Positions 1-38,666 of a stretch of DNA of 38,666 nucleotides are shown one piece after another. How positions within the stretch are numbered: position 1 is the first letter of the stretch; the number at the start of each line of letters is the position of its first letter. The stretch comes from a virus (lineage: Duplodnaviria; Heunggongvirae; Uroviricota; Caudoviricetes). The stretch lies in the IMG/VR virus record IMGVR_UViG_2609459854_000001, positions 1 to 38,666 of that record; one strand, given 5' to 3'. The translations under genes and the position numbers were made by a program. The notes below the pieces were generated by a model. It was not told the origin of the DNA, did not search any database, and saw only the letters and a list, made by a program, of their open reading frames with translations.

Positions 1-960
1 TTATGAAAATAAATATGACTTTTTATCCCATAGGATTTGATCATGATTCATTGTTGGGCACTGAAGATCATTTGCTAAGAAAGAAGGATATTTCGTTGTA
101 TTAAAAATGCTTGAGAAATTAGAGTGCATCGGGCTATTAAATATCTCACTCCCATATTGAGCTACGAGTAAAATATGAATGGCAGCTACTGCATTTATTA
201 CAGCGTTAAGAGATGCCTTTTGCTTGTTTGTTCCGCGATTATGCTTAACTGCATTATATGCGTCATACCAAGTCAAACTAGTAGTTGGTTTAGATTCATC
301 CCAACCACTAAATGGGCACCACTCTTGCAAATATGGATAGTAAACGAGCCTCGTAGAATACCCATCTAATTTCAGCAAACCAAGAGATTTAACATAATCG
401 TTAGTACTAAATCTATTGTTGTTAACAGTGTAACCATTATCTGTAAGAAAATTGTGAAGTAAGTATTCAACCTCAGTACATGCAATAATTAATATTTCTC
501 TGATTTTATTACCAAAACAACTCAAATTACCAGTATCAGGATCTATATAGTTAAATAATTCATTTAATGAATCACATATATTATTAAAAGACCTTACTTC
601 ATCAAGGATTCGTGCCTCCGCTATTTGTTGGTTATATAGTTTTGGTTCTCCTCTATTCATTCTAGGGTAGAATATTCCTGCTTCTGTTTTTTTAGATAAA
701 CTGATAACTATAGGTTGGTATGGACAACGATCAAAGCATTGATTCCAAGAAAAATAACCAATCGCCTTTGCTATTTCATCTGTTTTTATTGCATCAGGAT
801 ATGTTTCATTATAGTTATCCTTTCCTCGTTGCCAATGACTCCATTGGTAGTAGGTTACTTTAGGGAATAAACCAGTGTTAATGTATAAAAAACAATCCTC
901 ACCATTGCGTTGAAAAAAGCCAAATACATTTCCTTTCAATTCAAAAGTATAGCTTTCCAT
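1..960 (-). CDS. hypothetical cargo protein (319 aa), function unknown; candidate accessory/defence gene next to the integrase
   Basis: Complete ORF (ATG at 958-960, TAA at 1-3); visibly AT-rich compared with the phage structural genes; no HExxH, P-loop or other motif I recognise; occupies the position where e14 carries lit. Confidence 0.5.
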   Translation of the reverse strand: MESYTFELKGNVFGFFQRNGEDCFLYINTGLFPKVTYYQWSHWQRGKDNYNETYPDAIKTDEIAKAIGYFSWNQCFDRCPYQPIVISLSKKTEAGIFYPRMNRGEPKLYNQQIAEARILDEVRSFNNICDSLNELFNYIDPDTGNLSCFGNKIREILIIACTEVEYLLHNFLTDNGYTVNNNRFSTNDYVKSLGLLKLDGYSTRLVYYPYLQEWCPFSGWDESKPTTSLTWYDAYNAVKHNRGTNKQKASLNAVINAVAAIHILLVAQYGSEIFNSPMHSNFSSIFNTTKYPSFLANDLQCPTMNHDQILWDKKSYLFS

Positions 961-1316
961 ATTGTTTCCTTTTTTGAGATTTAATGTATATCATGAATCT
1001 ACTAAGCTGTCCAAGACGTTTCGTTAGGATTAAGCTTTCGCTTCATTATCAAGAAATAATAGTAGTACATCGAGGTTGGAGTGTTCTTTAAAATTATGGA
1101 GTTCATCACAATAATCAATGGCTGTTATTGAATTTACTTACGATACGTTTGACTTATAGCCTGATACGACTTAACACTCAAGTTGGAAGTTTAGCTTTTA
1201 TTGATCAACATATTTCTTTGACATATAAACGCGTCCCTTTTTCACTTAAAACGGGCTGCTTGTTTCTTTTTCAAGCATGTTGAGAAATTCAACGGGGCGT
1301 TGAGACGCTTAAATTT

Positions 1317-2447
1317 TCACAATGCTACTTTGCTCCATCCTTTGCCTCGATCATCATGGTAACGATCGGTCTGCTGTTGTGTTTTATGACCAAGTAATTT
1401 TTGCGTATCTAACCCCTGTTCTTTGTACAGGCGTTCAGATAAAGACCTTTGTTCATGGAATGTGGCAGGTGAGCCATCCCCCCAGTCAATCCCTGCTAAA
1501 TCCCTTGCTTTACTAAAATTCATCGTCAATGTATTGGATTTAATCTGTGCACCACGTTCTGCTTGTGAGGTTGAACGGAAAAAATGCACCAAGTATGGGC
1601 TCACTGCGTAGTCACGGCAGCGAGCTACTACATCTCGTAGGCTCCAATTGATAGCATTCAAACGTAGAGAAAGAGGGATAGCGATTTTGCTTCCAGTCTT
1701 TTCCTGAATGACGTGAAGATGATCCTCCCAAATATCACTAAATTTCATTTTGGATATATCTCCCAAACGCTGCCCAGTGACCAAAGCTAGGAGCATGGCA
1801 TTTCCCATATAACGATGAGTGGCGTCTGCGATATCGAATATTTTTTGCCATTCTTCCAGGCTGAGGCGTTGACGGGTAATTTTCCGTCTGGGTTGCTTCG
1901 TCGCAAGAGCAGGGTTATACCCTGGCGGAACTTCGCCATAATGCTGTGCTTCCTTAAATACATCGATCAATACAGACCTTACGACTTGCGCCATTCTCGG
2001 CTGCCCGGCAGCGATATACTCGTCAAGCAATTGTGCTATATCTCTTACATCAACGGCTGAGATCAACTTCATTCCTGCTCGTTCTCTGAGCAAGGATACT
2101 GGTTTAGCTTTTTGCTTATAGGTGTTGAGTCTTATATCACCACTTTTAAGCCTGTCATCCTGGATCGCTTGATAGCGATCTAACCAGGTTGACGTTGTGA
2201 TAGCCTTTCCTTTGCTGGTTGCGATCCTGTCACTGATAGCCAGAATCTGCCGGGTTCTTTGTTCAGCCAGGCGAGTGTTGGCCTCAGTGGCAATAGCGAT
2301 AGCTTCAGCTTCGTTTGTTCCCAAAGCATGGAATTTTCCTGTTACTGGATGCTTATACCGCCAATAGACTTTATTTACCTTCCTACTATAAAGCGGATAT
2401 AAGTTAGGGACTGAAACATTATTCTTACGCGGTCTGGCTGCCATCAC
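1317..2447 (-). CDS. tyrosine site-specific integrase (lambda Int family)
   Basis: 376-aa ORF with lambda-Int-like N-terminal arm and C-terminal catalytic domain; directly followed by an overlapping Xis-like gene. Confidence 0.9.
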   Translation of the reverse strand: MMAARPRKNNVSVPNLYPLYSRKVNKVYWRYKHPVTGKFHALGTNEAEAIAIATEANTRLAEQRTRQILAISDRIATSKGKAITTSTWLDRYQAIQDDRLKSGDIRLNTYKQKAKPVSLLRERAGMKLISAVDVRDIAQLLDEYIAAGQPRMAQVVRSVLIDVFKEAQHYGEVPPGYNPALATKQPRRKITRQRLSLEEWQKIFDIADATHRYMGNAMLLALVTGQRLGDISKMKFSDIWEDHLHVIQEKTGSKIAIPLSLRLNAINWSLRDVVARCRDYAVSPYLVHFFRSTSQAERGAQIKSNTLTMNFSKARDLAGIDWGDGSPATFHEQRSLSERLYKEQGLDTQKLLGHKTQQQTDRYHDDRGKGWSKVAL

Positions 2448-2670
2448 TCAAAATCCGTTGCAAAAGTAATGAGTCATTTTTCTTAATTATTGGCGTTACC
2501 AACTCCCCAACTAATTCGGCGTCCTCACGCACTCGCCATAACCGACCTTGTTTCATGGCCGGTGGGCAAAATAAATTCTGCTTAGCATAACGACGCAATG
2601 TGGACACGCTTGGAGGATTGCTTCTGTATTTTTCAGTAGCCCATTCTTCAAGAGTTAACATTTGAAGCAT
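2425..2670 (-). CDS. excisionase (Xis-like)
   Basis: 81-aa ORF overlapping the integrase start; MLQMLTLEEW...RRYAK...FCPP resembles lambda Xis winged-helix. Confidence 0.7.
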   Translation of the reverse strand: MLQMLTLEEWATEKYRSNPPSVSTLRRYAKQNLFCPPAMKQGRLWRVREDAELVGELVTPIIKKNDSLLLQRILSDGSQTA

Positions 2671-2974
2671 ATGCGATCACCTTATTACTTCACTAACTGC
2701 TTAGTCTCAGCATATCGACCCTGCAAGGTCGGTTAGTTTCTCCACAAAACAGAGAAGAACACCTGCGGTGACTGCCGCCCGGATGGATTGGGTTATGAGC
2801 CCGTCGTCCGGTGATGCTCTTCTCTGTTTTGTAAAAAGGACGGTACCAGCCGGAAGCAAGTGTACAAGCTGGTACCGCCAAGACTACACACAGCAATGAA
2901 ACTATTGCCTGTCTTTTCACCACTTCAGGCTCGGTGGTATGCTGGAGTTCTCACACAGCCAGCAAGGAAACCTA

Positions 2975-3316
2975 ATGAACCAGTTTTATGTTCACGTTCG
3001 TCTGTTTGAAGCAACAGCCGAACAGACCAAAAAATTTGAAGAATTAATGCTTAACTTTCTGTACCAGAAAACAATCAAAGAGTCTGACGATAGCTGCTGC
3101 AGACTGATTCCAGAGGGATATATCCTCAAAAGCACAATGAACTGCCAACAAATCCTTGATCAAACTTTTTCCATTGCTAACAGTGCTGGTGTTGACGCAA
3201 ATATATTTGTCTGCAAATTTGAACAAAGCGCATGCTTACTTCCGTCTGCTTCCTTAGTTGGCAACGATTTTGTTCATCACGATCTTACGCCTAAGCCCAT
3301 CAAGCTCGATTCTTAA
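2975..3316 (+). CDS. hypothetical early-region protein
   Basis: ORF in track frame; internal ATG at 2975 chosen as start (113 aa); no recognisable domain. Confidence 0.35.
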   Translation: MNQFYVHVRLFEATAEQTKKFEELMLNFLYQKTIKESDDSCCRLIPEGYILKSTMNCQQILDQTFSIANSAGVDANIFVCKFEQSACLLPSASLVGNDFVHHDLTPKPIKLDS

Positions 3317-3562
3317 TGCCTTAACCATTGTGTCGTGATAAACACGGCTCACCCTCTCTCCATTGCATGGCAGGGGGGTGATCGTGTTAGCCATGAAATT
3401 CATGAACTTGGTTCGATCAGGGTCTTGCGCCCCGCAAGTCTTTAATGCCTGTTTTGCTAACAAAATACGGGCCTCAGTGCCTGCATTTGGCTCTATCTGC
3501 TGCAAACGTTTAGCGTCTTCCAGCAACAATGCGATCACATGCTTCAAATCCTGCTCATTCAT
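3254..3562 (-). CDS. hypothetical early-region protein
   Basis: 102-aa ORF upstream of the repressor on the same strand; no recognisable domain. Confidence 0.4.
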   Translation of the reverse strand: MNEQDLKHVIALLLEDAKRLQQIEPNAGTEARILLAKQALKTCGAQDPDRTKFMNFMANTITPLPCNGERVSRVYHDTMVKALRIELDGLRRKIVMNKIVAN

Positions 3563-3701
3563 CTATTCTCTCCACTGAAATCATCCGCTAACGAATCATC
3601 CCGGTCTTCGTACGTACCGGGCGGGCTACTTCGTGGGCGTCCTGCCTGTTTGTTGTTTCTCTTGGGTACATTATGTATCTCAAAGGTACACTGTCAAGTA
3701 T

Positions 3702-3723
3702 AAAAAAACCTGCCGAAGCAGGT
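3702..3723 (-). terminator. intrinsic terminator downstream of the repressor gene
   Basis: On the minus-strand transcript: 6-bp GC stem (ACCUGC/GCAGGU) with a UUCG tetraloop followed by a run of about 7 U, 14 nt after the repressor stop. Confidence 0.55.
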
Positions 3724-3736
3724 TCATAAACATTGA

Positions 3737-4411
3737 TTAGGCTTTGATTTTGTATCTTCTTGGTTTTCCTGAGAAAATCACAGTACCAATTATAGAGCAA
3801 TTACCGTTGATCTTAATGTAAGGCTCAGGCCAGTTTGGGTTTAACGCTTTGAGATAACGCTGTGTCCCATCTTCTATCAACCTTTTGAAGGTGGTTTCAC
3901 CTGTATCGTGCATCAATGCAATAACGTCGTCACCGTGGCAGGCAGGTACTTCAGGATCGACAAAAATCATGTCTCCCGGGCGGTACTCATCAATCATTGA
4001 ATCACCTATCACCCGCAAGATATAAGTCATTTCCCCACAGGGTACAGGGCAGGGATACGTTTCTGCTGTGCTCAAATCAACCTCAGAATATCCAACTTCT
4101 TTCCATGCTCCGGCCTGTACCCATGATATGACAGGGACTAATGTGATTTGTTTATTAGTGATTGAAACATCAGGTTTTTTTGTGATGTTTGTTGTCTGGT
4201 GTTCTTGATCGAGCCATCCGACAGGCAGGTCGAAACATTTTTCGATGTGTCGTGCCATGCTGTCACCGATATTTTTAGTAGCACCATCTCCCATAAACCT
4301 GCTGGTCTGGGTTGGCTCGCGATCAATCATAGTGGCAAAGGAAGAATTCCCGCCAACACCATCTCTCAGTTTTCTGGCGTTAGACCGCCGGATGTCATGG
4401 ATTGTTTTCAT
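3737..4411 (-). CDS. CI-like phage repressor (N-terminal HTH, C-terminal S24 LexA-type peptidase domain)
   Basis: 224 aa; C-terminal region (...VIGDSMIDEYRPGDMIFVDP...) matches S24 self-cleaving repressor architecture; divergent from a Cro-like gene. Confidence 0.85.
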   Translation of the reverse strand: MKTIHDIRRSNARKLRDGVGGNSSFATMIDREPTQTSRFMGDGATKNIGDSMARHIEKCFDLPVGWLDQEHQTTNITKKPDVSITNKQITLVPVISWVQAGAWKEVGYSEVDLSTAETYPCPVPCGEMTYILRVIGDSMIDEYRPGDMIFVDPEVPACHGDDVIALMHDTGETTFKRLIEDGTQRYLKALNPNWPEPYIKINGNCSIIGTVIFSGKPRRYKIKA

Positions 4412-4426
4412 AACGAAATTAAAACC

Positions 4427-4498
4427 CTTGTACCGTTAAGGTACAAGTATCTTGAAGGTTCATTTCAATCATGTAATATGTACACCGGAGGTACATAT
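4427..4498. promoter_or_regulatory. immunity-region operators: two palindromes with TGTAC half-sites between repressor and cro
   Basis: cttgtaccgttaaggtacaag (4427-4447) and atatgtacaccggaggtacatat (4476-4498), each with perfect 8-bp inverted arms, in the 90-bp divergent intergenic region. Confidence 0.5.
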
Positions 4499-4501
4499 TG
4501 T

Positions 4502-4702
4502 ATGAAAGCGTATTGGGACTCTTTAACCAAAGAACAGCAGGGCGAGTTGGCCGGAAAAGTTGGCTCAACACCTGGCTACTTACGGCTGGTTTTCAATGGC
4601 TATAAAAAAGCCAGTTTTGTGCTGGCTAAAAAACTTGAGCAATGCACGTCAGGTGCAATTACGAAATCTGACTTAAGACCGGATATCTATCCGAAAGATT
4701 AG
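4502..4702 (+). CDS. Cro-like HTH regulator
   Basis: 66-aa ORF (MKAYWDSL...) divergent from repressor; the long track ORF 4199-4702 is antisense to the repressor, so the start is set at the ATG at 4502. Confidence 0.7.
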   Translation: MKAYWDSLTKEQQGELAGKVGSTPGYLRLVFNGYKKASFVLAKKLEQCTSGAITKSDLRPDIYPKD

Positions 4703-4733
4703 CAGAACACTTTCAATTTTTAACCACAGAACG

Positions 4734-5297
4734 ATGAGGCTAATCGTGGGTAAGCATCACTGGAAAATAGAAAAACAGCCTGAGTGGTACGTGAAAGCTG
4801 TCAGAAAAACTATCGCGGCGTTGCCGGGTGGTTACGCTGAAGCGGCTGACTGGCTCGATGTAACAGAAAACGCTTTATTCAACCGCCTTCGTGCAGATGG
4901 CGATCAGATTTTCCCGCTGGGATGGGCAATGGTTTTACAGCGTGCTGGTGGCACTCACTTCATTGCTGATGCTGTGGCGCAGTCTGCAAATGGCGTCTTT
5001 GTGTCTCTTCCTGACGTCGAGGATGTGGACAACGCCGATATCAACCAACGCCTGCTGGAGGTCATTGAACAGATCGGCAGTTATTCAAAACAGATTCGTT
5101 CAGCAATTGAAGACGGTGTAGTGGAACCGCATGAGAAGACAGCAATTAACGATGAGCTGTACCTCTCAATTTCGAAGCTGCAGGAGCATGCAGCACTGGT
5201 CTACAAAATCTTTTGCGTTTCAGAAAGTAGTGACGCCCGCGAGTGTGCAGCTCCGGGCGCCGTGGCGTGTCGTGACTGTGGAGAAACTAACGCATGA
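4734..5297 (+). CDS. early regulatory protein (CII-like), putative
   Basis: 187 aa directly downstream of cro; assignment by position and size only. Confidence 0.4.
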
Positions 5298-5632
5298 ACA
5301 GTTTAACAACACACTACCGTCGCTCGCAACTGATTGCACTTCCTGTACCGGGTGGAAAAGCGAAGGTGGAGTATTGCTATGCAGTGAATGTACCAGGTGA
5401 CAGGGAAATTGTAACCCACAGCTTTGCAGAGTGGGCTGTGGGTGATTTCAACCGGCAAAAGGAGACAGTCCTTTGCGACAAGTTAACCGCTGGTTCAAAG
5501 ATCACTACGGAGTGCCCGTCAGAGTCATTCGTTGGGAGCCGGAAACACAACGGGTTATCTACCTCCGTGAAGGCTATGAGCATGAGTGCTTCAGCCCGCT
5601 CGAACAGTTTCGTCGTAAATTCAGGGAAATAG
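5294..5632 (+). CDS. hypothetical early protein
   Basis: 112-aa ORF whose start overlaps the previous stop; no recognisable domain. Confidence 0.35.
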
Positions 5633-5641
5633 AGGTCGGTC

Positions 5642-6583
5642 ATGAGCACTAAATTAACCGGCTATGTATGGGATGGTTGCGCAGCATCAGGCATGAAGTT
5701 ATCCAGCGTGGCAATTATGGCCCGCCTGGCTGATTTCAGTAATGACGAAGGTGTGTGCTGGCCATCAATTGAAACCATTGCCCGTCAGATTGGCGCGGGG
5801 ATGAGTACAGTCAGGACGGCTATCGCACGGCTGGAAGCAGAAGGCTGGTTAACGCGTAAGGCGCGTCGGCAGGGTAACCGCAATGCGTCGAATGTTTATC
5901 AGCTTAACGTTGCGAAGCTTCAGGCAGCGGCATTTTCTCAACTGTCAGATTCTGACCCGTCAAAATCTGACGCATCAAAATCTGACCCGTCAAAATTTGA
6001 TGCGTCGAAATCTGGCAAAAAAGCGGGTTTTCACCCGTCAGAATCTGGCGGGGATCCGTCAGTAAAATCAAAACATGATCCGTCAGATAAAAAACCTTCT
6101 CGTCCGGACGCTTCGCAACCGGACACGCAGACGGATGAACAGGATTTTTTAACTCGCCATCCTGATGCGGTTGTATTCAGCCCTAAAAAGCGCCAGTGGG
6201 GGACGCAGGATGATTTGACCTGCGCACAGTGGCTCTGGAAAAAAATCATCACCCTGTACGAGCAGGCCGCCGAATGTGACGGCGAGGTGGTTCGTCCCAA
6301 AGAACCTAACTGGACAGCCTGGGCAAACGAAATTCGCCTGATGTGTGTGCAGGATGGTCGTACTCACAAACAAATCTGCGAGATGTACAGCCGCGTCAGC
6401 CGCGATCCGTTCTGGTGCCGTAACGTGCTCAGCCCGTCGAAGTTGCGGGAAAAATGGGATGAGCTTTCCCTGCGCTTATCGCCGTCCGTCAGCACGCACA
6501 CAGAAAAACGTGAAGACCCGTACTTCAAAGCCAGTTACGACAACGTGGACTACAGCCAGATCCCGGCAGGATTTAGGGGGTGA
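5642..6583 (+). CDS. phage replication initiation protein (O-like; N-terminal winged-helix, internal iteron array)
   Basis: 313 aa; GAGG RBS before ATG; N-terminal HTH-like region; internal 15-bp tandem repeats encode SDPSK/SDASK pentapeptides, as with lambda ori inside O. Confidence 0.65.
   Translation: MSTKLTGYVWDGCAASGMKLSSVAIMARLADFSNDEGVCWPSIETIARQIGAGMSTVRTAIARLEAEGWLTRKARRQGNRNASNVYQLNVAKLQAAAFSQLSDSDPSKSDASKSDPSKFDASKSGKKAGFHPSESGGDPSVKSKHDPSDKKPSRPDASQPDTQTDEQDFLTRHPDAVVFSPKKRQWGTQDDLTCAQWLWKKIITLYEQAAECDGEVVRPKEPNWTAWANEIRLMCVQDGRTHKQICEMYSRVSRDPFWCRNVLSPSKLREKWDELSLRLSPSVSTHTEKREDPYFKASYDNVDYSQIPAGFRG
5951..6095 (+). repeat. iteron array / putative phage origin of replication inside the initiator gene
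   Basis: Four perfect-to-near-perfect 15-bp direct repeats (tctgacccgtcaaaa and variants, 5951-6010) plus degenerate copies, followed by an A-rich stretch. Confidence 0.55.
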
Positions 6584-6585
6584 TC

Positions 6586-7074
6586 ATGAGTCTGTTAAAT
6601 GACGTTCAGAAATTCATTGAAGCCCATCCGGGCTGTACTTCCGGAGACATTGCGGATGCTTTTGCCGGTTACTCACGGCAGCGCGTTCTGCAGTCAGCAA
6701 GCAAGTTACGTCAGAGTGGGCGTGTGGCTCACCGTTGTGAAGGAGATACACGCAGACATTTCCCGCGCCTGACTGAGAGAGCGCAGGAGCCGGAACCACA
6801 ACCAGTTCGTGAAACCAGACCTGTGCGCAATTTCTATGTCGGCACTAACGACCCGCGGGTGATTTTGTGCCTGATCCGCCAGGCTGAAGAACTGGAGTCC
6901 AGGGACTTATACCGTCGTGCTGCAACGGTGTGGATGGCGGCATTCCGTGAAAGCCACTCCCAGCCAGAACGAAACAATTTTCTGGCGCGTCGTGAGCGGT
7001 GCTTACGGAAAAGCAGCAAGCGCGCTGCATCGGGTGAAGAGTGGTATCTGTCAGGGAATTACGTGGGGGCTTAA
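6586..7074 (+). CDS. hypothetical regulator-like protein (possible PerC-type)
   Basis: ATG at 6586 with AGGGGG RBS; ...LYRRAATVWMAAF... resembles PerC-type activators; weak assignment from memory. Confidence 0.35.
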   Translation: MSLLNDVQKFIEAHPGCTSGDIADAFAGYSRQRVLQSASKLRQSGRVAHRCEGDTRRHFPRLTERAQEPEPQPVRETRPVRNFYVGTNDPRVILCLIRQAEELESRDLYRRAATVWMAAFRESHSQPERNNFLARRERCLRKSSKRAASGEEWYLSGNYVGA

Positions 7075-7727
7075 TGAGTAATAAATATTGCCAGGCGCTG
7101 GTGGAACTGCGGAACAAACCAGCCCATGAACTGAAGGAAGTGGGCGATCAGTGGCGCACACCGGACAACATTTTCTGGGGAATTAACACCCTGTTTGGCC
7201 CGTTTGTTCTGGATCTGTTTACTGACGGTGATAACGCCAAATGCGCTGCGTATTACACGGCGGAAGACAACGCGCTGGCGCATGACTGGTCAGAACGTCT
7301 TGCGGAGCTTAAAGGTGCTGCCTTTGGTAATCCCCCATACAGCCGCGCCAGTCAGCATGAGGGGCAATACATCACCGGCATGCGTTACATCATGAAACAT
7401 GCCAGTGCCATGCGTGATAAGGGTGGGCGCTATGTTTTCCTGATCAAAGCTGCCACCAGCGAAGTGTGGTGGCCGGAAGATGCGGACCATATTGCTTTTA
7501 TTCGCGGGCGTATTGGTTTTGAACTGCCTGCCTGGTTTATCCCGAAGGATGAGAAGCAGGTGCCGACAGGCGCTTTCTTCGCTGGTGCTATTGCTGTTTT
7601 CGACAAGACCTGGAAGGGAGCGGCAATCAGCTACATTGGGCGCGATGAACTTGAGGCATGTGGTGAGGCGTTTCTGGCGCAGGTTCGCCTGCAGGCGGAA
7701 AAACTGGTCATGGAGATGGCGGCATGA
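7074..7727 (+). CDS. DNA N6-adenine methyltransferase (phage Dam family)
   Basis: ATG overlaps upstream stop (TAATG); motifs DLFTDGDN and NPPYS (the [DN]PPY catalytic motif of N6-MTases). Confidence 0.85.
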   Translation: MSNKYCQALVELRNKPAHELKEVGDQWRTPDNIFWGINTLFGPFVLDLFTDGDNAKCAAYYTAEDNALAHDWSERLAELKGAAFGNPPYSRASQHEGQYITGMRYIMKHASAMRDKGGRYVFLIKAATSEVWWPEDADHIAFIRGRIGFELPAWFIPKDEKQVPTGAFFAGAIAVFDKTWKGAAISYIGRDELEACGEAFLAQVRLQAEKLVMEMAA

Positions 7728-8050
7728 CGACATTAACTCAATGCCAGCAGCAGGTGCTGGATATGCTGATTTCTTACCAGAAAGAACGGGGCTTCCCGCC
7801 AACCAATCAGGAGGTGGCAACCATGCTGGGATATCGTTCGGTGAATGCAGCGGTAGAGCATCTTCGCGCACTGGAGAAAAAAGGCGTCATCACGATAAAG
7901 CGTGGCGTGGCCCGGGGGATAACGCTTCATACCGCGGTCAAGGACGACGACAGCGAGGCGGTCGGGATTATCCGCGCACTGCTTGCCGGTGAGGAAAACG
8001 CCAGGCTGCGTGCGACCCACTGGTTACATGAGAGGGGCATGAAAGTATGA
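7724..8050 (+). CDS. LexA-type N-terminal DNA-binding domain protein
   Basis: 108 aa; ...QQVLDMLISYQKERGFPPTNQEVATMLGYRSVNAAVEHLRALEKKGVI... resembles the LexA winged-helix domain without the peptidase domain. Confidence 0.55.
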   Translation: MTTLTQCQQQVLDMLISYQKERGFPPTNQEVATMLGYRSVNAAVEHLRALEKKGVITIKRGVARGITLHTAVKDDDSEAVGIIRALLAGEENARLRATHWLHERGMKV

Positions 8051-8436
8051 AGCTGATTCTGCCTTTTCCGCCCAGCGTGAACACGTACTGGCGACACCCC
8101 AACAAAGGGGCGTTTGCAGGTAAGAGCCTGATAAGCGCGGCGGGGCGCAAATTCCAGAGCGCGGCGTGTGCAGCAATAGTTGAGCAGTTACGTCGTCTGC
8201 CAAAACCAACGTCGGCACCTGCTTCAGTGGAGATCGTGTTGTTTCCGCCGGATAACCGGATCCGCGATCTAGACAACTATAACAAGGCGCTGTTTGACGC
8301 CCTGACCCACGCGGATGTGTGGGAAGACGACAGTCAGGTGAAAAGAATGCTGGTGGAGTGGGGACCGGTTATCCCGGAAGGGAAGGTCGAGATCACTATC
8401 AGTAAGTACGAGAAACCGGCGGGTGCAGCCGCCTGA
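8047..8436 (+). CDS. rusA: RusA-family Holliday junction resolvase
   Basis: 129 aa; MKLILPFPPSVNTYWR... and ...DLDNYNKALFDAL... are hallmark RusA motifs. Confidence 0.9.
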   Translation: MKLILPFPPSVNTYWRHPNKGAFAGKSLISAAGRKFQSAACAAIVEQLRRLPKPTSAPASVEIVLFPPDNRIRDLDNYNKALFDALTHADVWEDDSQVKRMLVEWGPVIPEGKVEITISKYEKPAGAAA

Positions 8437-8455
8437 TTAAGAGGAGAAACGAAGT

Positions 8456-9253
8456 ATGAATAATCTGATGGTCATTGATGGTATTGAAGTTCGTCGTGAT
8501 GCTTATGGTCGTTACAGCCTGAACGATCTGCACAGGGCTGCTGGTTCTCTGGATAAGCATAAGCCTGCATTCTGGCTCCGCAATGAGCAAACTGAACGTT
8601 TAATAAGCGAGTTGCAGATTTGCAACTCGGCCAATATAGAGCCAGTTAACGTTATTCGTGGCGGAAATAACCAGGGGACGTATGTCTGCAAAGAACTAGT
8701 GTATGCCTATGCAATGTGGATCAGCCCGTCATTCCATCTGAAGGTGATCCGTACTTTCGATATGGTAACCAGCGCACCGGAAAAATTATCCGGGCAGGCT
8801 GCTGACAAGATGCAGGCTGGTGTGATTCTGCTGGACTTTATGCGCCGGGAATTAAACCTGTCTAACTCATCAGTGCTTGGAGCCTGTCAGAAACTTCAGG
8901 AGGCTGTTGGCTTACCGAATCTGGCACCGCGCTATGCCATTGATGCTCCTGCTGATGCACTCGATGGCTCAAGCCGTCCTACGCTGTCACTGAGTGCACT
9001 GCTGAAGCAGTATGGTATCCGCCTGACGGCTAATCAGGCATATCACCAGATGGTGAAGCTGGGGATCGTTGAACAACGCGAACGATACAGCCGTACCGCG
9101 ATTAACAACATCAAAAAATTCTGGTCGCTGACAGCGAAAGGCTGCATGTTCGGCAAGAACATCACCAGTCCCGCAAATCCGCGCGAGACGCAGCCGCATT
9201 TCTTCGAATCCCGATTCCCTGAGCTGTTAAAGCTGCTCGATACCGTTCATTGA
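8456..9253 (+). CDS. KilA-N domain protein (antirepressor-like)
   Basis: 265 aa; N-terminus ...YSLNDLHRAAG...PAFWLRNEQTERLI... resembles the KilA-N DNA-binding domain. Confidence 0.55.
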   Translation: MNNLMVIDGIEVRRDAYGRYSLNDLHRAAGSLDKHKPAFWLRNEQTERLISELQICNSANIEPVNVIRGGNNQGTYVCKELVYAYAMWISPSFHLKVIRTFDMVTSAPEKLSGQAADKMQAGVILLDFMRRELNLSNSSVLGACQKLQEAVGLPNLAPRYAIDAPADALDGSSRPTLSLSALLKQYGIRLTANQAYHQMVKLGIVEQRERYSRTAINNIKKFWSLTAKGCMFGKNITSPANPRETQPHFFESRFPELLKLLDTVH

Positions 9254-9254
9254 G

Positions 9255-10250
9255 GTGACCGTGAGAGCACTACTGACCCCTGAAATTGCCCCGCGTATGG
9301 GGATCGTATTGTTCAGGCCCGGTTCAGAGCTGATGCCCCTGTTTATGCAGGGGCGTGTCCTGCTGGAGCCTGAGCCGGAGCGTTATTCATCTTTCGCCAG
9401 TGGTGCCGTTCCCGCGGCATCACAACCGCTGGCGGATGATCCTGCCGTTCGGGCCGTGTTCCGCAATGAGGCAGTGATCCGTCGTGCTGGTGGCGTGGAA
9501 TGTCTTGAAAGCTGGTTACTTCGTGAAAAGGGCTGTCAGTGGCCTCATTCCGACTGGCACAGCGAGAACATGACCACAATGCGACACGCTCCGGGCGCAA
9601 TCCGTCTGTGTTGGCACTGCGATAACCAGCTGCGCGATCAGTTCACGGAACGGCTGGAATCAATGGCAACGGATAACTGTGCCCGCTGGGTGTTGTCTGT
9701 TGTGCGCCGTGATCTCGGTTTTGATGATAGTCACGTTGTGACAATGCCGGAACTGTGCTGGTGGCTGGTTCGTAATGACCTGGCGGATGCCTTACCGGAA
9801 AGTGCAGCCCGTAAGGCACTGAGATTACCGAAGCCTATTGTGCCGTCTGTCACCCGGGAAAGTGACCTTGTTCCTTCGGTTCCTGCCACCAGCATCATCC
9901 AGGATAAAGCGAAAAAGGTGCTGTCGCTGGAAGTGGATCCGGAGTCGCCGGAGTCTTTTATGTTACGCCCCAAACGTCGCCGTTGGGTTAATGAAAAGTA
10001 CACGCGCTGGGTTAAGACACAGCCGTGTGCATGTTGTGGAAAGCTTGCTGATGATCCCCACCACCTGATAGGCCACGGTCAGGGGGGAATGGGTACAAAA
10101 GCGCATGACCTCTTTGTGTTGCCTTTGTGCAGAAAGCATCACGACGATCTGCATGCGGATACCGTGGCATTTGAAGAAAAGTATGGCTCCCAGTTGGAGC
10201 TGATATTTCGTTTTATCGATCGTGCGCTGGCAATTGGCGTGCTGGCGTAA
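9255..10250 (+). CDS. DUF968-like phage protein with a C-terminal His/Cys-rich nuclease-like motif
   Basis: 331 aa; C-terminal ...CACCGK...HHLIGHGQGG...KAHD...CRKHHDDLH; GTG start assumed, so the start is uncertain. Confidence 0.5.
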   Translation: MTVRALLTPEIAPRMGIVLFRPGSELMPLFMQGRVLLEPEPERYSSFASGAVPAASQPLADDPAVRAVFRNEAVIRRAGGVECLESWLLREKGCQWPHSDWHSENMTTMRHAPGAIRLCWHCDNQLRDQFTERLESMATDNCARWVLSVVRRDLGFDDSHVVTMPELCWWLVRNDLADALPESAARKALRLPKPIVPSVTRESDLVPSVPATSIIQDKAKKVLSLEVDPESPESFMLRPKRRRWVNEKYTRWVKTQPCACCGKLADDPHHLIGHGQGGMGTKAHDLFVLPLCRKHHDDLHADTVAFEEKYGSQLELIFRFIDRALAIGVLA

Positions 10251-10263
10251 GTGGAGAACGAGC

Positions 10264-11016
10264 ATGAACCTTGAAGCCTTACCAAAATATTACTCCCCAA
10301 AATCTCCAAAATTGAGCGATGACGCACCGGCGACAGGCTCAGGTGGTTTAACGATTACGGATGTGATGGCTGCGCAGGGGATGGTGCAGTCGAAAGCACC
10401 GCTTGGGTTTGCCTTATTCCTGGCAAAAGTTGGTGTTCAGGATCCTCAGTTTGCGATTGAAGGTCTGCTCAATTACGCGATGGCACTGGATAACCCGACA
10501 TTGAACAAATTGAGTGAAGAAACCCGGTTACAGATCATCCCTTACCTTGTGAATTTTGCCTTTGCTGATTATTCCAGGTCTGCGGCAAGTAAGGCTCGCT
10601 GTGAGCATTGTGCTGGTACTGGATTTCATAATGTATTGCGCGAAGTGGTGAAACACTCCAGAAGCGGGGAATCTGTTATCAAGGAAGAGTGGGTGAAGGA
10701 ACTATGTCAGCATTGCCATGGTAAGGGAGAAGTCAGCACCGCGTGCAGAGGGTGTAAGGGTAAAGGTATTGTCCTGGATGAAAAAAGAACCCGGCTTCAT
10801 GGCACGCCTGTTTATAAGATTTGTGGGCGTTGCAGTGGAAACCGGTTTAGCCGTTTACCAACCACACTGGCGCGGCTTCATGTCCAGAAGCTGGTACCAG
10901 ACCTGACGGATTATCAGTGGTACAAAGGATATGCAGATGTCATTGATAAACTGGTTACAAAGTGCTGGCAGGAGGAAGCTTACGCTGAAGCACAATTGAG
11001 AAGGGTGACGAGATAA
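10264..11016 (+). CDS. late-gene antiterminator (Q-like), putative
   Basis: Last early gene before a hairpin terminator and the lysis cassette; four CxxCxGxG Zn-binding repeats; assignment rests mainly on position. Confidence 0.5.
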   Translation: MNLEALPKYYSPKSPKLSDDAPATGSGGLTITDVMAAQGMVQSKAPLGFALFLAKVGVQDPQFAIEGLLNYAMALDNPTLNKLSEETRLQIIPYLVNFAFADYSRSAASKARCEHCAGTGFHNVLREVVKHSRSGESVIKEEWVKELCQHCHGKGEVSTACRGCKGKGIVLDEKRTRLHGTPVYKICGRCSGNRFSRLPTTLARLHVQKLVPDLTDYQWYKGYADVIDKLVTKCWQEEAYAEAQLRRVTR

Positions 11017-11120
11017 GCGATTTTCGCCGAAGATAATGACATAATACTTTTATTTTTCAAAAAATATGGATAAGATTTTCTCAACGATGGGGCTTGTGTA
11101 TCTATCGTTGAAGAATTTTT

Positions 11121-11150
11121 ACGACCTCGCTATTGCGAGGTTTTTTTATG
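11121..11150 (+). terminator. intrinsic terminator downstream of Q (tR-prime-like)
   Basis: GACCTCGC-TATT-GCGAGGT hairpin followed by TTTTTTT. Confidence 0.6.
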
Positions 11151-11159
11151 GTTTTTTTC

Positions 11160-11195
11160 TATTCAATCTACATCAAAATCAATGTGTTATAATGT
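11160..11195 (+). promoter_or_regulatory. putative promoter with extended -10 (TGTTATAAT) for the moron genes
   Basis: TGnTATAAT element about 40 nt upstream of the ATG at 11231; weak -35; not verified. Confidence 0.3.
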
Positions 11196-11230
11196 TTTCT
11201 GTAAAACAACATTAAAAACAGGAGAACATT

Positions 11231-11500
11231 ATGAAACTGACCTCTATCCATCTTGAAATACTACGTCGAGTGAATGAATTGCAGCCAAAGGATTCTAGAA
11301 TTCAGGCTGCATCATTACCTCATCTCTCAGCAAAAGAGGTTAACTTTGCTATTTCAGATCTTGCTGATATAGGTTTTATCGATGTTATACGAAGCAAATC
11401 TGCCGAAGGTGGATTGATTGCTAATGAGATAACGTCAAAAGGTTTTGCTTTTTTGAGTGAGATTGGCGCTGAAAAAAATTCATCGATGAGCACTCATTGA
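11231..11500 (+). CDS. small hypothetical protein (89 aa), moron gene 1
   Basis: AT-rich ORF with AGGAGA RBS, between the Q terminator and the lysis cassette; possible small winged-helix fold, no firm motif. Confidence 0.5.
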   Translation: MKLTSIHLEILRRVNELQPKDSRIQAASLPHLSAKEVNFAISDLADIGFIDVIRSKSAEGGLIANEITSKGFAFLSEIGAEKNSSMSTH

Positions 11501-11514
11501 TTTCTGCTTCAATC

Positions 11515-11532
11515 GGCTGCCAATTGGCAGCC
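11515..11532. promoter_or_regulatory. perfect 18-bp palindrome ggctgccaattggcagcc between the two moron genes
   Basis: 7-bp arms around AATT; could be a protein-binding site or a terminator-less hairpin. Confidence 0.3.
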
Positions 11533-11697
11533 TAAACTGTAAAGTGAATTTAAAATCGCCTACAATTGATGCTTAAATTTTGTTCTGTATCATCTGCAGG
11601 TTTAGGGATATCACAGTAGCTTTCTGACAAGAAGAGTTCTTTTCTTCTACCAATGAAGTGGTTATGTTAACCTGCGCTAAATCGAGACTGGTGCGGA

Positions 11698-12504
11698 GTG
11701 GAATCGAAAGTGTCATATTTTTACAGAAGCAAGAATATTTCAGGTGTTTCTATAAATGAAGATAGCTTGATTAGCTTAAGCACGGCAATTGTCGAACGCT
11801 GCGTTAAAATGAATGAGCAAGCTCAAAAGGAAAGTAGGGAAGTTTGTGCTCAATGTGTTTTTTTTATTTTGTTCGATGGTAAGGGGTATAAAGTTGATTC
11901 TATCGGTGAGCTTGTGAAATACTTTAGACAGGCCACTAGGATTGATCAAATAATTTTTACTATTGAAACTTATCAAAGTCGACAGTCTAACAGGATGAAT
12001 GGATCTTGGATGGAGCTACGAATTGATGAGAGGAATTCAAATAGCAGCACAATGATTGTAGCATCGGAAGATAATGAGTGGGTTGACTCGTTATGGATTA
12101 CGATTCAGGATTTACTTAACAAGTGCAAAAATAAATTTAGATTTTTTAGAACAGCTTGGACTATGTTAAGTATCCAGATTTCAGGTGTGACAGTTGGCTT
12201 TTTGCTTAGCTTATGGACAGCCTCAAAACTGGCGCCAAAACTATCAATCGATGGTGCATTTGCTTTATCATTTATTTGTATCTTTATTTTGTTTTCGAAC
12301 TTATGGAGCTTTGCTATTCCATTAATAATTAAGCTTATCGACTTTTTGTTTCCTAGTGTTAAGTTTGTTATTAATGGTAAAAATTACTTTCACTGGAGTG
12401 TCCAGGCTATAATTGGAGCGATTGCCAGTGCGGTTATATTGTATTTTATTAGCTCCATGTTGCTTTTTGCATTAGAAATGTTAAATAGCATCATTAAGAA
12501 ATAG
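11698..12504 (+). CDS. hypothetical membrane protein (268 aa; soluble N-terminal domain plus about 3 C-terminal TM helices), moron gene 2
   Basis: AT-rich ORF; hydrophobic segments near residues 160-180, 195-225 and 235-260; start uncertain (track start is GTG; first in-frame ATG at 11809). Confidence 0.5.
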   Translation: MESKVSYFYRSKNISGVSINEDSLISLSTAIVERCVKMNEQAQKESREVCAQCVFFILFDGKGYKVDSIGELVKYFRQATRIDQIIFTIETYQSRQSNRMNGSWMELRIDERNSNSSTMIVASEDNEWVDSLWITIQDLLNKCKNKFRFFRTAWTMLSIQISGVTVGFLLSLWTASKLAPKLSIDGAFALSFICIFILFSNLWSFAIPLIIKLIDFLFPSVKFVINGKNYFHWSVQAIIGAIASAVILYFISSMLLFALEMLNSIIKK

Positions 12505-12537
12505 TTAATGAATTAGTTATAATTACATCAATTCTAT

Positions 12538-12561
12538 GGCTGCCAAATGGTGGCCTTTTTT
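12538..12561 (+). terminator. intrinsic terminator after the moron membrane-protein gene
   Basis: GGCTGCC-AAAT-GGTGGCC hairpin (two G-U pairs) followed by TTTTTT; its stem resembles the palindrome at 11515-11532. Confidence 0.45.
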
Positions 12562-12612
12562 ATTCCTCTCATTTCTATTTCTGAGAGGACTCACTGCAAT
12601 AAGAGGTGGCTA

Positions 12613-12999
12613 ATGTCCGATCCGATTTCCGGCACAGGGTTAGCTGGTGGAGCCCTAACGGGCGCTAGTATTTATGGACTGCTGACCGGAACTGATTACG
12701 GCGTTGTATTTGGCGCATTTGCAGGGGCTTTATTCTACATAGCAACAGCAGCAGATCTGAGTGCATCGCGCCGACTAGCATATTTTATCGTGTCATATAT
12801 TGCCGGGATCCTTTGCTCTGGGTTGGTTGGCTCCAAGCTGGCGAACTTGACCGGATACAGTGATAAACCTCTGGATGCTATTGGTGCCGTAATCGTCTCT
12901 GCTTTAGCCGTTAAAATCCTGACGTTCCTGAATAATCAGGATATCGGCTCGCTGGTGGCGCTCATAACGCGCCGGGGAGGTTCAGGTGGAGCTAAATGA
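12613..12999 (+). CDS. holin
   Basis: ATG at 12613 with AGAGGTGG RBS; small protein with two or three TM segments and a charged C-terminus, immediately upstream of the endolysin. Confidence 0.6.
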   Translation: MSDPISGTGLAGGALTGASIYGLLTGTDYGVVFGAFAGALFYIATAADLSASRRLAYFIVSYIAGILCSGLVGSKLANLTGYSDKPLDAIGAVIVSALAVKILTFLNNQDIGSLVALITRRGGSGGAK

Positions 13000-13267
13000 C
13001 CCGACAGCAACTATAAATGCGCTGTTATGTGCTTGTGTTGTTATTACTCTGATGTTTTATCGTCGTGGCGACTCCAGACATCGACCGTGGATATCTCGCT
13101 TAGCGTGGCTGCTTACGGTCATTTATAGCGCCGTACCGCTGGCGTATCTGTGCGGTATCTACCCTTATTCATCGTGGGCCACTATCGTGGCCAACATTAT
13201 TTTCCTGTCCGTGCTGGTCGCCGTCAGAGGCAATGTGGCACGTCTGGTTGACCATCTGAGGCACTAA
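12986..13267 (+). CDS. second small membrane protein of the lysis cassette (holin/antiholin-like)
   Basis: 93 aa with two or three hydrophobic helices; GTG start with GGAGG RBS; overlaps the holin stop and the endolysin start. Confidence 0.5.
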   Translation: MELNDPTATINALLCACVVITLMFYRRGDSRHRPWISRLAWLLTVIYSAVPLAYLCGIYPYSSWATIVANIIFLSVLVAVRGNVARLVDHLRH

Positions 13268-13881
13268 TGAACCAATCACAATTTCAGCAGGCGGCTGGTA
13301 TCAGCGCCGATGTTTCTGCACGCTGGTTTCCGCACATTGATGCGGCAATGAAAGAGTTTGGTATTACAGCAGTTAATGATCAGGCCATGTTCATTGCACA
13401 AGTCGGGCATGAGTCTGCAGGATTTACTTCGCTGGCAGAGAGTTTTAACTACTCGGTTGAAGGGCTGAAGAAAACCTTTGGTAAGCGTCTGACGCCGTAC
13501 CAGTGCGAAATGCTGGGGCGTGTCGATGGTAAACAGGTCGCTCACCAGCCGCAAATAGCCAATCTGGTTTACGGTGACCGCATGGGGAATAACAGCCAGG
13601 GTGACGGCTGGAAATATCGCGGTCGTGGCCTGCTTCAAATTACTGGCCGTGAGAACTACACCAAATGTGGTGCGGCGCTGAAACTTGACCTTGTCAGTAC
13701 ACCAGAATTGCTAACGCAGGAGCGACATGCGGCCCGTTCGGCGGCGTGGTACTTCACGTTACGCGGTTGCTTGATGTATTCGGGTGACGTGGAACGTGTA
13801 ACGCAGATTATTAACGGCGGACAGAATGGCATTAAAGACCGCCGTGAACGTTACGCCAAAGCAAAAGCCGCACTGGTATGA
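13267..13881 (+). CDS. endolysin, glycoside hydrolase family 19 (chitinase-like lysozyme)
   Basis: 204 aa; motifs ...AQVGHESAGF...NLVYGDRMGN...GWKYRGRGLLQITGRENY... are typical of GH19 phage endolysins. Confidence 0.85.
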   Translation: MNQSQFQQAAGISADVSARWFPHIDAAMKEFGITAVNDQAMFIAQVGHESAGFTSLAESFNYSVEGLKKTFGKRLTPYQCEMLGRVDGKQVAHQPQIANLVYGDRMGNNSQGDGWKYRGRGLLQITGRENYTKCGAALKLDLVSTPELLTQERHAARSAAWYFTLRGCLMYSGDVERVTQIINGGQNGIKDRRERYAKAKAALV

Positions 13882-13888
13882 GGTCACT

Positions 13889-14158
13889 ATGGGACTTGAA
13901 ATGATTATCGGCCTGGTTGTTGCTGTGCTGGCTGCAATTGCAGGTGCTTTTGGTCTGGGTAAATCACGCGGTACAAGTATCGCAGAAACAAAAGCGGACC
14001 AGCAACGCACTGAAGAACGTGCAGCTGCTACTGAAGCCGTTGCAGAACGTAGGGTAGAGACAACAAAAGGAGCCTGGGATGTACAGCAGACTGTTAATCA
14101 TCTACCTGATGACGATGTTGACCGTGAGTTGCGCGAAAACTTTACCCGCAAAACCTGA
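13889..14158 (+). CDS. i-spanin (Rz-like)
   Basis: ATG at 13889; N-terminal TM helix then charged/coiled region; contains an embedded +1-frame lipoprotein gene. Confidence 0.6.
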   Translation: MGLEMIIGLVVAVLAAIAGAFGLGKSRGTSIAETKADQQRTEERAAATEAVAERRVETTKGAWDVQQTVNHLPDDDVDRELRENFTRKT

Positions 14159-14297
14159 AGTAACGGACACGGCCTGTGACTGGGTAAGAATCATCTACCT
14201 CACAGGTCAGGACATTGAAGTGCTGGATAAGCTTACGAAGCGGGATATTCTGGCACATAACAAAGCAGTACAGCGCAACTGTATTAGCCAGTTATGA
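14079..14297 (+). CDS. o-spanin (Rz1-like outer-membrane lipoprotein), embedded in Rz
   Basis: 72 aa; signal peptide with lipobox ...LTVSC; lies entirely within and past the Rz frame, the classic Rz/Rz1 arrangement. Confidence 0.65.
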   Translation: MYSRLLIIYLMTMLTVSCAKTLPAKPEVTDTACDWVRIIYLTGQDIEVLDKLTKRDILAHNKAVQRNCISQL

Positions 14298-14307
14298 GGC
14301 AAACGAG

Positions 14308-14332
14308 ATTGCGGGCAATTATCGCCCGCAAT
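14308..14332. terminator. hairpin between convergent Rz1 and the reverse-strand moron gene
   Basis: attgcgggc-aattatc-gcccgcaat, 9-bp stem; no strong U-tract on either strand. Confidence 0.35.
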
Positions 14333-14339
14333 AAAGTTA

Positions 14340-14729
14340 TCAATTATCTCCTTTAAAGGAGTCGTATTCACCCCAATCAGCAAACCCAATCGGTCTTTTA
14401 GGGGTCTCTAAGCATAAGCGTTTTTTTCGGATTAGCAGGACATTTATTTGAGATACATGCTGAACAAGTTCTACAGGACTGCCATCCTCCAGAGTACCAA
14501 TGAAAGAAATTAATGATGGATTCCAGTAGCTTATGTCTGTGAAATGAAATTCAATGTTTTTACCAAAGCTAGCTAGTTGTCCTCCTACCTCATACTCTTC
14601 TTCAAGTTCACGGTGAAAATCATTTATCCAGCATATAAGGCGTCTATGAAATTCATTTGCAAGATTGTAGTCCTTTGGAACATATGGCTGTGAGTATTTG
14701 AGGAAATCATTCATGTAGTTATTTGTCAT
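14340..14729 (-). CDS. hypothetical protein (about 129 aa), reverse-oriented moron downstream of the lysis cassette
   Basis: AT-rich ORF convergent with Rz1; start set at the ATG preceded by AAGGA (track ORF extends to 14756); no signal peptide, no recognisable motif. Confidence 0.45.
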   Translation of the reverse strand: MTNNYMNDFLKYSQPYVPKDYNLANEFHRRLICWINDFHRELEEEYEVGGQLASFGKNIEFHFTDISYWNPSLISFIGTLEDGSPVELVQHVSQINVLLIRKKRLCLETPKRPIGFADWGEYDSFKGDN

Positions 14730-14827
14730 CAGGGCGTCCTTTACGAGCATAACCATTGTTACTTAACGGATTGAAACGCTATTAAATAACATGGTTTCTA
14801 TCATAATTTCTATCCGGAGTTTTCCAT

Positions 14828-15178
14828 ATGCCGCCACGAATCCCAAAAGCCTGCCGTGTTCGCGGCTGCCGTTCTACCACTACAGATCCGTCAGGCTACT
14901 GCGAAAATCATAAAGGTGAGGGCTGGAAATCCTACAAGCCAGGTCAATCACGGCAGCAGCGCGGATATGGAACAAAGTGGGAAGTCATCCGGGAGCGGAT
15001 ACTAAAGCGCGACAAAGGGTTATGTCAGAACCATCTTCGGCAGGGAGTTGTGAAGCAAGCGTCCTGCGTGGACCACCTCAAGGCGAAGGCTCACGGCGGC
15101 ACTGATGAAGACAGCAACCTTGAGAGTCTGTGCTGGTCGTGTCACGCAGTGAAGACCGCGCGTGAGCGGTTCAGGTGA
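14828..15178 (+). CDS. HNH endonuclease (terminase-associated)
   Basis: 116 aa; Cys/His-rich with ...CQNH...VDHLKAKAHGGTDEDSNLESLCWSCHAVK...; immediately upstream of the small terminase. Confidence 0.85.
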   Translation: MPPRIPKACRVRGCRSTTTDPSGYCENHKGEGWKSYKPGQSRQQRGYGTKWEVIRERILKRDKGLCQNHLRQGVVKQASCVDHLKAKAHGGTDEDSNLESLCWSCHAVKTARERFR

Positions 15179-15304
15179 GAATTGATGTCATCATCAGCCA
15201 GGGGAGGGGGAGGTCGAATCTTTGCAACCGCGCGCCTTCCGGACTGCCCGCCCCATCGTTTTTTTATACCCGCGAAAAATGAAATTTAACCAGGAGTGCC
15301 GCAT

Positions 15305-15799
15305 ATGGCTGGAACGGCGGGGCGTTCCGGGCGTCGCCCCAAGCCAACGGCGCGCAAGGCGCTGGCCGGAAACCCCGGCAAGCGAGCCCTGAATAAAGAT
15401 GAACCTGTTTTTACGCCCATCAAAGGTGTTGAGCCACCGGAGTGGTTCGCTGAAGAAGAGCTCCCTCTCGCCACGATCATGTGGCAACTGACAACCAAAG
15501 AACTCTGCGGTCAGGGCCTGCTGTGCGTGACTGACCTCGCAGTGCTTGAGCGGTGGTGCGTGGCCTATGAGTTCTGGCGACGTGCTGTGAAAAATATTGC
15601 CAGACAGGGCAACACCATCACCGGTGCAATGGGCGGCATGGTCAAAAATCCGGAGCTGACCGCCAAAAAAGAACAGGAGTCCGAGATGAGCAGTACGGGG
15701 GCAATGCTCGGACTCGACCCCAGCAGCCGCCAGCGTCTGATTGGCCTGGCGGGGCAGAAGAAAGCCACTAACCCGTTTCTGAAAATTATCGAATCATGA
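15305..15799 (+). CDS. terminase small subunit
   Basis: ATG at 15305 with CAGGAG RBS; basic N-terminus; directly upstream of and overlapping the large terminase. Confidence 0.7.
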
Positions 15800-17529
15800 G
15801 CCGGAAATCTTACCCCAACGTAAATGCTGCAAATCAGTATGCCCGGGATGTCGTGCGCGGAAAGATTGTTGCCTGCCAGTTTGTGATTCAGGCCTGCCAG
15901 CGCCATCTTGATGACCTGATGGCGGAAAAAAGTAAGTCGTTTCGTTACCGCTTCGACAAGGACCTGGCTGAACGGGCCGCCAAATTTATTCAGCTGTTGC
16001 CGCACACCAAGGGTGAGTGGGCATTCAAGAGGATGCCCATCACGCTGGAGCCGTGGCAGCTCTTTGTGATCTGCTGTGCGTTTGGCTGGGTCAATAAAGG
16101 GTCCCGGCTGCGCCGCTTCCGGGAGGTGTATACCGAAATCCCCCGTAAGAACGGCAAATCGGCAATCTCTGCCGGTGTCGCCCTGTATTGTTTTGCCTGT
16201 GATAACGAGTTTGGCGCGGAAGTGTATTCCGGTGCCACGACAGAGAAACAGGCGTGGGAAGTCTTTCGTCCGGCGCGACTGATGTGTAAACGCACACCCA
16301 TGCTTACGGAAGCGTTCGGGATTGAGGTTAACGCCTCAAACATGAATCGTCCGGAGGATGGCGCGCGGTTTGAACCGCTGATCGGTAACCCCGGTGATGG
16401 ATCATCACCCCACTGTGCGGTGGTGGATGAATATCACGAGCACGCCACCGATGCGCTTTACACCACGATGCTTACCGGGATGGGGGCGCGACGTCAGCCA
16501 CTGATGTGGGCCATTACTACTGCCGGGTACAACATTGAGGGGCCGTGCTACGACAAGCGGCGGGAAGTTATCGAGATGCTCAACGGCTCGGTACCCAACG
16601 ATGAACTGTTCGGGATCATCTATACCGTTGACGAAGGTGACGAATGGACCGACCCGCAGGTGCTGGAAAAAGCCAATCCAAATATTGGGGTGTCGGTTTA
16701 CCGTGAGTTTTTGTTAAGTCAGCAACAGCGTGCGAAAAATAACGCCCGTCTGGCAAACGTCTTTAAAACAAAACACCTCAATATCTGGGTGTCGGCGCGT
16801 TCGGCGTATTTCAACCTGGTGAGCTGGCAGAGCTGCGAGGATAAATCACTTACCCTTGAGCAGTTCGAGGGGCAGCCGTGCATTCTGGCCTTTGACCTGG
16901 CGCGTAAGCTGGATATGAACAGCATGGCGCGACTTTATACCCGCGAGATTGACGGTAAAACGCATTACTACAGTGTGGCCCCGCGTTTCTGGGTACCGTA
17001 TGACACGGTGTACAGCGTCGAGAAAAATGAAGATCGCCGGACCGCCGAACGCTTTCAGAAATGGGTGGAAATGGGCGTCCTGACCGTTACCGATGGTGCA
17101 GAGGTGGATTATCGCTACATCCTCGAAGAGGCCAAAGCGGCGAACAAAATCAGCCCGGTCAGCGAGTCACCCATCGACCCCTTCGGGGCGACCGGGCTCT
17201 CACATGACCTTGCTGATGAAGACCTGAATCCCGTCACTATCGTCCAGAACTTCACCAATATGTCCGATCCGATGAAAGAGCTGGAAGCAGCGATTGAATC
17301 GGGACGTTTTCATCATGACGGCAATCCCATCATGACCTGGTGTATCGGCAACGTGGTCGGCAAAAACATGCCGGGTAACGATGATGTGGTGAAACCCGTC
17401 AAAGAGCAGGCGGAAAACAAAATTGACGGTGCAGTTGCGCTGATTATGGCGGTTGGCAGAGCCATGCTGTACGAGAAAGAAGACACGCTGTCTGACCACA
17501 TTGAGTCCTACGGGATCCGCTCGCTTTAA
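15796..17529 (+). CDS. terminase large subunit (HK97-like)
   Basis: 577 aa; N-terminal ATPase and C-terminal nuclease arrangement with conserved acidic motifs; position before the portal. Confidence 0.9.
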
Positions 17530-17540
17530 CTGAGGTAATT

Positions 17541-17723
17541 ATGATCATGCTGATTCTCGCGCCTCTGGTGGGCGTGCTGGGTGCGCTTTTGCTGGCATAT
17601 GGTGCCTGGCTGATTTATCCCCCGGCGGGTTTTGTTGTTGCCGGGGCGCTGTGCCTGTTCTGGTCGTGGCTGGTGGCGCGATATCTCGACCGTACACAGT
17701 CGTCTGTCGGCGGAGGTAAATAG
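17541..17723 (+). CDS. small hydrophobic ORF (60 aa) between terminase and portal
   Basis: Two predicted TM helices; may be a real small membrane protein or a gap-filling ORF. Confidence 0.3.
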
Positions 17724-18964
17724 TGTTCTTTTCGGGATTATTTCAACGAAAAAGTGACGCACCGGTGACCACGCCAGCAGAGCTGGCGGATGCTATCGGG
17801 TTGTCCTACGACACCTATACCGGAAAGCAGATCAGCAGCCAGCGGGCCATGCGACTGACGGCGGTTTTTTCCTGTGTCAGGGTGCTGGCGGAGTCGGTCG
17901 GGATGTTGCCCTGCAACCTGTATCACCTGAACGGCAGCCTGAAGCAGAAAGCCACTGGCGAACGTCTGCATAAGCTGATCTCCACGCATCCCAATGGCTA
18001 TATGACGCCGCAGGAGTTCTGGGAGCTGGTGGTCACCTGTCTGTGCCTGCGGGGAAACTTTTACGCCTACAAAGTGAAAGCATTTGGCGAAGTGGCTGAA
18101 CTGCTGCCCGTCGATCCCGGCTGTGTGGTACCGAAGCTTAACAGTAGCTGGGAGCCGATCTATCAGGTCACATTCCCGGATGGCTCCACGGATGTACTGA
18201 GCCAGGAGGATATCTGGCATGTGCGTACGCTGACGCTGGACGGACTGGTGGGGCTGAATCCCATCGCCTATGCCCGCGAGGCAATATCGCTGGCAGCTGC
18301 GACCGAAGAGCACGGGGCCAGACTGTTCAGCAATGGCGCGGTGACGTCGGGTGTGTTGCGTACAGAGCAGACGCTGTCAGATCAGGCTTATGAGCGCCTG
18401 AAGAAAGATTTTGAGGAGCGTCACACCGGGCTTGGCAATGCTCACCGCCCGATGATCCTTGAGATGGGGCTGGACTGGAAGTCGATGGCGCTGAACGCCG
18501 AGGACAGCCAGTTCCTGGAAACCCGCAAGTTTCAGCTTGAAGAAATCTGTCGTCTGTTCCGTGTGCCATTGCACATGGTGCAGAACACCGATCGTGCCAC
18601 CTTCAACAATATCGAAGAACTGGGGCTGGGATTTATCAACTATTCACTGGTGCCGTATCTGACCCGCATTGAGCAGCGGATCAACACCGGACTGGTACGA
18701 AAAAGTAAGCAGGGCGTTTATTACGCCAAATTTAACGCCGGGGCGTTACTGCGCGGGGATATGAAGTCCCGTTTTGAAGCCTACGCCACCGGGATTAACT
18801 GGGGAATTTACTCTCCCAATGACTGCCGCGACCTGGAAGATATGAATCCGCGTCCCGGTGGGGATGTCTATCTCACACCGATGAACATGACCACGAAACC
18901 CTCCGATGGCAGTAAAGCCGGTAAGCAGAAGGATAACGCCAATGCAGACGAAACAACGTCTTGA
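17723..18964 (+). CDS. portal protein (HK97 family)
   Basis: 413 aa; GTG start with GGAGG RBS; size and position typical of HK97-type portal. Confidence 0.9.
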   Translation: MFFSGLFQRKSDAPVTTPAELADAIGLSYDTYTGKQISSQRAMRLTAVFSCVRVLAESVGMLPCNLYHLNGSLKQKATGERLHKLISTHPNGYMTPQEFWELVVTCLCLRGNFYAYKVKAFGEVAELLPVDPGCVVPKLNSSWEPIYQVTFPDGSTDVLSQEDIWHVRTLTLDGLVGLNPIAYAREAISLAAATEEHGARLFSNGAVTSGVLRTEQTLSDQAYERLKKDFEERHTGLGNAHRPMILEMGLDWKSMALNAEDSQFLETRKFQLEEICRLFRVPLHMVQNTDRATFNNIEELGLGFINYSLVPYLTRIEQRINTGLVRKSKQGVYYAKFNAGALLRGDMKSRFEAYATGINWGIYSPNDCRDLEDMNPRPGGDVYLTPMNMTTKPSDGSKAGKQKDNANADETTS

Positions 18965-19592
18965 TGTACCGCTGAGTCTGAAATCTGTCAGTGACTCCGG
19001 TGAGTTTGAAGGGTATGGCTCCGTCTTTGGTGTAAAGGACAGCCACGATGATGTGGTGATGTCCGGGGCATTTGCTGCTTCCCTGCGGGCGTGGAGTGAC
19101 AGAAAAGCGTTACCTGCGCTGCTCTGGCAGCACCGCATGGATGAACCCATCGGTGTTTACACTGAAATGAAGGAAGACGATGTCGGACTTTACGTCAGGG
19201 GACGGTTGCTTATTGATGATGATCCCCTCGCAAAACGCGCACATGCACACATGAAGGCCGGTTCGTTAACCGGCCTTTCTATTGGGTACGTCCTGAAAGA
19301 CTGGGAATACGACCGGAGCAAAGAAGCCTTTCTGTTGAAAGAAATCGACCTCTGGGAAGTCAGTCTGGTGACGTTTCCGTCTAACGACGAGGCGCGGATC
19401 AGCGACGTCAAGAACGCGCTGGCCCGCGGGGAAATCCCCGAACAGAAAAAAATCGAAAGAGTCCTGCGTGATGTCGGACTCTCCCGTACCCAGGCCAAAG
19501 CATTCATGGCCGGGGGCTATGGCGCACTGTCCCTGCGCGACGCTGAGGATGTGGGCTCTGCACTGAATGCACTGAAAAATCTGAACTTCTAA
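18942..19592 (+). CDS. prohead maturation protease (HK97 family)
   Basis: ATG at 18942 overlapping the portal 3' end; sits between portal and major capsid. Confidence 0.8.
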   Translation: MQTKQRLDVPLSLKSVSDSGEFEGYGSVFGVKDSHDDVVMSGAFAASLRAWSDRKALPALLWQHRMDEPIGVYTEMKEDDVGLYVRGRLLIDDDPLAKRAHAHMKAGSLTGLSIGYVLKDWEYDRSKEAFLLKEIDLWEVSLVTFPSNDEARISDVKNALARGEIPEQKKIERVLRDVGLSRTQAKAFMAGGYGALSLRDAEDVGSALNALKNLNF

Positions 19593-19606
19593 TCAGGAGA
19601 AATACG

Positions 19607-20812
19607 ATGGCGGTTGATATTAAAGATGTGGAACAGGTCGCGCAGGAGCTGCAGCAGAAGTTTGACGACTTCAAGGCAAAGAACGACAAGCGCGTGGATG
19701 CGATTGAGCAGGAAAAAGGCAAACTTGCCGGGCAGGTGGAAACCCTGAACGGGAAACTCAGCGAGCTGGAAAATCTCAAAAGCGACCTTGAAAAAGAGCT
19801 GCTTGAGCTGAAACGTCCGGCTGGTGGAGCGCAAAATAAACTGGCCACCGAGCATAAAGAGGCGTTTGTGGGCTTCCTGCGTAAAGGCCGTGAAGACGGT
19901 CTGCGCGATCTGGAGCGTAAGGCATTGCAGGTGGGTACCGATGAAGACGGTGGCTACGCCGTGCCGGAAGAACTGGATCGCAACATTCTTAACCTGCTGA
20001 AAGATGAAGTGGTGATGCGTCAGGAAGCCACGGTGATCACCGTTGGCGGTTCCGACTACAAAAAACTGGTGAATCTGGGCGGTACGGCTTCCGGATGGGT
20101 GGGGGAAACGGATACGCGATCCCAGACTGCCACCTCCAGACTGGAGCTGATTGAACCTCTCATGGGGGAAATTTACGGCAACCCGCAGGCTACCCAGAAA
20201 ATGCTGGACGATGCCTTCTTCAACGTGGAGGCCTGGATCAACAGCGAGCTGGCAACCGAATTTGCCGAACAGGAAGAAATTGCCTTTACCTCAGGCGATG
20301 GCACCAAGAAGCCGAAAGGGTTCCTGGCGTATGAATCCACTGATGAAACCGACAAGGTCCGGGCGTTCGGCAAACTTCAGCATATTGTATCCGGCGAAGC
20401 GACCGCGGTGACCGCAGACGCCATTATCAAACTGATTTACACGCTGCGTAAGGCACACCGCACTGGCGCGAAGTTCATGATGAACAACAACAGCCTGTTT
20501 GCCATCCGTCTGCTGAAAGACACCGAGGGTAACTATCTGTGGCGTCCGGGGCTGGAACTGGGGCAGCCGTCCTCTCTGGCGGGTTACGGTATCGCTGAAA
20601 ACGAACAGATGCCGGATATCGCCGCTGATGCGAAAGCCATTGCATTTGGTAACTTCAAACGGGGTTACACCATCGTTGACCGTATCGGCACCCGCATTCT
20701 GCGTGACCCGTACACCAATAAACCGTTTGTCGGTTTTTATACCACCAAGCGCACCGGCGGGATGCTGGTCGATTCGCAGGCCATCAAACTGCTGAAGATT
20801 GCAGCGGCGTAA
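19607..20812 (+). CDS. major capsid protein (HK97 fold) with N-terminal coiled-coil scaffold/delta domain
   Basis: 401 aa; N-terminal 100 residues are coiled-coil-like, followed by an HK97-type capsid body. Confidence 0.9.
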   Translation: MAVDIKDVEQVAQELQQKFDDFKAKNDKRVDAIEQEKGKLAGQVETLNGKLSELENLKSDLEKELLELKRPAGGAQNKLATEHKEAFVGFLRKGREDGLRDLERKALQVGTDEDGGYAVPEELDRNILNLLKDEVVMRQEATVITVGGSDYKKLVNLGGTASGWVGETDTRSQTATSRLELIEPLMGEIYGNPQATQKMLDDAFFNVEAWINSELATEFAEQEEIAFTSGDGTKKPKGFLAYESTDETDKVRAFGKLQHIVSGEATAVTADAIIKLIYTLRKAHRTGAKFMMNNNSLFAIRLLKDTEGNYLWRPGLELGQPSSLAGYGIAENEQMPDIAADAKAIAFGNFKRGYTIVDRIGTRILRDPYTNKPFVGFYTTKRTGGMLVDSQAIKLLKIAAA

Positions 20813-20861
20813 TCACTCAGGGGCGTGGAACCGCGCCCCCTGTTCTGACGGGTGAAGAATC

Positions 20862-21062
20862 ATGATCCTGAAACAAGATCTGAAATGGTCACCGGACGGT
20901 ATGCGTGTTGAGGTCATTCGGGCCGGTGAGTATGACGACGGGGCGCTTCCTGCCCGGGTGCAGGAGATTGCACTTCAGGCCGGGTTAGCAGAGCGCGGAA
21001 CCAGTGCAAAAAGCAGTAAAGCGACAAAAGAGAAAAAAGCCACGACCAGTAAAGAGGGCTGA
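20862..21062 (+). CDS. small hypothetical head-module protein
   Basis: 66-aa ORF between capsid and connector genes; Lys/Ser/Thr-rich C-terminal tail. Confidence 0.35.
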   Translation: MILKQDLKWSPDGMRVEVIRAGEYDDGALPARVQEIALQAGLAERGTSAKSSKATKEKKATTSKEG

Positions 21063-21064
21063 GT

Positions 21065-21388
21065 ATGCTTCTGACAATGGAAGAGATTAAAGCCCAACTC
21101 CGGCTGGATGAGGATTTCGATGCTGATGACCGCCATCTGCAACTGCTGGCCTGTGCGGCGCAAAAGCGGACGGAAACGTATCTGAACCGGAAGCTCTATG
21201 CTCCGGATGAAACCATTCCGGACAGCGATCCGGACGGGCTGCACCTGCCGGATGATATTCGTCTGGGGATGCTGATGCTTATCAGCCATTTTTACGAAAA
21301 CCGCTCGTCGGTTACGGAAGTGGAGAAACTCGACATGCCGCAGAGTTTTGGCTGGCTTGTCGGCCCGTACAGGTACTTTCCGCAATGA
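21065..21388 (+). CDS. head-tail connector protein (gp6-like)
   Basis: 107 aa; MLLTMEEIKAQLRLDEDFDADD... is typical of the gp6-like DNA-packaging/connector family. Confidence 0.65.
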   Translation: MLLTMEEIKAQLRLDEDFDADDRHLQLLACAAQKRTETYLNRKLYAPDETIPDSDPDGLHLPDDIRLGMLMLISHFYENRSSVTEVEKLDMPQSFGWLVGPYRYFPQ

Positions 21389-21795
21389 AAATTCGTCAGG
21401 CGCAGACCAGCGCAACCTACATTCTGCCGGACCCCGGTGAACTGAATAAACGCGTCCTGATCCGCCTGCGGGTGGATATGCCCGCGGATAACTTTGGCGT
21501 GGAGCCTCAATACCCGGTTACGTTCCGGACATGGGCGAAGGTTATCCAGACCAGTGCCACCACCTGGCAGGAAACCGCGCAGACCGGGGACGCCATCACC
21601 CATTACATCACCATTCGTTACCGCCGGGGGATCACCGCTGATTATGAGGTGGTCTGCGGTGACAGTGTGTACCGGGTGAAACGTCAGCGCGATCTGAACG
21701 GGGCGCGGCGCTTTCTGCTGCTGGAGTGTACGGAGCTGGGCGAATGTAGGCAGAGTCACGGAGGCAACAATGACGACTTCCTTTTTGCACGTTGA
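21385..21795 (+). CDS. head closure / head-tail adaptor protein
   Basis: 136 aa; position and size after the gp6-like gene. Confidence 0.55.
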   Translation: MKIRQAQTSATYILPDPGELNKRVLIRLRVDMPADNFGVEPQYPVTFRTWAKVIQTSATTWQETAQTGDAITHYITIRYRRGITADYEVVCGDSVYRVKRQRDLNGARRFLLLECTELGECRQSHGGNNDDFLFAR

Positions 21796-22276
21796 TTTTC
21801 AGCAGCCCGCGGAGATGCGCTTTAACCGCGCCCGTGTCAGGCGGGCGTTTGTCACGATTGGTCAGCGTCATATGCGTGATGCCCGTCGGCTGGTGATGCG
21901 CCGTGCGCGGTCGGCACCGGGTGAAAACCCCGGTTATCAGACCGGACGCCTGGCTCGTTCGATTGGTTACATGGTACCCAGAGCAAGTAAACATCGCCCT
22001 GGTTTTATGGCACGTATAGCCCCTAACCAGCGTAATGGAGAGGGAAACCGCCGTATCACCGGTGATTTTTATCCGGCTTTTCTGTTCTATGGCGTGAGGC
22101 GAGGGGCAAAGCGTCGTCGCAGCCATCATCGTGGTGCATCCGGTGGCAGCGGCTGGCGACTGGCTCCACGTAATAACTTTATGGTGGAAACTCTTGAAAA
22201 GAACCGCAGCTGGACACGCTATTTTCTGGCGCGGGAATTGCGTAAATCACTGAAGCCGGAGCGACGACACAGATGA
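21770..22276 (+). CDS. neck / tail-completion protein, putative
   Basis: 168-aa basic protein between head-closure and sheath genes. Confidence 0.4.
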   Translation: MTTSFLHVDFQQPAEMRFNRARVRRAFVTIGQRHMRDARRLVMRRARSAPGENPGYQTGRLARSIGYMVPRASKHRPGFMARIAPNQRNGEGNRRITGDFYPAFLFYGVRRGAKRRRSHHRGASGGSGWRLAPRNNFMVETLEKNRSWTRYFLARELRKSLKPERRHR

Positions 22277-22833
22277 AACTGACGCCTGTTATTGCTGCGC
22301 TGCGTGCCCGCTGCCCGTATTTTGAAAATCGGGTGGCAGGCGCGGCACAGTTCAAAAATCTGCCGGAGGTCGGAAAGCTGAGACTCCCGGCGGCGTATGT
22401 GGTACCGGGTGATGACTCTCCGGGAGAAAACAAAAGCCAGACCGACTACTGGCAGGAGCTGAAAGAGGGCTTCTCCGTGGTTGTCATACTGAGTAACGGG
22501 CGTGATGAGCGCGGTCAGTTTGCCTCGTATGATGTGGTGGACGATGTCCGGCAGATGCTCTTTAAGGCCCTGCTGGGCTGGAACCCGGAAGCGTGCGGTA
22601 ACCCGATTACCTATGACGGCGGCACGCTGCTGGATCTGAATCGTCATGAGCTGATTTATCAGTTCGATTTTTCGGTCATCAGCGAGCTGACTGAAGACGA
22701 TACCCGCCAGCAGGATGATCTGAACAGTCTGGATGAACTGCAAACGCTGGCGATTGATGTTGATTATCTCGAGCCCGGTAACGGGCCTGACGGCGATATC
22801 GAACATCACACCGAAATAACCCTTCCTTCCTGA
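22273..22833 (+). CDS. tail-module protein (Mu gp37-like), putative
   Basis: 186 aa upstream of the sheath; assignment by position. Confidence 0.4.
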   Translation: MKLTPVIAALRARCPYFENRVAGAAQFKNLPEVGKLRLPAAYVVPGDDSPGENKSQTDYWQELKEGFSVVVILSNGRDERGQFASYDVVDDVRQMLFKALLGWNPEACGNPITYDGGTLLDLNRHELIYQFDFSVISELTEDDTRQQDDLNSLDELQTLAIDVDYLEPGNGPDGDIEHHTEITLPS

Positions 22834-22841
22834 GGATCCTC

Positions 22842-23012
22842 ATGTTTGTCAAACCTGTTAAAGGGCGGTCAGTTCCTGACCCTGCCCGCGGTGACCTTTT
22901 GCCCGCCGAAGGGCGAAATGTTGACGAGAACAACTACTGGCTGCGCCGTGAAGCAGCGGGTGATATCCGGCGCGTGAATAAAAAGGTGAACACCGATGAC
23001 GATAAGCTTTAA
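22842..23012 (+). CDS. small protein (56 aa) preceding the sheath gene
   Basis: ATG at 22842, stop at 23010-23012, overlapping the sheath start; below the ORF-track size cutoff. Confidence 0.3.
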   Translation: MFVKPVKGRSVPDPARGDLLPAEGRNVDENNYWLRREAAGDIRRVNKKVNTDDDKL

Positions 23013-24492
23013 CACCATTCCGTCGAATACGCTGGTTCCGCTGTTTTATGCGGAAATGGATAACCAGGCGGCGAATACTGCACAGGACAGCGGAGCATCG
23101 CTGCTGATTGGTCATGCCAATAACGGTGCAGAGATTGTTGCCAACAGTCTGGTGCTGATGCCGTCGGCAGACTATGCACGCCAGATTTGTGGTGCGGGAA
23201 GTCAGCTGGCGCGTATGGTCGAGGCTTATCGCCAGACCGACCCGTTTGGTGAACTGTATGTAATTGCCGTTCCTGAATCCACGGGCGCGGCGGCAACAGT
23301 TACGCTGACGGTGACCGGGGCGGCAACCGAAACCGGCACGGTGAATGTTTATGTGGGACGTACCCGCGTGCAGGCACCGGTGACTAACGGCGATAACGTC
23401 ACGACGATTGCCAGCAGTATCCAGGATGCCATCAATGCCGTTCCGGCCCTGCCGTTTACGGCCTCATCTTCGGCTGGCGTGGTCACACTGACCGCGCGTC
23501 ATAAGGGGCTTTGCGGGAATGAAATTCCTGTCAGCCTCAATTACTACGGCTTTGGTGGGGGCGAAGTGCTGCCTGCGGGCGTACAGATTGCCGTGGCGAC
23601 GGGGACCGCCGGAACGGGCTCTCCTGTTCTCACCGGCGCGGTGGCTGCAATGGCGGATGAGCCGTTTGATTATATCGGCCTGCCGTTCAACGACACGGCC
23701 TCCGTTAACACGCTGGTGACCGAGATGAACGATACCAGCGGTCGCTGGAGCTATGCGCGTCAGCTGTATGGTCATGTGTATACGGCAAAGATCGGCACGC
23801 TGTCAGAACTGGTGACCGCAGGTGACCAGTTTAACCAGCAGCACATTACCCTGGCGGGGTACGAAAAAGAGACCCAGACGCCTGCCGACGAGCTGGCGGC
23901 AAGCCGTACCGCCCGCGCAGCGGTGTTTATCCGCAACGATCCGGCACGTCCCACGCAGACCGGTGAGCTGGTGGGTATGCTGCCTGCGCCGAAGGGGAAA
24001 CGGTTCACGATGACCGAGCAGCAGACCCTGCTGTCTCATGGCGTGGCAACGGCGTATGTCGAAAGCGGGGTGCTGCGCATTCAGCGTGATGTCACCACGT
24101 ACAGGAAAAACGCTTACGGGGTTGCGGATAACAGCTACCTCGACAGCGAGACGCTGCATACCAGTGCGTATGTACTGCGCAAACTGAAATCCGTCATTAC
24201 CAGTAAGTACGGGCGTCACAAGCTTGCCAGCGACGGTACCCGTTTTGGTCCCGGTCAGGCGATTGTCACCCCGGCGGTAATCAAAGGGGAACTGCTGGCA
24301 ACCTACCGTCAGCTTGAGCGTGCGGGGATCGTGGAAAACTACGAACTGTTTAAGCAGTACCTGGTTGTGGAGCGTGATGCCAGCGATCCGAACCGCCTGA
24401 ACACGCTGTTCCCGCCTGACTATGTTAACCAGTTGCGTGTTTTTGCCGTGGTTAACCAGTTCCGTCTTCAGTATTCAGAGGAGTCTGCATAA
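22996..24492 (+). CDS. contractile tail sheath protein (Mu gpL-like)
   Basis: 498 aa; N-terminus MTISFNTIPSNTLVPLFYAEMDN... is typical of Mu-type sheath. Confidence 0.85.
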   Translation: MTISFNTIPSNTLVPLFYAEMDNQAANTAQDSGASLLIGHANNGAEIVANSLVLMPSADYARQICGAGSQLARMVEAYRQTDPFGELYVIAVPESTGAAATVTLTVTGAATETGTVNVYVGRTRVQAPVTNGDNVTTIASSIQDAINAVPALPFTASSSAGVVTLTARHKGLCGNEIPVSLNYYGFGGGEVLPAGVQIAVATGTAGTGSPVLTGAVAAMADEPFDYIGLPFNDTASVNTLVTEMNDTSGRWSYARQLYGHVYTAKIGTLSELVTAGDQFNQQHITLAGYEKETQTPADELAASRTARAAVFIRNDPARPTQTGELVGMLPAPKGKRFTMTEQQTLLSHGVATAYVESGVLRIQRDVTTYRKNAYGVADNSYLDSETLHTSAYVLRKLKSVITSKYGRHKLASDGTRFGPGQAIVTPAVIKGELLATYRQLERAGIVENYELFKQYLVVERDASDPNRLNTLFPPDYVNQLRVFAVVNQFRLQYSEESA

Positions 24493-24848
24493 TGGCCCGT
24501 ATCGGGGGAACCTGTTATTTCAAAATTGACGGTCAGCAGCTATCGCTGACCGGCGGCATTGAGGTGCCCATGAACAGGACGGTCAATGATGACATCATCG
24601 GCCTGGACGGTTCAGTGGACCGCAAGGAAACTCACCGTGCGCCTTATGTCAAAGGGACCTTCAAGGTGCCGAAGAATTTTCCGGTGAGCAAAATCACCTC
24701 GTCTGATGAGATGACCATCACTGCCGAGCTGGCGAACGGTCAGGTCTATGTATTGTCGTCCGCCTGGCTGCACGGAGAAGCGAACCATAATGCCGAAGAA
24801 GGCACGGTTGATCTTGAGTTCCACGGTGAAGAAGGGGATTACCAGTAA
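24492..24848 (+). CDS. tail tube protein (Mu gpM-like)
   Basis: 118 aa immediately after the sheath. Confidence 0.7.
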   Translation: MARIGGTCYFKIDGQQLSLTGGIEVPMNRTVNDDIIGLDGSVDRKETHRAPYVKGTFKVPKNFPVSKITSSDEMTITAELANGQVYVLSSAWLHGEANHNAEEGTVDLEFHGEEGDYQ

Positions 24849-25117
24849 TGAAAGAGCTTGAGTTAAAGAAACCGATTATCGCTCATGGTGAGACACTCTC
24901 CGTACTGGAGTTTGATGAACCCACCGGGAAGGATGTCCGCGAGCTGGGGTATCCCTACCAGATGAATCAGGATGAATCCGTCAGACTTCTGGCGCATGTG
25001 GTGTCGAAATACATTGTGCGGCTGGCGAAAGTGCCGCAAAGCTCTGTCGACCAGATGTCTCCGGCAGACCTGAATGCAGCGGCGTGGCTTGTGGCCGGTT
25101 TTTTCCTCCAGGCCTGA
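24848..25117 (+). CDS. tail assembly chaperone (G-like, zero-frame product)
   Basis: 89-aa ORF between tube and tape measure, ending just after a T_TTT_TTC slippery heptamer. Confidence 0.6.
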   Translation: MKELELKKPIIAHGETLSVLEFDEPTGKDVRELGYPYQMNQDESVRLLAHVVSKYIVRLAKVPQSSVDQMSPADLNAAAWLVAGFFLQA

Positions 25118-25266
25118 CGGCTGAATACCTCACTGATCGCTTCTTTGACTGCGCCAGTTACTGGCGCATTAATCCCTTCGAATTGCTGAATATGCCGATC
25201 AGTGAAATTCCCTTGCTGGTCAGTCAGGCAAACAGGATAGAGCAGGAGAAACGCACACATGGCTGA
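24848..25266 (+). CDS. tail assembly chaperone fusion product via programmed -1 frameshift (GT-like)
   Basis: Slippery heptamer T TTT TTC at 25099-25105; the -1 frame continues as ...FFPPGLTAEY... to 25266, overlapping the tape-measure start. Confidence 0.5.
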
Positions 25267-27094
25267 ATTTGAGCTTAAGGCGTTGATCACCGGTGTCGAC
25301 AGGCTTTCTCCCGCGCTGTCGAAAATGCAAAAGAAAATCCGGGGATTTAAACGCCAGGCGGAAGAAGCGTCACAGGGTGGGCTGGCGCTTGGTGGCGGAC
25401 TGGCTGCGGGTCTGACGCTTTCCCTGAAATCTTATGCCGATCAGGAAAACGCCGCCACCGGGCTGAAAGTTGCCATGATGGATGCGAACGGTGAGGTCGG
25501 AAAGAGCTTTCAGGACATCAATAAACTGGCTATTGGCCTGGGTAACCAGCTACCCGGTACAACGGCTGATTTCCAGAACATGATGCAGATGCTGGTGCGT
25601 CAGGGGATCCCGGCAGAAAACATTCTGGGTGGTGTGGGTAAAGCGACAGCTTATCTTGCGGTACAACTGAAAAAAACACCGGAAGCGGCTGCCGAGTTTG
25701 CCGCAAAGATGCAGGATGCTACCGGAACGGCCTCAGAAGACATGATGGGGCTGTTCGACACAATTCAGAAGGCGTTTTATCTGGGCGTTGACGACACCAA
25801 CATGCTGTCATTCTTCACTAAAACCAGCTCTGTTCTGAAGATGGTGAATAAGGACGGTCTTCAGGCTGCACAGAGTCTTGCCCCCATCAGTGTCATGATG
25901 GATCAGATGGGGATGAACGGGGAGTCGGCAGGTAATGCCCTGCGAAAAGTTATCCAGTCCGGATTAAGCGTTAAGAAAATCAGGGACGTCAATAAAATCA
26001 TGGCCCGCCAGAAACTCGGGGTACAGCTCGATTTTACTGATGGCAAAGGGAGTTTTGGCGGTCTTGATAACATGTTCAGGCAACTGGCAAAGCTGCGAAA
26101 ACTGACCGACGTTAAGCGAACCGGTGTACTTAAGGCAATATTTGGTGATGATGCCGAAACCCTTCAGGTGGTCAATGCTCTGATCGATAAAGGAAAGGAT
26201 GGTTACGATCAGATCCAGCAGAAGATGCATAAACAGGCCAGCCTGAATAAACGTGTTCAGGCACAGCTTGGTACGCTGTCCAACCTGTGGGAGGCAATGA
26301 CGGGGACCGCAACTAACGGTCTTGCAGCTATTGGCGGCGCATTTTCTGGTGACGCTAAAAATATCACGCAATGGCTGGGGGAGTTGGGGGAAAAATTCAC
26401 GAAGTTTGCGGATGAAAATCCCTGGGTTATTCGCGGCGTCGTCGGGCTTGCTGCCGGTCTTGCGATTCTGAAACTGGGATTGATGGGCGTGGGCAGTGCC
26501 ATCAGCATTGTCAGCAGGATCATGTCGATGACGCCGATTGGCATGATTGCGACGGCGATAGCCCTGGCTGCGGGATTAATTATCACTAACTGGGATGTTG
26601 TCGGACCTTATTTCAAGAAGCTCTGGGAAACCATTGGTCCTTATTTTGAGGCTGGCTGGGAACTCCTTAAGAAAGTTTTTGCCTGGTCGCCGCTGGGGAT
26701 GGTGATCAATAACTGGGGGCCGGTTGTTAAGTGGTTTCAGGATATGTGGGACAAGCTGAAGCCAATTATTGAGTGGTTTACCGACAGTTCCGGAGACACG
26801 GTCGATGCCATTAACTCTGCGCAGTGGGGCGCGGGTGCTTATGATGCTTATGGGACGGGAATACCGGCACGGGGATACACACCTTATCCGGCGGTAGATC
26901 TGGCTCAGTCAAACAACGCCTCCGGTGCCACAGGCCCGAATCCCTTCATGATTAATAAAGCTACTGCGCCAAAAGTTGATGGTGAGATCAAGGTCTCTTT
27001 TGTGAATTCGCCTCCGGGTATGCGGGTTATGGAAACGCGATCCAGCGGTTTTGATGTCAGCCATGATGTTGGCTATACGCGCTTTGGCAGGTAA
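25259..27094 (+). CDS. tail tape measure protein
   Basis: 611 aa; helical/Gly-rich with a hydrophobic central region; follows the frameshifted chaperone pair. Confidence 0.85.
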   Translation: MAEFELKALITGVDRLSPALSKMQKKIRGFKRQAEEASQGGLALGGGLAAGLTLSLKSYADQENAATGLKVAMMDANGEVGKSFQDINKLAIGLGNQLPGTTADFQNMMQMLVRQGIPAENILGGVGKATAYLAVQLKKTPEAAAEFAAKMQDATGTASEDMMGLFDTIQKAFYLGVDDTNMLSFFTKTSSVLKMVNKDGLQAAQSLAPISVMMDQMGMNGESAGNALRKVIQSGLSVKKIRDVNKIMARQKLGVQLDFTDGKGSFGGLDNMFRQLAKLRKLTDVKRTGVLKAIFGDDAETLQVVNALIDKGKDGYDQIQQKMHKQASLNKRVQAQLGTLSNLWEAMTGTATNGLAAIGGAFSGDAKNITQWLGELGEKFTKFADENPWVIRGVVGLAAGLAILKLGLMGVGSAISIVSRIMSMTPIGMIATAIALAAGLIITNWDVVGPYFKKLWETIGPYFEAGWELLKKVFAWSPLGMVINNWGPVVKWFQDMWDKLKPIIEWFTDSSGDTVDAINSAQWGAGAYDAYGTGIPARGYTPYPAVDLAQSNNASGATGPNPFMINKATAPKVDGEIKVSFVNSPPGMRVMETRSSGFDVSHDVGYTRFGR

Positions 27095-27154
27095 TGAAAA
27101 ATTAATCTGTTAATGAGTCCCACTCCGGTGGGATTTTTTATGTACGGAGTTTAT

Positions 27155-28483
27155 ATGACGTGGAAAGACAGGCTTCAGGATGCGTCATTTCGAGGTGTGC
27201 CGTTTAAGGTTGAAGAAGAAAGTGCGGGAACCGGCCGTCGTGTGGAAACACACGAATATCCGAACCGCGACAAACCCTATACCGAAGATCTGGGAAAAGT
27301 CACTTTCCGCCCGTCCATCACAGCTTATGTGGTGGGAGATGACTGCTTTGACCAGCGCGATCGCCTGATTGAAGCGCTGAATAAACCCGGTCCCGGCACG
27401 CTTGTCCACCCGACATATGGTGAGCTGAAAGTCTGTGTTGACGGGGAAGTTCGGGTCAGCACATCGAAAAGTGAAGGGCGTATTGTCCGCTTTGACCTGA
27501 AGTTTGTCGAAGCGGGAGAACTCTCTTACCCCACATCAGGTGCGGCGACGGCGCAGACGCTGATGTCATCCTGTTCTGCACTGGATGACTGCATCAGTGA
27601 CAGTTTCAGTGGTTTCAGTATCGATGGCGTGGCAGATTTTGTGCAGAACGACGTCGTCGGTAATGCCGGCACAATGCTTGGGTATATTTCTGATGCGATG
27701 AAAGTGGTGGATTCTGCCGTATCGGATGCCGCCAGGCTGTTGCAGGGGGATATCTCGGTACTTCTGCCGCCGCCATCGTCAGGCAAAAATTTCGTTGAGC
27801 AGGTGCAGAAAATGTGGCGTACCGGGAAACGCCTTTATGGTAACGCCAGCGACCTGGTCACCATGATCAAAACGCTTTCCGGTGTCAGCCTCGGCAGCGA
27901 TCTGCAACCGCGCGGCGTCTGGAAAACGGACAGTAAAACCACCGCCACGGCGACGCAGCAGCGTAACGTGGTTGCCAGCACCCTTCGTACGACCGCAATC
28001 AGCGAAGCGGCGTATGCCGTCACCCGATTGCCTGCGCCAACAACTTCCGCGGTGATGCAGAATGCCGCAGTGGGGCAGGCAACAACAGCTGCGCAGAGCA
28101 CCGGCTGGCCTTCCGTCACGCATCCGGCACTGAACAATGCACCGGCGGTGAAAAACACGGTTGATCTGCCGACGTGGGAAGAACTGACTGACATTCGCGA
28201 CACACTGAATACGGCAATTGATAAGGAGTTGTCCCGTACAACCAGTGATGCGCTGTTTCTGGCGCTGCGCCGGGTGAAAGCAGATCTGAATGCGGATATC
28301 AACACGCGCCTTGAACAGTCTGCACGGATCATTCAGCGCACGCCGGATGAGGTTTTACCCGCGCTGGTGCTGGCGGCGACCTGGTTTGATAACGCGGCGC
28401 GTGACGCGGACATTATCCGGCGTAATGCCATTACGCATCCCGGCTTTGTGCCGGTGATCCCTCTGAAGGTGCCAGTACAATGA
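27155..28483 (+). CDS. DNA circulation protein (Mu gpN-like)
   Basis: Start set at the ATG at 27155 with ACGGAG RBS (MTWKDRLQDASFRGVPFKV...); Mu N-like N-terminus. Confidence 0.7.
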   Translation: MTWKDRLQDASFRGVPFKVEEESAGTGRRVETHEYPNRDKPYTEDLGKVTFRPSITAYVVGDDCFDQRDRLIEALNKPGPGTLVHPTYGELKVCVDGEVRVSTSKSEGRIVRFDLKFVEAGELSYPTSGAATAQTLMSSCSALDDCISDSFSGFSIDGVADFVQNDVVGNAGTMLGYISDAMKVVDSAVSDAARLLQGDISVLLPPPSSGKNFVEQVQKMWRTGKRLYGNASDLVTMIKTLSGVSLGSDLQPRGVWKTDSKTTATATQQRNVVASTLRTTAISEAAYAVTRLPAPTTSAVMQNAAVGQATTAAQSTGWPSVTHPALNNAPAVKNTVDLPTWEELTDIRDTLNTAIDKELSRTTSDALFLALRRVKADLNADINTRLEQSARIIQRTPDEVLPALVLAATWFDNAARDADIIRRNAITHPGFVPVIPLKVPVQ

Positions 28484-29559
28484 ACGATAACGTCACGCTA
28501 CGGGTAAATGGCCGGGAGTGGAATGGCTGGACATCGGTGCGCATCGGTGCCGGTGTTGAACGACTGGCGCGGGATTTCAGTGTGGAGATCCCCCGCCAGT
28601 GGCCGGGAGATGAGGGTATCACCACGCTTCAGCCGCGCATTAAAAACGGTTCAAAAGTGGAGGTGCTGATTGGTGATGAGCTGGTGATCACCGGCTGGGT
28701 GGAGGCGACGCCCGTTCGTTACGATGCCCGTTCGGTCAGCACCGGTATTGCCGGACGCAGTCTGACCGCTGACCTGATTGACTGTGCAGCCGAACCGACA
28801 CAGTTTAACGGACGATCGCTGGTACAGATTGCGCAGGCGCTTGCTGCGCCTTTCGGCATTGAGGTGGTGAACAGCGGTGCGCCGTCGGGTGTTATTCCTG
28901 ATGTCCAGCCTGATCACGGTGAAACGGTGATTGAGGTAATCAACAAAATACTCGGTCAGCAGCAGGCGCTGGCTTATGACGACCCGCACGGCAGGCTGGT
29001 GATTGGCGGTATTGGCTCAACGCGGGCACATACCGCGCTGGTACTTGGGGAAAACATCCTTTCCTGTGATACGGAGAAGAGTATCCGGGAGCGGTTTTCA
29101 GTTTACCAGGTGGCGGGGCAGCGTGCCGGAAACGACGATGATTTCGGTGAGGCCACCACCACCGCGCTGCGGGCCCGCACAGAGGACGCATTTATTGCCC
29201 GTTACCGTCCGATGTATATCAGGCAGACAGGGCAGGCCACGGGGGCAGGCTGTATTGCCCGTGCTGACTTTGAAGCCCGGCAACGGGCGGCGCGGACGGA
29301 TGAAACCACCTATGTGGTGCAGGGCTGGCGACAGGGTAACGGTACGCTGTGGCAGCCCAACCAGCGGGTGATTGTCTTCGATCCGGTCTGTGGTTTCGAC
29401 AATACCGAACTGCTTGTCTCGGAAGTCACGTTTACTCAGGACCAGAATGGCACCCTGACGGAAATCCGTGTCGGCCCACCTGATGCTTATCTGCCTGAAC
29501 CCGAAGCCCCCGGCGCGCGGAAAAAGAAAAAAGCCAGAGTACAGGAGGACCCGTTCTGA
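28480..29559 (+). CDS. baseplate hub protein (Mu gpP-like)
   Basis: 359 aa; position and size in a Mu-type baseplate module. Confidence 0.7.
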   Translation: MNDNVTLRVNGREWNGWTSVRIGAGVERLARDFSVEIPRQWPGDEGITTLQPRIKNGSKVEVLIGDELVITGWVEATPVRYDARSVSTGIAGRSLTADLIDCAAEPTQFNGRSLVQIAQALAAPFGIEVVNSGAPSGVIPDVQPDHGETVIEVINKILGQQQALAYDDPHGRLVIGGIGSTRAHTALVLGENILSCDTEKSIRERFSVYQVAGQRAGNDDDFGEATTTALRARTEDAFIARYRPMYIRQTGQATGAGCIARADFEARQRAARTDETTYVVQGWRQGNGTLWQPNQRVIVFDPVCGFDNTELLVSEVTFTQDQNGTLTEIRVGPPDAYLPEPEAPGARKKKKARVQEDPF

Positions 29560-30107
29560 TGAAGGCGATTGAAACCATACAGCGACAACTCCTCGGCCTG
29601 ATTGGGCGGGCGGTGGTGAAAAGCATCAGTGCCGCCACGAAATGTCAGACCGTGGATGTGTCCCTGATTGCCGGTGAACCCAAAGCCGGGGTTGAACATC
29701 TTGAACCCTACGGTTTTACCGCAAGGGCAAACAGCGGTGCGGAAGCGGTGGTGTTGTTTCCGGATGGCGACCGTTCTCATGCGGTGGTTGTTACGGTGTC
29801 GGACCGGCGCTACCGCCTGAAAGGGCTGCAGACGGGTGAGGTGGCTGTCTATGACGATCAGGGGCAGTCCGTGACGCTGACCCGGGAGGGGATCGTGGTG
29901 GACGGTGCAGGTAAAACGATCACGTTTCGCAATTCACCTAAAGCACGTTTTGAAATGGACCTTGAAGTGACCGGACAGGTGAAAGACCTGTGCGACTCCG
30001 GCGGCACCACCATGTCAGCGATGCGGCTTGCCTATAACGGGCATCGTCACAGAGAGAACGGTCAGGGCAGTAACACCGACAAACCTGATAAAGCGATGGA
30101 GGCATGA
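29559..30107 (+). CDS. baseplate spike / assembly protein (Mu gp45 / V-like)
   Basis: 182 aa; position after gpP-like gene. Confidence 0.65.
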   Translation: MKAIETIQRQLLGLIGRAVVKSISAATKCQTVDVSLIAGEPKAGVEHLEPYGFTARANSGAEAVVLFPDGDRSHAVVVTVSDRRYRLKGLQTGEVAVYDDQGQSVTLTREGIVVDGAGKTITFRNSPKARFEMDLEVTGQVKDLCDSGGTTMSAMRLAYNGHRHRENGQGSNTDKPDKAMEA

Positions 30108-30532
30108 TGGAACTGTGGCTGACGGTGAACGGTAAACGCACCTGCGCCAGCGCACCGCTGGATCCGCTGACCCGCGCCGTGGTGATTTCCCTGTTTACCT
30201 GGCGGCGGGCGGAGCCTGATGACAATGCCGACGTCCCGATGGGATGGTGGGGGGATACCTGGCCTGCGGTACAGAATGACCGTTACGGCTCCCGACTGTG
30301 GCTGCTTCAGCGCAGCAAACTGACCAATCAACTGGTGCAGACGGTAAGGGGGTATATCCGCGAATGCCTGCAATGGATGATTGATGACGGCGTGGTGTCC
30401 CGTATTGATCTGGATATCCGCCGCACCGGGATTAATGAACTGGGTAACAGTATCACTCTCTGGCGTCGTGACGGACCGGTAATGATTTCTTTTGATGATC
30501 TGTGGAGTGCGATAACGCATGGCGGACAGTGA
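30104..30532 (+). CDS. baseplate protein (Mu gp46 / W-like)
   Basis: 142 aa; overlapping starts and stops typical of a baseplate operon. Confidence 0.6.
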   Translation: MMELWLTVNGKRTCASAPLDPLTRAVVISLFTWRRAEPDDNADVPMGWWGDTWPAVQNDRYGSRLWLLQRSKLTNQLVQTVRGYIRECLQWMIDDGVVSRIDLDIRRTGINELGNSITLWRRDGPVMISFDDLWSAITHGGQ

Positions 30533-31577
30533 ATTTCAGCGCCCGACGCTGGCAGAAAATATCAGTATGCTCCGTAACGATTTATTCGCCAGGCTGGACG
30601 TCAGCGACACGCTCCGGCGCATGGATGAAGACGTGCGGGCAAAGGTGTATGCGGCGGCGCTGCATACGGTTTACGGGTACATCGATTATCTGGCAATGAA
30701 CATGCTGCCTGACCTGTGCGATGAGTCCTGGCTGGCGCGACATGCTGCGATGAAACGGTGTCCGCGCAAGGGGGCCACGGCTGCCAGCGGGTATATGCGC
30801 TGGGAAGGTGTCAGCGATGGCCTGAAGGTGACCGCCGGAAGTGTTATTCAGCGCGATGACCTGGTTCAGTACACGGCAACTGCCGATGCAACCAGCACCG
30901 GTGGTGTCCTGCGCGTGCCGATCGCCTGCTCAAGTGCAGGCGCGGTCGGTAACGCTGACGACGGTACGTCATTAATCCTGGTCACGCCGGTTAATGGTCT
31001 GCCGTCTTCCGGCGAGGCAGATACCCTGACAGGTGGATTTGATATTGAAGAGCTGGAAACGTGGCGCGCCCGCGTCATTGAGCGGTATTACTGGACGCCT
31101 CAGGGCGGGGCTGACGGGGACTATGTCGTCTGGGCTAAAGAAGTGCCCGGCATTACCCGCGCATGGACATACCGACACTGGATGGGAACGGGGACTGTCG
31201 GTGTGATGATAGCCAGCAGTGACCTGATTAATCCCATTCCGGAAGAATCAACGGAAACGGCGGCAAGACAACATATCGAGCCACTGGCCCCGGTGGCAGG
31301 CTCTGATTTGTATGTGTTCAGGCCGGTGGCACATACGGTGGATTTTCATATCCGTGTGACGCCGGACACACCGGAAATACGGGCTGCCATCACCGCGGAG
31401 TTGCGTTCGTTCCTGCTGCGTGATGGTTATCCGCAGGGAGAACTGAAGGTATCGCGTATCAGTGAGGCGATTTCCGGTGCGAACGGGGAATACAGCCATC
31501 AGTTGCTTGCACCGGCAGACAATATCTCCATTGCAAAAAATGAACTGGCGGTACTGGGGACGATTTCATGGACGTGA
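30519..31577 (+). CDS. baseplate J-like protein (Mu gp47-like)
   Basis: 352 aa; baseplate J family architecture and position. Confidence 0.8.
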
Positions 31578-32152
31578 CAAACGATGATTACATCCGTCTG
31601 TTGTCGGCACTGTTGCCCCCCGGTCCGGCGTGGTCAGCCAGCGATCCGGCGATTGCCGGTGCGGCACCGTCATTATCCCGCGTTCATCAGCGTGCGGATG
31701 CCCTGATGCGGGAGCTGGATCCGCGCACCACCACTGAACTGATAAACCGCTGGGAGCGTCTGTGCGGTCTGCCGGATGAATGTATTCCCGCAGGGACACA
31801 GACCCTTCGCCAGCGTCAGCAACGGCTGGATGCGAAGGTTAACCTGGCGGGCGGCATCAACGAGGATTTTTATCTTGCACAGCTTGCTGCCCTGGGCAGA
31901 CCAGATGCCACCATCACGCGATACGACAAAAGCACGTTCACCTGCTCATCGGCCTGTACTGACGCTGTGAACGCGCCTGAATGGCGGTATTACTGGCAGG
32001 TCAACATGCCAGCCGCCACCAACACCACCTGGATGACATGTGGCGATCCCTGTGATTCCGCACTGCGTATCTGGGGCGACACAGTTGTCGAATGTGTGCT
32101 TAACAAACTCTGCCCGTCGCATACCTACGTAATTTTTAAATATCCGGAGTAA
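31568..32152 (+). CDS. baseplate/tail protein (Mu gp48-like)
   Basis: 194 aa between J-like and tail-fibre genes. Confidence 0.6.
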
Positions 32153-32155
32153 TCC

Positions 32156-32794
32156 ATGCATCGTATAGACACGAAAACCGCGCAGAAGGATAAGTTCGGC
32201 GCGGGTAAGAACGGTTTTACCCGTGGTAACCCCCAGACCGGCACGCCTGCCACCGATCTGGATGATGACTACTTTGACATGTTGCAGGAAGAGCTCTGCA
32301 GCGTGGTGGAGGCATCCGGTGCCAGCCTGGAGAAGGGGCGGCATGACCAGCTGCTTACCGCGCTTCGTGCGCTGCTGTTAAGTCGCAAAAATCCGTTTGG
32401 CGATATCAAATCGGACGGCACGGTGAAAACGGCTCTTCAAAACCTTGGTTTGGGAGAATTATCTCTGGCTGGCACTGCATCGGGTGTCATTGGTCTGAAT
32501 GGGTATGTAACGATTCCGTTAATTATTTCAGGTTCCCGGAGAACACTGATTATTCAGTGGGGGCAGGCGAGATTTGGTGGGTCTGGTGGTGAAGATGCCG
32601 GATATCTTAATGATTTTCCTTTTGCCTTTCCGTCAGCATGTTATGGAATGATAGTTAGTCATGTGGGGCATACACCTTCAGGCGCAGGAATCCTGTCGGC
32701 TTCTGCAATTACATCAAATCAGTTCCGCGGTTTTTCAAGCATAGCGACTGCTGCAAATGCTGTATTAGGTCGTTATATCGCTATAGGGGGTTAA
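32156..32794 (+). CDS. tail fibre protein (constant N-terminal part fused to the currently expressed variable C-terminal cassette)
   Basis: 212 aa; a recombination crossover site lies at codons 94-101 (NLGLGE), so the C-terminal 112 aa is the invertible cassette. Confidence 0.7.
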   Translation: MHRIDTKTAQKDKFGAGKNGFTRGNPQTGTPATDLDDDYFDMLQEELCSVVEASGASLEKGRHDQLLTALRALLLSRKNPFGDIKSDGTVKTALQNLGLGELSLAGTASGVIGLNGYVTIPLIISGSRRTLIIQWGQARFGGSGGEDAGYLNDFPFAFPSACYGMIVSHVGHTPSGAGILSASAITSNQFRGFSSIATAANAVLGRYIAIGG

Positions 32795-32795
32795 T

Positions 32796-33233
32796 ATGTT
32801 TTATAGTCCATCATTAAACATTTTTGTGAATCCTGCGCTTAAGGATGATTACATTAATGCAAATTCATGGCCAGATGATGCTCTGGCTGTCAGTGATGAT
32901 GTTTATAATGAATTTGCAATCAATACGCCCCCATATGACAAAATTCGTGTTGCAGGAAAAAATGGATTACCCACATGGGCACTAATACCTCCACCATCGC
33001 ATGAAGAACTTATTCAACAGGCAGAATCAGAAAGGCAATTATTGCTTAATCAGGCCAACGAATACATGAACAGTAAACAATGGCCCGGTAAAGCCGCTAT
33101 TGGTCGTCTGAAAGACGAGGAACTGGCACTATATAATTTGTGGCTGGATTACCTGGACGCACTGGAACTGGTGGATACCTCCAGTGCTCCAGATATTGAA
33201 TGGCCTACACCTCCGGTAACTCAGGCCAGCTAA
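32796..33233 (+). CDS. tail fibre assembly protein (current orientation)
   Basis: 145 aa directly after the tail fibre; C-terminal ...EWPTPP... is typical of Tfa chaperones. Confidence 0.7.
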   Translation: MFYSPSLNIFVNPALKDDYINANSWPDDALAVSDDVYNEFAINTPPYDKIRVAGKNGLPTWALIPPPSHEELIQQAESERQLLLNQANEYMNSKQWPGKAAIGRLKDEELALYNLWLDYLDALELVDTSSAPDIEWPTPPVTQAS

Positions 33234-33630
33234 TCTCAGGAGCCGTCGAAGTGTCGACGGCTTTTACTTCTTTTTTGTAGTCCATCCAGGCGGATAGTTT
33301 TTCTTTATCTGTACTGCTGATATCACCAAGCATTAATTCCACTCGCCAGTCAGCTGTGACATTATCGGCATGAGCAAGTAACTGCATTCGCTGATTTTCA
33401 GCACGTGCGACATAATCAATCGCCGGAGATTTCAGTACCGGTAAACCATTTTCATCTGACGTGATTAATTTACCCCCTTCCTGCTGTCCGGCAATTAATT
33501 CATTGTATAAGTCTGTACTTATCTCAACAATGTCAGCAGGCATGTCGCTGTTTATACCATCAAAGAAAAAACCATTAGTCGATTTTGAGAAATAAATCAT
33601 AGATATACCTATACACCGATTGCTACCCAA
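33205..33630 (-). CDS. alternative tail fibre assembly protein (inverted orientation)
   Basis: 141 aa on the opposite strand, convergent with the first Tfa; C-terminal ...ISWPELPEV. Confidence 0.65.
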   Translation of the reverse strand: MGSNRCIGISMIYFSKSTNGFFFDGINSDMPADIVEISTDLYNELIAGQQEGGKLITSDENGLPVLKSPAIDYVARAENQRMQLLAHADNVTADWRVELMLGDISSTDKEKLSAWMDYKKEVKAVDTSTAPEISWPELPEV

Positions 33631-33986
33631 AAACAGGACCTTTCATATTTGACAATTTCTCCCTGAGATATACCGCCAACAATTATATAGAACTGTGATT
33701 TGGTGATATCAGAACAGTTCGCAATGCCCATTGCAGATATACCAGCCAACGACGTTGTATGTGGCACAGCCAACAGCGCAAGTGAACGATTTGGGAATGT
33801 TACCGGGTAAGTCACCGTATAGTTTGATGCTCCACTGACAATACCCCACTGAATAATCAGACCTGAAGGGAGTTTTTGAAAACCCGTTGATGAAAGTGAA
33901 CTGGCAAACGCCGCCATATCCGGAATTTGGTTTTGCCCGTTACCTACATTCCGTTTTGCCGCTTCTCCCAAACCAACGTTTATGAA
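33609..33986 (-). CDS. alternative promoterless tail-fibre C-terminal cassette (Sv-prime-like)
   Basis: Minus-strand frame reads ...FINVGLGE... across the crossover site and continues 120 codons; would fuse to the constant fibre N-terminus after inversion. Confidence 0.55.
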   Translation of the reverse strand, partial: FINVGLGEAAKRNVGNGQNQIPDMAAFASSLSSTGFQKLPSGLIIQWGIVSGASNYTVTYPVTFPNRSLALLAVPHTTSLAGISAMGIANCSDITKSQFYIIVGGISQGEIVKYERSCFWVAIGV

Positions 33987-34042
33987 AATGCAGAAATAAC
34001 GAGAAAATGGCATCATTCCTGCTTTTGTCAGAGGGAGCTACC

Positions 34043-34234
34043 ATGCTTATTGGCTATGTTTGCGTATCAACAAATGACCAGAAAATCGATCTACAACGTA
34101 ATGCGTTTAACTGTGCAGGATGCGAGCTGATTTTTGAAGACAAGATAAGCGGTACAAAGTCCGAGAGCCTAGGGCTGACAGTGCTGTTCTTGATGCAAAT
34201 TAAAGGATTTAATAGTGAGTTGCGGCCTTACTAA
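34043..34234 (+). pseudogene. truncated Gin/Hin/Pin-family serine DNA invertase (N-terminal ~50 codons only)
   Basis: MLIGYVCVSTNDQKIDLQRNAFNCAGCELIFEDKISGTK... matches the invertase N-terminus including the catalytic Ser, then diverges and stops; the rest is replaced by the 3' end of the convergent DUF262/DUF1524 gene. Confidence 0.7.
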
Positions 34235-34267
34235 TGTAAGGCCGCTATAATCATTTTATTAATTGCA

Positions 34268-36157
34268 TTAATCGTATTTTGGCCATACTTTCAATGCAAT
34301 TTCCCCCAACTTTTTACCTCGCTCCAGTATTTCACTCTCATCCCATTTATCCTTAAGTATAAGTGGTATGTTCAGTCGTAGATTGGTGTGGACGATGAGA
34401 GCATCACGTTTTTTCAGAAATACAGCATTCTGAACGGAACGGTTTACGCTAAGGTTAAGCAAAGTTAGATTTCCCAACGTAGCTATCGCTTGTTGCCGTT
34501 TCCTTACCAGTAGCTGTTCAGGGGTAAGATCGGTTCCAGACAGAACAATTTGGTTCATTACCGTAGCATCTGAATTTGTCACCATATGACCATTTTCGAG
34601 AGGCCAACAGGAATACCAACTTTGAGGCATAAGATGATCGATATCGAGATTAGAAAGATTTGGAACATCAGGCTTTTCTGTCTTCACTTGGCGACAAAGT
34701 TCTCTTTCAAGTTCCGTTAACATTGAGCGCATTTTCGGTGCGTCGAGCCTGCCAGGATAAAGTGGAGCATTGATGCAAGCGTTGAGAAATTCTGAGTCCC
34801 CAGGCCAACGTGAGGCTTCGCCATTTAAGCTATTGAGGATATTACGTAACTCAACACTGGAAATTTCCGTTTTAGACAAGTGTCGCAATACATTCATAAA
34901 TACATTGTTGTAATTCTTTGGCGTCAGGCCACATACGGATCTTCGTACTACGTAGGAGACAAGATCATTATACATGGCTGCTTTCTCATCATCGGCGATG
35001 TTAGCTATCGAAATGAACAAAGCAAGCGGATAGAGTGTCGTCACATCATAGGCTGCGATGCGATGTCTAAAGTGTGAGATGGGGGTTGTGCCAAAACCAC
35101 CAACCAATTCTTTATATTGTGATGCATATTGTTTGAGGCGCTTTACTTGCAGATCTGCTCGTTGTGAAGGCAAGTCCTTACTTACATAATCACGATACTC
35201 ATTGTAAAGGCGAGACAGATCAATTTCACGCTGCCTTTCTGATTGCAATGTCGCATGTACAAGCCACTCCATGCGTGGTTTATTAATACGTCCACGGCGT
35301 TGCTTTTCCGACCAGTATTTATCTTCAAAGATCTTCCACTCATTTTCATATAATTCAATAGCATTAATATTTTCATGCTCAGCGCACATAAAGATATAGT
35401 TGCGAATAAGATCCGTTGCATGAAGTTCCGCTCCTCGCCCATTTAATGTTTCAAAAATTATTTGGGCATCATCTTCAGCTTCGAGAAATATGCTTACCAG
35501 TTTCAGATCCGTCAAGACAGCCTCAATTAGTGCTACAGCATTTTCTTGTGGTGAGTGTTTTTCTATTTTAATCCATTTTATAAAGGCTTCAGTAAAAAAC
35601 CATAATGCCTCTAGTGACGGCGGGTGGTTGAAATGTTTACGTAACGTACCATGTTGCGTGAAGCTATCAGAAAATACATTACGGAGATCGTCAATATTAT
35701 CAACATTAAGACTTTGAATAAAATGAGTTTGATCTCGAAAAGTTGGCCACAGTTTGAAGCATTCTACCTTTTTATTTCTCATCGTTGCTTCGTTTGTATT
35801 TTTCAAGCAAGTCAATACTAACCCTTCCAGTTCAGAAAGGCCTGTAGCACGCAATGATAATCGAATGGATGCCAGAATATATTGAAGAGTGGTTAAACGT
35901 TGCTGGCCGTCAATAATATGTATGGTATCTACACCTAACAAGCTGTTTTTGAGTTGAGGTTCCAGCACCACCGCGCCGAGGAAATGAGGGGTTGGTTTTG
36001 TTCCCGAAAGTCGGCTCTGTGCTTTTTCGAAGATATCCTCCAACAAAGCTGACCATTGGTTTCGTTGCGTCCATACGTAGGCACGTTGATAGAATGGAAC
36101 ACGATATTGTCGTTGATTTTGGAAAATTTGCTGGATGGTTAGCGTTTCGGATTTCAT
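34268..36157 (-). CDS. DUF262/DUF1524 (GmrSD-like) type IV restriction endonuclease
   Basis: 629 aa; N-terminal ...FYQRAYVWT...IIDGQQRLTTL... (DUF262 DGQQR motif) and C-terminal ...DIDHLMPQSW...GNLTLLNLSVNRS... (DUF1524 His-Me finger); AT-rich; AGGTAA RBS. Confidence 0.8.
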   Translation of the reverse strand: MKSETLTIQQIFQNQRQYRVPFYQRAYVWTQRNQWSALLEDIFEKAQSRLSGTKPTPHFLGAVVLEPQLKNSLLGVDTIHIIDGQQRLTTLQYILASIRLSLRATGLSELEGLVLTCLKNTNEATMRNKKVECFKLWPTFRDQTHFIQSLNVDNIDDLRNVFSDSFTQHGTLRKHFNHPPSLEALWFFTEAFIKWIKIEKHSPQENAVALIEAVLTDLKLVSIFLEAEDDAQIIFETLNGRGAELHATDLIRNYIFMCAEHENINAIELYENEWKIFEDKYWSEKQRRGRINKPRMEWLVHATLQSERQREIDLSRLYNEYRDYVSKDLPSQRADLQVKRLKQYASQYKELVGGFGTTPISHFRHRIAAYDVTTLYPLALFISIANIADDEKAAMYNDLVSYVVRRSVCGLTPKNYNNVFMNVLRHLSKTEISSVELRNILNSLNGEASRWPGDSEFLNACINAPLYPGRLDAPKMRSMLTELERELCRQVKTEKPDVPNLSNLDIDHLMPQSWYSCWPLENGHMVTNSDATVMNQIVLSGTDLTPEQLLVRKRQQAIATLGNLTLLNLSVNRSVQNAVFLKKRDALIVHTNLRLNIPLILKDKWDESEILERGKKLGEIALKVWPKYD

Positions 36158-36413
36158 TGTTTACCTATAAATAACATTAAGTGACATTCCACAAGAGTAA
36201 GAAATTCATCTGAGTCAGAACAATCATTTTTATGTAGTTATGATACAGTGTATTTGTTACTGGTGAAGTAAAAATAAGAAACCCCGCTTTTGAATGCTGA
36301 CGCGCTACGGTTTCATTGGATATTTTTTGTCTCTCCTCCATCCCGTTGGTGTTCTGTTTAGACTGATAACTTGCTGTTTTAATTGATATTAGTTTCTTGC
36401 GCCGCCCAATCAT

Positions 36414-36439
36414 GGTTGGTGGGTTGGTGGGTTGGTGGG
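36414..36439 (+). repeat. G-rich tandem repeat (GGTTGGTG)x3
   Basis: ggttggtgggttggtgggttggtggg in the AT-rich region upstream of the restriction gene; four GG/GGG tracts. Confidence 0.4.
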
Positions 36440-36975
36440 AGTTAAATCCACATTGGTATGAATAACATAGAATATGAATTAGTGTTTCAGAATTGCTTCA
36501 GCCATCACTTTTTAATACGTTCAATTTGAATGTTTATTTCCGAAACAATTTTTTCAGGTTTCAGTCCCTCGTTAGATTGCACAAAATCTCTAATTTGCAT
36601 CATTCGATGTGCACAAATTTGTAATTCGCTATAAACACTTAGCTCGTCAGATTCATTTTGAGATTGTTCACCTGTTTAAAATTCTACATAAGTATGTGGC
36701 GGATTGTGATAAACACGAGAAATCGGGGTTGGCCACCATTCCTCACCGGTCACTACGTCCGCATCGAATAGTACAGTTTTGTCAATTTCCATTAATTTCT
36801 GGATAAGAACAGAAGTTTTCAAGCGAACCTCCATTTTGCCATAAAGTGGTTATCAAAACGCTACGTAAACTATACAAAATCAGCGAGTTATGGTGAAGGT
36901 AAAAAAACAAGTTTAGATGTTCGTTAAGTATAAAATTGTTTTAATTCAATTGGATATAATAATTTTCTAAATCTA

Positions 36976-37140
36976 ATGTTACGCCATATGGGTTGGACTG
37001 AAGCGGCTGACCTGATTGTTAAAGGTATGGAAGGCGCAATCAATGCGAAGACCGTAACCTATGACTTCGAGCGTCTGATGGAAGGCGCTAAACTGCTGAA
37101 ATGTTCAGAATTTGGTGATGCGATCATCAAGAACATGTAA
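36976..37140 (+). pseudogene. icdC: orphan 3' fragment of isocitrate dehydrogenase gene (icdC-like), marking the prophage right attachment site
   Basis: Encodes [54 protein letters not shown], recognisable as the Icd C-terminus, with no upstream icd body; 165 nt, the length replaced on e14 integration. Confidence 0.75.
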
Positions 37141-37162
37141 TCACTACATGTGTTTAATATTG

Positions 37163-37194
37163 CAACGGGCGTATAACACGCCCGTTGTTTTATT
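37163..37194 (+). terminator. intrinsic terminator following the icd 3' fragment
   Basis: caacgggcg-tataaca-cgcccgttg (9-bp stem) followed by TTTTATTT. Confidence 0.6.
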
Positions 37195-37242
37195 TATGTA
37201 GGTATTATTAATAGCATATCGAGCATATTTATATAAAACCCT

Positions 37243-37566
37243 TTACTTGAGCCCATATGGGCATATTTTTATAATGCAACTATTATGCAAACATTTATTT
37301 GTTATTTTGCTTTCTCCTGGAGGACACTCTTGACTGCTTTTGAGTAGACTCCATAAATCCTTGTTGAATGGTGCGATGTTATAAATAGTAATAGGATATT
37401 CTTTATCTTTAAGGATAATTCCAGATTTAACCGGTGTAAATATACTGCCAGGAGGGAGAAATATAGTAGATTGATACCAGATGATCATTTTCATATTACC
37501 CCATATGGCTGAAAAAGATATGCCGCATGAAGGTTGAATTATCGTGTCAATTACTATCCACTTCAT
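37243..37566 (-). CDS. iraM: IraM-like anti-adaptor protein (host gene)
   Basis: 107 aa, [32 protein letters not shown]...; matches my recollection of E. coli IraM, which lies just beyond icdC in K-12. Confidence 0.55.
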
Positions 37567-38022
37567 TTGTTATGTCTTATCCCACGGTATTTAATATAGT
37601 TCATTTGGATGTTCATTTCTTTATTTTGCATATGAGTATATTACCCCTTCAAAAAATAAATTAATTAAAACGATTGCTTATATAAAACAAAATTTAAAGC
37701 AAGGAATCTCAATGGATGTTAAACAAAATGAGATTTAGTGAAAACAATAAATTATTCACTTCGTTTTAGATTTGTTTAGCTATAATGTTATACATTCAAA
37801 TGACTGAACATCCTGTAATTAAAACATAGCCTTTATGCTACTTTGTGCCAATTTGCTAAACATTATGGTTGCCTTTTTATATAACGATAATAATGAATAT
37901 AAGCATGACATGAGAATAAGGTTTCAATTTTTGAGTTATATAGGAAAGGTTTAACCTGTTCCTGGCTAAAATACATATAACTGGATGATGACTAAACCAA
38001 AACACATGTGCGTTAAGTATTG

Positions 38023-38052
38023 AAACGGGCGTATGGCACACCCGTTGTTTTT
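38023..38052 (+). terminator. second, imperfect copy of the icd-terminator hairpin
   Basis: aaacgggcgtatggcacacccgttgttttt; flanking sequence also resembles that around 37150-37195. Confidence 0.35.
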
Positions 38053-38261
38053 ATAAATATATTAACCGTTATAAAATAACGTATAGAAAGTCAAGTGATC
38101 ACATTTCAAATATCAATTTGATAGTATTGGCATGGTGATTATTTATGGGTAGCAATAAAAGGACAGTATTTATCATCCATAGGGATAGTCTCTGTACTTT
38201 TATTCCCATTATGCTAATGCCTTACTGAATTATGAAGCATTTCTTAAGCATCCAACTTTAG

Positions 38262-38666
38262 CTAGATTAATGGTTTATTATTTTCTACATCTTCAATATA
38301 TAAAAGCGTATTATCAATGGCGTAGTAACTGCGTTTGTTATGATTAACATCAGTAACCCACCGGAAAACGCCCGCGCCTGCTAGTGTTGAACAGTATTCC
38401 CGAAATGTAGATTTTCCGCAAATATGAAGCAATGCGGCCTCTTTTATTTTAGCAGGGTTCTTGGTCGTACTAACTTTTAACAGGTTCCTGGTTCCTCTTA
38501 ATAACAAAACCGTGTCATCGTGAGTAATAATTCTGATGTTATCCGTAGCCAGATAATAAATGTAATGTGCAATACGGTGATGTTTTAATTCTGAATAAAA
38601 CCAGGAGAAGTTTTGCTCTTTTCTCACTTGCTCAAACATCTTTTGAAAAACAACGACCTGATCCAT
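38262..38666 (-). CDS. hypothetical host protein (YcgX-like, 134 aa)
   Basis: ORF starts with Met at the window edge; AT-rich; size and position match the K-12 gene after iraM; identity not verified. Confidence 0.4.
   Translation of the reverse strand: MDQVVVFQKMFEQVRKEQNFSWFYSELKHHRIAHYIYYLATDNIRIITHDDTVLLLRGTRNLLKVSTTKNPAKIKEAALLHICGKSTFREYCSTLAGAGVFRWVTDVNHNKRSYYAIDNTLLYIEDVENNKPLI

What the first reader, a model, noticed from the sequence alone, without database searches (positions are those of the whole stretch)
1..960. Unrecognisable AT-rich cargo gene at the integrase-proximal locus where e14 carries lit
The 319-aa protein on the minus strand sits between the integrase and the window edge, in the slot where E. 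coli K-12 e14 carries the abortive-infection protease Lit. It is not Lit (no HExxH), is much more AT-rich than the phage backbone, and has no motif I can assign. Integrase-adjacent cargo slots are well-known sites for phage-encoded defence and exclusion genes, so this is a candidate for an uncharacterised single-gene system.
Basis: partly seen in the sequence, partly recalled or inferred. Interest (0 to 1): 0.65.

Follow-up and report, generated by a model that had tools for sequence, protein, structure and literature searches.

The report
Uncharacterised HEPN-like prophage cargo gene
A real, AT-rich, horizontally acquired gene sits beside the integrase of an e14-like E. coli prophage, in the slot where K-12 carries Lit; it belongs to a large unnamed protein family with an RNase-type (HEPN-like) fold that hops between the defence-gene slots of many prophages, so it is a good but untested candidate for a single-gene anti-phage system.

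Summary
Window 1-960 (minus strand) is a complete 319-aa gene with GC 0.33 against 0.52 for the prophage backbone. It lies between intE and the icd attachment site, the slot where K-12 e14 carries Lit. It is unrelated to Lit and matches no Pfam, NCBIfam or PADLOC model.

The gene is always solitary, with different neighbours each time. It recurs in variable or defence slots of P2-like phages and other prophages, and in defence islands. In E. coli the icd-intE slot is hypervariable (Lit, DarTG, Kiwa and others).

Best reading: a stand-alone sensor-plus-HEPN-like-nuclease abortive-infection protein, analogous to Tha and HepS. Function is inferred, not shown. Interest is moderate.

The parts
1..960 (-). 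Complete CDS, 319 aa (37 kDa, pI 5.9), stop codon at 1-3; RefSeq WP_050489393.1, 'hypothetical protein'
685..960 (-). N-terminal variable module (aa 1-92): four beta-strands plus helices. It keeps only ~21% identity among distant family members and is replaced by other sequence in most superfamily relatives. Proposed sensor/specificity module (inference).
151..615 (-). HEPN-like helical core (aa 116-270): helix 1 at 116-138, helix 2 at 151-174, insert at 175-229, helix 3 at 230-240, helix 4 at 251-269. About 52% identity among distant members; pLDDT mostly above 93.
466..501 (-). Helix-2 segment R154-E-I-L-I-I-A-C-T-E163-V-E165. E163 is invariant and R154 and E165 are >=96% conserved across 121 divergent members. 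This corresponds to the conserved acidic residue of HEPN helix 2.
235..258 (-). [quoted passage not shown] Y235, K239 and H240 are invariant; N236 and R242 are >=95% conserved. It is in register with the canonical HEPN R-N-x-x-x-H, but Tyr replaces Arg.
4..135 (-). C-terminal beta-rich tail (aa 276-319), fast-evolving (~24% identity among distant members)
967..971 (-). Shine-Dalgarno AAGGA, 6 nt upstream of the ATG
   Evidence: read from the sequence
985..1014 (-). Sigma-70-like promoter candidate: TTGGAC (1009-1014), 18-nt spacer, TG-n-TATACA (985-993). The cTTGGaCA...TATACATT element is shared with the upstream regions of the Yersinia and Serratia orthologues, which sit in different slots.
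   Evidence: Consensus match only; the automatic scan did not list it.
961..1283 (.). Cargo-specific AT-rich intergenic DNA (GC 0.34). Homology to other e14-like prophages begins only at ~1248-1284, just after the intE stop codon.
1317..2444 (-). intE, the e14-type tyrosine integrase. It is the conserved anchor that defines the slot. xisE follows at 2425-2670.

Best explanation
The gene is a horizontally acquired, self-contained prophage 'moron'. It is probably expressed from its own promoter in the lysogen.

Its product has two parts. One is a conserved HEPN-like four-helix catalytic core (aa ~93-275). The other is a pair of fast-evolving N- and C-terminal segments.

The most likely function is single-protein abortive-infection or superinfection immunity. 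In this model the variable module keeps the enzyme silent until it senses a cue from an infecting phage. By analogy with Tha and HepS, that cue would probably be a phage protein made during replication. The core, probably acting as a dimer, would then cleave RNA without a metal ion. H240 would act as the general base. K239, R242 and R154 would stabilise the transition state, assisted by N236, Y235 and E163. Translation stops and the infection aborts.

Shown here: the gene is real, it is mobile cargo in variable or defence slots, it has no partner gene, the model has a HEPN-like fold, and a polar/charged residue cluster is invariant at the canonical HEPN active-site position.

Inferred: enzymatic activity, RNA as the substrate, the sensing role of the termini, and the defence phenotype.

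My sub-claim estimates: real mobile cargo gene 0.95; enzyme 0.8; HEPN-like fold 0.75; anti-phage role 0.6-0.65; RNase 0.45-0.5.

For: Published HEPN landmarks (PMC3710099). [quoted passage not shown] N and H are in register with R-N-x-x-x-H. The Parep1/8 family is a precedent for keeping the H but not the R.

Conservation. E163, Y235, K239 and H240 are invariant in 121 sequences at ~30% identity. R154, E165, N236 and R242 are >=95% conserved.

Modularity. Core identity is 52%, against 21-24% for the termini. 105 of the top 150 superfamily hits match only from profile position 27 onward, most of them from about position 60-126.

Context. The gene is solitary, with different neighbours each time. 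It sits in:
- the e14 icd-intE slot next to Kiwa;
- the P2 S/V (Orf30) slot;
- beside an integrase and an OLD nuclease in Yersinia;
- the portal-proximal P2 hotspot;
- the tail-fibre end of P2-like and lambdoid prophages;
- islands with CRISPR I-F, SNF2/methylase, Fic, HigB and DuOB-DUF488-DUF4326.

The e14 slot carries Lit, DarTG and other defence cargo elsewhere.

Distribution is sparse and patchy across phyla.

Analogues. Tha-1 (301 aa, unknown N-terminus + HEPN, beside int/xis, tail-activated RNase; PMC11087260) and HepS (solo HEPN anticodon nuclease of Gifsy-1; PMC13043305).
Against: The canonical Rx4-6H motif is absent from the window protein and is not conserved in the family.

There is no sequence-profile link to any HEPN family. 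Pfam finds nothing even at E <= 10 for all 67 alignment members. hhalign against Tha-1 gives probability 0.04%. The profile search against PDB sequences finds nothing.

I could not inspect coordinates, so the spatial clustering of the conserved residues and the dimer geometry are unverified.

There is no experimental evidence of defence, toxicity or RNase activity for any family member, and PADLOC does not know the family.

Guilt by association in hotspots is imperfect, because hotspots also carry counter-defence and virulence cargo.
Confidence: 0.5

Rival explanations
1. It is a defence or conflict effector built on the same HEPN-like scaffold, but it is not an RNase. The invariant E/Y/K/H/R cluster would act on DNA, a nucleotide or cofactor, or a protein. 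Alternatively it binds a ligand and signals.
For: The defining Rx4-6H RNase motif is missing. The conserved set is unusual for HEPN: Tyr in the Arg position, Lys next to His, Arg after His. No sequence link to any RNase family was found.
Against: The motif lies exactly where HEPN RNase sites lie, with N and H in register and a helix-2 Glu. HEPN families with alternative residues are still predicted to be RNases. Glu/His plus Lys/Arg/Tyr is typical chemistry for metal-independent RNA cleavage (general knowledge).
Confidence: 0.2
2. It is not host immunity but a phage-benefit factor: a counter-defence protein, a weapon against competing mobile elements or satellites, or an addiction-type toxin that stabilises the prophage.
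For: Phage hotspots also carry non-defence cargo. The gene stays intact in degraded prophages, as an addictive or selfish gene might.
Against: Homologues also sit in non-phage chromosomal islands beside CRISPR-Cas, restriction-like modules and toxin-antitoxin genes, and on plasmids of several phyla. At 319 aa, with an enzyme-like core and transcription opposite to the phage operons, it looks like lysogen-expressed immunity morons such as Tha. No antitoxin-like partner is present in any context.
Confidence: 0.12
3. It is an accessory (third) component of the adjacent Kiwa system.
For: All four E. coli genomes that carry the gene have kwaA-kwaB immediately next to it.
Against: The gene converges on kwaB and is separated from it by a 19-bp-stem hairpin. 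It remains intact and identical where kwaB is split and where kwaA appears frameshifted. None of the other contexts with Pfam-annotated neighbours contains a KwaB/DUF4868 gene. The four E. coli copies are ~100% identical, so they amount to one acquisition event and not independent co-occurrence.
Confidence: 0.03
4. It is ordinary lysogenic-conversion or neutral cargo with no role in phage-host conflict, for example a metabolic or regulatory enzyme hitch-hiking in prophage ends.
For: No function has been shown for any member, and all are annotated 'hypothetical'.
Against: The gene has been captured repeatedly and independently in at least five distinct prophage variable slots and in defence islands. 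Distribution is patchy (186 of ~185,600 species representatives by pattern scan). The sensor-like termini evolve fast. The fold is that of a conflict-system toxin.
Confidence: 0.08

Closest known systems
Tha-1/Tha-2 (tail-activated HEPN anti-phage proteins of Staphylococcus aureus prophages; PMC11087260)
HepS (solo HEPN anticodon nuclease of Salmonella prophage Gifsy-1; PMC13043305)
   Same: A prophage-encoded single HEPN protein that both senses infection and acts as the effector, located in an accessory-gene slot.
HEPN superfamily variants lacking the canonical motif (Parep1/8, AbiV, AF0298-type; PMC3710099)
   Different: The Y-N-x-x-K-H-x-R constellation is not described there. No profile-level relationship to those families was detected.
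HepT toxins of HEPN-MNT (type VII) toxin-antitoxin pairs
   Different: There is no MNT antitoxin or any conserved neighbour. This protein is more than twice as long, with extra modules and a 55-residue insert. The R-x4-H-x-Y motif appears here as Y-x4-H-x-R.
Lit (cell-death peptidase of K-12 e14)
   Same: It occupies the same icd-intE cargo slot of an e14-type prophage. It is a single-gene abortive-infection paradigm.
   Different: No sequence similarity and no HExxH. Lit is a zinc metalloprotease that cleaves EF-Tu (general knowledge).
P2 Orf30
   Same: Homologues of this gene occupy exactly the P2 S-V slot, in the same opposite-strand orientation as the non-essential Orf30.
   Different: Unrelated protein (hhalign probability 0.2%).

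Membership tests
HEPN superfamily | Four-helix up-down bundle made of two alpha-hairpins | tested here: met
HEPN superfamily | Conserved Rx4-6H motif | tested here: not met
   The window protein has no R-x(4-6)-H anywhere. Only 14/67 and 20/121 family members have a His 4-6 residues after R242, so the motif is not a conserved family feature. The position of the canonical Arg is an invariant Tyr (Y235).
HEPN superfamily | Catalytic His at the end of helix 3 / start of the loop to helix 4, with a polar residue (N/D/H) right after the Arg position | tested here: met
   H240 is invariant and N236 is in 116/121 members. The motif sits at the C-terminal end of helix 230-240, followed by a loop and helix 251-269. 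The criterion is taken from PMC3710099.
HEPN superfamily | Second conserved acidic residue in helix 2 (typically E-x3-[KR]) | tested here: met
   E163 is invariant and E165 is 116/121, both in helix 151-174. The exact E-x3-[KR] spacing is not conserved.
HEPN superfamily | Variable insert between helices 2 and 3 | tested here: met
   Residues 175-229 (short helices plus a beta-element) lie between helix 151-174 and helix 230-240.
HEPN superfamily | Profile-level sequence match to a recognised HEPN family | tested here: not met
   No Pfam HEPN family at E <= 10 in any of the 67 members. Nothing from the profile search against PDB sequences. No hhalign match to Tha-1. HHpred against full PDB/Pfam profile libraries was not available.
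HEPN superfamily | Metal-independent endoribonuclease activity from a composite dimer active site | not testable with these tools
   This needs biochemistry, or at least a multimer model with coordinates.
Lit / peptidase U49 | HExxH zinc-metalloprotease motif and sequence similarity to Lit | tested here: not met
   No HExxH. BLASTP against K-12 Lit gives E = 0.2.
Kiwa (KwaA/KwaB) | Match to KwaA or KwaB profiles, or obligate co-occurrence with them | tested here: not met
   PADLOC finds nothing for this protein, while its two neighbours match KwaA (4e-59) and KwaB (1e-121). There is no Kiwa next to homologues elsewhere.
Tha (tail-activated HEPN) | Homology to Tha-1/Tha-2 | tested here: not met
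   hhalign of the 121-sequence family profile against 80alpha gp03 gives probability 0.04%.
Tha (tail-activated HEPN) | Activation by a phage tail protein | not testable with these tools
   This requires escape-mutant mapping or co-expression.
HEPN-MNT (HepT/MntA) toxin-antitoxin | Adjacent MNT nucleotidyltransferase antitoxin gene | tested here: not met
   No nucleotidyltransferase or any recurrent neighbour appears in the contexts examined.
P2 Orf30 | Sequence homology to P2 Orf30 | tested here: not met
   hhalign probability 0.2%. Only the slot is shared.

The most novel reading that the evidence does not exclude
This is the founding, still unnamed member of a widespread single-protein anti-phage family (more than 3,000 clusters at 50% identity, several phyla). 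Its HEPN-type nuclease core uses a rewired catalytic centre, Y-N-x-x-K-H-x-R plus a helix-2 Glu, in place of Rx4-6H. Its interchangeable terminal modules set which phage cue triggers it. The family shuttles between the defence hotspots of P2-like, e14-like and lambdoid prophages and chromosomal islands.
Probability: 0.4. Interest if true: 0.65.

Novelty: new variant of a known kind. Interest (0 to 1): 0.5.

Why it matters
If the prediction holds, a family that current defence-annotation tools do not see (nothing in PADLOC, Pfam or NCBIfam) would join the catalogue of prophage-encoded immunity.

It would also show that HEPN nucleases can work with a rearranged catalytic centre, which motif-based HEPN searches (Rx4-6H) miss by design.

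It would document the e14 icd-intE slot and the P2 S/V (Orf30) slot as defence hotspots that exchange cargo with each other.

The family's domain layout, a conserved core with swappable termini, makes it a tractable model for how single-protein sensors diversify their trigger specificity.

If it does not hold, this remains one of many hypothetical moron genes.

Tried and rejected
- Lit or a metalloprotease: rejected. No HExxH and no similarity.
- Known defence families: PADLOC empty for this protein and for divergent relatives.
- Pfam and NCBIfam: empty. The only NCBIfam line (E = 0.15, an L-ribulose-5-phosphate 3-epimerase model) is noise.
- Weak Pfam PDDEXK_13 hits in 3 of 67 members (best E 0.0017) and DUF2018 in 5 of 67. 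They are inconsistent and not supported by the fold or the conserved residues, so I rejected them.
- PDB sequence search with the single protein and with the profile: nothing.
- Foldseek against the PDB: nothing significant. The afdb50 library was unavailable. BFVD gave only one uncharacterised 153-aa fragment.
- Homology to P2 Orf30 (same slot): rejected.
- Homology to Tha-1: rejected.
- Third Kiwa component: rejected on orientation, the hairpin, and absence of Kiwa in other contexts.
- Antitoxin or partner gene: none. The small ORFs in 961-1316 are not conserved.
- Membrane protein: the only hydrophobic stretch (KD19 1.96, starting at aa 249) is the buried last helix of the bundle.
- Structured RNAs in the window: no Rfam hits.
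- Literature: the accession WP_050489393 and HEPN/prophage/hotspot term searches found no paper that names this family.
- Model coordinates are not exposed by the tools, so I could not check active-site geometry.

Full report
**1. Observation**

Window 1-960 holds one complete minus-strand ORF of 319 aa, with ATG at 958-960 and the stop codon at 1-3. It is preceded by an AAGGA ribosome-binding site at 967-971.

Its GC content is 0.329 (GC3 0.248). intE is 0.454 and the phage backbone 0.52. A 960-nt ORF in DNA this AT-rich is not a chance feature. The full length and the N-terminus are conserved in hundreds of homologues.

The first 2,500 bases of the window are 100% identical to E. coli CFSAN061769, where the gene is annotated as hypothetical protein WP_050489393.1. 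The gene order there is icd - kwaA - kwaB - this gene - intE - xisE. K-12 e14 has icd - ymfD - ymfE - lit - intE - xisE. So the gene does sit in the e14 integrase-proximal cargo slot.

It is not Lit: there is no HExxH and BLASTP gives E = 0.2.

The window as a whole is an intact-looking e14-type prophage of about 39 kb.

**2. What the protein is**

Pfam, NCBIfam and PADLOC give nothing. The only profile hit is phrog_19461, of unknown function, covering aa 127-273.

A word-indexed search found 625 homologues of about 316-320 aa. All are 'hypothetical' and none carries a Pfam domain. An exhaustive HMM search found 3,024 clusters at 50% identity with E <= 1e-3, and 874 with E <= 1e-30. The conserved core maps to profile positions ~90-310. 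In 105 of the top 150 hits the N-terminus is not matched.

Among distant members the helical core keeps 52% identity. Residues 1-92 keep 21% and residues 276-319 keep 24%.

Across 121 divergent sequences the invariant residues are P141, E163, W220, Y235, K239 and H240. R154, E165, N236, R242, R100 and R103 are conserved in 93-98% of members. H262 is conserved only within the close subfamily.

**3. Fold**

AlphaFold2 with a 67-sequence alignment gives mean pLDDT 90.6 and pTM 0.90. The model has:
- an N-terminal beta/alpha module;
- helices at 116-138, 151-174, 230-240 and 251-269, with an insert at 175-229;
- C-terminal beta-strands.

Foldseek against the PDB gives nothing significant, though HEPN toxins recur among the weak hits. 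BFVD gives one uncharacterised fragment.

**4. Testing HEPN membership against published criteria**

The criteria come from the HEPN superfamily survey (PMC3710099).

- Motif position. [quoted passage not shown] Here Y235-N-A-V-K-H240-N-R242 occupies exactly that place.
- Polar residue. The residue after the Arg is usually N, D or H. Here it is N236, with H240 four residues further on. This is in register with R-N-x-x-x-H, but the Arg position is an invariant Tyr.
- Acidic residue. A conserved acidic residue lies in helix 2. Here that is invariant E163.
- Insert. Inserts between helices 2 and 3 are typical. Here the insert spans 175-229.
- Non-canonical families. Families without the canonical motif are described. 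Parep1/8 keeps the His but not the Arg and has other conserved basic residues. Here the candidates are K239, R242 and R154.

Against membership: the strict Rx4-6H motif fails, and I found no profile-level link to any HEPN family.

I therefore call this a HEPN-like domain with a variant catalytic constellation, at about 0.75 confidence for the fold. It is not a demonstrated member of any named HEPN family.

**5. Genomic behaviour**

The gene is always solitary and its neighbours differ each time:

| Context | Neighbours / position |
|---|---|
| Four E. coli genomes | e14 slot, next to Kiwa |
| Citrobacter, E. coli, Pantoea and 5 IMG/VR contigs | between P2 gpV and gpS, opposite strand (the slot of non-essential P2 Orf30, which is unrelated) |
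| Yersinia ruckeri and one IMG/VR contig | next to a P2-type integrase; in Yersinia also next to an OLD-family nuclease |
| Salmonella phage SEN8 and 10 IMG/VR contigs | next to the portal gene, the classic old/tin hotspot |
| Serratia | next to P2-like tail-fibre genes |
| Citrobacter farmeri | tail-fibre end of an icd-integrated lambdoid prophage, beside SRAP, T5orf172 and umuDC |
| Acinetobacter | island with Fic, beside CRISPR-Cas I-F or an SNF2/DUF4391/methylase module |
| Pseudomonas | next to DuOB-DUF488-DUF4326 and HigB |

The three closest orthologues share a promoter-like element (cTTGGaCA - N17-18 - TATACATT) even though they sit in different slots. This suggests the gene moves together with its own promoter.

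It converges on kwaB and is separated from it by a 19-bp-stem hairpin. It stays intact and identical where kwaB is split, where the integrase is truncated, or where kwaA appears frameshifted. It is therefore not part of Kiwa.

**6. The slot**

Homology between this prophage and other e14-like prophages starts only at window ~1248-1284, directly after the intE stop codon. In other strains the icd-intE interval carries:
- Lit (K-12);
- DarT + macro domain (DarTG);
- DuOB-DUF488-DUF4326;
- a TrlF-family AAA-like ATPase plus a hypothetical protein;
- an Sll1717-family P-loop ATPase;
- an AAA ATPase plus a hypothetical protein.

The gene is in 4 of 5,426 complete E. coli genomes, against 488 with intE. 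The P2-slot paralogue is in 1 genome.

Relatives occur on plasmids of Rhizobium, Bacteroides, Chryseobacterium and Klebsiella. They also occur in 186 species-representative genomes from at least six phyla. This is a sparse, patchy distribution of the kind produced by horizontal transfer.

Published work describes the P2 hotspots and reports that most unannotated hotspot loci tested were functional defences. Six of eight randomly chosen loci protected against phages, though these were in P4 satellites.

**7. Mechanism proposed**

The shown elements are the fold, the invariant polar cluster at the HEPN active-site position, the modular conservation pattern, the absence of a partner gene, and the hotspot context.

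The inferred model has four parts:
- The protein is made in the lysogen from its own promoter.
- It is held inactive.
- It is switched on when its variable module detects a cue from an infecting phage, by analogy with Tha (tail protein) and HepS (protein J).
- It then cleaves RNA without a metal ion. H240 would be the general base. K239, R242 and R154 would stabilise the transition state. E163, N236 and Y235 would assist. This follows the chemistry proposed for HEPN domains.

Overall confidence in the whole chain is about 0.5.

**8. Rivals**

- The same scaffold with a different substrate or chemistry (0.2).
- A phage-benefit, counter-defence or addiction factor (0.12).
- Neutral or other lysogenic-conversion cargo (0.08).
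- A Kiwa accessory component (0.03).

**9. Novelty and score**

No paper, Pfam family or defence-system model that I could reach names this family.

The kind is well known: a single-protein HEPN-type abortive-infection gene in a prophage hotspot. The family and its Tyr-for-Arg catalytic motif are not. I rate it a new variant of a known kind.

Interest is 0.5. It is a well-supported and tractable candidate, but there is no functional evidence, and it belongs to a class of finding that is now common.

Noticed in passing
L001 4176-5837 (just outside the window, 164-1825 bp beyond window position 1): A Kiwa system occupies the rest of the icd-intE slot. KwaB is full length (PADLOC E = 1e-121). kwaA appears frameshifted in strain CFSAN061769 (61-aa and 126-aa ORFs, the latter matching only profile positions 80-204 of 205). 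In strain OkiPb01685 the gene in the kwaA position is an intact 206-aa ORF. In strain AHM8C212RI kwaB is split.
   Followed up: partly
window 34268-36157 (-): The cargo gene at the other end of the prophage encodes a 629-aa GmrSD-family type IV restriction enzyme (GmrSD_N 1e-33, GmrSD_C 4e-19; GC 0.41). It sits where K-12 e14 carries McrA, so both prophage ends hold defence-type cargo.
   Followed up: partly
window 32436-33986: This 1.55-kb tail-fibre / tail-fibre-assembly segment is inverted in the window relative to the otherwise ~99.8-100% identical CFSAN061769 record. It is the e14-type invertible region, yet the adjacent recombinase gene (about window 34040-34190) is annotated as a truncated pseudogene.
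   Followed up: no
L012 128-2142; L050-L054, L056, L057: In the SEN8-like subfamily, which sits in the portal-proximal P2 hotspot, the family member is consistently followed by a ~319-aa putative HNH endonuclease gene on the opposite strand (7 IMG/VR loci plus phage SEN8). This could be a two-gene variant of the system. The window gene has no such partner.
   Followed up: partly
L019 3046-4729 and L015 6097-7916: The same three-gene cassette (dual-OB protein, DUF488, DUF4326/mSLOG) fills the e14 icd-intE slot in E. coli SC487 and lies directly beside the Pseudomonas homologue of the window gene. It looks like a mobile candidate conflict system that shares hotspots with this family.
   Followed up: no
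window 808-835 (-): The strongest sigma-70 consensus match in the region (TTGGCA - 16 nt - TATAAT, 11 of 12) lies inside the coding sequence, about 125 nt downstream of the ATG. It may be a chance match in AT-rich DNA or an internal promoter.
   Followed up: no
L001 5837-5882 (119-164 bp beyond window position 1): A 19-bp-stem hairpin lies between the convergent stop codons of kwaB and the 319-aa gene. It is probably a bidirectional terminator.
   Followed up: no
window about 36975-37145: A duplicated 3' fragment of icd is annotated as a pseudogene in the matching record. It marks the right attachment site of the prophage, followed by iraM (37243-37566). The window has an 8-bp indel relative to the CFSAN061769 record somewhere between 36157 and 37243.
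   Followed up: partly
L004 2694-3509; L024 2875-3429: The P2-like prophages that carry a family member in the S/V slot also carry a different small cargo gene in the Z/fun slot between the tail-fibre assembly and sheath genes. In Citrobacter this is a 271-aa protein with a weak Trypsin_2 hit. So several hotspots are filled in the same phage.
   Followed up: no

Follow-up and report, generated by a model that had tools for sequence, protein, structure and literature searches.

A moron-type replaceable cassette occupies the slot between the late regulator gene Q and the holin gene of a lambdoid Escherichia coli prophage, within the 38,666-nucleotide stretch of DNA analysed here (the window). 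We are fairly confident of its anatomy, which is that of two independent single-gene morons, A and B, stacked one behind the other. The full explanation that we favour, namely that B in addition is most likely a lone phage-exclusion or abortive-infection protein, falls a little short of an even chance. The elements of the interval and its borders are the following.

11148 to 12581, plus strand: replaceable AT-rich insert, the content of the moron slot, delimited by GC content and by comparison with the sister prophage L033
11036 to 11065, plus strand: candidate late promoter, pR'-like (ATGACA-18-AAAAAT), from a consensus scan; in the backbone downstream of Q and outside the insert
11123 to 11150, plus strand: tR'-type intrinsic terminator with an 8-bp stem (11123-11142) containing 5 GC pairs, followed by a T run (z = -4.25)
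11185 to 11193, plus strand: extended -10 promoter-like element TGTTATAAT of gene A, a perfect match located 38 nt 5' of the ATG
11231 to 11500, plus strand: gene A, encoding an 89-aa soluble protein (ORF without a hydrophobic segment)
11515 to 11532, no strand assigned: perfect 18-bp palindrome GGCTGCCAATTGGCAGCC, forming a 7-bp GC-rich hairpin without a T run (z = -3.7)
11665 to 11673, plus strand: extended -10-like element TGTTAACCT of gene B, 37 nt 5' of the B start
11710 to 12504, plus strand: gene B, encoding a predicted 264-aa inner-membrane protein of an uncharacterised family; GTG start placed by homologues and RefSeq annotation
12507 to 12523, plus strand: 17-nt copy AATGAATTAGTTATAAT of the promoter-like segment 5' of A (11177-11193), repeat family D4, 82% identity
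12538 to 12562, plus strand: intrinsic terminator of the B moron, a 7-bp stem (12538-12555) followed by TTTTTT, 5' of the holin

The GC content of the window drops to 0.33-0.38 over positions 11000-12650, against 0.47-0.60 in both flanks, which bears out the AT-rich cassette between the Q region and the holin that an earlier note had described. In an alignment with the sister prophage L033, homology to the window stops at about position 11147, right after tR', and restarts at about 12582, approximately 30 bp 5' of the holin start. In L033 the slot is filled by another gene, which encodes 85 aa, while Q, pR', tR' and the holins are common to both prophages. This comparison defines the edges of the insert and is in agreement with the moron site that the note had proposed. 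Among 5,426 E. coli genomes the insert was found in 41; matches to the Q and holin flanks were found in 2,576 genomes, of which the same number, 41, carry the insert. Hence the insert is absent from the same position in close relatives (L033, and the flank-matching genomes other than the 41 of 2,576), as is expected of a moron, and its base composition is unlike that of the surrounding phage genome, with a GC content of 0.33-0.38 against ~0.50-0.59 there. As for the flanking signals, the terminators are clear, and the candidate promoters were recognised by their match to the extended -10 consensus, which in one case is conserved across homologues. The note had also considered that both genes might be conserved late-operon components, or have a role in lysis or the virion. 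The insert is missing from sister prophages, however, and no lysis or virion homology was found for its genes in Pfam and PHROGs, or in Pfam scans of 58 B-family members. Rfam and tRNA scans of the interval gave nothing above threshold.

Both A and B are real genes, as indicated by matches of each to a PHROG family and by the size and conservation of the B family. At E<=1e-3 this family comprises ~230 clusters, nearly all of them full length (250-270 aa), from Proteobacteria, Nitrospira and Bacteroidota. The dN/dS of B relative to a 78%-identical homologue is 0.16, which means that B is under purifying selection. These data largely refute the idea that the two ORFs are decaying or non-functional cargo. 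Most carriers do hold a degraded prophage, but B has a full-length match with at least 99.5% nucleotide identity in all 41 of them, both ORFs are intact annotated CDSs in every carrier locus inspected, and the low dN/dS, the full-length conservation of B over several phyla and the conservation of regulatory elements all count against decay, which we thus regard as very improbable. Both A and B remain intact in one prophage remnant that has decayed and whose Q is truncated, which we count in favour of a defence role; since the lysis genes are also intact there, the retention of A and B in such remnants may reflect mere clonal inheritance.

The pR'-like segment at 11036-11065, which is conserved in L033, is inferred from its sequence to act as the late promoter. 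The hairpin with T run at 11121-11150 had been attributed to Q in the earlier note. While the hairpin itself was confirmed, it is not the terminator of Q but a tR'-type terminator of the late promoter region that is common to the sister prophages. Conservation with L033 extends through its stem, so that tR' is the last conserved backbone element and forms the left edge of the variable slot. The extended -10 element, the 89-aa soluble ORF, the perfect palindrome and the downstream terminator that had been reported within the slot were all recovered at or near the positions proposed.

TGTTATAAT is the single perfect TGnTATAAT in the window. As ~1.1 such matches are expected by chance per 38.7 kb, the evidence lies in its position and not in its existence. 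An AGGAGA is present at 11220-11225, between TGTTATAAT and the ATG of gene A, and an analogous element, TGGTAAAAT, is found upstream of the A homologue in a Klebsiella phage. The promoter-like element at 11185-11193 is a candidate promoter of gene A. Downstream of A lies the GGCTGCCAATTGGCAGCC palindrome, for which only 0.02 matches are expected by chance. It is related to the terminator 3' of gene B and occupies the position expected for the terminator of the A moron; in Klebsiella, a canonical terminator follows the A-like gene at the equivalent point. This similarity and the terminator-equivalent position favour a decayed terminator over an operator for A. The extended -10-like TGTTAACCT, which we consider a candidate promoter of gene B, is kept as TGnTAAYCT 5' of divergent B homologues (the window compared with L010, L006 and L007), where the flanks are otherwise divergent. 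The terminator 3' of B is likewise found in L010 and in the divergent L006.

The earlier note had taken the two genes as a paired module. A single system of this kind, with B as membrane effector, A as its transcriptional repressor, antitoxin or adaptor and the palindrome as the operator of A, could account for the adjacency and shared orientation of the two genes and for the fact that neither occurs without the other in the 41 E. coli carriers and 11 IMG/VR contigs. An intergenic perfect palindrome is also typical of a dimeric HTH operator, a small gene precedes B in L006 as well, and read-through from A into B is possible because the hairpin 3' of A lacks a T run. However, the co-occurrence is limited to a single E. 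coli lineage whose members are at least 99% identical and was not found across divergent homologues. A-like genes are present alone in the Q-holin slot of two Klebsiella phages, with their own extended -10-like element and terminator, while B is found in the absence of A both at 21 non-phage loci and in other lambdoid prophages; in these prophages the preceding gene encodes an N6_N4 methyltransferase or an unrelated 66-aa protein. The small protein encoded 5' of B in L006 has no similarity to A. Moreover, the gap between A and B measures 209 nt and holds the separate conserved -10 of B, and the palindrome, besides its terminator-like features, lies ~135 nt 5' of that element. A two-gene system thus appears improbable, and the pairing proposed in the note did not hold up. 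Since A and B are each found alone elsewhere and B has its own -10, the feature is best described as two stacked single-gene morons.

Gene A matches phrog_32916 (E 2.9e-61). Its similarity to DUF2513 (E 2.4e-4, 21.8 bits) stays under the Pfam gathering threshold of 29.6, by which A is not placed in DUF2513 or a winged helix-turn-helix family, and the Klebsiella homologue scores weakly against DUF2513 as well (17.5 bits). Further weak, sub-threshold matches were obtained to HTH_45, Lrs14/MarR and the RPC39 winged helix. As these weak matches are consistent with one another, a winged-helix fold is likely: A is probably a winged helix-turn-helix protein, at scores that are all below curated thresholds, and presumably binds DNA. 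It resembles the small winged-helix proteins of the DUF2513/MarR type in its length, in the predicted helix-turn-helix-wing layout and in weak profile similarity, but differs from DUF2513 in that its scores do not reach the curated thresholds. We found no function for DUF2513 in the literature.

Gene B had been listed as an ORF at 11698-12504 and described as a 268-aa protein. Homologues put the true start at GTG 11710, giving 264 aa, whereas the soluble N-terminal domain and the three C-terminal TM helices were upheld. The AF2 model of B (pLDDT 87.6) has long C-terminal helices at residues 149-177, 183-213 and 229-263, and hydropathy peaks were observed for TM2 and TM3, with TM1 under the KD cut-off of 1.6. 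From the model we infer a cytoplasmic alpha/beta domain (approximately residues 1-140), a basic linker and three TM helices; the basic residues preceding TM1 are consistent with an N-in topology. Conserved positions in the family are D56, Q156, S196-N197-x-W199 (the FSNxW motif), P215 and F219, together with a stripe of small residues at 159/163/167/171/175 in the TM region (G159, G163, S167, A171 and A175). B matches phrog_30208, a family without an assigned function. No family match was obtained for B in Pfam, NCBIfam or PDB sequences, the Pfam scan of the 58 B-family members pointed to no family for B either, and SLATT families were absent from the Pfam matches of B and these members. The B model gave no convincing fold match and no recognisable transporter or channel fold. 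Neither A nor B matched any of the 5,027 models of PADLOC-DB v2.0.0 at E<=1, and tblastn with B as the query gave no match in 50,697 phage genomes or 72,556 plasmids.

B-family loci were collected by a search with a 7-sequence alignment. In every prophage context found, B lies directly 5' of the holin; among the prophages concerned, Q belongs to one of three families and the holin to one of two unrelated types (Phage_holin_8/3_7 and Phage_holin_2_1). This position, the prediction of a three-TM inner-membrane protein and the expected co-transcription of B with the holins under Q antitermination would suit a lysis accessory, that is, an antiholin, a lysis-timing regulator or a membrane partner of the holin. 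Yet in three lineages an intrinsic terminator lies between B and the holin, B is missing from sister prophages that have the same holins, and the holins found with B are of the two unrelated types just mentioned. In addition, most B-family members reside in non-phage loci without lysis genes, and B has no holin match (matches in 2 of 58 members were at noise level, E 0.02-0.06). We therefore consider a lysis role for B highly improbable, even more so than the two-gene system.

The 21 non-phage B loci share no recurrent partner gene. In 4 of them B lies within three genes of AbiE, PD-T4-2/NsnA-like, TIR or PDC-S27 genes, a raw count for which, at 13 of the loci, the immediate neighbours alone were scanned; this becomes 7 of the 21, again as a raw count, when TA modules are included. 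Specifically, AbiEi/AbiEii genes are located directly 5' of the B homologue in L031 and L057, the latter also with PDC-S27, while an NsnA/PD-T4-2_A-like GmrSD_N gene and a HEPN gene are near the homologue in L003. In L029 a TIR-effector-like gene directly follows the B homologue on a conjugative-transposon-like contig, TA modules are present at L003, L004, L005, L020 and L031, and L016 has an integron-cassette neighbour. A 117-aa MarR-like gene 5' of the L003 homologue was considered as an equivalent of A and rejected, since a gap of only 3 nt separates it from a TumE toxin gene and it is more readily explained as the partner of that toxin. In approximately two thirds of the non-phage loci the immediate neighbours are only housekeeping or unrelated genes.

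Because the B family often adjoins anti-phage defence genes elsewhere, B is a reasonable new defence candidate, and these neighbourhoods make an abortive-infection or exclusion role plausible. That the window prophage itself also encodes a GmrSD enzyme points the same way. Taken by itself, a defence function of B is a tentative assignment that we would put somewhat below an even chance. Its most serious competitor, although a rather unlikely one, is that B is a lysogenic-conversion or host-physiology factor (a channel, transporter, stress or envelope protein) that hitch-hikes on mobile elements, with A as an unrelated small regulator. Many B-family members indeed stand alone amid the housekeeping genes of free-living chemolithotrophs and methylotrophs, next to succinate dehydrogenase, RecG/chorismate lyase, BioD, poly(A) polymerase or NusA/IF2-region genes. 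Furthermore, PADLOC revealed no homology of B to any defence family, and the conserved polar intramembrane residues would suit a channel equally well. What speaks against a physiological factor is the patchy and mobile distribution of B, which ranges from the phage slot to an integron-like array and the conjugative-transposon-like contig, the AbiE, TIR, GmrSD-like or TA genes in 7 of 21 loci, and the fact that a transporter or channel fold was not recognised in the B model.

In the explanation that we favour, moron 1 would consist of gene A, its perfect extended -10 and a hairpin at the terminator position that has lost its T run, and moron 2 of gene B with a separate pair of signals, a conserved extended -10 and an intrinsic terminator. 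In a lysogen A and B would each be transcribed from their own promoter, and the terminator at 12538-12562 would keep this transcription out of the holin, whereas during lytic growth Q-modified polymerase starting at pR' would read through the whole interval. B would be the functional core, a self-contained inner-membrane protein whose cytoplasmic domain (1-140) may be coupled via the basic linker and a conserved FPN(I/V)xF loop to the three TM helices with their glycine-zipper-like small-residue face, Q156 and S196-N197-x-W199. The cytoplasmic domain might sense an infection cue. The TM domain, which would probably assemble into a homo-oligomer, would then make the inner membrane permeable, perturb it in another way or prevent the phage genome from entering. 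More speculatively still, B may found a new single-protein, membrane-acting anti-phage family, which would combine a sensor domain, of a fold without a close solved relative, with a three-helix glycine-zipper pore and move as an autonomous promoter-gene-terminator cassette among Q-holin slots, integron-like arrays, conjugative elements and defence islands of several phyla.

Phage morons in the sense of Juhala and Hendrix were defined from comparisons of HK97 and HK022; gp15 of HK97 is reportedly a superinfection-exclusion moron (Cumby et al. 2012, as cited in PMC11364771), and Stx phages carry stx or nanS cargo in the Q-S interval. The insert shares with such morons and cargo the presence of an added gene in one phage and its absence from otherwise homologous ones, a lower GC content, a promoter-like element and terminator of its own, a location in the late operon and a membrane protein. 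It differs from single morons in that two separate morons are stacked. B stands apart by its 140-residue cytoplasmic domain and its mostly non-phage family, and in the comparison with PHROGs it matches no family with an assigned function. In abortive infection of the lambda RexA/RexB type, the prophage expresses a cytoplasmic sensor and a multi-TM inner-membrane part able to depolarise the cell. The logic proposed for B is alike, since a sensing part would be coupled to a membrane part, but in B both are on one polypeptide without an obligatory partner, A not being a conserved one, and none of the PADLOC models matches B. Some defence systems act through single-protein membrane effectors, among them the SLATT/2TM and 4TM proteins of CBASS and Pycsar and the 2TM effectors of retrons. 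Such effectors resemble B in their short TM bundle with conserved polar and small residues, the fused cytoplasmic domain and the defence neighbourhoods. B differs from them by its three TM helices and distinctive FSNxW motif, by having no Pfam SLATT or PADLOC match and by the absence of an associated signal-generating enzyme.

Should B prove to act in defence or exclusion, it would represent a compact one-gene, membrane-acting family that PADLOC, Pfam and NCBIfam have missed; if it does not, it is an ordinary moron. The locus further shows that cassettes can be stacked in the Q-holin slot of lambdoid prophages, a site at which self-contained promoter-gene-terminator units are exchanged, and where the slot terminator would shield the holin from lysogenic transcription. 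D56, Q156, the G159/G163/S167/A171 stripe and S196-N197-x-W199 are direct targets for mutagenesis. In the literature on the RefSeq accessions, DUF2513 and Q-holin moron or defence genes we found no description of genes A or B, and HepS (PMC13043305) and Tai (PMC11364771) proved unrelated to either gene.

The window holds a complete lambdoid-type E. coli prophage with integrase, early, Q, lysis, terminase and structural genes, and between Q and the holin the GC content falls from about 0.5 to 0.33-0.38. As the earlier note had described, this AT-rich stretch contains an extended -10 element, an 89-aa ORF, a perfect 18-bp palindrome, a long ORF and a terminator, all of which were located:

1317-2447, integrase
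10222-11016, Q antiterminator (PF03589)
11123-11150, hairpin with T run, late-control region of the pR'/tR' type (hairpin scan)
11185-11193, perfect extended -10 TGTTATAAT, predicted promoter of gene A (consensus match)
11231-11500, gene A, 89-aa ORF
11515-11532, 18-bp perfect palindrome, 3' of gene A
11710-12504, gene B, 264 aa, start codon GTG (divergent homologues and RefSeq)
12538-12555, terminator 3' of gene B (T run to 12562)
12613-12999, dual holin, first gene (Phage_holin_8)
12986-13267, dual holin, second gene (holin_3_7)
within the prophage, GH19 endolysin, terminase and structural genes

The long ORF, previously taken to encode 268 aa, does end at 12504, but its start had been misplaced: the GTG at 11710, a position at which divergent homologues open with M-x-x-[FY]-x-R and with which RefSeq agrees, yields 264 aa.

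The boundaries of the insert were defined by alignment with L033, a sister prophage that carries another gene in this slot. Conservation extends across Q and the promoter region and on through the tR' stem; the sequences diverge after about 11147, and alignment resumes about 30 bp upstream of the holin start (about 12582), with an unrelated 85-aa gene inside. The hairpin at 11123-11150, described earlier as a Q-like terminator, is present with its T run, but by this alignment it belongs to the conserved late-control region, outside the insert. The slot is therefore defined, with 11148-12581 as its variable part, and by this replaceability the insert is a moron in the operational sense, as had been proposed. 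AT-rich morons that encode a membrane protein in the Q-S slot are a well-known kind of object. Of 5,426 complete genomes of E. coli searched by megablast, 2,576 match the flanks at Q or the holin and only 41 have the insert, always chromosomal, in single copy and at least 99.5% identical. At least 14 of the 41 carriers are among the listed matches that include terminase, and 10 of these match the entire block from DUF968 to terminase. The remaining 27 are absent from the listed terminase matches; two of their loci were inspected, L002 (NZ_CP162303.1) and L063 (NZ_CP104536.1), and each holds a decayed remnant. Both lie at tRNA-Pro in the narP-yejM interval, with Q truncated and all structural genes deleted, and retain intact A, B, both holins, endolysin, DUF6173 and GmrSD.

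A and B had been read as a pair. In IMG/VR, the 11 contigs with near-identical B are the same 11 that carry A, and these contigs and the 41 E. coli genomes form one near-identical lineage; a twelfth contig (L045) has a 77%-identical B without A. Elsewhere each gene was found without the other. In two Klebsiella phages, an A-like gene (34-37% identity) is the sole occupant of the interval from a Q-like gene to the holin; in L014, the one of the two read at sequence level, it comes with an extended -10 of its own, TGGTAAAAT, and with a canonical terminator. In further enterobacterial prophages, which have other Q families (PF06323, PF06530) and, in one case, a different holin type, B homologues (52-79% identity) directly precede the holin. 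There, B is preceded by an N6_N4 methyltransferase gene or by a gene for a 66-aa protein, in which no similarity to A was found. The B lineages share the motif TGnTAAYCT, about 37-45 nt before the start of B, within intergenic DNA that is otherwise not conserved, and a terminator follows B in three of three lineages compared. A true two-gene system is improbable, given this absence of co-conservation; A and B are instead separate modules, each apparently a self-contained cassette. We regard this anatomical part of the account, two cassettes in a swappable slot, as very probably correct, and the clean evidence for B moving as an autonomous cassette is new. In five of the enterobacterial prophages (L007, L009, L010, L011 and L060) the methyltransferase in the Q-B interval has 348-357 aa. 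L006 and L007 differ essentially in its absence or presence between a shared small gene and B, a contrast that again shows cassette-by-cassette assembly of the slot.

The palindrome 3' of A resembles the terminator 3' of B at 16 of 19 bases (0.02 chance matches expected), and its position corresponds to that of the terminator of the Klebsiella A-like gene. Because of this relatedness and position we read it as a probable terminator that lost its U tract; it could conceivably be an operator. Related copies of a promoter-like 17-mer (11177-11193 and 12507-12523) and of the hairpin (11515-11533 and 12538-12556) flank gene A and follow B, and it looks as if a promoter-plus-hairpin unit of roughly 50 bp was duplicated, with gene A inside one copy.

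The earlier note recognised no match for either protein. For B, searches of Pfam, PADLOC, NCBIfam and PDB sequences found none. The soluble A product gave only sub-threshold matches, all toward small winged-helix proteins (DUF2513, E 2.4e-4; HTH_45; Lrs14/MarR; RPC39 winged helix), and likewise weak matches to MarR structures; its Klebsiella homologue also weakly matches DUF2513. A is probably an independent small DNA-binding moron. In PHROGs, B falls in phrog_30208 alone, a family without assigned function. A word-indexed search gave 9 clusters; scanning all 1.84 billion representatives with an HMM gave 230 (E<=1e-3), of which 127 reach E<=1e-30. Nearly all have 250-270 aa and align over their full length, and no Pfam domain or name beyond 'membrane domain protein' was found among them. 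The family itself is new: it is unnamed, missing from defence catalogues, and has no fold relative that could be recognised.

An AlphaFold2 model of B (26-sequence alignment; pLDDT 87.6, pTM 0.72) agrees with the proposed soluble N-terminal domain and about three TM helices. Residues 1-140 form an alpha/beta domain of three long helices and seven or eight strands, from which a basic linker (KCKNKFRFFR) leads to three further long helices (149-177, 183-213 and 229-263). An N-in topology is consistent with the hydropathy profile and with the positive-inside charges. D56 is invariant, inside an I-R-F-D-x-K-G-Y hairpin. TM1 carries a conserved Q156 followed by glycine-zipper-like small residues (159/163/167/171/175), S196-N197-x-W199 is conserved mid-TM2, and so are P215 and F219 in the TM2-TM3 loop, which is predicted to be cytoplasmic. 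In general, such stripes and buried polar side chains characterise channel-forming helices that pack tightly and often assemble as homo-oligomers. Purifying selection acts on B (dN/dS 0.16, window versus the L010 homologue), and such conservation data essentially refute the reading of A and B as non-functional cargo, which is scarcely credible. Against the same homologue (L010 6037-6831), synonymous divergence is uneven: dS is 1.43 over the N-domain half and 0.36 over the TM half, a roughly fourfold difference. This indicates that recombination had a breakpoint within gene B, and that its 3' half shares a more recent ancestry, together with the terminator and the holin. In the enterobacterial prophage clade, residues 7 (codon 11728-11730) and 54 (11869-11871) are S and L, where D occurs in 90% and R in 88% of the family, possibly a lost salt bridge through paired substitution between adjacent strands.

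GTDB representatives with a B homologue include Methylobacter, Gallionella, Thiobacillus, Methyloversatilis, Thiomicrorhabdus, Moraxellaceae, Methylophilaceae, Nitrospira/Nitrospiraceae and a Bacteroidota MAG. Across 21 distinct non-phage loci no recurrent partner gene was found. Many immediate neighbours are housekeeping genes, which leaves room for a host-physiology or conversion role for B, a reading we consider unlikely though not negligible. By raw count, a recognised defence system lies at most three genes away in 4 of the 21 loci, and 7 have defence or toxin-antitoxin neighbours: AbiEi/AbiEii directly upstream (L031 and L057, the latter also with PDC-S27, the former with YafQ/RelB and RhuM), an NsnA/PD-T4-2_A-like GmrSD_N gene with a HEPN gene and a TumE module (L003), a TIR-effector-like gene immediately 3' of the homologue on a contig that also encodes a TraM homologue (L029), SocA/Panacea (L005), HigBA-like Gp49/HTH_37 (L020), and an antitoxin with a DDE transposase (L004). 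Adding two loci with mobile-element hallmarks only (L018, IS200-like transposase; L016, 'integron cassette protein' neighbour) gives 9/21. B is mobile, and its frequent occurrence in defence or toxin-antitoxin neighbourhoods is suggestive. In L016 (5500-8836, Gallionella sp. UBA4121), the homologue is one of several short ORFs that follow each other on the same strand; its upstream neighbour matches PF21648 (E 5e-40), and an attC-like imperfect inverted repeat comes after the B stop codon, which suggests that B is an integron cassette there.

A defence function of B is a tentative proposal, somewhat short of an even chance; candidate families of this sort have been reported in large numbers. 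In the lysogen, A and B would be transcribed from their own extended -10 promoters, with read-through to the holin blocked by the terminator at 12538-12562. Once the prophage is induced, Q-modified RNA polymerase would pass tR', the palindrome and the B terminator, as follows from the established read-through of terminators in Q antitermination. B would act alone: the N-domain would sense some cue of infection, and the TM bundle, probably as an oligomer, would permeabilise or perturb the inner membrane (abortive infection); alternatively, it might block genome entry (exclusion). That B is instead a lysis accessory is very improbable, since a terminator stands between B and the holin, sister phages with the same holins lack B, and the family is mostly non-phage.

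Further AT-rich candidate cargo lies elsewhere in the window:

1-960, minus strand, 319-aa ORF (GC 0.325)
14340-14756, minus strand, DUF6173 gene (PF19670, E 3.8e-21)
34268-36157, minus strand, GmrSD type IV restriction gene, 629 aa (GmrSD_N E 1.4e-33, GmrSD_C E 3.8e-19)

The 319-aa ORF, for which no Pfam match was found, lies in very AT-rich DNA just beyond the integrase end and is possibly further island cargo. The DUF6173 gene, on the opposite strand, occupies another AT-rich stretch (GC about 0.38-0.41), which separates the lysis genes from the HNH/terminase genes; the gene persists in the decayed remnants and looks like another moron-type insert. The GmrSD gene, at the AT-rich right end, is recognised defence cargo on the same element as B, and may be compared with the GmrSD_N/HEPN pair that neighbours the B homologue in L003.

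Follow-up and report, generated by a model that had tools for sequence, protein, structure and literature searches.

A reversed DUF6173 family gene in a variable cargo slot between the lysis and packaging genes of an SfV-like Escherichia coli prophage

What is a single AT-rich gene, lying against the direction of the late operon, doing between the lysis and packaging genes of a prophage? The question is raised by the window, by which we mean the whole 38,666-nucleotide stretch analyzed here (IMG/VR record IMGVR_UViG_2609459854_000001), an almost complete SfV-like E. coli prophage of the HK97 type. Its genes include those for an integrase, for a repressor of the CI-like S24 type and, at 10222-11016, for the antiterminator Q, and 3' of Q follow two holins, a GH19 endolysin, Rz/Rz1, HNH, terS, terL, portal and a contractile tail. 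The gap from the Rz1 stop (14297) to the HNH start (14828) is filled by a single ORF on the minus strand. An earlier note on this DNA, made from the letters alone, had likened its position to that of the reversed gene bor in phage lambda. The region is laid out as follows.

13826..14297, plus strand: Rz/Rz1 spanin pair, end of the lysis cassette (ORF list, PGAP)
13826-14158, plus strand: Rz ORF, with the PGAP start at 13889 (ORF list, PGAP)
14079/14115-14297, plus strand: Rz1, overlapping Rz (ORF list, PGAP)
14285..14827, no strand: variable cassette replacing other cargo of related prophages (blastn against L016-L019)
14308..14332, no strand: hairpin, 9-bp stem rich in G+C, separating the convergent stops of Rz1 and DUF6173 (RNA folds, shuffles)
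14340..14729, minus strand: DUF6173 family protein CDS, 129 aa (ORF list, PF19670, phrog_3306, PGAP WP_000184049.1, selection)
14730..14827, minus strand: AT-rich spacer, 98 bp, between the divergent DUF6173 and HNH starts
14737..14741, minus strand: Shine-Dalgarno-like AAGGA, 7-nt spacer to the ATG at 14729 (read from the minus-strand sequence)
14828..15178, plus strand: HNH endonuclease gene, 5' of terS (Pfam HNH 8.3e-09, PGAP)
15296-15799, plus strand: terS
15796-17529, plus strand: terL

The coding sequence comprises 390 nt, from the ATG at 14729-14727 to the TGA stop at 14340-14342, the stop included. A mechanical reading yields a longer ORF of 138 aa (14340-14756) beginning with the ATG at 14756. 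The ATG at 14729 is preferred because it is preceded by the Shine-Dalgarno sequence, is the start chosen by PGAP (whose annotation, WP_000184049.1, has coordinates identical to those of the 129-aa ORF) and agrees with the N-termini of homologues in alignment. The minus-strand ORF of about 129 aa described in the earlier note is therefore real. Of the span given there for it, 14308-14729, the upper end is the start codon, whereas the lower end is the beginning of the hairpin and not the end of the gene. Its AT-richness was also rightly seen: GC content is 37.4% in the ORF (GC3 32%) compared with 49.5-58.5% (GC3 52-65%) in the flanking Rz, endolysin, HNH, terS and terL genes. An export signal was sought in the protein and not found; the N-terminus is not hydrophobic (maximum 19-residue Kyte-Doolittle mean 0.74) and the first Cys is residue 33, in keeping with the statement that the protein has neither a signal peptide nor a lipobox. 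With an isoelectric point of 5.1 (family median 5.2), the product is predicted to be a soluble, acidic, cytoplasmic protein of roughly 15 kDa. Of the neighboring lysis proteins, the Rz product has a hydrophobic segment at the N-terminus and that of Rz1 the motif ...LTVSC, both read from the ORF list.

The earlier note had been unable to assign the protein to a family, and here it must be corrected. The protein scores 75.8 bits with PF19670 (DUF6173), for which the cut-off is 27 (E = 3.8e-21), and covers positions 16-101 of the 102 in that profile; it also matches phrog_3306 at 2.4e-17 and is already named "DUF6173 family protein" in RefSeq under WP_000184049.1. DUF6173 was the sole family returned for it by the Pfam scan. 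PF19670 was likewise matched by all 37 aligned homologues, among which the scan, carried up to E = 10, gave no consistent weak second family. The protein is a typical member of DUF6173 and PHROG 3306, matching over the full length with no differing feature, and it contains all of the family motifs (NLAxEF, WINDFH, EVG..L..FG, YWNPSLISF, VELVQHVSQI, and PKRPIGF). Homologues are numerous: the clustered protein database contains 281, and a full HMMER scan gave 1485 representative clusters (50% identity), 996 of them with E up to 1e-10. Proteins from Klebsiella, Citrobacter, Serratia, Pseudomonas, Pseudoalteromonas, Aeromonas, and Oxalicibacterium are 60-85% identical to that of E. coli, and those from Bacillales, Sporomusa, cyanobacteria, Acidobacteria, and Planctomycetes are still 43-55% identical. 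The family, with some 1500 representative clusters spread over many phyla, is conserved to a degree unusual in mobile cargo. A literature search for DUF6173, PF19670, phrog_3306 or WP_000184049 retrieved no paper.

Comparison with 17 homologous coding sequences gave pS of 0.72-0.99, which is saturated, and pN of 0.17-0.31. The reading frame is under strong purifying selection, and the conservation of the frame in relatives, which the earlier note had named as a check on its claim, is confirmed. The alignment of 37 sequences has 33 invariant columns, and among 150 representatives of the 50%-identity clusters 17 positions reach a conservation of at least 90%, with E47, Q90, H91, and Q94 as the polar residues among them. 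The Pfam match, the homologues and the selection together establish that the ORF is not fortuitous.

The position of the gene was compared with those of related prophages by blastn. Homology with four of them breaks off at 14267-14284 and begins again at 14828 (L017) or 14876 (L016). In place of the DUF6173 gene, the relatives have a pair of hypothetical genes in the forward direction, a YfbU-family gene in reverse, several genes including a reversed one of 167 aa, or a short gene that runs forward. Between Rz1 and HNH/terS lies a hypervariable cargo slot, and the earlier description of it as a bor-type position, with changing occupants right after the spanins, holds. The low GC content of the gene, 37% against 50-58% in the flanks, suggests that the DUF6173 cassette was horizontally acquired and is foreign to the prophage. 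As is usual for a moron, the slot is filled differently in relatives and the base composition is unlike that of the surrounding phage genes. Among 5426 complete E. coli genomes, the gene is present in 33, in all at 99% identity or more, whereas the related GH19 lysis module is present in 107 E. coli genomes.

The hairpin that separates the two convergent stops, noted previously with its 9-bp stem, is also where it was said to be. Its 25 nt read ATTGCGGGC-aattatc-GCCCGCAAT, with folding energies of -18.1 kcal/mol for the plus strand (z = -3.9 against shuffled sequences) and -18.0 kcal/mol for the minus strand (z = -4.2). Past the stem, the plus strand reads AAAGUUA and the minus strand CUCGUUUG, so the hairpin is not a canonical intrinsic terminator; it has no canonical U-run, and a terminator scan made no call there. 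The hairpin is a terminator-like element lacking that run. Strong hairpins of unrelated sequence also lie just 3' of the DUF6173 stop in other phage copies. Scans with Rfam (gathering and E-value thresholds) and for tRNAs gave no match.

Candidate promoters for the gene were sought upstream of it on the minus strand. The only one in the spacer, ATGGAA-16 nt-TATGAT at 14827-14800, was found by our own scan and is weak, agreeing with the consensus at 8 of 12 positions. A second sigma-70-like candidate, CTGACA-18-TAGTAT at 15028-14999 (9 of 12; from the tool's scan), lies inside HNH. Neither of these sites is better than those found in shuffled sequence. In several other phages, the DUF6173 start is about 20-30 nt from the divergent terS start, which leaves no room, so that any promoter there would be inside terS.

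When is such a gene expressed? The classical lysogen-expressed gene of this kind is bor of lambda, whose product, a lipoprotein of the outer membrane, carries both a signal peptide and a lipobox. The DUF6173 gene resembles bor in lying directly after Rz/Rz1 and against the late operon, in its odd composition, and in its absence from many relatives. It differs in its product, Bor being an exported lipoprotein and the DUF6173 protein being, by prediction, cytoplasmic and acidic. Bor/Iss homology was rejected, given the N-terminus without hydrophobicity, the position of the first Cys, and a Pfam result of DUF6173 alone. The lysis-to-packaging junction of temperate phages is known as a store of genes that alter the lysogen, Bor and Tai among them.

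A second precedent, and the best one found, is taiEcA of phi80, a reverse gene upstream of the packaging module, the product of which was detected in the lysogen by western blot (PMC11364771). The level of TaiEcA falls when Q is expressed, the slot upstream of the packaging genes is the predominant location of Tai genes in phages, and Tai homologues are reported from enterobacterial phages, PICIs and P4-like satellites (PMC11364771). The order in the window, Q, lysis genes, DUF6173 on the minus strand, HNH, terS and terL, matches this location. Like taiEcA, the DUF6173 gene is a single reversed gene that interrupts a Q-driven late operon upstream of the packaging module. Unlike it, DUF6173 spans many phyla; TaiEcA is about 204 aa long and unrelated in sequence. 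Homology with Tai was tried and rejected, as hhalign of the family profile against phi80 gp52 gave a probability of 0.3%. This gp52, a reverse 204-aa gene product of the right end, was taken to be orf63/TaiEcA by position, orientation and size, which is an assumption.

By the order of the genes, the Q-dependent late transcript would have to run through the cassette before it arrives at HNH, terS, terL and the structural genes, and the DUF6173 gene is thus antisense within the late operon. Judging from the gene order, such embedding would be the arrangement described as a noncontiguous operon. From the opposite orientation, as the earlier note argued, leftward transcription in the lysogen can reasonably be expected and is probable. 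In these respects the locus is on known ground: the family is catalogued, the hot spot is known, and the gene is an ordinary-looking moron that shares its slot, its orientation and the presumed logic of its expression with bor and tai. What rises above the routine is the breadth of the family, its conservation and its repeated independent capture as one-gene cargo.

This capture was followed in 77 genomic loci, 41 IMG/VR loci and others, whose DUF6173 genes form 91 groups at 90% identity. Lysis genes downstream and/or terminase genes upstream were found in 16 of the 91 groups, always on the opposite strand, and both within 4 kb in 8. The recurrence of the gene at the lysis-terminase junction of other phages extends the comparison of slot occupancy that the earlier note had in mind. 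The adjoining small terminases span three families (phrog_1206, phrog_51, and P27). The six Yersinia prophage loci sampled encode an identical 143-aa protein at a constant distance of 72 nt from terS, and their other side varies, with KilA-N, Rha or ANT genes and three types of lysis cassette. Klebsiella prophages have the same arrangement with a Mu-F-type head module. Other phage positions are also used: in the P2-like Pseudoalteromonas phage C5a the gene adjoins the integrase, and in a C. difficile phage it is reversed among early genes.

The family also travels by other vehicles. In marine gammaproteobacteria, the DUF6173 gene lies between attC-like sites (ATAACA ... palindrome ... GCGTTATGC or GTTGGGY) in a same-strand array with ParE/Phd toxin-antitoxin cassettes. 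The flanks and the array indicate that the marine gene is an integron-type cassette. The copy in the window differs from integron gene cassettes, being located in a phage late operon and not bounded by attC, as the sole flanking palindrome is the 25-nt hairpin, which has no GTTRRRY core. On small A. baumannii plasmids, the gene follows TPR and SMI1/KNR4 genes or sits beside BrnTA, and the copy of Pseudomonas oryzihabitans is flanked by a resolvase gene on one side and a Pycsar system on the other. In Methylophaga, an intact gene for a 652-aa OLD-family nuclease is directly upstream; at related loci, the OLD-family gene is cut by a tnpA-only insertion of the Tn3 family. A transposon module consisting of a Tn3 transposase, a 212-aa protein and DUF6173 was considered and dismissed, for the tnpA-only element has its own inverted repeats and DUF6173 is therefore outside it.

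When all ORFs within 4 kb in 133 loci were clustered, no conserved partner gene emerged, the largest cluster reaching only 8 of the 91 groups. Apparent same-strand upstream partners proved to be shadow ORFs lying opposite terS, terL and portal genes. The idea that Firmicutes have a conserved chromosomal locus for the gene was discarded as well, as synteny does not extend beyond the genus. The DUF6173 gene needs no partner gene. By Pfam counts, its immediate neighbors are a mixture of phage, mobile-element and housekeeping genes, and many non-phage copies sit among housekeeping genes of the same strand. About a dozen of the immediate neighbors, counted over the 91 groups with one gene on each side, match known or candidate defense models; the link with defense genes is modest. 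In the window, DUF6173 is a selected, autonomous and horizontally mobile single gene, antisense in a cargo slot of the late operon.

Can the structure of the protein tell what it does? An AlphaFold2 model (pLDDT 84) predicts a helix at residues 24-41 and strands at 46-54, 57-69, 73-79, 85-91, and 97-103. The predicted order, an N-terminal helix and five bent antiparallel strands, is that of the Sm/LSm/Hfq fold, and the succession of one alpha helix and five strands, including a long bent one, likens the model to Sm-like/SH3-like barrels in general. The best structural neighbors are small barrels of these kinds (the Pelota/Dom34 N-domain, Hfq, LSm, Gemin6/7, WYL), and the resemblance is weak and generic. 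Some members of the family are fused to XRE HTH domains; regulators with WYL domains have a comparable HTH-plus-barrel architecture. Of the two routes by which the earlier note would have placed the protein, profile comparison succeeded with PF19670, whereas structure comparison did not: Foldseek against PDB and BFVD returned nothing at E ≤0.001. A profile search of PDB sequences gave noise only (E ≥0.49), PADLOC-DB 2.0 contained no matching model at E up to 0.1, and the NCBIfam scan of the protein gave no match. Kinship with Hfq, prompted by the likeness of "VQH" at the end of strand 4 to the Sm2 "YKH," is unsupported (hhalign probability 1.4%), and kinship with the R67 DHFR was rejected with an hhalign probability of 0.06% for the family profile.

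We propose the following explanation. The interval 14285-14827 would be a self-contained moron cassette acquired between the spanins and the packaging genes. Leftward transcription would begin at a weak promoter, located either in the AT-rich spacer or within HNH, and would end at the hairpin shared with Rz1, and the protein would be made in the lysogen. In lytic growth, the Q-antiterminated late transcript would cross the gene in antisense and damp its expression, as has been demonstrated for phi80 taiEcA. The protein would fold, with low confidence, as the modeled N-terminal helix and five-stranded Sm/SH3-like barrel, and it may act by stoichiometric binding and not by a catalysis known from any family, which is likewise tentative. 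The binding surface could be formed by the near-invariant E47, Q90-H91-x-x-Q94 and the PKRPIGF segment, a suggestion in which we place little confidence, and the target might be something conserved across bacterial phyla, such as a nucleic acid, a nucleotide, or a core component of host or phage, which is equally speculative. General nucleic-acid binding is disfavored by the acidic isoelectric point, close to the family median. The most likely pay-off, again put forward with little assurance, would be the protection of the carrier element or host in a conflict, e.g., the exclusion of superinfecting phages. As a whole, the reading of the gene as an autonomous moron, probably expressed in the lysogen, that encodes a cytoplasmic binding protein with a part perhaps in phage-host conflict falls just short of an even chance in our judgment.

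A bolder version of this reading makes DUF6173 a new stand-alone effector of conflict among phages and mobile elements, in defense or counter-defense, with an Sm-like barrel and a phylum-wide target. We hold it to be rather doubtful. A conflict effector consisting of a single gene would explain why phages, integrons and small plasmids carry it alone, and, in favor of both versions, integron cassettes of formerly undescribed role are reported in a preprint to encode phage defense (bioRxiv 10.1101/2024.07.02.601719). The many non-phage copies among same-strand housekeeping genes count against conflict in either version, and the 45-50% core identity between the E. coli and Firmicutes proteins is unusually high for the targeting of fast-evolving phage parts.

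Other explanations have to be weighed against the proposed moron. The protein could be a factor of host physiology or regulation, a Sm/WYL-like sensor or chaperone with RNA, ssDNA or a core protein of the host as its binding partner, tuning a host pathway such as the stress or SOS response, RNA turnover or translation to the gain of lysogen or prophage maintenance. We consider such a role unlikely on balance. Quite unlikely, in our estimate, is a counter-defense protein that neutralizes host immunity, e.g., by sequestering a signaling nucleotide or by masking or mimicking a target, and whose synthesis, driven by a promoter of its own, would be constitutive or precede that of the late proteins. 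A small, acidic, cytoplasmic protein of no enzymatic family, the conserved polar residues of which would suit a ligand or target common to phyla, fits such a function, as does the company of Pycsar, OLD, RM and CBASS effector genes in some genomes. The gene, moreover, is located near cos, at the right end of the genome in the virion, as the cos end of SfV aligns at about 15238 (SfV position 1 corresponding to window position 15238). In lambda, the right end enters the cell first, given the polarity of packaging, and the same would presumably apply to the SfV-like phage of the window. Against counter-defense speak the many copies located on chromosomes, in integron-type arrays or on small plasmids, where no host defense has to be beaten during an infection, the finding of homologues in only 2 of 50,697 sequenced phage records, neither of them annotated as virulent, and the lack of similarity to solved structures of sponges or inhibitors.

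For an orphan immunity protein against the toxin of competitors (a polymorphic toxin, T6SS or CDI effector), kept as mobile protective cargo, the chance appears slim. SMI1/KNR4 is a classic immunity family, and on the A. baumannii plasmid DUF6173 follows the TPR and SMI1/KNR4 genes on the same strand; a Klebsiella prophage with DUF6173 also has a reverse Rap1a-family gene, and being small, acidic, cytoplasmic and stand-alone is typical of immunity proteins. However, no toxin gene was found adjacent in any of the 91 groups, and immunity families usually diverge fast, whereas DUF6173 proteins of different orders and phyla are still 45-85% identical. An accessory role in DNA packaging during the lytic cycle and a decaying, nonfunctional remnant are both unlikely, and between them they retain hardly any probability. 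The gene does stand directly beside terS in many phages, with spacers of 20-100 nt, but in every case it runs against the late operon, it is missing from most relatives that share the packaging genes, and the family occurs in integron-type arrays, plasmids and chromosomes that are free of terminases. A remnant is ruled out by the strong purifying selection.

At 390 bp, natural in 33 sequenced E. coli strains and with close relatives free of it, the gene is a cheap and well-defined candidate for experiment. Should the gene act in defense, counter-defense or the modulation of the host, the result would annotate a whole DUF and add a small-barrel protein to the functions of single-gene cargo; if it has no measurable effect, an ordinary moron without a described function remains. 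The DUF6173 cassette is not the only cargo of this prophage, another slot of which encodes a GmrSD type IV restriction enzyme.

The prophage that carries the reversed DUF6173 gene has further cargo slots, and a third slot of this prophage is occupied by a known defence gene, which encodes an enzyme of the GmrSD family and lies 3' of the tail-fibre genes. These slots and the tail-fibre segment contain the following features.

Features of the further cargo slots and of the tail-fibre segment (window coordinates)
within 11231-12504: 89-aa winged-helix protein, weak match to DUF2513, phrog_32916
within 11231-12504: 268-aa protein, hydrophobic in its C-terminal half, phrog_30208
32156-33233, plus: tail-fibre C-terminus (Gp53-like_C) and tail-fibre assembly protein (Caudo_TAP) pair
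33205-34016, minus: second Gp53-like_C and Caudo_TAP pair
34268-36157, minus, reverse-oriented: GmrSD-family type IV restriction enzyme, 629 aa (GmrSD_N, 1.4e-33; GmrSD_C, 3.8e-19)

A second AT-rich insert (33-38% GC) was observed at 11231-12504, bordered by the Q antiterminator on one side and by the holins on the other, a position that corresponds to the moron slot of the stx type. Neither of its two proteins matched a Pfam family above threshold or any PADLOC model. In relatives, the insert is replaced at this position either by a DUF5677 gene or by an SDH-family Clp-fold serine protease. The two opposed fibre and assembly pairs at 32156-34016 are laid out like an invertible host-range segment, as in the G segment of Mu or the C segment of P1.

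Cargo slots filled by single reverse-oriented genes were also observed in other prophages: a related E. coli prophage has a YfbU-family gene in the same slot between Rz1 and HNH (L017, 3803-4342), and a Klebsiella prophage with a DUF6173 gene of its own has a Rap1a-family gene, which is T6SS immunity-like, within its head-gene region (L004, 1046-1390). Phage SfV (U82619/NC_003444) has its left end, position 1, aligned at about window 15238, between HNH and terS (14828-15799); in the virion chromosome, DUF6173 and HNH would therefore come last, at the right end.

Among the homologues, three long proteins (P0141, P0145, P0159; loci L138 and L139) combine an N-terminal XRE-type HTH and a C-terminal DUF6173 domain with a middle region of short helical repeats in tens of copies, e.g., NPAMKLVDDAMRVAD. 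One such gene has a HaeII restriction-modification system and an IS110 element nearby, and another has a PLDc_2 nuclease-like gene downstream. In marine Methylophaga-like genomes (L012, 2055-5281), the gene immediately upstream of DUF6173 encodes an OLD-family nuclease and is interrupted by a Tn3-family element, which has tnpA as its only gene and perfect inverted repeats of 39 bp (GGGGTCCTAGGG...); a 212-aa TOPRIM protein is the remnant of the interrupted gene. The OLD gene is uninterrupted at another locus (L028, 3883-5841; 652 aa), where it adjoins a type I restriction gene that is itself broken by an ISL3-type transposase.

Finally, DUF6173 was found in arrays of small cassettes, all on the same strand (L143-L150, e.g., L143 975-5210), together with a 256-aa unknown protein, Peptidase_M23, TonB_C, and pairs of the ParE/Phd and Unstab_antitox/ParE types. 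The cassettes are separated by imperfect palindromes of 60-190 nt bounded by ATAACA ... GCGTTATGC or GTTGGGY, and these spacers look like the attC sites of a chromosomal integron.

Follow-up and report, generated by a model that had tools for sequence, protein, structure and literature searches.

The gap between the HNH endonuclease and small-terminase genes of an SfV/e14-like Escherichia coli prophage is very probably an HK97-type cos site with a conserved upstream G-rich box

Introduction

The cos site of phage lambda comprises an upstream element on the last-packaged side (cosQ), a nicking site (cosN), and a downstream small-terminase site (cosB), and its cutting produces 12-nt 5' overhangs. 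Lambda packaging relies on the Nu1/gpA terminase, repeated R sites, and IHF, with no HNH nuclease. In HK97 the overhangs are 10 nt long and 3' (PMC9410871, PMC11331095). The minimal HK97 small-terminase (terS) site lies at +15 to +29; within it, the C:G at 21 is essential and the A-tract has to remain rich in A/T (PMC11331095). The HK97 papers define the terS site alone and do not mention the G-rich box that is discussed below, which is included in their fragment of -312 to +472; the structural work explains stalling and cutting by the downstream terS site alone (PMC9410871, PMC11331095).

Closer to the locus considered here are the e14-like phages SfI, SfV, SfII, and SfIV, which have HK97-type heads. 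The ends of SfI virion DNA were sequenced outward and compared with the prophage, and the sequence 5'-TGCCCGCCCC-3' was absent from both run-off reads (PMC3636060). Other described relatives are phiP27, an Stx2e phage and the type member of the P27 terS family, with an annotated cos-site, and the staphylococcal phages of the phiSLT/phi12 type, in which an annotated 10-nt cos also lies between HNH and terS genes.

Results and Discussion

The prophage and its packaging genes

The window, which is the whole stretch of DNA that was analyzed (38,666 nt; IMG/VR record IMGVR_UViG_2609459854_000001), matches the chromosome of E. coli CFSAN061769 at 100% identity, in which it is an e14/SfV-like prophage adjoining icd and carrying intE, xisE, and ymfK. 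SfI, by contrast, integrates at tRNA-thrW (PMC3636060). Packaging, head, tail, and lysis genes are all annotated as intact in RefSeq. Pfam and RefSeq annotation gave the HK97-type gene order HNH-terS-TerL-portal-protease-capsid, the portal gene after the large terminase (TerL) being assigned with Pfam, and the site under study lies between the HNH and terS genes, upstream of the HK97-type TerL, portal, protease, and capsid genes. Homologous HNH-terS junctions were found in 1112 of 5426 complete E. coli genomes, and the junction was present at ≥99% identity in 12 E. coli records. The features of the region, all on the + strand, are as follows.

14828-15178, + strand: HNH endonuclease gene, 116 aa, packaging accessory nuclease (PF01844, E 8e-9; HNH endonuclease in RefSeq)
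15179-15304, + strand: cos region, the whole noncoding gap from the HNH stop to the terS ATG
15201-15223, + strand: conserved upstream G-box, made up of the G-run (15201-15213), TCGAATCT (15214-15221), and TT (15222-15223)
15224-15244, + strand: variable spacer ending in GGAC, with the predicted bottom-strand nick after 15244
15245-15254, + strand: cosN equivalent, 10-nt cohesive end TGCCCGCCCC, identical to the SfI virion-end gap; predicted 3' overhang
15259-15265, + strand: T7 tract at +5 to +11 right of the cut, conserved in close relatives and T-rich at the same offset in the diverse set
15269-15283, + strand: candidate small-terminase binding site (cosB-like), CCCGCGAAAAATGAA, at +15 to +29, by analogy with HK97
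15275-15289, + strand: A/T-rich run AAAAATGAAATTTAA, noted in the preliminary description and conserved in P27-type relatives
15292-15296, + strand: Shine-Dalgarno sequence AGGAG of terS, 8 nt before the ATG, as read from the sequence
15305-15799, + strand: small-terminase gene, P27 family, 164 aa (PF05119 Terminase_4, E 2e-21)
15796-17529, + strand: large-terminase gene, HK97 type (PF03354 and PF20441)

The HNH protein was 30% identical to HK97 gp74 (E 2e-6), and its closest solved structure was the HNH protein of phage GVE2 (5h0m, E 6.5e-9). The TerL was 26% identical to HK97 gp2 (E 7e-30). HNH codons 65 to 69 (15020-15035), in the first zinc knuckle, read CQNH, versus CQLC in relatives. Because contigs L081 and L091 carry the same variant, it is a trait of a sublineage rather than damage.

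Several features elsewhere in the prophage were also observed. A DUF6173 gene (PF19670, E 4e-21; 14340-14756, - strand) lies between the lysis cassette and the HNH gene and resembles a moron-type insert placed directly ahead of the packaging module. Positions 37722-39087 of L116, corresponding to approximately 32821-34186 of the window, are a tail-fiber inversion region of the e14 type, with oppositely oriented tail-fiber assembly and gp53-like genes and an adjoining recombinase annotated as a truncated pseudogene. Immediately to the left of the window (L116 3719-4738), a gene with a KwaB-like domain (Kiwa anti-phage) lies between icd and the integrase end.

Content of the gap

A preliminary description of this DNA, made from its letters, had pointed to a G-rich noncoding gap between the HNH and small-terminase genes, with a G-run and A/T-rich sequence, as a candidate cos or packaging site of an HK97-like module. 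The coordinates and content of the gap were correct: the G-run is ggggagggggagg at 15201-15213, and A/T-rich runs are found at 15259-15266 (TTTTTTTA) and 15275-15289. The length, given as 125 nt, needed correction. Because the TGA stop of the HNH open reading frame is at 15176-15178 and the terS ATG, in agreement with RefSeq annotation and SfV orf1, is at 15305, the gap comprises 126 nt.

By chance expectation, the G-run and the 10-mer TGCCCGCCCC are each unremarkable when taken alone. For the G-run with ≤2 mismatches, 0.59 occurrences per window are expected, and 49 of 100 shuffles contained at least one; the 10-mer with ≤1 mismatch is expected 2.8 times per window. For the composite 20-mer GGGGNGGGNNGGTCRAATCY with ≤2 mismatches, the expectation is 0.01 per window, and its one occurrence was at 15202-15221. 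A weight matrix built from other phages scored 26.7 at the box, and the next best of 77,288 positions scored 7.3.

Searches of the gap for promoter-like and terminator-like sites found none, Rfam gave no match for it even at E up to 1, and ARAGORN found no tRNA in the window. A tRNA-like element was considered, as TCGAATC in the gap resembles a T-loop, and was rejected on the ARAGORN result and on flanks that are not complementary. A stable hairpin or cruciform was rejected as well, with a single-strand fold z of +0.9 and only short inverted repeats. In sequence, the G-run approximates the reverse complement of the C-rich 10-mer at 15245-15254, and the two were paired in the single-strand fold; this pairing is probably incidental, as the 10-mers of many box-bearing contigs are not rich in C.

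The cut site

The database records of SfV, SfIV, SfII, SfI, and ST64B all start within the homologous gap. The SfI record ends with TGCCCGCCCC and restarts at GTCGTTTTTTTATACCCGCG. The window contains the same 10 nt at 15245-15254, identical to the cohesive end mapped on SfI virion DNA, and the sequence to the right of it is 99% identical to SfI. Throughout the SfI/SfV/SfII/SfIV group, identity from the cut through terS was 99 to 100%, and the HNH-cos-terS-TerL order and the register of the box are shared. The window differs from this group in its left-side allele: its HNH gene is approximately 75% identical, and its spacer is different.

More distant systems place the cut similarly. The annotated cos-site of phiP27, CGCCCGCCCC, is at the homologous place and one base off TGCCCGCCCC, in a region with approximately 74% identity overall; a box, GGGGAGGGGCGGGTCAAATCCCTG, precedes it and CCCGCGAAA follows it. 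In the HK97 record, the terminal 10-mer and the HK97 box are as far apart as their counterparts in the window. HK97 resembles the window further in its homologous TerL and HNH proteins, in the sequence at +15 to +29, with a C:G step and an A/T tract, and in the modeled terS fold, but its terS has no detectable sequence similarity and its overhang is CGCCGCCAAA.

Because the 10-mer is missing from both run-off reads, we infer that the SfI overhang is 3', which the SfI paper does not state. With a 3' overhang, the bottom strand of the window would be nicked after 15244 and the top strand after 15254. The cut is between the G-run and the A/T run and in neither of them; both are flanking subsites.

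Taken as a whole, with the mechanism and the role of the box proposed below, sequence comparison makes it very probable that the gap serves as cos in an SfV/e14-like prophage that looks intact and whose head and packaging module are of the HK97 type. The SfI ends and the phiP27 cos-site support the packaging role that the preliminary description had suggested, and ends located elsewhere or headful packaging, which it had named as contrary outcomes, are contradicted by the SfI virion-end experiment. The cos site of this phage group was already known and is of an ordinary, already mapped kind. It is not of the lambda type. Although the upstream element, nicking site, and downstream small-terminase site have the same arrangement as cosQ, cosN, and cosB, none of the lambda traits was found in the window: the terS belongs to PF05119 and the TerL to PF03354, the relatives have a 10-nt end, no repeat family was found, and there was no match to the IHF consensus with ≤1 mismatch.

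The candidate small-terminase site

In the HK97 record, +15 to +29 reads CTAACCCGATTTTTT, and the numbering matches the published t16, c21, and t24 to t30. The corresponding sequence of the window, CCCGCGAAAAATGAA, is conserved in P27-type relatives. The motif CCCGCGAAA is located at +15 to +23 in phiE125 and one base further from the cut, at +16 to +24, in phiP27, and was also found in many contigs. Conservation of the +15 to +29 stretch across the diverse set was weak, as would be expected if this stretch co-varies with terS. These sequence comparisons support, but do not prove, a terS binding geometry at +15 to +29 that is the same as in HK97. The predicted model of the window terS has the HK97 gp1 fold.

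By homology to the SfI experiment, the concatemer would be cut at 15245-15254 during packaging, with the predicted nicks generating 10-nt 3' overhangs. The remaining steps are proposed by analogy with HK97. The P27-family terS would bind the CCCGCG and A/T-tract at 15269-15283 and, once bound, recruit TerL and the HNH nuclease. DNA would then be packaged rightwards from the terS side until, at the genome end, the motor meets terS bound at the next cos and stalls, and the DNA is cut. Comparative data suggest one further step, in which the box, at -43 to -21, would dock or position the HNH nuclease, alone or with TerL, with the bottom-strand nick being measured from the box.

Register of the upstream G-box

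The box of the window matches the 20-mer GGGGNGGGNNGGTCRAATCY with one mismatch, on the terS strand and 23 nt before the overhang. Its departures from the consensus, and from the SfV group, are one extra G in the run and TT in place of CT at 15222-15223 (positions 20 and 21). To compare registers, each cos was rebuilt by joining the right and left ends of linear records, which gave the following junctions (the slash marks the cut).

HK97: GGGCAGGGGGGGGGATCAAATCTTC...GAC/CGCCGCCAAA
SfV and SfI: GGGGAGGGGCGGGTCAAATCTCT...GGAC/TGCCCGCCCC
phiP27: as SfV and SfI, but with CGCCCGCCCC
phiE125: GGGGAGGGGGGAGAAAAAGTCT...GGGAC/CGCCCGCTTC
D3: GGGGTGGGGCGGGTCAAAACCTT...GGACACC/GCGCCCCCA

The box is thus present in HK97, D3, phiE125, phiP27, and the SfV group. 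In the window, SfV, SfI, phiP27, and HK97, the first overhang base follows the T of TCRAATC at a distance of 31 nt. In phiE125 TCRAATC is absent and the middle of the box has diverged, with the G-run and CT in the same register. The D3 box carries one extra G, and the D3 record ends one base earlier; for the bottom-strand nick of D3 to be in register, the overhang must have a length of 9 nt, which it reportedly has. The alignment of the six phages from box to cut was gap-free in five and had a one-base gap in D3. Weight-matrix scores were 23.2 for D3, 17.9 for HK97, and 13.7 for phiE125.

The spacer between box and cut varies in sequence and is fixed in length (23 nt from the 20-mer to the overhang). 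The distance from the box to the HNH stop is variable: 0 to approximately 100 nt in contigs with an upstream HNH gene, approximately 270 nt in HK97, and 22 nt in the window. From E. coli to Pseudomonas and Burkholderia hosts the box is kept, and the sequences on either side diverge. By position, the box is a counterpart of lambda cosQ, and we consider it a candidate subsite that is either cosQ-like or used for HNH docking.

Distribution of the box and its possible partner

Scanning IMG/VR with the 20-mer pattern recovered 102 stretches. Most motif-anchored stretches had the same layout: the box, CT, approximately 20 variable nucleotides ending in AC, a mostly C/G-rich 10-mer, and A/T tracts. 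At positions outside the search pattern, the 62 nonredundant sequences had C at position 20 (51/62), T at position 21 (52/62), and C before the cut (45/62). Eight viral loci end 21 to 23 nt past the 20-mer, at the predicted bottom-strand nick, and one ends at +32; in two loci, L021 and L084, the locus is the entire contig. Such stops may be physical genome ends from which the 3' overhangs were lost in library preparation.

Neighboring genes were counted for 75 nonredundant IMG/VR hits, with an HNH gene required on the same strand ≤800 nt upstream and TerL ≤3 kb downstream. An HNH gene was upstream of the box in 52 of 69, an HK97-type TerL was downstream in 47 of 60, and a P27-type terS in 44 of 65. 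When contigs with a close terS were sampled, 70 of 80 had the box with ≤3 mismatches, and most others had a degenerate copy. For a second sample, loci were selected by the terS peptide Kx[LV]xGNPGKR, with a distant member used for ranking; most were Firmicutes-like. Among the 56 nonredundant loci of this sample, a box scoring above all controls was seen in 4 of the 5 that have an HNH gene ≤800 nt away versus 1 of the 51 that do not (Fisher p = 7e-5). This association rests on five HNH-positive loci, and lineage is a confounder, since the loci that lack the box look Firmicutes-like. The fifth HNH-positive locus had a recognizable box with an insertion.

An HK97-type TerL was encoded by 49 of 50 box-less loci, at 31 to 35% identity versus the 26% between HK97 and the window. 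HK97 gp1 matched no Pfam family and had no BLASTP similarity to the window terS; HK97 carries the box nonetheless. The HNH counts, the TerL of the box-less loci, and the dissimilarity of HK97 gp1 suggest that the box follows the adjacent HNH gene and not the terS or TerL family. A box universal for P27-type terS or HK97-type TerL is rejected by the box-less Firmicutes-like loci. Firmicutes-like phages (IMG/VR contigs L197 to L276) that combine a P27-type terS with an HK97-type TerL carry a terminator-like hairpin in front of terS, where both an HNH gene and a G-box are lacking. The packaging site of these phages must be organized in another way.

The box is not universal where an HNH gene adjoins cos either, as phiSLT has no top-strand G-box. 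The best genome-wide matrix match in phiSLT was a weak, inverted G-run, GGGCAGGGGGGCATAAAATTTTA (L283 16679-16701, - strand), with a score of 6.8, below the control maximum of 8.7. It is located in the same gap, approximately 30 nt upstream of the annotated cos, and may be a diverged, inverted counterpart of the G-box.

From the sequence comparisons, the most likely role of the box is docking or positioning of the HNH nuclease. Tentatively, we propose more specifically that the G-run is part of a previously undescribed third subsite of HK97-type cos, 22 to 23 bp long and inherited with the adjacent HNH gene, and that the HNH nuclease, with TerL, may measure the bottom-strand nick from it. A text search of the literature for the box sequence found no relevant description; the novelty of the box is uncertain. 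No experiment was found in the literature in which any protein was shown to bind it.

Alternatively, the gap could be cos and the box a pure termination signal, read by TerL or the portal-motor in the manner of lambda cosQ, with the HNH nuclease making no sequence contact. The location of the box on the last-packaged side of the cut, as for cosQ, is consistent with this possibility, as are the homology of TerL between HK97 and the window and the small size of the HNH proteins, in which a separate DNA-recognition domain was not seen. However, the box does not track TerL: the box-less loci encode HK97-type TerL proteins closer in identity than those of HK97 and the window are to each other, and the box tracks the adjacent HNH gene instead. 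We regard a pure termination signal as doubtful.

It is also possible that the G-run or box has been kept by descent or for an unrelated role, as a ribosome-binding site, G-quadruplex, transcription signal, or RNA element, and that only the 10-mer and the terS site matter for packaging. The G-run alone does not exceed chance, and the sequence GGAGG (15209-15213) lies 8 nt before the TTG of a 56-aa open reading frame (15222-15392, + strand) that overlaps the start of terS in another frame. However, this frame is probably not a gene, because the start codon is CTG in most relatives, and a small open reading frame started by the G-run was rejected since the TTG is not conserved. An intramolecular G-quadruplex is unlikely, as the consensus has only three G-tracts, and for the gap the searches for an Rfam family, a tRNA, a terminator, a promoter, and a stable fold were all negative. 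Conservation of the box across hosts amid diverging flanks, at a fixed distance from the cut and a variable distance from the HNH stop, also argues against an unrelated role, which is improbable.

Another consideration is that the cos of the window might be decayed, leaving a prophage that is unpackageable through the drifted box, with its extra G and TT for CT, or through defects elsewhere. The nearest relatives have TCAAATCTCTGCGACC, compared with TCGAATCTTTGCAACC in the window, and the window has T at position 20, where most of the diverse boxes have C. Yet the same variants occur among the 62 boxes (G at the R position in 14/62 and T at position 20 in 8/62), and the window scores above D3, HK97, and phiE125 with the weight matrix. 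The intact annotation of the packaging, head, tail, and lysis genes and the 12 E. coli records with ≥99% identity at the junction are further evidence against decay, and we consider it a shade less probable still. Headful (pac) packaging, with the gap as a mere intergenic spacer, can be set aside as exceedingly unlikely, with no point found in its favor, as SfI virion ends are unique and map to the gap, the same cos, together with defined restriction fragments, is described in the SfIV paper, the TerL is HK97-type, and viral contigs end at the predicted nick.

Implications

Identification of the cos site helps annotation only, by defining where the genome ends lie in a prophage type that approximately one-fifth of complete E. 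coli genomes carry. The comparative result on the box matters more: HK97 serves as the structural model of cos packaging, and the downstream terS site is the sole site used in current models. The box provides a concrete target with which to evaluate in vitro what the HNH nuclease recognizes and which nuclease cuts which strand, and a simple predictor of genome termini in metagenomic HK97-like phages. If HNH docking is indeed its role, measurement of the nick from the box by the HNH nuclease would explain both why these phages need an HNH nuclease and how the 10-nt stagger is set.

Follow-up and report, generated by a model that had tools for sequence, protein, structure and literature searches.

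An invertible tail-fibre segment of an e14-family prophage occurs in both orientations among genomes that retain only a stub of its invertase gene

The window examined here, a 38,666-nt stretch of viral DNA, contains an invertible tail-fibre segment whose cognate invertase gene, pin, has been reduced to a 5′ stub. The segment is nevertheless not frozen: in genomes that carry the same stub, it has inverted naturally and exactly at its crossover sites. The locus is probably an orphan Pin-type host-range segment of an e14-family prophage that is still being flipped, with a serine invertase supplied in trans as the most plausible agent. Its sequence identifies it as the P segment known from e14-family prophages, an already described system, not recognized as such in the earlier note, that is represented in K-12 by the P segment and PinE of the cryptic prophage e14 (Plasterk & van de Putte 1985; Mehta et al. 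2004; as cited in PMC4272514), and it is a natural variant of the textbook invertible-segment system.

Prophage context and the GmrSD-type gene

The element is an e14-family prophage that is inserted at icd and is complete in structure. The window contains a lambda-type integrase gene, intE (1317–2447), and at the right end an icd′ fragment (36973–37140) that duplicates the icd 3′ end and is followed by iraM. Synteny with the ymf genes of e14 is evident (ymfK, ymfL, ymfT, ymfR and ymfQ are present), and the gene order ymfQ–stf–tfa–tfa′–stf′–pin–(restriction gene)–icd′–iraM is that of K-12 e14.

The restriction gene (34268–36157, minus strand) is of the GmrSD type (DUF262/DUF1524, type IV) and replaces the 3′ end of pin together with mcrA, whose position in K-12 e14 it occupies. 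Pfam matches to GmrSD_N (E = 1.4e-33) and GmrSD_C (E = 3.8e-19) are found in one polypeptide, and PADLOC assigns the predicted enzyme to mREase_IV over its full length (1516 bits). The same program returned no matches for the low-GC open reading frames at 1–960, 11698–12999 and 36177–36413. Where the pin stub gives way to the GmrSD gene, the novel DNA of the junction includes a GC-rich hairpin, GCGGCCTTAC-N4-GTAAGGCCGC (34222–34245). This stub–GmrSD junction is common to all of the stub-bearing genomes aligned; pin was lost naturally and long ago, and ~330 complete E. coli genomes share the loss.

The pin stub and its enhancer-homologous stretch

The pin remnant (34043–34234, plus strand) consists of PinE codons 1 to ~46, followed by 17 unrelated codons and a stop at 34232–34234. 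Homology to PinE extends from 34043 to ~34178, where the remaining 5′ part of the gene is 90% identical to K-12 pin at the nucleotide level and encodes the substitutions R7C, N14K, T15I and L22F. The Pfam Resolvase profile, of 145 positions, is matched by residues 3–47 alone, so the stub retains little of the catalytic domain and none of the DNA-binding domain; in identical genomes PGAP labels it 'recombinase family protein, incomplete, missing C-terminus'. An intact adjacent serine invertase, with a catalytic domain and a C-terminal HTH, is absent from the locus, and a tblastn search for a second invertase in the 38.7-kb window found none. The pin gene is unquestionably dead, as the earlier note had stated in describing an invertase with only its N-terminal ~50 codons, and the locus is an orphan substrate rather than a complete system.

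The stub retains a stretch homologous to a recombinational enhancer. In the P1 GenBank record the cin enhancer is annotated as cin nt 19–90, and the corresponding stretch of the window (34061–34132) lies entirely within the stub. It is identical to pinE at 66 of 72 positions. From this homology, and from the layout of the Hin enhancer, 34064–34078 and 34113–34127 are predicted to be the two Fis sites; both predicted 15-mers are unchanged relative to pinE. The center of predicted Fis site I is ~95 bp from the right crossover site, and in Salmonella the distance from hixL to the proximal Fis site is ~100 bp (PMC3798978). The retained stub may therefore act as an enhancer. In the window lineage, 6 changes fall in the 72 enhancer positions and 8 in the remaining 66 that were compared, which gives no clear signal of excess conservation in the enhancer part. 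Since the truncation was a single event, selection on its endpoint is not demonstrable.

Crossover sites

Two pix-type crossover sites bracket the segment. The left site (32433–32458, core TT at 32445–46) and the right site (33963–33988, core AA at 33975–76) each have a 12 + 2 + 12 organization, with their 26-bp bounds set by the register with gix and cix, and the TT and AA cores are the same core in inverted orientation. The left site lies within fibre codons 93–101, which encode the NLGLGE junction. Within the sites, inverted-repeat arms of 19 nt (32440–32458 and 33963–33981) are 95% complementary. A search of the 38.7-kb window for the pattern TTCTCCCAAACCAASGTTT, with up to 3 mismatches allowed, finds exactly two matches; 0.06 are expected in shuffled sequence, and 0 of 100 shuffles reached two.

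The right site is identical to the K-12 pinE-proximal site (26/26) and the left site nearly so to the e14 distal site (24/26). Compared with gix and cix, as annotated in the Mu and P1 records, the left site matches at 18–20 of 26 positions and the two window sites together at 17–20 of 26. Half-site symmetry is 8–9/12, as in gix and cix, and the shared invariant positions are TTC....AAACC.A.GT.T...A. The earlier note had described two inverted sites with 2 mismatches over 23–24 bp, and had counted a lack of alignment with genuine hix/gix sites as grounds for refutation. The sites are real and both align with gix and cix over 26 bp, but the mismatch count holds only if one gap is introduced; in an ungapped comparison the outer half-sites diverge further.

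Fibre cassettes and Tfa genes

The tail-fibre gene (32156–32794, plus strand) encodes a 212-aa homologue of StfP/YcfK and is syntenic with K-12 ycfK/stfP, downstream of ymfQ. Residues 1–113 match a PHROG tail fibre family and residues 131–211 match Pfam Gp53-like_C. The constant N-terminal part runs on the plus strand from 32156 to the core at 32445–46, and the currently expressed variable tip, Sv, occupies 32459–32794. Its Tfa chaperone follows on the same strand (32796–33233; Pfam Caudo_TAP, E = 1.8e-33). On the minus strand are the alternative tip, Sv′ (33609–33962), and its chaperone, Tfa′ (33205–33600, within an open reading frame extending to 33630; Caudo_TAP, E = 2.2e-24), which is annotated by PGAP as 131 aa in identical genomes. 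A terminator-like hairpin with a 12-pair stem and a following T tract (33238–33265) lies between the convergent tfa genes. Sv′ is part of a 135-aa StfE-like open reading frame (33609–34016; Gp53-like_C, E = 1.4e-15) that starts at an ATG outside the segment, at 34016, and reads through the right site. The K-12 counterpart of this frame is stfE/StfE2 (PMC12529663). A promoter scan of 31900–34400 found fewer promoter-like sites than in shuffled sequence, and none usable for the StfE-like frame or the pin stub.

The earlier note's reading, in which alternative C-terminal fibre cassettes are accompanied by a pair of oppositely oriented Tfa genes, is thus borne out by paired Gp53-like_C and Caudo_TAP matches. 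The junction peptide that it gave as NxGLGE appears in the fibre translation as NLGLGE and in that of the minus-strand frame at 33609–34016 as NVGLGE. Its suggestion that inversion would swap the tip in frame also agrees with nature: inversion of the segment in silico yields an in-frame fibre of 218 aa that is identical to the protein annotated in the naturally inverted genome 22-245.

Orientation of the segment in other genomes

The most direct view of inversion comes from 22-250 and 22-245, clonal chicken-meat isolates that have the same stub and opposite segment orientations. Their 3.3-kb flanks are identical on each side, the 1528 bp between the cores of one is the exact reverse complement of the other, and the sole differences in a 50-kb region elsewhere are 2 nt inside tuf. 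The inversion endpoints are inside the crossover sites, with the junctions falling in a 14-bp stretch around the Din core.

Both orientations are also common more widely. Complete E. coli genomes with the same stub–GmrSD junction comprise 17 in the orientation of the window and 16 in the inverse. In a sister family with UTI89-type cassettes and the same stub the split is 79:67, and UTI89 and S88 are opposite in orientation to their close relatives IHE3034, APEC O1 and PMV-1. The switch region of OkiPb01685 is 100% identical to that of the window. In CFSAN061769, the nearest relative of the window, the segment is inverted; the flanks are 99.98% identical, with 7 SNPs in the 36 kb outside the segment. 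All of this evidence concerns differences between genomes rather than within a single culture. Flipping does not appear to be fast relative to strain divergence, because the closest sequence subgroup is mostly in one orientation. In one sequence subgroup, 12 genomes with near-identical junctions all have the same orientation.

The view of the earlier note that this is a frozen, locked switch is contradicted by the 22-245/22-250 pair, by the 17:16 and 79:67 splits and by CFSAN061769.

Source of the inversion activity

We propose that inversion between the 26-bp sites would swap the C-terminal tip of the short tail fibre in frame and, at the same time, place the matching Tfa chaperone in the expressed orientation. 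An old replacement event put the GmrSD type IV restriction gene in place of mcrA, and this removed pin from ~codon 46, so that no invertase is made in cis. The cis requirements appear to survive as two sites with matching cores and a 5′ pin stretch matching a Fis-dependent enhancer, so that the segment would still be a substrate. The flipping enzyme would most probably be a serine invertase encoded elsewhere in the cell; candidates are a Pin/Gin/Cin-type enzyme of another prophage and possibly one of the PinQ/PinR type. In a host without such an invertase the segment would be static.

There is precedent in K-12, where cultures of MG1655 show phase variation of the e14 segment (PMC4272514) and the Qin prophage enzyme PinQ acts in trans to invert the P segment of e14 (PMC12529663). 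In the stub-bearing genomes, the presence of invertase genes on the chromosome was read with chimeric DNA queries combining a GmrSD marker with invertase 3′ parts. Isolates 22-245 and 22-250 each have two further chromosomal places that match the C-terminal two-thirds of pinE/gin/cin and one that matches pinQ, all scored for presence only. In the genome 23CRST035, the stub locus is accompanied by a P2-like prophage that has the same cassette and an intact recombinase of 188 aa. No further Din-type place was found on the chromosomes of A8, A42, S87, CFSAN061769, S88, ATCC 11775 or PMV-1, and no PinQ-type place on those of the four searched (A8, A42, S87 and CFSAN061769). That both orientations are represented among these genomes weighs against a trans-acting enzyme. 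A separate search of genome contigs for loci related to PinE returned 80 Enterobacterales loci, none of them from the stub-bearing type strain ATCC 11775. On balance, the flipping is most probably the work of a trans-acting invertase, and the earlier note's proviso that such an enzyme could run the switch was a correct hedge.

An unlikely alternative is that the segment is a relic that is locked here, and that the polymorphism records past invertase episodes or import of the region by recombination. The dead pin gene, the lack of another invertase in the window, the lack of another Din-type or PinQ-type chromosomal place in CFSAN061769 and the uniform orientation of the 12 genomes with near-identical junctions are all consistent with this idea. 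A K-12 pinE deletion mutant is also reported to be locked despite chromosomal pinQ and pinR (PMC12529663), although that deletion would appear to take out the enhancer region as well. A relic is difficult to reconcile, however, with clonal isolates that differ by a precise site-to-site inversion, with 17:16 and 79:67 splits that all postdate a single shared truncation event, or with the opposite orientations of the window and CFSAN061769, whose flanks are 99.98% identical.

Both orientations occur among stub-bearing genomes that have no further chromosomal Din-type place, and if these are taken to point to a recombinase that is not a close relative of Pin/Gin/Cin, a more speculative and rather improbable reading follows. 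The stub might be kept in hundreds of E. coli genomes as a cis enhancer, with the segment serving as a domesticated, host-controlled phase switch beside a type IV restriction gene and toggling the short StfE-like surface protein encoded next to pin, not the host range of virions. In K-12, such a protein is reported to block T2 adsorption.

The same flipped genomes could be cited in favor of an inversion that requires no invertase, through rare RecA-dependent or replication template-switch recombination between short inverted repeats, but we consider this very unlikely. The usable homology is only 19–26 bp, far below that of efficient RecA substrates. The cassettes contain a perfect inverted repeat of equal length (32546–62 and 33844–60), yet it did not serve as the endpoint in any of the three inverted genomes of the window type that were examined, which include 22-245 and CFSAN061769; instead, the junctions fall within the 14 bp that hold the Din core. 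The near 1:1 ratio of orientations among close relatives likewise favors a catalysed reaction. That the opposite orientations are merely assembler choices has nothing specific in its favor beyond the single consensus orientation that assemblies give, and it carries a very low probability, since the 26-bp repeats are far shorter than any read and would cause no misjoin, the genes are intact and in frame in both orientations, and reads of both kinds in one sample would themselves prove inversion.

Implications of a probable trans-acting invertase

The result corrects an assumption easily made in annotation, namely that a switch must be locked once its invertase is dead. A fibre segment of this kind can outlast the recombinase that belongs to it and remain polymorphic, presumably with the help of enzymes from co-resident mobile elements, and orphan segments should be scored as potentially active in phage and host-range prediction and in inverton surveys. 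The ~180 complete genomes with the two cassette families constitute a natural test bed for cross-talk between prophage invertases, and are also suited to the question of whether the 5′ stub survives for its enhancer.

Comparison with known systems

The closest counterpart is K-12 e14, which shares the icd site, the order ymfQ–stf–tfa–tfa′–stf′–pin, the pin-proximal (26/26) and distal (24/26) crossover sites and the 5′ part of pin (90%). The two differ in that pin of the window is cut at ~codon 46 and carries R7C, a GmrSD-type enzyme stands in place of mcrA, the variable cassettes belong to other alleles (gp53-like tips with Tfa proteins of 145 and 131 aa, against K-12 tfaP/tfaE/stfE), and the prophage is full length (at least 37 kb) whereas the K-12 element is a 15-kb remnant.

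Like the Mu G segment with Gin and the P1 C segment with Cin, the window segment has two inverted 26-bp sites, an in-frame swap of the fibre C-terminus and opposed S/U and S′/U′ cassettes. In those systems the enhancer is in the 5′ end of the invertase gene, to which the window stretch can be likened by sequence homology. The window sites are, however, only 17–20/26 identical to theirs, the fibre is much shorter and there is no functional invertase in cis.

Control of a segment by the invertase of a different element also has parallels. Fin of Fels-2 reportedly acts on the Salmonella H segment, a result attributed to Kutsukake and colleagues in 2006. In the case of PinQ of Qin acting on e14 (PMC12529663), a segment is run by the invertase of a different prophage, as we infer here. 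In both of those cases the cognate invertase was present or experimentally removed, whereas in the window its loss is natural.

Architecture of the switch region

Nearly the entire window is one prophage, with a minus-strand lambda-type integrase gene (1317–2447), lambdoid early genes, structural genes for terminase, portal, protease, HK97-type capsid, sheath, tube, tape measure and a Mu/P2-like baseplate, and the switch region at its right end. There, ymfQ (31568–32152) lies upstream of a plus-strand gene for a 212-aa fibre (32156–32794) with a Gp53-like_C tip (Pfam), followed by a plus-strand Tfa gene (32796–33233; Pfam Caudo_TAP) and a terminator-like hairpin (33238–33265). The minus strand carries a second Tfa gene (33205–33600; Caudo_TAP) and an ORF with a second fibre tip at its end (33609–34016; Gp53-like_C). 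Next come a short plus-strand recombinase ORF (34043–34234) that matches Pfam Resolvase over profile positions 2–54 only, a large minus-strand gene of 629 aa (34268–36157; Pfam GmrSD_N and GmrSD_C) and an icd 3′ fragment (36973–37140), then iraM. Stretches at 1–960 (minus strand), 11000–13000 and 36158–36972 have 32–41% GC, compared with ~55% in the structural genes; PADLOC matched no model to their ORFs, probably cargo (moron) genes that sit at either end of the prophage and downstream of the Q antiterminator.

A repeat search of the window gave inverted arms of 19 nt (32440–32458 and 33963–33981) that are 95% complementary. With up to three mismatches allowed, the 19-nt pattern matches the window only at these two arms; shuffling predicts 0.06 matches by chance, and two matches arose in 0 of 100 shuffles. 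The inverted repeat is therefore real and beyond chance. Aligned in phase with the crossover points that the GenBank records of Mu and P1 annotate, each site is 26 bp long (12+2+12). The right site (33963–33988) reads TTCTCCCAAACC AA CGTTTATGAAAA and the left site, on the bottom strand (32458–32433), reads TTCTCCCAAACC AA GGTTTTGAAGAG; their cores are identical and in inverted orientation. The right site matches the pinE-adjacent site of K-12 prophage e14 at 26 of 26 positions and the left site matches the distal one at 24 of 26. Alignment with the bona fide sites gix (Mu) and cix (P1), identical at 17–20 of 26 positions (in common, TTC....AAACC.A.GT.T...A), bears out an earlier note that described the sites as hix/gix-like. 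The core falls in fibre codon 97 (CTT) and, in the minus-strand ORF, in a GTT codon, so that the junction peptides translate as NLGLGE and NVGLGE, the shared NxGLGE given in that note. A perfect 17-nt inverted repeat (32546–32562 and 33844–33860) also lies within the two fibre tips, where it encodes a shared LIIQWG and equals the usable homology of the crossover sites in length; none of the three window-type inverted genomes examined has an inversion endpoint there.

A Din substrate with a truncated invertase

In tblastn, PinE matches the short ORF over residues 1–49 with 82% identity and has no second match in the window. Nucleotide homology with pinE stops near 34178 (about codon 46), in agreement with the proposed reduction to the N-terminal ~50 codons. 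This stub runs on through 17 unrelated codons into a GC-rich hairpin (34222–34245) and the 3′ end of the GmrSD gene. Compared with PinE, the stub carries R7C, within the conserved YxRVS motif that holds the catalytic serine, as well as N14K, T15I and L22F. The pin invertase of the window is dead. The stub junction is identical in all of the stub-bearing genomes aligned (22-250, UTI89, BE2-5 and YF-1), which points to a single, old truncation event; UTI89, BE2-5 and YF-1 have an extra 1-bp deletion.

The slot at 34179–36157 holds a GmrSD-type type IV restriction gene (PADLOC mREase_IV, 1516 bits). Its counterpart in the K-12 e14 locus (L003, 5686–7180) has intact pinE followed by mcrA, likewise encoding a type IV restriction enzyme, and the replacement of mcrA by GmrSD removed the 3′ three-quarters of pin as well. 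At least 90% identity to the GmrSD gene is found in ~330 of 5,426 complete E. coli genomes, and the stub junction is the same in every GmrSD locus examined. Not all GmrSD-bearing prophages adjoin the icd fragment: in UTI89 its neighbours are DinI-like and GIY-YIG genes, and in BE2-5 and YF-1 the neighbour is ydfV.

Din-family inversion requires in cis a pair of sites whose cores match, together with an enhancer bound by Fis, all on one molecule. The cin enhancer is annotated at cin nt 19–90 in the P1 record; the homologous stretch of the window (34061–34132) lies wholly within the retained stub and is identical to pinE at 66 of 72 positions. Two G-N13-C 15-mers in it (34064–78 and 34113–27), which we take to be counterparts of the two Fis sites (proximal and distal) in the Hin enhancer, are unchanged from pinE. 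The centre of the first is ~95 bp from the right site, compared with ~100 bp from hixL to the proximal Fis site in Salmonella (PMC3798978, which also covers the cis requirements of the family). With matching-core sites and the enhancer-homologous stretch retained, the locus would be a complete Din substrate that lacks only the enzyme, its enhancer and Fis sites being putative.

The segment inverts in stub-bearing genomes

The earlier note had proposed an intact switch, frozen by the loss of its invertase unless another acts in trans. The anatomy is confirmed (sites, two fibre tips, two Tfa genes and stub), but a frozen segment is not supported, as its orientation differs between stub-bearing genomes. 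One case is a clonal pair isolated from chicken meat in Gifu, 22-250 and 22-245 (chromosomes of 5,073,329 and 5,073,334 bp), which have the same stub at equal coordinates. Their 3.3-kb flanks are identical on either side, and between the cores lie 1,528 bp that are exact reverse complements of each other. A 50-kb region 2.5 Mb away differs at two positions only, both inside tuf (~31184 and 31541 of the region), compatible with gene conversion between tufA and tufB or with polishing between the paralogues. At the switch this lineage, which lacks pin, has recently undergone inversion precisely from site to site.

Orientation was counted with the right-hand junction as query (277 bp of segment end, site, stub and the first part of the GmrSD region), of which intact-pin genomes cannot attain 80% coverage: 17 genomes are window-type and 16 inverse. 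The UTI89-type cassette family, with the same stub, splits 79 to 67, and its junctions are 100% identical across the split (for example UTI89, S88, NU14 and APEC O18 versus IHE3034, APEC O1 and PMV-1). The window's closest relative in the collection, CFSAN061769, shows 7 SNPs over 36.4 kb when the segment is left aside; its segment is inverted and differs by one base after re-inversion. In silico inversion of the window gives a fibre of 218 aa, the same protein as annotated in 22-245 and CFSAN061769, so the fibre tip is swapped in frame, as had been anticipated. Most genomes of the tightest sequence subgroup share one orientation; flipping is thus occasional at the scale of strain divergence and too slow to randomize orientation in each assembly.

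CFSAN061769 (raw milk cheese, Egypt; NZ_CP042969.1, 2800474–2839139) also has an indel near 36440. The switch region of the window is 100% identical to that of strain OkiPb01685, not CFSAN061769, which suggests mosaicism within the prophage.

A probable source of invertase

Pin, Gin, Cin and Hin complement one another, and action in trans is textbook for the Din family. The segment is probably flipped by invertases borrowed from co-resident elements; PinQ of prophage Qin has recently been reported to invert the e14 P segment, the Pin-type invertible fibre segment of K-12 (PMC12529663). We searched chromosomes for further invertases with chimeric queries at blastn sensitivity. 22-245 and 22-250 each have two more places matching the 3′ two-thirds of pinE/gin/cin, which are candidate invertases, and one place matching pinQ. 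Strain 23CRST035 carries the stub locus and also, in a P2-like prophage that has an intact recombinase of 188 aa, the same cassette. This P2-like copy (NZ_AP045805.1, 3242865–3249602) lies between fibre gene H and the sheath gene, and its Tfa proteins (WP_001526915 and WP_000639074) are identical to those of the e14-type copy; cassette and sites behave as a module that moves from one tail type to another, unrelated one.

At this sensitivity the chromosomes of A8, A42, S87, CFSAN061769, S88, ATCC 11775 and PMV-1 show no second Din-type invertase, and those of the first four no PinQ-type place. Both orientations occur among these seven genomes, which may have carried an invertase in the past. 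In any host without a suitable invertase the segment would be static. A K-12 pinE deletion mutant is reported to be locked (PMC12529663), consistent with a requirement for the enhancer in cis and equally with one for PinE itself.

The second cassette may be expressed

The minus-strand ORF at 33609–34016 starts outside the segment, at an ATG (34016) within the pin leader, and crosses the right site into the 'silent' cassette, encoding 135 aa in the present orientation and 129 aa after inversion. Its K-12 counterpart is stfE, and StfE2, the inverted chimera of the stfE product, is reported to block adsorption of phage T2 (2025 paper, PMC12529663). By analogy, expression of the second cassette is possible, and the switch may toggle a host-defence protein as well.

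Relation to the e14 system

The locus is the P segment of e14, reported in 1985 (as cited in PMC4272514) and phase-variable in MG1655 (PMC4272514). All sequence-level features of a Din substrate that were tested are present; one defining feature of a complete Din system, the intact invertase, is absent. Unlike K-12 e14, the prophage is full-length, its tip and chaperone alleles are different, and its invertase was naturally lost as the neighbouring defence gene was replaced (McrA to GmrSD). Orphan substrates served in trans are already known in principle; the population evidence that a widespread stub-bearing variant still flips is modestly new.

What the first reader, a model, noticed from the sequence alone, without database searches (positions are those of the whole stretch)
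34268..36157. GmrSD-like type IV restriction gene replaces mcrA at the invertase-proximal hotspot and truncates the invertase
A 629-aa DUF262 (DGQQR motif) plus DUF1524 (HNH-like) fusion, the architecture of GmrSD/BrxU-type modification-dependent nucleases, is convergent with and abuts a tail-fibre invertase cut to about 50 codons. In K-12 e14 the equivalent slot between pin and icdC holds mcrA, a different type IV HNH enzyme. This suggests a cassette exchange of one modified-DNA nuclease for another that cost the phage its invertase.
Basis: partly seen in the sequence, partly recalled or inferred. Interest (0 to 1): 0.7.

Follow-up and report, generated by a model that had tools for sequence, protein, structure and literature searches.

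The report
Prototype GmrSD restriction gene in prophage
This gene is a near-exact copy (3 amino-acid differences) of GmrSD, a well-studied E. coli enzyme that cuts the sugar-modified DNA of T4-like phages; it sits at the end of a resident prophage beside a long-dead invertase gene, so it is correctly spotted but ordinary.

Summary
ORF 34268-36157(-) encodes 629 aa with Pfam GmrSD_N and GmrSD_C. It is convergent with a Pin-family invertase cut after about 49 codons. K-12 e14 has pinE-mcrA in the same place.

The gene is GmrSD itself, not just GmrSD-like. It is 99.5% identical (3 substitutions each) to the prototype CT596 GmrSD and to the biochemically characterised Eco94GmrSD, and every mutagenised catalytic residue is kept. 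Its position beside tail-fibre genes and a phage invertase in an SfII-like prophage was already published.

The "swap that cost the invertase" is only partly right:
- The same Δpin-hairpin-gmrSD junction is in 301 of the 304 complete E. coli genomes that carry the gene.
- It occurs at three attachment sites at least (icd, ssrA, pao region), between alleles only 93% identical. It is therefore one old event, not local to icd.
- A near-identical icd prophage with intact pin-mcrA exists, so the two are alternative cargoes of one slot.
- The tail-fibre segment still flips: 17 genomes in one orientation, 16 in the other. Two sister isolates differ only by this inversion, presumably made by an invertase acting in trans.

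Known enzyme, known context, low interest.

The parts
34268..36157 (-). gmrSD coding sequence, 629 aa, single-chain Type IV modification-dependent restriction endonuclease
   Evidence: ORF. Pfam GmrSD_N + GmrSD_C. PADLOC mREase_IV full length, 1516 bits. 99.5% identity to CT596 GmrSD and Eco94GmrSD.
35390..36136 (-). GmrSD_N (DUF262, ParB/Srx-like NTP-binding) domain, aa 8-256; the DGQQR motif lies at 35897-35911
   Evidence: the motif translation was checked.
34301..34807 (-). GmrSD_C (DUF1524, His-Me/HNH nuclease) domain, aa 451-619; D507-H508...N522 lies at 34592-34639
   Evidence: D507A, H508A and N522A abolish cleavage in Eco94GmrSD (PMC4437046).
34222..34245 (.). 10-bp G+C-rich hairpin (GCGGCCTTAC-TAAT-GTAAGGCCGC) between the two convergent stop codons; likely bidirectional terminator and part of the conserved module
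   Evidence: RNA fold -24.1 kcal/mol, z -5.6 on the + strand; -20.8 kcal/mol, z -4.9 on the - strand. Conserved in all four gmrSD loci aligned.
34043..34234 (+). Δpin: 5' stub of a Pin-family serine invertase. Homology to PinE covers codons 1-49 (to 34189), followed by an unrelated tail and a stop. The conserved Arg7 is Cys here.
   Evidence: tblastn. Pfam Resolvase positions 2-54 of 145. Alignment with K-12 pinE and three other loci: UTI89 carries a 1-bp deletion and E4 a Thr-to-Ile change, so the stub is not kept as a protein.
32440..33981 (.). Invertible tail-fibre (P) segment bounded by crossover sites 32440-32458 and 33963-33981. It holds two alternative Stf C-termini and two tail-fibre assembly genes.
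   Evidence: Inverted repeat I1; its core equals the e14 repeat TTGGTTTGGGAGAA given in PMC12529663. Pfam Gp53-like_C and Caudo_TAP. Precise inversion in L006 and between sister isolates.
36158..36378 (-). Upstream block that travels with gmrSD in all three prophage types; contains a weak sigma-70-like site (TTCACC-16-TATCAT, 36267-36240)
   Evidence: Shared with UTI89 up to 36378 and with the pao-type loci over 36178-36357. The promoter scan found no more sites than shuffled sequence gives, so the promoter is not established.
36379..36965 (.). A+T-rich arm found only in icd-integrated prophages (the attP-proximal arm); contains an 8-bp variable-number repeat at 36416-36439
   Evidence: Full length in 55 genomes, all next to the icd remnant. 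From 36323 to the attR end, 87% identical to a different icd prophage in strain 8GC. Absent from K-12 e14.
36976..37140 (+). icdC: the displaced 3' end of icd, marking attR of the prophage
   Evidence: Pfam Iso_dh profile positions 301-348 of 348. 95.8% identical to the K-12 icdC-ycgX stretch. Annotated as a partial icd in related genomes.

Best explanation
The gene is gmrSD, the prototype single-chain Type IV (modification-dependent) restriction endonuclease. It is carried as a cargo gene (moron) at the right end of an SfII/e14-family myovirus prophage integrated in icd.

By near-identity to the characterised CT596 and Eco94 enzymes, it should work as follows. The N-terminal DUF262 domain binds and uses NTP. 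The C-terminal DUF1524 His-Me finger (D507-H508-N522) cleaves DNA that carries glucosyl-5hmC or 5hmC. The lysogen therefore restricts T-even phages unless they inject an inhibitor such as T4 IPI*.

The gene sits in a roughly 2.2-kb low-G+C module (34179 to about 36378). This module once replaced everything downstream of codon ~49 of the tail-fibre invertase gene. The junction has since been inherited and passed by recombination among related prophages at three attachment sites at least. In this window the module is joined to an icd-specific attP arm.

The invertase stub is a pseudogene. The tail-fibre segment it once controlled is still inverted, most probably by a Pin-family invertase supplied in trans by another prophage.

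Shown here: identity, domains, motifs, the junction and its distribution, and the inversions. Inferred: enzymatic activity of this exact allele, its promoter, and which invertase does the flipping.
For: - Domains and motifs.
- The protein differs from CT596 GmrSD by K200N, R364G, L611Q and from Eco94GmrSD by K200N, R316H, R364G. It is 92.85% identical to UTI89_C2960 (using the sequences in Fig. S1 of PMC4437046).
- All residues mutagenised in Eco94GmrSD are kept: E271, E273, E278, K280, D507, H508, N522.
- Published function: Eco94GmrSD cleaves glc-5hmC and 5hmC DNA, is ATP-stimulated, restricts T4 Δip1 by more than 10^6-fold, and IPI* relieves CT596 GmrSD toxicity (PMC4437046).
- The exact protein is on 359 public contigs. 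The gene is in 304 of 5426 complete E. coli genomes and is chromosomal in all.
- The junction is in 301 genomes. It is the same base for base in icd, ssrA and pao-type loci.
- The structural module is 97-98% identical to phages SfII, SfI, SfIV and SfV.
- The P segment is inverted between prophages whose flanks are 100% identical, with a 17:16 orientation split.
- PinQ, PinR and PinE are all reported to invert the e14 P segment (PMC12529663).
Against: - No activity was measured for this allele. K200 and R364 are not found in any characterised enzyme.
- The closely related UTI89 enzyme was inactive in vitro (supplement of PMC4437046).
- No convincing promoter was found; the scan gave no excess over shuffled sequence.
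- No isolated phage genome in the INPHARED collection carries gmrSD. He et al. could not induce the UTI89 prophage, so the carrier may often be defective.
- The invertase that flips the segment was not identified. In CFSAN061769 and in 22-250 and 22-245 megablast finds no second pinE-like 5' region. That search would miss PinQ/PinR-type genes, which are only 38% identical to PinE at the protein level.
Confidence: 0.88

Rival explanations
1. One reading: in this icd-integrated lineage a gmrSD cassette directly displaced mcrA, and that same local event cut the invertase.
For: The slot is the same as mcrA in K-12 e14. A 97%-identical full-length icd prophage carries pin-mcrA. pin-mcrA-icdC is in 329 genomes and Δpin-gmrSD-icdC in 54-55, so they behave as alternative states at one site.
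Against: The identical Δpin-hairpin-gmrSD junction occurs at ssrA and near paoD, in alleles 93-97% identical, and in 301 of 304 carriers. The junction therefore predates this locus. There is no trace of mcrA or of the pin 3' end. The segment next to attR (36379-36965) is a separate piece shared with an unrelated icd prophage, so the right arm is a mosaic with two joints at least.
Confidence: 0.1
2. The gene is intact in sequence but silent or enzymatically dead, a decaying passenger of a defective prophage.
For: Purified UTI89_C2960 showed no activity in vitro, and the UTI89 prophage could not be induced. No clear promoter was found. No isolated phage carries the gene.
Against: The 629-codon frame is open in 299 of 304 genomes at full length. 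The exact allele recurs on 359 contigs. All catalytic residues are kept. The two closest relatives (3 aa apart) are active in vivo. The UTI89 strain itself restricts some T-even phages according to He et al..
Confidence: 0.07
3. The 63-codon Δpin ORF is a functional small protein, for example a dominant-negative regulator of other invertases, rather than a pseudogene.
For: The stub is retained in essentially all copies. It keeps the start codon and the catalytic-serine motif VSTNDQ.
Against: The catalytic-pocket Arg7 is Cys in the window and in 14EC001. E4 has Thr to Ile. UTI89 has a frameshifting 1-bp deletion. It covers only 42-49 of 184 residues and lacks the dimer helix and the DNA-binding domain. 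PGAP calls it a pseudogene everywhere.
Confidence: 0.03

Closest known systems
E. coli CT596 GmrSD (GmrS/GmrD; Bair & Black 2007) and Eco94GmrSD (He et al. 2015, PMC4437046)
   Same: Both are 629 aa and 626 of 629 residues are identical to each. They share the DGQQR motif, ExEx4ExK and the D507-H508-N522 motif. Both are prophage-borne beside tail-fibre genes and a phage invertase.
   Different: The window allele has K200 and R364, where both characterised enzymes have N200 and G364. At one further position each reference stands apart while the window matches the other: 611 is L in the window and Eco94 but Q in CT596, and 316 is R in the window and CT596 but H in Eco94. This allele has not been tested.
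UTI89_C2960 (UT GmrSD)
   Same: Same length, same Δpin junction and same upstream block; 92.85% amino-acid identity.
   Different: Its prophage sits at ssrA rather than icd. It is reported to be insensitive to IPI* and to restrict T2 and T6 but not T4. 45 substitutions, concentrated in aa 8-186.
McrA of K-12 cryptic prophage e14
   Same: Occupies the same slot between the tail-fibre invertase and attR (icdC) in the same phage family. It is also a Type IV HNH enzyme aimed at modified cytosine.
   Different: No sequence relationship. McrA is 277 aa, is transcribed in the same direction as pin, leaves pin intact, and targets 5mC/5hmC rather than glucosylated hmC.
BrxU (GmrSD-family enzyme in a BREX island) and SspE
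   Same: DUF262 + DUF1524 architecture and NTP-stimulated cleavage of modified DNA.
   Different: Only distant similarity. Against solved structures, a single weak hit to a DUF262 protein (9jfl, E 5.8e-07) passed the 0.001 threshold. Different genomic setting and substrate range.
e14 P-segment / Pin inversion system (Gin, Cin, Hin family)
   Same: Same crossover repeats, same stf/tfa layout, and the invertase gene lies immediately outside one crossover site.
   Different: The cis invertase is reduced to 49 codons, yet inversion continues.

Membership tests
GmrSD family Type IV restriction endonuclease | N-terminal DUF262/GmrSD_N domain with the DGQQR motif | tested here: met
   PF03235 at aa 8-256, E 1.4e-33, 117 bits against a cutoff of 33. 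DGQQR at aa 83-87.
GmrSD family Type IV restriction endonuclease | C-terminal DUF1524/GmrSD_C His-Me (HNH-like) nuclease domain with the D-H...N catalytic residues | tested here: met
   PF07510 at aa 451-619, E 3.8e-19. D507, H508 and N522 have the same numbering as in Eco94GmrSD.
GmrSD family Type IV restriction endonuclease | Close sequence relationship to an experimentally characterised member | tested here: met
   99.5% identity to CT596 GmrSD and to Eco94GmrSD. PADLOC mREase_IV matches positions 1-629 of 629 at 1516 bits.
GmrSD family Type IV restriction endonuclease | NTP-stimulated cleavage of glc-5hmC/5hmC DNA but not unmodified DNA; restriction of T-even phages; inhibition by T4 IPI* | not testable with these tools
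   Known only for the relatives 3 aa away (PMC4437046).
e14-family (SfII-like) prophage integrated in icd | attR marked by a displaced icd 3' end (icdC) followed by iraM; e14-type integrase | tested here: met
   icdC at 36976-37140 and iraM at 37243-37566. The integrase at 1317-2447 lies within a block 90% identical to the intE region of e14, with Pfam Arm-DNA-bind_1 + Phage_integrase.
e14-family (SfII-like) prophage integrated in icd | Intact pinE and mcrA at the right end, as in K-12 e14 | tested here: not met
   PinE matches only aa 1-49 and McrA has no match near the right end.
Pin/Gin/Hin serine DNA invertase | Complete resolvase catalytic domain (about 140 aa) plus a C-terminal HTH DNA-binding domain | tested here: not met
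   Only Resolvase profile positions 2-54 of 145 match. No downstream remnant in any frame. Arg7 is Cys.
Pin-type invertible tail-fibre segment | Two inverted crossover sites flanking alternative stf C-termini and tfa genes, with both orientations found in nature | tested here: met
   Sites at 32440-32458 and 33963-33981. 17 genomes in the window orientation and 16 flipped. Sister isolates differ only by the inversion.
Pin-type invertible tail-fibre segment | Fis-dependent recombinational enhancer about 100 bp from one crossover site, inside the 5' end of the invertase gene | tested here: inconclusive
   By analogy with hin (a 65-bp enhancer about 100 bp from hix; PMC3798978) it would lie near 34070-34140, inside the retained stub. 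That stretch is nearly invariant in the five sequences aligned. Neither Fis sites nor function were tested.

The most novel reading that the evidence does not exclude
The position of the break in pin may not be arbitrary. The 49-codon stub may be kept because it contains the Fis-dependent recombinational enhancer, which would let invertases from other prophages (PinQ/PinR type) keep flipping this prophage's tail-fibre segment. If so, a gmrSD-carrying prophage has outsourced its host-range switch to other prophages. In a lysogen it could pair two anti-T-even functions: GmrSD restriction and, as reported for e14, Stf chimeras that block adsorption.
Probability: 0.25. Interest if true: 0.45.

Novelty: already known. 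Interest (0 to 1): 0.2.

Why it matters
The direct value is correct annotation. RefSeq labels this gene only 'DUF262 domain-containing protein', although it is the prototype GmrSD allele. A strain carrying this prophage can be expected to resist T-even phages that lack a matching injected inhibitor, which matters for choosing therapeutic or typing phages.

The comparison also gives a clean example of a prophage-end cargo slot. The same slot holds mcrA, gmrSD or a type II R-M system in different icd prophages. It also shows that a site-specific inversion switch can outlive its own recombinase gene. Neither point changes current understanding.

Tried and rejected
- A first literature search with 'e14' and 'icd' returned only medical-coding papers, and one query was rejected for an illegal character.
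- Bair & Black 2007 is not held by PubMed id, so the CT596 neighbourhood is cited second-hand from PMC4619093.
- NCBIfam gave no hit for GmrSD or for the stub.
- Rfam found nothing in the whole window.
- PDB sequence search gave only a weak DUF262 hit, 9jfl. Structure prediction was not run, because 99.5% identity to characterised enzymes makes it unnecessary.
- The 78-codon ORF 36177-36413(-) just upstream of gmrSD has no Pfam, PADLOC or PHROG match. It is not annotated in any related genome, and its start lies outside the block conserved with other gmrSD loci. I rejected it as a gene.
- I considered that the module was simply inserted into pin. This is rejected because no pin 3' part lies on the far side.
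- I considered that the orientation differences reflect different tail-fibre alleles rather than inversion. This is rejected because the segment aligns at 99.7% on the opposite strand between 100%-identical flanks.
- The species-representative genome scan gave only two relatives (80% and 46% identity). The 80% relative has no Δpin next to it; the context of the 46% relative was not examined.

Full report
**Observation.**
The window holds an open reading frame at 34268..36157 on the minus strand, encoding 629 aa. Pfam assigns GmrSD_N (PF03235, the former DUF262) to aa 8-256 at E 1.4e-33. It assigns GmrSD_C (PF07510, the former DUF1524) to aa 451-619 at E 3.8e-19. The DGQQR motif is at aa 83-87, and D507-H508...N522 is in place. 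The PADLOC model 'mREase_IV' matches all 629 positions at 1516 bits.

Convergent with this gene, starting at the ATG at 34043, is the 5' end of a serine invertase. K-12 PinE aligns only over aa 1-49 (34043-34189). No other frame or place in the window encodes the rest of PinE. Between the two stop codons lies a strong 10-bp hairpin at 34222-34245 (-24.1 kcal/mol, z -5.6).

To the right lie an icd 3' remnant (36976-37140), iraM and ycgX. This is the host side of the e14 attachment site. In K-12 the same interval reads pinE - mcrA - 233 bp - icdC.

**What the gene is.**
It is GmrSD itself, not a distant relative. I took the CT596 GmrSD, Eco94GmrSD and UTI89 sequences from Fig. S1 of He et al. 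2015 (PMC4437046) and compared them residue by residue.
- The window protein differs from CT596 GmrSD at 3 positions (K200N, R364G, L611Q).
- It differs from Eco94GmrSD at 3 positions (K200N, R316H, R364G).
- It is 92.85% identical to UTI89_C2960.
- Every residue that He et al. mutagenised is kept: E271, E273, E278, K280, D507, H508, N522.

Eco94GmrSD is an ATP-stimulated nuclease for glucosyl-5hmC and 5hmC DNA. It restricts T4 Δip1 more than a million-fold. T4 IPI* neutralises the CT596 enzyme. The exact window sequence is already on 359 public contigs, where it is named only 'DUF262 domain-containing protein'.

**Context already published.**
- Machnicka et al. [quoted passage not shown]
- The window agrees. 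Its structural module (14800-32400) is 97-98% identical to phages SfII, SfI, SfIV and SfV.

**History of the junction.**
- The gene is in 304 of 5426 complete E. coli genomes, always on the chromosome.
- A probe spanning Δpin, the hairpin and the 3' end of gmrSD is covered in 301 genomes. Essentially every copy has the same truncated invertase.
- The junction is identical in an ssrA-integrated prophage (UTI89), in a prophage beside paoD (14EC001) and in icd prophages. The alignment shows this.
- The stub is decaying as a protein: Arg7 is Cys in the window and in 14EC001, E4 has Thr to Ile, and UTI89 has a 1-bp deletion.
- The block shared among all three types runs from about 33915 to 36378.
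- The next 590 bp, up to attR, are found only in icd prophages. From 36323 to attR the sequence is 87% identical to an icd prophage with a different tail in strain 8GC. That prophage carries a GIY-YIG protein and a type II R-M system in the slot.
- K-12 e14 has neither block.
- An 80%-identical homologue in Enterobacteriaceae bacterium B14 lies in a non-phage island with no invertase beside it.

The most economical reading is this. A roughly 2.2-kb low-G+C module (41% G+C against 56% for the structural genes) once replaced pin beyond codon 49. It has since moved among related prophages by homologous exchange.

**Relation to mcrA.**
The record vB_EcoM-689R6 is a full-length icd prophage. It is 97% identical to the window over the structural genes and carries intact pin and mcrA, 96% identical to those of e14. 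pinE-mcrA-icdC occurs in 329 complete genomes and Δpin-gmrSD-icdC in 54-55. No relic of mcrA remains, and the truncation did not arise at this locus.

**The switch still works.**
The crossover sites at 32440-32458 and 33963-33981 are intact. Their core matches the e14 repeat reported by the PinQ study.
- In strain CFSAN061769 the 1.55-kb segment is exactly inverted (99.7% on the opposite strand) between flanks that are 100% identical to the window.
- Synthetic right-junction probes find 17 genomes in the window orientation and 16 flipped.
- Two sister isolates from chicken meat, 22-250 and 22-245, are 100% identical over 18.5 kb of flanks and differ only by this inversion.

PinQ, PinR and PinE have all been reported to invert the e14 P segment, so a trans-acting invertase is the likely agent. 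I could not identify it.

The Hin enhancer is a 65-bp element about 100 bp from a hix site. By analogy, the equivalent element would lie at about 34070-34140, inside the retained stub. This is an inference, not a test.

**Verdict.**
The enzyme and its neighbourhood are already known. The residual points are incremental: a fixed ancient junction, mosaic right arms, and an orphan but active inversion switch.

Noticed in passing
window 32440-33981; L006, L011, L012: The tail-fibre invertible segment flips although its own invertase gene is a 49-codon stub. 17 genomes have the window orientation and 16 the opposite one. Sister isolates 22-250 and 22-245 differ only by this inversion across 20 kb.
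   Followed up: yes
window 36416-36439: An 8-bp tandem repeat (unit TTGGTGGG) lies about 260 bp upstream of gmrSD in the icd-specific arm. It has 3 copies here and in L007, 4 in L006 and 2 in L001. Match lengths in other genomes step by 8 bp (810 to 850). Its function is unknown, and it lies outside the block conserved with non-icd gmrSD loci.
   Followed up: partly
window 1-960 (-): A 319-aa ORF lies next to the integrase in the left-arm cargo slot, where K-12 e14 has lit/ymfD/ymfE and vB_EcoM-689R6 has a 350-aa DUF262 protein. It has no Pfam or PADLOC hit, only PHROG 19461 (unknown function, E 1e-30). It may be another defence cargo.
   Followed up: partly
L004 (strain 8GC) 3002-6858: A different icd-integrated prophage carries a LEM-3-like GIY-YIG protein, a cytosine methyltransferase and a type II restriction endonuclease at the attR-proximal slot. 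It shares the last ~650 bp before icdC with this window at 87%.
   Followed up: partly
window 5876-16392 and 18131-30789 versus K-12 e14 (L003): K-12 e14 aligns to the window only in four blocks, with the early genes beyond ymfN and most head and tail genes absent. e14 therefore looks like a deletion remnant of a full-length prophage of this type.
   Followed up: partly
L008 (Enterobacteriaceae bacterium B14) 2399-7644: An 80%-identical GmrSD lies between a 494-aa unknown protein and a partial P4-type integrase, next to mltC and a T6SS ClpV gene. This is a non-prophage context and a possible source of the module.
   Followed up: no
H57, H69, H70 and H171-H172: Some genomes carry disrupted gmrSD copies: one with an IS3 insertion (APEC E12053), one 5'-truncated (IMT5155), and a 3' fragment annotated 'HNH endonuclease family protein' (AHM8C160RI and AHM8C212RI). 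This is occasional decay of the gene.
   Followed up: no

Follow-up and report, generated by a model that had tools for sequence, protein, structure and literature searches.

The prophage end and its repeat tract

The window, by which we mean the whole stretch of 38,666 nucleotides that was analysed, ends on its right at a prophage/chromosome junction. Close to this junction lies a displaced 3′ fragment of icd, which RefSeq labels in relatives as a pseudo 'isocitrate/isopropylmalate family dehydrogenase', and beyond the fragment come the icd terminator (37162–37188), iraM and ycgX. Positions 14825–37191 of the window are 97–99% identical to the EC28 prophage, an element with lambda-like early genes and a contractile tail, whose far end has the order icd-integrase-excisionase. 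The icd fragment here, taken together with that order at the far end of EC28, indicates that the element is integrated in icd. The left part of the window (1–14824, ~14.8 kb) gave no megablast match longer than 300 nt to the otherwise 97–99% identical EC28 prophage, which suggests a mosaic early region. The features around the tract that is the subject of this report are as follows.

34268–36157, minus strand: GmrSD-family (DUF262/DUF1524) type IV restriction gene, a prophage cargo gene (Pfam, PADLOC)
36178–36357, minus strand: leader/promoter module of the GmrSD gene, 180 nt, which travels with the gene
36323–36413, minus strand: diverged copy of the ~100 nt downstream of the tmRNA gene, read as an arm of a fossil attachment site (blastn and alignment)
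36414–36439, plus strand: octanucleotide VNTR, (GGTTGGTG)x3 + GG (Tandem Repeats Finder, chance test, polymorphism, ssrA alignment)
36437–36451, minus strand: degenerate T-arm remnant of a tmRNA-like fragment (alignment with ssrA, strain 8GC and the attP of phage LLS)
36505–36834, minus strand: small-protein pseudogene with an in-frame TAA (36676–36678) and an altered C-terminus
36976–37140, plus strand: displaced 3′ fragment of icd, the attR of the prophage (ORF translation; pseudo in RefSeq)

Positions 36414–36439 read catGGTTGGTGGGTTGGTGGGTTGGTGGGagtt, that is, three perfect GGTTGGTG units followed by GG, and the minus-strand reading is (CCACCAAC)n. The G-rich repeat of three GGTTGGTG units that the original prediction had placed here is borne out by the sequence itself and by Tandem Repeats Finder (period 8, 3.2 copies, 100% matches, consensus GGTTGGTG, score 52), the copies being arranged head to tail as in a VNTR. 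When up to two mismatches are allowed, a two-unit pattern has two overlapping matches in the window, both of them at the tract; 0.03 are expected from shuffled sequences, and none of 100 shuffles reached two. The description of the tract as G-rich sequence in AT-rich surroundings is likewise accurate, its GC content being 65% within an intergenic stretch (36158–36975) of 35% and a window of 49%.

The tract is non-coding and lies 257–282 nt before the ATG (36157) of the minus-strand restriction gene. In the genomes with the locus no annotated CDS covers the array, RefSeq being blank between the GmrSD gene and the icd fragment, and a promoter scan found no promoter-like site overlapping it. Two ORFs that touch the array were considered for a coding or frameshift role and rejected: one of 17 codons on the plus strand, identified by visual inspection of the sequence, and one of 78 aa on the minus strand, which starts just past the array (36413), has a sub-threshold Pfam match only and overlaps the homologue of the ssrA flank, where its frame is not kept. 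Nor did the proposal that the tract might be a structural element find support. Folds of 36390–36465 on both strands were no better than those of shuffled sequences (z = 0.30 and 0.14), so that no hairpin or other structured DNA is favoured, and an Rfam scan of 33500–38666 with E up to 1 gave no match at the array and only weak sub-threshold ones elsewhere. At 37145–37215 (+) there is a weak match to Rfam tpke11 (26.4 bits against a gathering score of 43, E = 0.016), which overlaps the icd terminator hairpin and is probably due to chance or driven by the terminator.

The restriction gene said to lie downstream of the tract is real, and the tract is upstream of it in the minus-strand sense. The ORF 34268–36157 matches Pfam GmrSD_N (1.4e-33) and GmrSD_C (3.8e-19) as well as, over its full length, PADLOC mREase_IV (1516 bits), and relatives carry it in RefSeq under the name 'DUF262 domain-containing protein'. 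The only promoter-like site upstream of the gene has its −35 at 36267 and its −10 ending at 36240; it matches 9 of 12 positions, which is weak evidence, and is ~150 nt from the array.

Two further elements of the window may be mentioned here. At 34007–34234 (+) there is a truncated Pin/Fin-type serine recombinase (invertase), a pseudo 'recombinase family protein' in RefSeq, whose neighbours are tail-fibre and tail-fibre-assembly genes in opposed orientation; the inversion switch of the tail fibres is presumably frozen. Another tandem repeat, with a period of 15/30 bp (TCTGACCCGTCAAAA, 4.3 copies), is found at 5951–6014 inside the ORF 5642–6583 (+), a replication-initiator O-like gene (PHROG 391, 4e-135), and is probably a set of origin iterons lying within the initiator gene, as in lambda.

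Copy-number variation among E. coli genomes

The locus was sampled with a 261-nt query, whose match lengths report the number of units; of 5,426 complete E. coli genomes, 55 (~1%) have it. The match lengths were 253, 261, 269, 277, 285, 293 and 325, that is, steps of 8; a lone 259-nt match is a three-unit allele with a 2-nt deletion in the flank. In 13 loci, with every copy-number class represented, the arrays were read directly. The alleles are distributed over the 55 genomes as follows.

2 units: 14 genomes
3 units: 14 genomes
4 units: 7 genomes
5 units: 4 genomes
6 units: 13 genomes
7 units: 1 genome
11 units: 2 genomes

Alleles of the tract differ by whole units within conserved flanks, which is the behaviour of a VNTR. 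The window and the locus L011 have identical flanks (2,150 nt on the left and 560 nt on the right, ~2.7 kb) yet carry 3 and 4 units, respectively. The loci L014 and L016, also identical in 2,150 nt of left and 560 nt of right flank, have 5 and 6 units, and three others (L002, L012 and L017) have common flanks around 2, 4 and 6 units, the left flank of L012 having been compared over 600 nt. Because copy number differs at loci whose ~2.7 kb of flanking sequence are identical, the tract must be prone to slippage. This had been one of the suggestions of the original prediction, which proposed to compare copy number between isolates; the comparison finds 2 to 11 units among the 55 genomes, in whole 8-bp steps, with different numbers between identical-flank loci. 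In five genome pairs judged near-identical by record length and strain name, on the other hand, copy number is equal within each pair. The likeness of clone mates, together with the differing arrays between identical flanks, indicates mutation that is faster than point substitution without being extreme. Judged by these alignments, the tract mutates much faster than point substitution.

The composition of the arrays varies as well. A variant unit, GGTTGATG, occurs in the 11-unit allele and another, GGTGGGTG, in some three-unit alleles, and in strain H22 the variant GGTTAGTG makes up five of the seven units, i.e. it has itself been amplified, which shows that turnover proceeds unit by unit. Five IMG/VR contigs with matching flanks carry 4, 4, 4, 7 and at least 10 units. 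When the array and its left flank were searched for together in species-representative genomes, there were no matches. The bare (GGTTGGTG)x3 is found in more than 120 unrelated genomes, e.g. of Streptomyces, Bacteroidota and Paenibacillus, and in none of those is it surrounded by the E. coli flanks; being scattered among unrelated genomes with other flanks, it is a recurrent simple sequence rather than a conserved element. A literature search for the repeat string GGTTGGTGGGTTGGTG found no paper containing it, and one for icd, e14 and phage 21 together gave no match.

Descent from a tmRNA-type attachment site

How could such a tract have arisen? Strain 8GC carries, at the position of the array, the sequence GATTGGTGGAGCTGGCGGGAGTTGAACCCAC, whose reverse complement is GTGGGTTCAACTCCCGCCAGCTCCACCA. 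When a 51-nt query across this site of 8GC was compared with E. coli genomes, 34 of 34 nt were identical to the annotated 3′ end of ssrA, and a 129-nt stretch of 8GC matches, at 95–100% identity, the 3′ end of ssrA and the DNA beyond it in ~3,700 genomes. In the window, positions 36323–36431 align with the native ssrA end at 75.5% identity over 110 nt (blastn, E = 3e-15), and the T-arm remnant at 36437–36451 reads GTGGATTTAACTCCC, its ssrA counterpart being GCGGGTTCAACTCCC. The locus is thus homologous in sequence to the tmRNA 3′ end with its T-arm, acceptor strand and CCA. The window's own tmRNA-like copy gave no Rfam tmRNA match at E up to 1, for which it is too degenerate.

The 3′ strand of the tmRNA, CCGCCAGC-TCCACCAA, is already an imperfect 8-nt direct repeat, and the two-unit allele, CCCACCAAC-CCACCAAC, differs in the alignment from the tmRNA sequence CCCGCCAGCTCCACCAAT by three substitutions and one deleted base. 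These alignments indicate that the array derives from the acceptor/T-stem 3′ strand and the CCA end of a tmRNA-like fragment, an ancestry that the original prediction had missed, and the plus strand would be G-rich because it is the complement of the ...CCACCA end of tmRNA.

In phages that use ssrA as their integration site, a copy of the tmRNA 3′ end serves as attP. The tmRNA gene is the target of many integrase families, according to a passage of PMC10121019 that cites Williams (2002, 2003). In phage LLS (PQ299149) the homologous segment is annotated as 'tmRNA pseudogene' and attP and adjoins the integrase; it is 91% identical to that of 8GC over 188 nt, and the ~100-nt downstream flank of ssrA is also present in the attP region. 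A prophage at ssrA itself is found in AR_0369, in the order ssrA, flank, type II restriction enzyme, cytosine methylase, GIY-YIG protein and tail fibres. The lambda-like icd prophage of 8GC has a cargo end that is 99.4% identical to AR_0369 over more than 1.6 kb, after which follow the last ~26 nt of tmRNA, a 113-aa ORF and the icd core. The possibility that the 8GC sequence is the joint of a chromosomal rearrangement was abandoned in view of the complete lambda-like prophage to its left.

The fragments of LLS and of the AR_0369 ssrA junction contain the same tmRNA 3′ end and downstream flank as the tract locus. Unlike an attP of the LLS type, the fragment at the tract lies off any active junction, has an identity of 75% and has had its acceptor strand turned into a tandem repeat. 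It is situated ~520 bp inside the icd-integrated prophage with neither an ssrA junction nor an integrase adjoining it, and the working integrase is ~40 kb away from the tract, beside icd. Given this position inside an icd prophage whose integrase is at the far end, the fragment is to be regarded as a fossil and not as an active site. In strain H22, the icd fragment is directly followed by a further integrase, which has an internal stop, and by an excisionase (L013, 3987–5355); this suggests tandem prophages at icd.

Between the tmRNA-like fossil and the icd attachment core, and nearest to the latter, sits the small-protein pseudogene 36505–36834. Thirteen loci were translated: the TAA stop is common to the window and to 11 of 11 other readable array-carrying loci (L015 gave no match to the start), one haplotype has a second stop, and the ORF is intact only in 8GC (113 aa, WP_224271434.1). 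RefSeq has no annotation of this ORF in the array lineage, and searches with it gave no significant Pfam match (one was sub-threshold) and no PHROG or phage tblastn match. The drift of the fossil to ~75% identity and the nonsense codon in the neighbouring ORF argue that the region is decaying rather than functional.

We propose the following history. A phage-borne copy would have comprised the last ~26 nt of the tmRNA gene and ~100 nt of its downstream flank. In what we infer as the simplest reading, the ssrA-specific attachment/integration module was then swapped for an icd-specific one, which would have left half of the old attP behind, and this half-site, now unconstrained, would have decayed to ~75% identity. 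Three substitutions and a 1-nt deletion would have converted CCGCCAGC-TCCACCAA into the perfect CCACCAAC-CCACCAAC, and slippage (or unequal exchange) would subsequently have expanded the perfect CCACCAAC repeat; the order of these events, with the point mutations preceding the expansion, is the one that we consider most plausible.

The tract is a polymorphic octanucleotide VNTR, very probably born in a fossil tmRNA-type attachment site and having no demonstrable role in gene control; judged from its context, the array is probably selectively neutral. Like the bacterial VNTR or minisatellite loci used in MLVA, it consists of perfect short head-to-tail units in non-coding DNA, with whole-unit alleles between conserved flanks and with variant units that record the history of the array. 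Unlike typical loci of this type, it resides in a prophage of only ~1% of complete E. coli genomes (55/5,426). Its practical value would be modest, as a possible strain-typing marker for E. coli with this icd prophage. As an example of the birth of a tandem repeat, the locus would show how a cryptic imperfect repeat in tmRNA, its function lost, can be perfected by a few changes and then expanded, and the fossil would testify that a mosaic prophage has switched its integration specificity from ssrA to icd.

The array, the restriction gene and the cargo slot

That a hypervariable array precedes a defence gene, when the minus strand is read, raises the question of whether the one controls the other. 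Haemophilus, Neisseria and Helicobacter offer well-known examples of restriction-modification (R-M) genes under repeat control, and defence genes are often phase-variable in other bacteria; like the R-M contingency loci of these three genera, the tract is a hypermutable short repeat near a restriction gene. As a contingency or 'rheostat' locus, the array would switch or tune expression of the GmrSD gene by its number of units, whether through promoter geometry, through the phasing of an upstream element or through read-through from the promoter of the upstream pseudogene. The 8-bp unit is neither a multiple of 3 nor a whole helical turn and would shift the helical phasing of anything bound on the two sides of the array, and the G-rich strand would be the template for any read-through from the promoter-like site of the pseudogene (36897–36869, −) towards the restriction gene.

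However, the contingency repeats of Haemophilus, Neisseria and Helicobacter are located inside an ORF or a core promoter and travel with their gene, and the tract does neither. It lies in no ORF and between no promoter hexamers, 257–282 nt before the ATG and ~150 nt past the sole promoter-like site. The GmrSD gene also occurs, together with its 180-nt leader, where there is no array: in another prophage (L004), copies of the leader with ~91% identity are found beside a DUF262 gene with neither the tmRNA-like piece nor the array. Conversely, 8GC has the same prophage-end locus, with an unexpanded tmRNA fragment in place of the array, and carries type II R-M cargo instead of GmrSD. Among the 55 genomes every unit number from 2 to 7 occurs and no phasing classes are seen. 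Single GmrSD protein alleles span several unit numbers (3, 5 and 6 for WP_001526918.1; 2, 5 and 6 for WP_000834396.1), and apparent clone mates do not differ in theirs.

Since the array is outside any ORF or core promoter and is not linked to the gene across genomes (L004, 8GC), the defining features of a contingency locus are lacking, and control of the restriction gene by unit number must be considered clearly improbable. At the level of sequence comparison, a functional link between array and restriction gene is not supported, and the array and the restriction-gene module are shown to be mutually independent. In E. coli it is rare for a defence gene to undergo phase variation driven by a repeat, and tuning of the restriction gene by the array, if true, would be an unusual case of repeat-mediated defence control in this species, but the evidence points away from it. 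A related idea, that the array has been co-opted as a variable-length spacer or as a template-strand G-quadruplex roadblock that sets transcription from the prophage end into the restriction gene, would, if true, provide heritable yet reversible differences in restriction level among E. coli lysogens; we give it a very small chance of being correct.

The G-richness of the tract invites a second reading, in which the G-rich strand folds into a functional G-quadruplex and so acts on transcription or replication at the prophage end, as a block or as a modulator. The original prediction had spoken of quadruplex potential, and in the sequence there is some: the array scores 1.64 in G4Hunter, above the usual thresholds, it contains a G2 motif, and the G-quadruplex energy model of ViennaRNA places a two-tetrad quadruplex in it. 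Its core, GGTTGG-TG-GGTTGG, is nearly the same as that of the thrombin-binding aptamer (GGTTGGTGTGGTTGG), which forms a two-tetrad G-quadruplex, and alleles with at least four units have four GGG runs. The three-unit allele of the window, however, has only three GGG runs, which would permit a two-tetrad quadruplex at most, and the motif of four GGG runs with loops of 1–7 nt is confined to longer alleles (6 and 11 units were tested). Two-tetrad quadruplexes are weak, and the aptamer is an in vitro fold to which the tract bears a likeness at the level of sequence, its G runs not being conserved among alleles. Indeed, 28 of the 55 genomes have two- or three-unit alleles that lack four GGG runs, and unit variants that break a G run are tolerated and even amplified. 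The G4 prediction that had been proposed as a check gives the high score at the array, but 25 regions of the window reach |G4Hunter| ≥1.2 and the maximum, 1.76, lies elsewhere. Moreover, the array owes its G-richness to its descent, this strand being the complement of the tmRNA CCACCA end, and no transcript is known to cross the array. A quadruplex acting at the prophage end in this way appears very improbable, and on the sequence evidence G-quadruplex formation is an unlikely function of the array.

In the third reading, the array would be a weak Chi-like array, each GTTGGTGG unit being one base off Chi (5′-GCTGGTGG-3′), and could dampen degradation by RecBCD that enters from the attR side. 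The units are oriented like the plus-strand Chi sites of the window, and the variant GTTGGTGG keeps a residual hotspot activity, 2.1 compared with 14.1 for Chi in one lambda construct (PMC5041463). This activity is small, however, and the units, reading GTTGGTGG, are not the Chi octamer. True Chi sites are already plentiful in the prophage, near-identical relatives of which (EC28) encode the RecBCD inhibitor Gam. The copy number of the array is unconstrained, and its ancestral tmRNA-like form in 8GC lacks such octamers. Chi-like function of the array is unlikely, and protection from RecBCD in this manner strikes us as highly improbable. Across the window as a whole, GCTGGTGG occurs 11 times on the plus strand and twice on the minus strand, a strong orientation bias.

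Finally, the idea that the units are direct repeats bound by a protein, whether as arm-type sites for the integrase or as iterons in the attachment region of the prophage, is scarcely credible, even though they lie within ~540 bp of the icd attachment core and inside a one-time attachment site: integrase arm sites and iterons have fixed number and spacing, whereas the array consists of contiguous units with an 8-bp period in 2–11 copies, is derived, being absent from the intact 8GC and LLS forms, and lies at too great a distance from the active icd core, from which a pseudogene separates it.

The neutral VNTR in a fossil attachment site, which we prefer to these readings, also has a bearing on the organization of the prophage end, for the fossil would mark the edge of a cargo slot in which strains carry different restriction systems. 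Between the tail-fibre/invertase genes and the fossil, the defence cargo differs by strain: in the window the slot is occupied by the GmrSD type IV gene with its leader (34268–36357), and in 8GC (L003, 182–2858) by a type II restriction enzyme, a cytosine methylase and a GIY-YIG protein. The same R-M block stands beside the real ssrA in the AR_0369 prophage (L009, 13256–17109), with 99.4% identity over ~1.6 kb. In strain S3 (L004, 1101–3710), the GmrSD gene and leader are accompanied by a more diverged copy of the ssrA flank, with no tmRNA-like end, and the whole block abuts a type ISP restriction/modification gene.

Follow-up and report, generated by a model that had tools for sequence, protein, structure and literature searches.

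The stretch of DNA analysed here (38,666 nt, positions 1 to 38,666 of the Caudoviricetes record IMGVR_UViG_2609459854_000001 in IMG/VR; hereafter the window) is prophage DNA up to position 36975 and carries a 3' fragment of the isocitrate dehydrogenase gene (icd) directly to the right of it. The features that matter for the interpretation are as follows.

1-36975, no strand: prophage DNA, the right-hand 94% of an e14-family phage of about 39.3 kb
1-960, minus strand: gene for a 319-aa protein with a HEPN-like helical domain, cargo of the attL end
1317-2447, minus strand: intE, lambda-type tyrosine integrase with an arm-binding domain (Pfam)
2425-2670, minus strand: xisE, excisionase (Pfam Exc, 7.6e-12)
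34043-34170, plus strand: remnant of the pin DNA invertase gene, about its first 42 codons, ending at the cargo junction
34268-36157, minus strand: gene for a GmrSD-family type IV (modification-dependent) restriction enzyme, cargo of the attR end
36848-36858, plus strand: putative arm-type integrase site GGTTATCAAAA in the P arm of attR, assigned by position and conservation
36878-36890, plus strand: IHF-like sequence AATCAGCGAGTTA, differing from WATCAANNNNTTR at one position and located between arm site and core
36976-36986, no strand: common core ATGTTACGCCA, 11 bp, the only attL/attR identity at this place and the right prophage boundary
36976-37140, plus strand: orphan icd 3' fragment (Icd codons 363-416 and stop), an icdC-type pseudogene and very probably the B' side of attR
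37162-37198, plus strand: intrinsic terminator of the resident icd, with an 11-bp stem, a 5-nt loop and a T run

The prophage genes are arranged in the order cargo, int, xis, immunity, replication, lysis, head, contractile tail, invertible tail-fibre segment, pin remnant, cargo and P arm. The region is chromosomal DNA of E. coli. The nearest genome, that of strain CFSAN061769 (NZ_CP042969.1), matches the full length of the window with 99.98% identity, except for one inversion and a difference in an 8-bp repeat. A genome with 100% identity does not occur in the E. coli collection. Other genomes, in which the tail-fibre segment is oriented as in the window, are 99.7% identical. The 8-bp tandem unit TTGGTGGG (around 36420-36440) is present in two copies in the window versus three in CFSAN061769; apart from the inversion, this copy number is the only length difference between the two. 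From core to core the element measures 39,339 bp in CFSAN061769, and 39,331 bp are projected for the window. Read in the orientation of the window (the record runs opposite), CFSAN061769 carries rluE, a full-length icd, KwaA, KwaB, the 319-aa hypothetical protein, intE and xisE, followed by immunity, replication, lysis, head, contractile-tail and invertible tail-fibre genes. At its right end are a partial recombinase, a DUF262 protein and a partial dehydrogenase, and then iraM, ymgK, ymgL, ycgX and bluR.

The integration genes are of the e14 type. The intE product contains the Pfam domains Arm-DNA-bind_1 (1.3e-37) and Phage_integrase (3.9e-18) and is identical to K-12 IntE at 366 of 375 residues (98%), while its identity with the Int protein of phage 21 is 60% (222/372). 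XisE is identical to its K-12 counterpart at 78 of 81 residues. Other blocks of the window also match K-12 e14; the int-xis, immunity, terminase-portal and baseplate-tail fibre regions and the 5' end of pin are 90-98% identical. Because these surviving parts of e14 match the window so closely, K-12 e14 looks like a deletion derivative of such a phage. No Rfam family was matched anywhere in the window.

The tail-fibre segment (32436-33986, 1.5 kb) is inverted relative to CFSAN061769 and is bounded by inverted repeats at 32440-32458 and 33963-33981; both orientations occur among close relatives. In the adjacent pin gene, the alignment with K-12 PinE stops after ...SGTKSE, and the DNA homology covers 33962-34164. 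The same remnant is annotated as a partial recombinase in CFSAN061769. Since only about 42 codons of pin are left, the inversion must either be catalysed in trans by another invertase or be older than the truncation of pin.

A related icd prophage is found in strain 8GC (NZ_CM136786.1, 2711000-2760000). It has e14-type int, xis, immunity and replication genes and att motifs, but its head and tail genes are those of a lambda-like siphovirus (gpJ, Lom, tape measure) and not of a contractile-tail phage. The e14 integration module thus travels on different virion modules. When the phage collection was searched with a 911-nt reconstructed e14-type attP, the matches were confined to the icd-like part of the query and came from phage 21, lambda/21 hybrids and their relatives; a free e14-type phage with an uninterrupted attP was not among them. 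The one myovirus hit, vB_EcoM-689R6, was rejected as a free phage, as it is a prophage region deposited with host flanks.

We then turn to the icd fragment. The sequence at 36976-37140 is an open frame of 54 codons plus stop (165 bases, plus strand) that begins with ATG. Its translation aligns end to end with residues 363-416 of the solved E. coli isocitrate dehydrogenase structures (E = 4.6e-30), and 52 of the 54 residues are identical. This is an identity far beyond chance. A tblastn search of the whole 38.7 kb with the complete 416-aa K-12 Icd yielded this fragment as the sole match (residues 362-416) and no icd body anywhere. In the NCBI annotation of CFSAN061769, the region corresponding to 36973-37140 is a pseudogene of an 'isocitrate/isopropylmalate family dehydrogenase, incomplete, missing N-terminus'. 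The homology to icd starts abruptly at 36976, and the preceding 60 nt are unrelated AT-rich DNA; the G+C content of 34268-36975 is 39.3% versus 49.4% for the window. The initial annotation had described this fragment as the Icd C-terminus, with an AT-rich restriction-gene region and no icd body upstream of it. That description is borne out: the translation is as it was written there and aligns to the icd 3' end over its whole length, Icd is matched within the window only at the orphan, and the AT-rich region contains a GmrSD-type type IV gene.

The left junction lies outside the window and was read in the relatives CFSAN061769 and 442/2. In CFSAN061769, the full-length icd is located about 2.2-3.4 kb to the left of the window start, with its stop codon 2,191 bp left of position 1. 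The final 165 nt of this icd form a gapless alignment with the orphan in which 22 positions differ, all of them synonymously, and both ends encode the same 54 residues. By Nei-Gojobori counting, dN is 0 and 65% of the 33.7 synonymous sites differ; when 22 substitutions were placed at random, the protein was unchanged in 0 of 200,000 trials. The attL-type end is therefore old and diverged and has been kept under strong selection for Icd function, which fits a copy that a phage brings along to make good the part it severs. The terminator and flank after icd in CFSAN061769 are the same as those after icd in K-12, where they belong to e14, and the divergent icd end with the matching left junction was also read in 442/2. 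Judging from these sequences, the attL-type icd end is the replacement supplied by the phage, as the initial annotation had proposed when it assigned a replacement 3' end to the other junction; the nearest genomes do have a full-length icd with a divergent end.

Three other statements of the initial annotation also held up and can be refined. It had placed the integrase at the far left, and an e14 integrase is indeed encoded at 1317-2447, but it does not mark the left end of the element, since attL and intE are separated by about 3.5 kb of cargo. The element was said to span almost the whole window; it fills 1-36975 but continues about 2.36 kb past the left edge. The full-length icd and matching left junction that were to be sought upstream were found, although in near-identical relatives and outside the window itself. 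The source genome's own left junction would be expected to match that of the relatives.

To see which icd end is the resident one, a query composed of 350 nt of the host icd body and window positions 36976-37400 was compared with complete E. coli genomes. At least 3,029 of 5,426 genomes contain icd body, orphan and iraM side as one continuous sequence; this number is a lower bound because unoccupied genomes without iraM fall under the coverage cut-off. In strain LD91-1 the query is matched without interruption at 100% identity, and icd and iraM are annotated side by side. In unoccupied genomes iraM, ymgL, ycgX and bluR directly follow icd. Since they are contiguous with the icd body in unoccupied genomes, the orphan, its terminator and the iraM side are resident sequence, and the prophage was therefore inserted to the left of the orphan. 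The word resident is relative here: some unoccupied genomes have icd ends with phage-21-type polymorphisms, and an earlier phage-supplied end could have given rise to the orphan itself.

Comparison of the two junctions locates the crossover. The attL and attR sequences are identical only over ATGTTACGCCA; the first mismatch on the right is at position 12, and on the left the host reads ...gctgagatg and the phage ...ttctaaatcta. On these alignments, the strand exchange must fall within the 11-bp core at 36976-36986, which is inside the range of about 36976-36990 given for the right boundary by the initial annotation. The 11-bp length follows directly from the sequences compared, and a 1988 paper by Brody and Hill reportedly gives a core of the same length. 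In K-12 the same 11-bp interval reads ATGCTGCGCCA at both junctions, a variant that is synonymous at Leu364. In 8GC both junctions read TGCTGCGCCA..., in which the first base differs, so the interval is narrowed to positions 2-11. In each of the three lysogens examined, the two junctions share one Leu364 allele of the core (CTG or TTA), and both alleles exist in unoccupied hosts.

The window has a single exact copy of the 10-mer GTTATCAAAA (36849-36858), which lies 127 bp to the left of the core. In K-12 e14 it lies 128 bp left of the core of attR, within DNA that is otherwise barely alignable, and it is also present in 8GC. At attL, three tandem copies of GTTATCAAAA follow the phage-borne icd terminator in K-12, CFSAN061769, 442/2 and 8GC. 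We infer that GTTATCAAAA is a putative arm-type site of IntE. Between this site and the core, AATCAGCGAGTTA is likely an IHF site, as predicted from its position and conservation; the aligned K-12 position reads AATCAATGAGTTA, a perfect match to WATCAANNNNTTR. The orphan together with about 130 bp on its left is almost certainly attR. A 113-aa ORF (36500-36834, minus strand) that matches no family is placed between restriction cargo and P arm in the window as well as in the 8GC prophage. It is interrupted in the window (...YVEF*TGEQS) and intact in 8GC (...YVEFETGEQS).

On the chromosomal side, window positions 36966-38666 are 95.8% identical to the icdC-iraM-ycgX region of K-12. The terminator at 37162-37198 is the only terminator-like site in 36700-38200, and unoccupied genomes have it after icd as well. 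A second copy of the icd terminator region (38009-38051, 84% identical to 37149-37191) follows 860 bp downstream, with iraM and ymgK enclosed between the two. In some genomes precisely this iraM-ymgK islet is missing, and a single terminator connects the first stem with the second flank. The 15-nt repeat at 36917-36931 and 38006-38020, considered as a trace of an older att site, is probably due to chance, as no longer alignment supports it.

From these data, we hold with high confidence that the orphan is the 3' end of the resident host icd, displaced when an e14-family prophage was inserted at codon 363. Other origins are conceivable for such a fragment. The two copies are indistinguishable at the protein level, with the same 54 residues in each, and the orphan might be the phage-borne copy, with the functional gene keeping its original end and the boundary lying to the right of 37140. 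That reading is refuted by the at least 3,029 prophage-free genomes in which the orphan, the terminator and the iraM side are joined to the icd body, with iraM, ymgL, ycgX and bluR adjoining icd; besides, it is the attL copy that carries the e14-type terminator and the triple GTTATCAAAA, both of which are also found in K-12 e14. We give it practically no credence. It is very improbable, too, that the orphan is the scar of a different, older icd element, for example of the phage 21 type, and that the 39 kb consist of two tandem elements. Up to four copies of the region do occur in some E. coli genomes, and phage 21-like phages use the same site. However, the window contains one Icd-like piece and the reference region only one attL and one attR, the arm motif next to the orphan is of the e14 type and matches that of attL, and the gene order between int and the tail fibres is that of a single, continuous phage genome with one integrase. 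The phage 21 motif YYTTCCCCAAAA has no match in the window when up to one mismatch is allowed.

The fragment begins with ATG and stays open for 54 codons, as an ORF arisen by chance or an independently expressed small protein would. Yet its similarity to Icd (E = 4.6e-30) speaks against the former, and its ATG is simply Met363 of Icd. No Shine-Dalgarno-like purine run precedes this ATG, and the equivalent ORF is treated as a pseudogene in the annotation of both K-12 and phage 21. A promoter scan found no more candidates around the orphan than in shuffled sequence, which leaves its expression without support. A chance or expressed ORF is scarcely credible, and we retain the reading of the orphan as the displaced resident icd end.

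The following mechanism can be proposed. On the circular phage, attP would consist of the P arm, the core, 54 icd codons with the stop codon, the terminator and the P' arm sites. IntE would exchange strands between the phage core and the identical 11 bp of the host icd. At attL the icd body would then read into the phage-supplied end, and the lysogen would keep a working isocitrate dehydrogenase; since both ends encode the same 54 residues, the Icd protein is unchanged in this strain. The displaced host end would be left at attR beside iraM, without a promoter and untranslated. On excision, IntE and XisE, probably with IHF, would recombine the two cores and rejoin the orphan to the icd body. 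The orphan would thus be a silent spare, needed only when the phage leaves.

Whether the spare still has this use depends on the prophage. It might be grounded, and the orphan a dead scar with no remaining role that is too young to have decayed: the pin invertase is truncated, the small ORF by the P arm is interrupted, and K-12 e14 itself is defective for growth as a phage. On the other hand, the nearest genome, CFSAN061769, has intact copies of intE and xisE, of the core, of the arm motifs at either end and of all annotated head, tail, lysis and replication genes. Even the defective K-12 e14 excises after SOS induction, which is described as known in a passage of PMC13626634 citing Brody, Greener and Hill. 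We consider a grounded element unlikely, and it would alter only the present activity of the fragment, not its identity or origin. The present copy would, we infer, still be able to excise, with the orphan as the displaced end that restores icd.

Both att-proximal ends of the prophage carry cargo. At the attR end, the product of 34268-36157 matches the Pfam domains GmrSD_N (1.4e-33) and GmrSD_C (3.8e-19) and is assigned by PADLOC to mREase_IV over its full length (1516 bits). The same slot is occupied by mcrA in K-12 and by a type II restriction-modification pair in 8GC. At the attL end, the 319-aa protein (1-960) is one of a family with over 600 members and is not matched by any defence-system model. 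In CFSAN061769 it is adjoined, outside the window, by the KwaA and KwaB genes of a Kiwa system; in K-12 this slot contains ymfD, ymfE and lit, and in 442/2 and 8GC it contains other genes. The CFSAN061769 gene before KwaB (43323-43703 of the region taken from that genome) encodes 126 aa that match only positions 80-204 of the 205-position KwaA profile. KwaA is therefore either N-terminally truncated or has a mis-called start, and Kiwa may not be intact in this genome. Tentatively, the att-proximal ends of e14-family prophages could be exchangeable slots for defence genes, the 319-aa protein could be a new single-gene abortive-infection or defence protein, and core matching could restrict the hosts that a given e14 variant can lysogenise; we regard these ideas as possible rather than probable.

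With the orphan identified, the right end of the prophage can be placed with a precision of 11 bp (36976-36986). Everything to the left of it in the window, the type IV restriction gene included, is mobile phage cargo, and the DNA from iraM onward is chromosome. The arrangement accounts for the lysogen not being mutant in icd and allows the exact attB and attP sequences after excision to be predicted. The e14 integration mechanism was described in 1988-89, and the e14/icdC arrangement is already known and routinely annotated; here it is found in a full-length e14 relative with different cargo. The finding repeats this mechanism and opens no new question by itself; what is added to the initial annotation is the exact core, the anatomy of attR and the observation that the integrase is not the left end.

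The closest known system is e14 of K-12 MG1655. Its icdC (b4519), at attR, is the same 165-bp fragment of icd codons 363-416 plus stop, directly before iraM: e14 is annotated at 1196209-1211412, icdC is the next 165 bp, and iraM follows, as in the window. In both elements the invertible tail-fibre segment and pin adjoin the cargo slot on the attR side. According to passages in PMC11148124, PMC6379469 and PMC13626634, e14 inserts after icd codon 362 and duplicates 165 bp as icdC, with differences of 12 nt and two amino acids (Glu to Asp), and its excision restores icd. The 12-nt and two-residue differences were reproduced in our own comparison of the K-12 sequences. The e14-type features found here are the orphan facing iraM, the IntE and XisE orthologues, the arm repeat with its spacing and, with the left junction read in the relatives, the replaced icd end and the shared core. 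There are also differences. The core reads ATGTTACGCCA in the window versus ATGCTGCGCCA in K-12, and the orphan differs from K-12 icdC by 10 nt and two residues (D410 and K414). The phage-supplied end is identical in protein sequence to the orphan here, whereas that of K-12 changes two residues from Glu to Asp. The present element is a complete-looking 39.3-kb phage, in contrast to the 15.2-kb remnant in K-12, and unlike K-12 e14 it has a truncated pin. The cargo of K-12 is McrA at attR and YmfD/YmfE/Lit at attL; here it is the GmrSD type IV enzyme, and Kiwa with the 319-aa HEPN-like protein, respectively.

Phage 21 (OL657228, M61865), which was sequenced as a free phage, has the same target at icd codon 363. 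Its attP has one YYTTCCCCAAAA P-arm site about 130 bp left of the core, a layout like that of the window, and about 17 nt beside the core on the P side are similar. The phage 21 core is at the start of an 'ICDH-like' pseudo-ORF of 165 nt (a 54-codon Icd end), which is followed by a terminator, three annotated P' sites, int and xis. However, phage 21 has an Int with 60% identity and the arm motif YYTTCCCCAAAA, which is absent from the window; it has no cargo between the P' sites and int, and its virion is lambda-like and not of the contractile-tail type. The window thus contains neither an orthologue of the phage 21-type integrase nor the YYTTCCCCAAAA arm sites of the phage 21-type icd integration module.

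More broadly, a passage in PMC6379469 sets out the principle of integration at 3' ends, by which a duplicate of the target's 3' part in the phage att site keeps the gene functional in the lysogen and a partial copy is displaced to the far junction. Phages that integrate into tRNA genes, such as DLP12 at argU, use the same principle of a duplicate end as the window. In contrast to these, the target here is a protein-coding gene, and the duplicate must therefore preserve the reading frame. The icd duplicate shows a dN of 0 against a near-saturated synonymous divergence.
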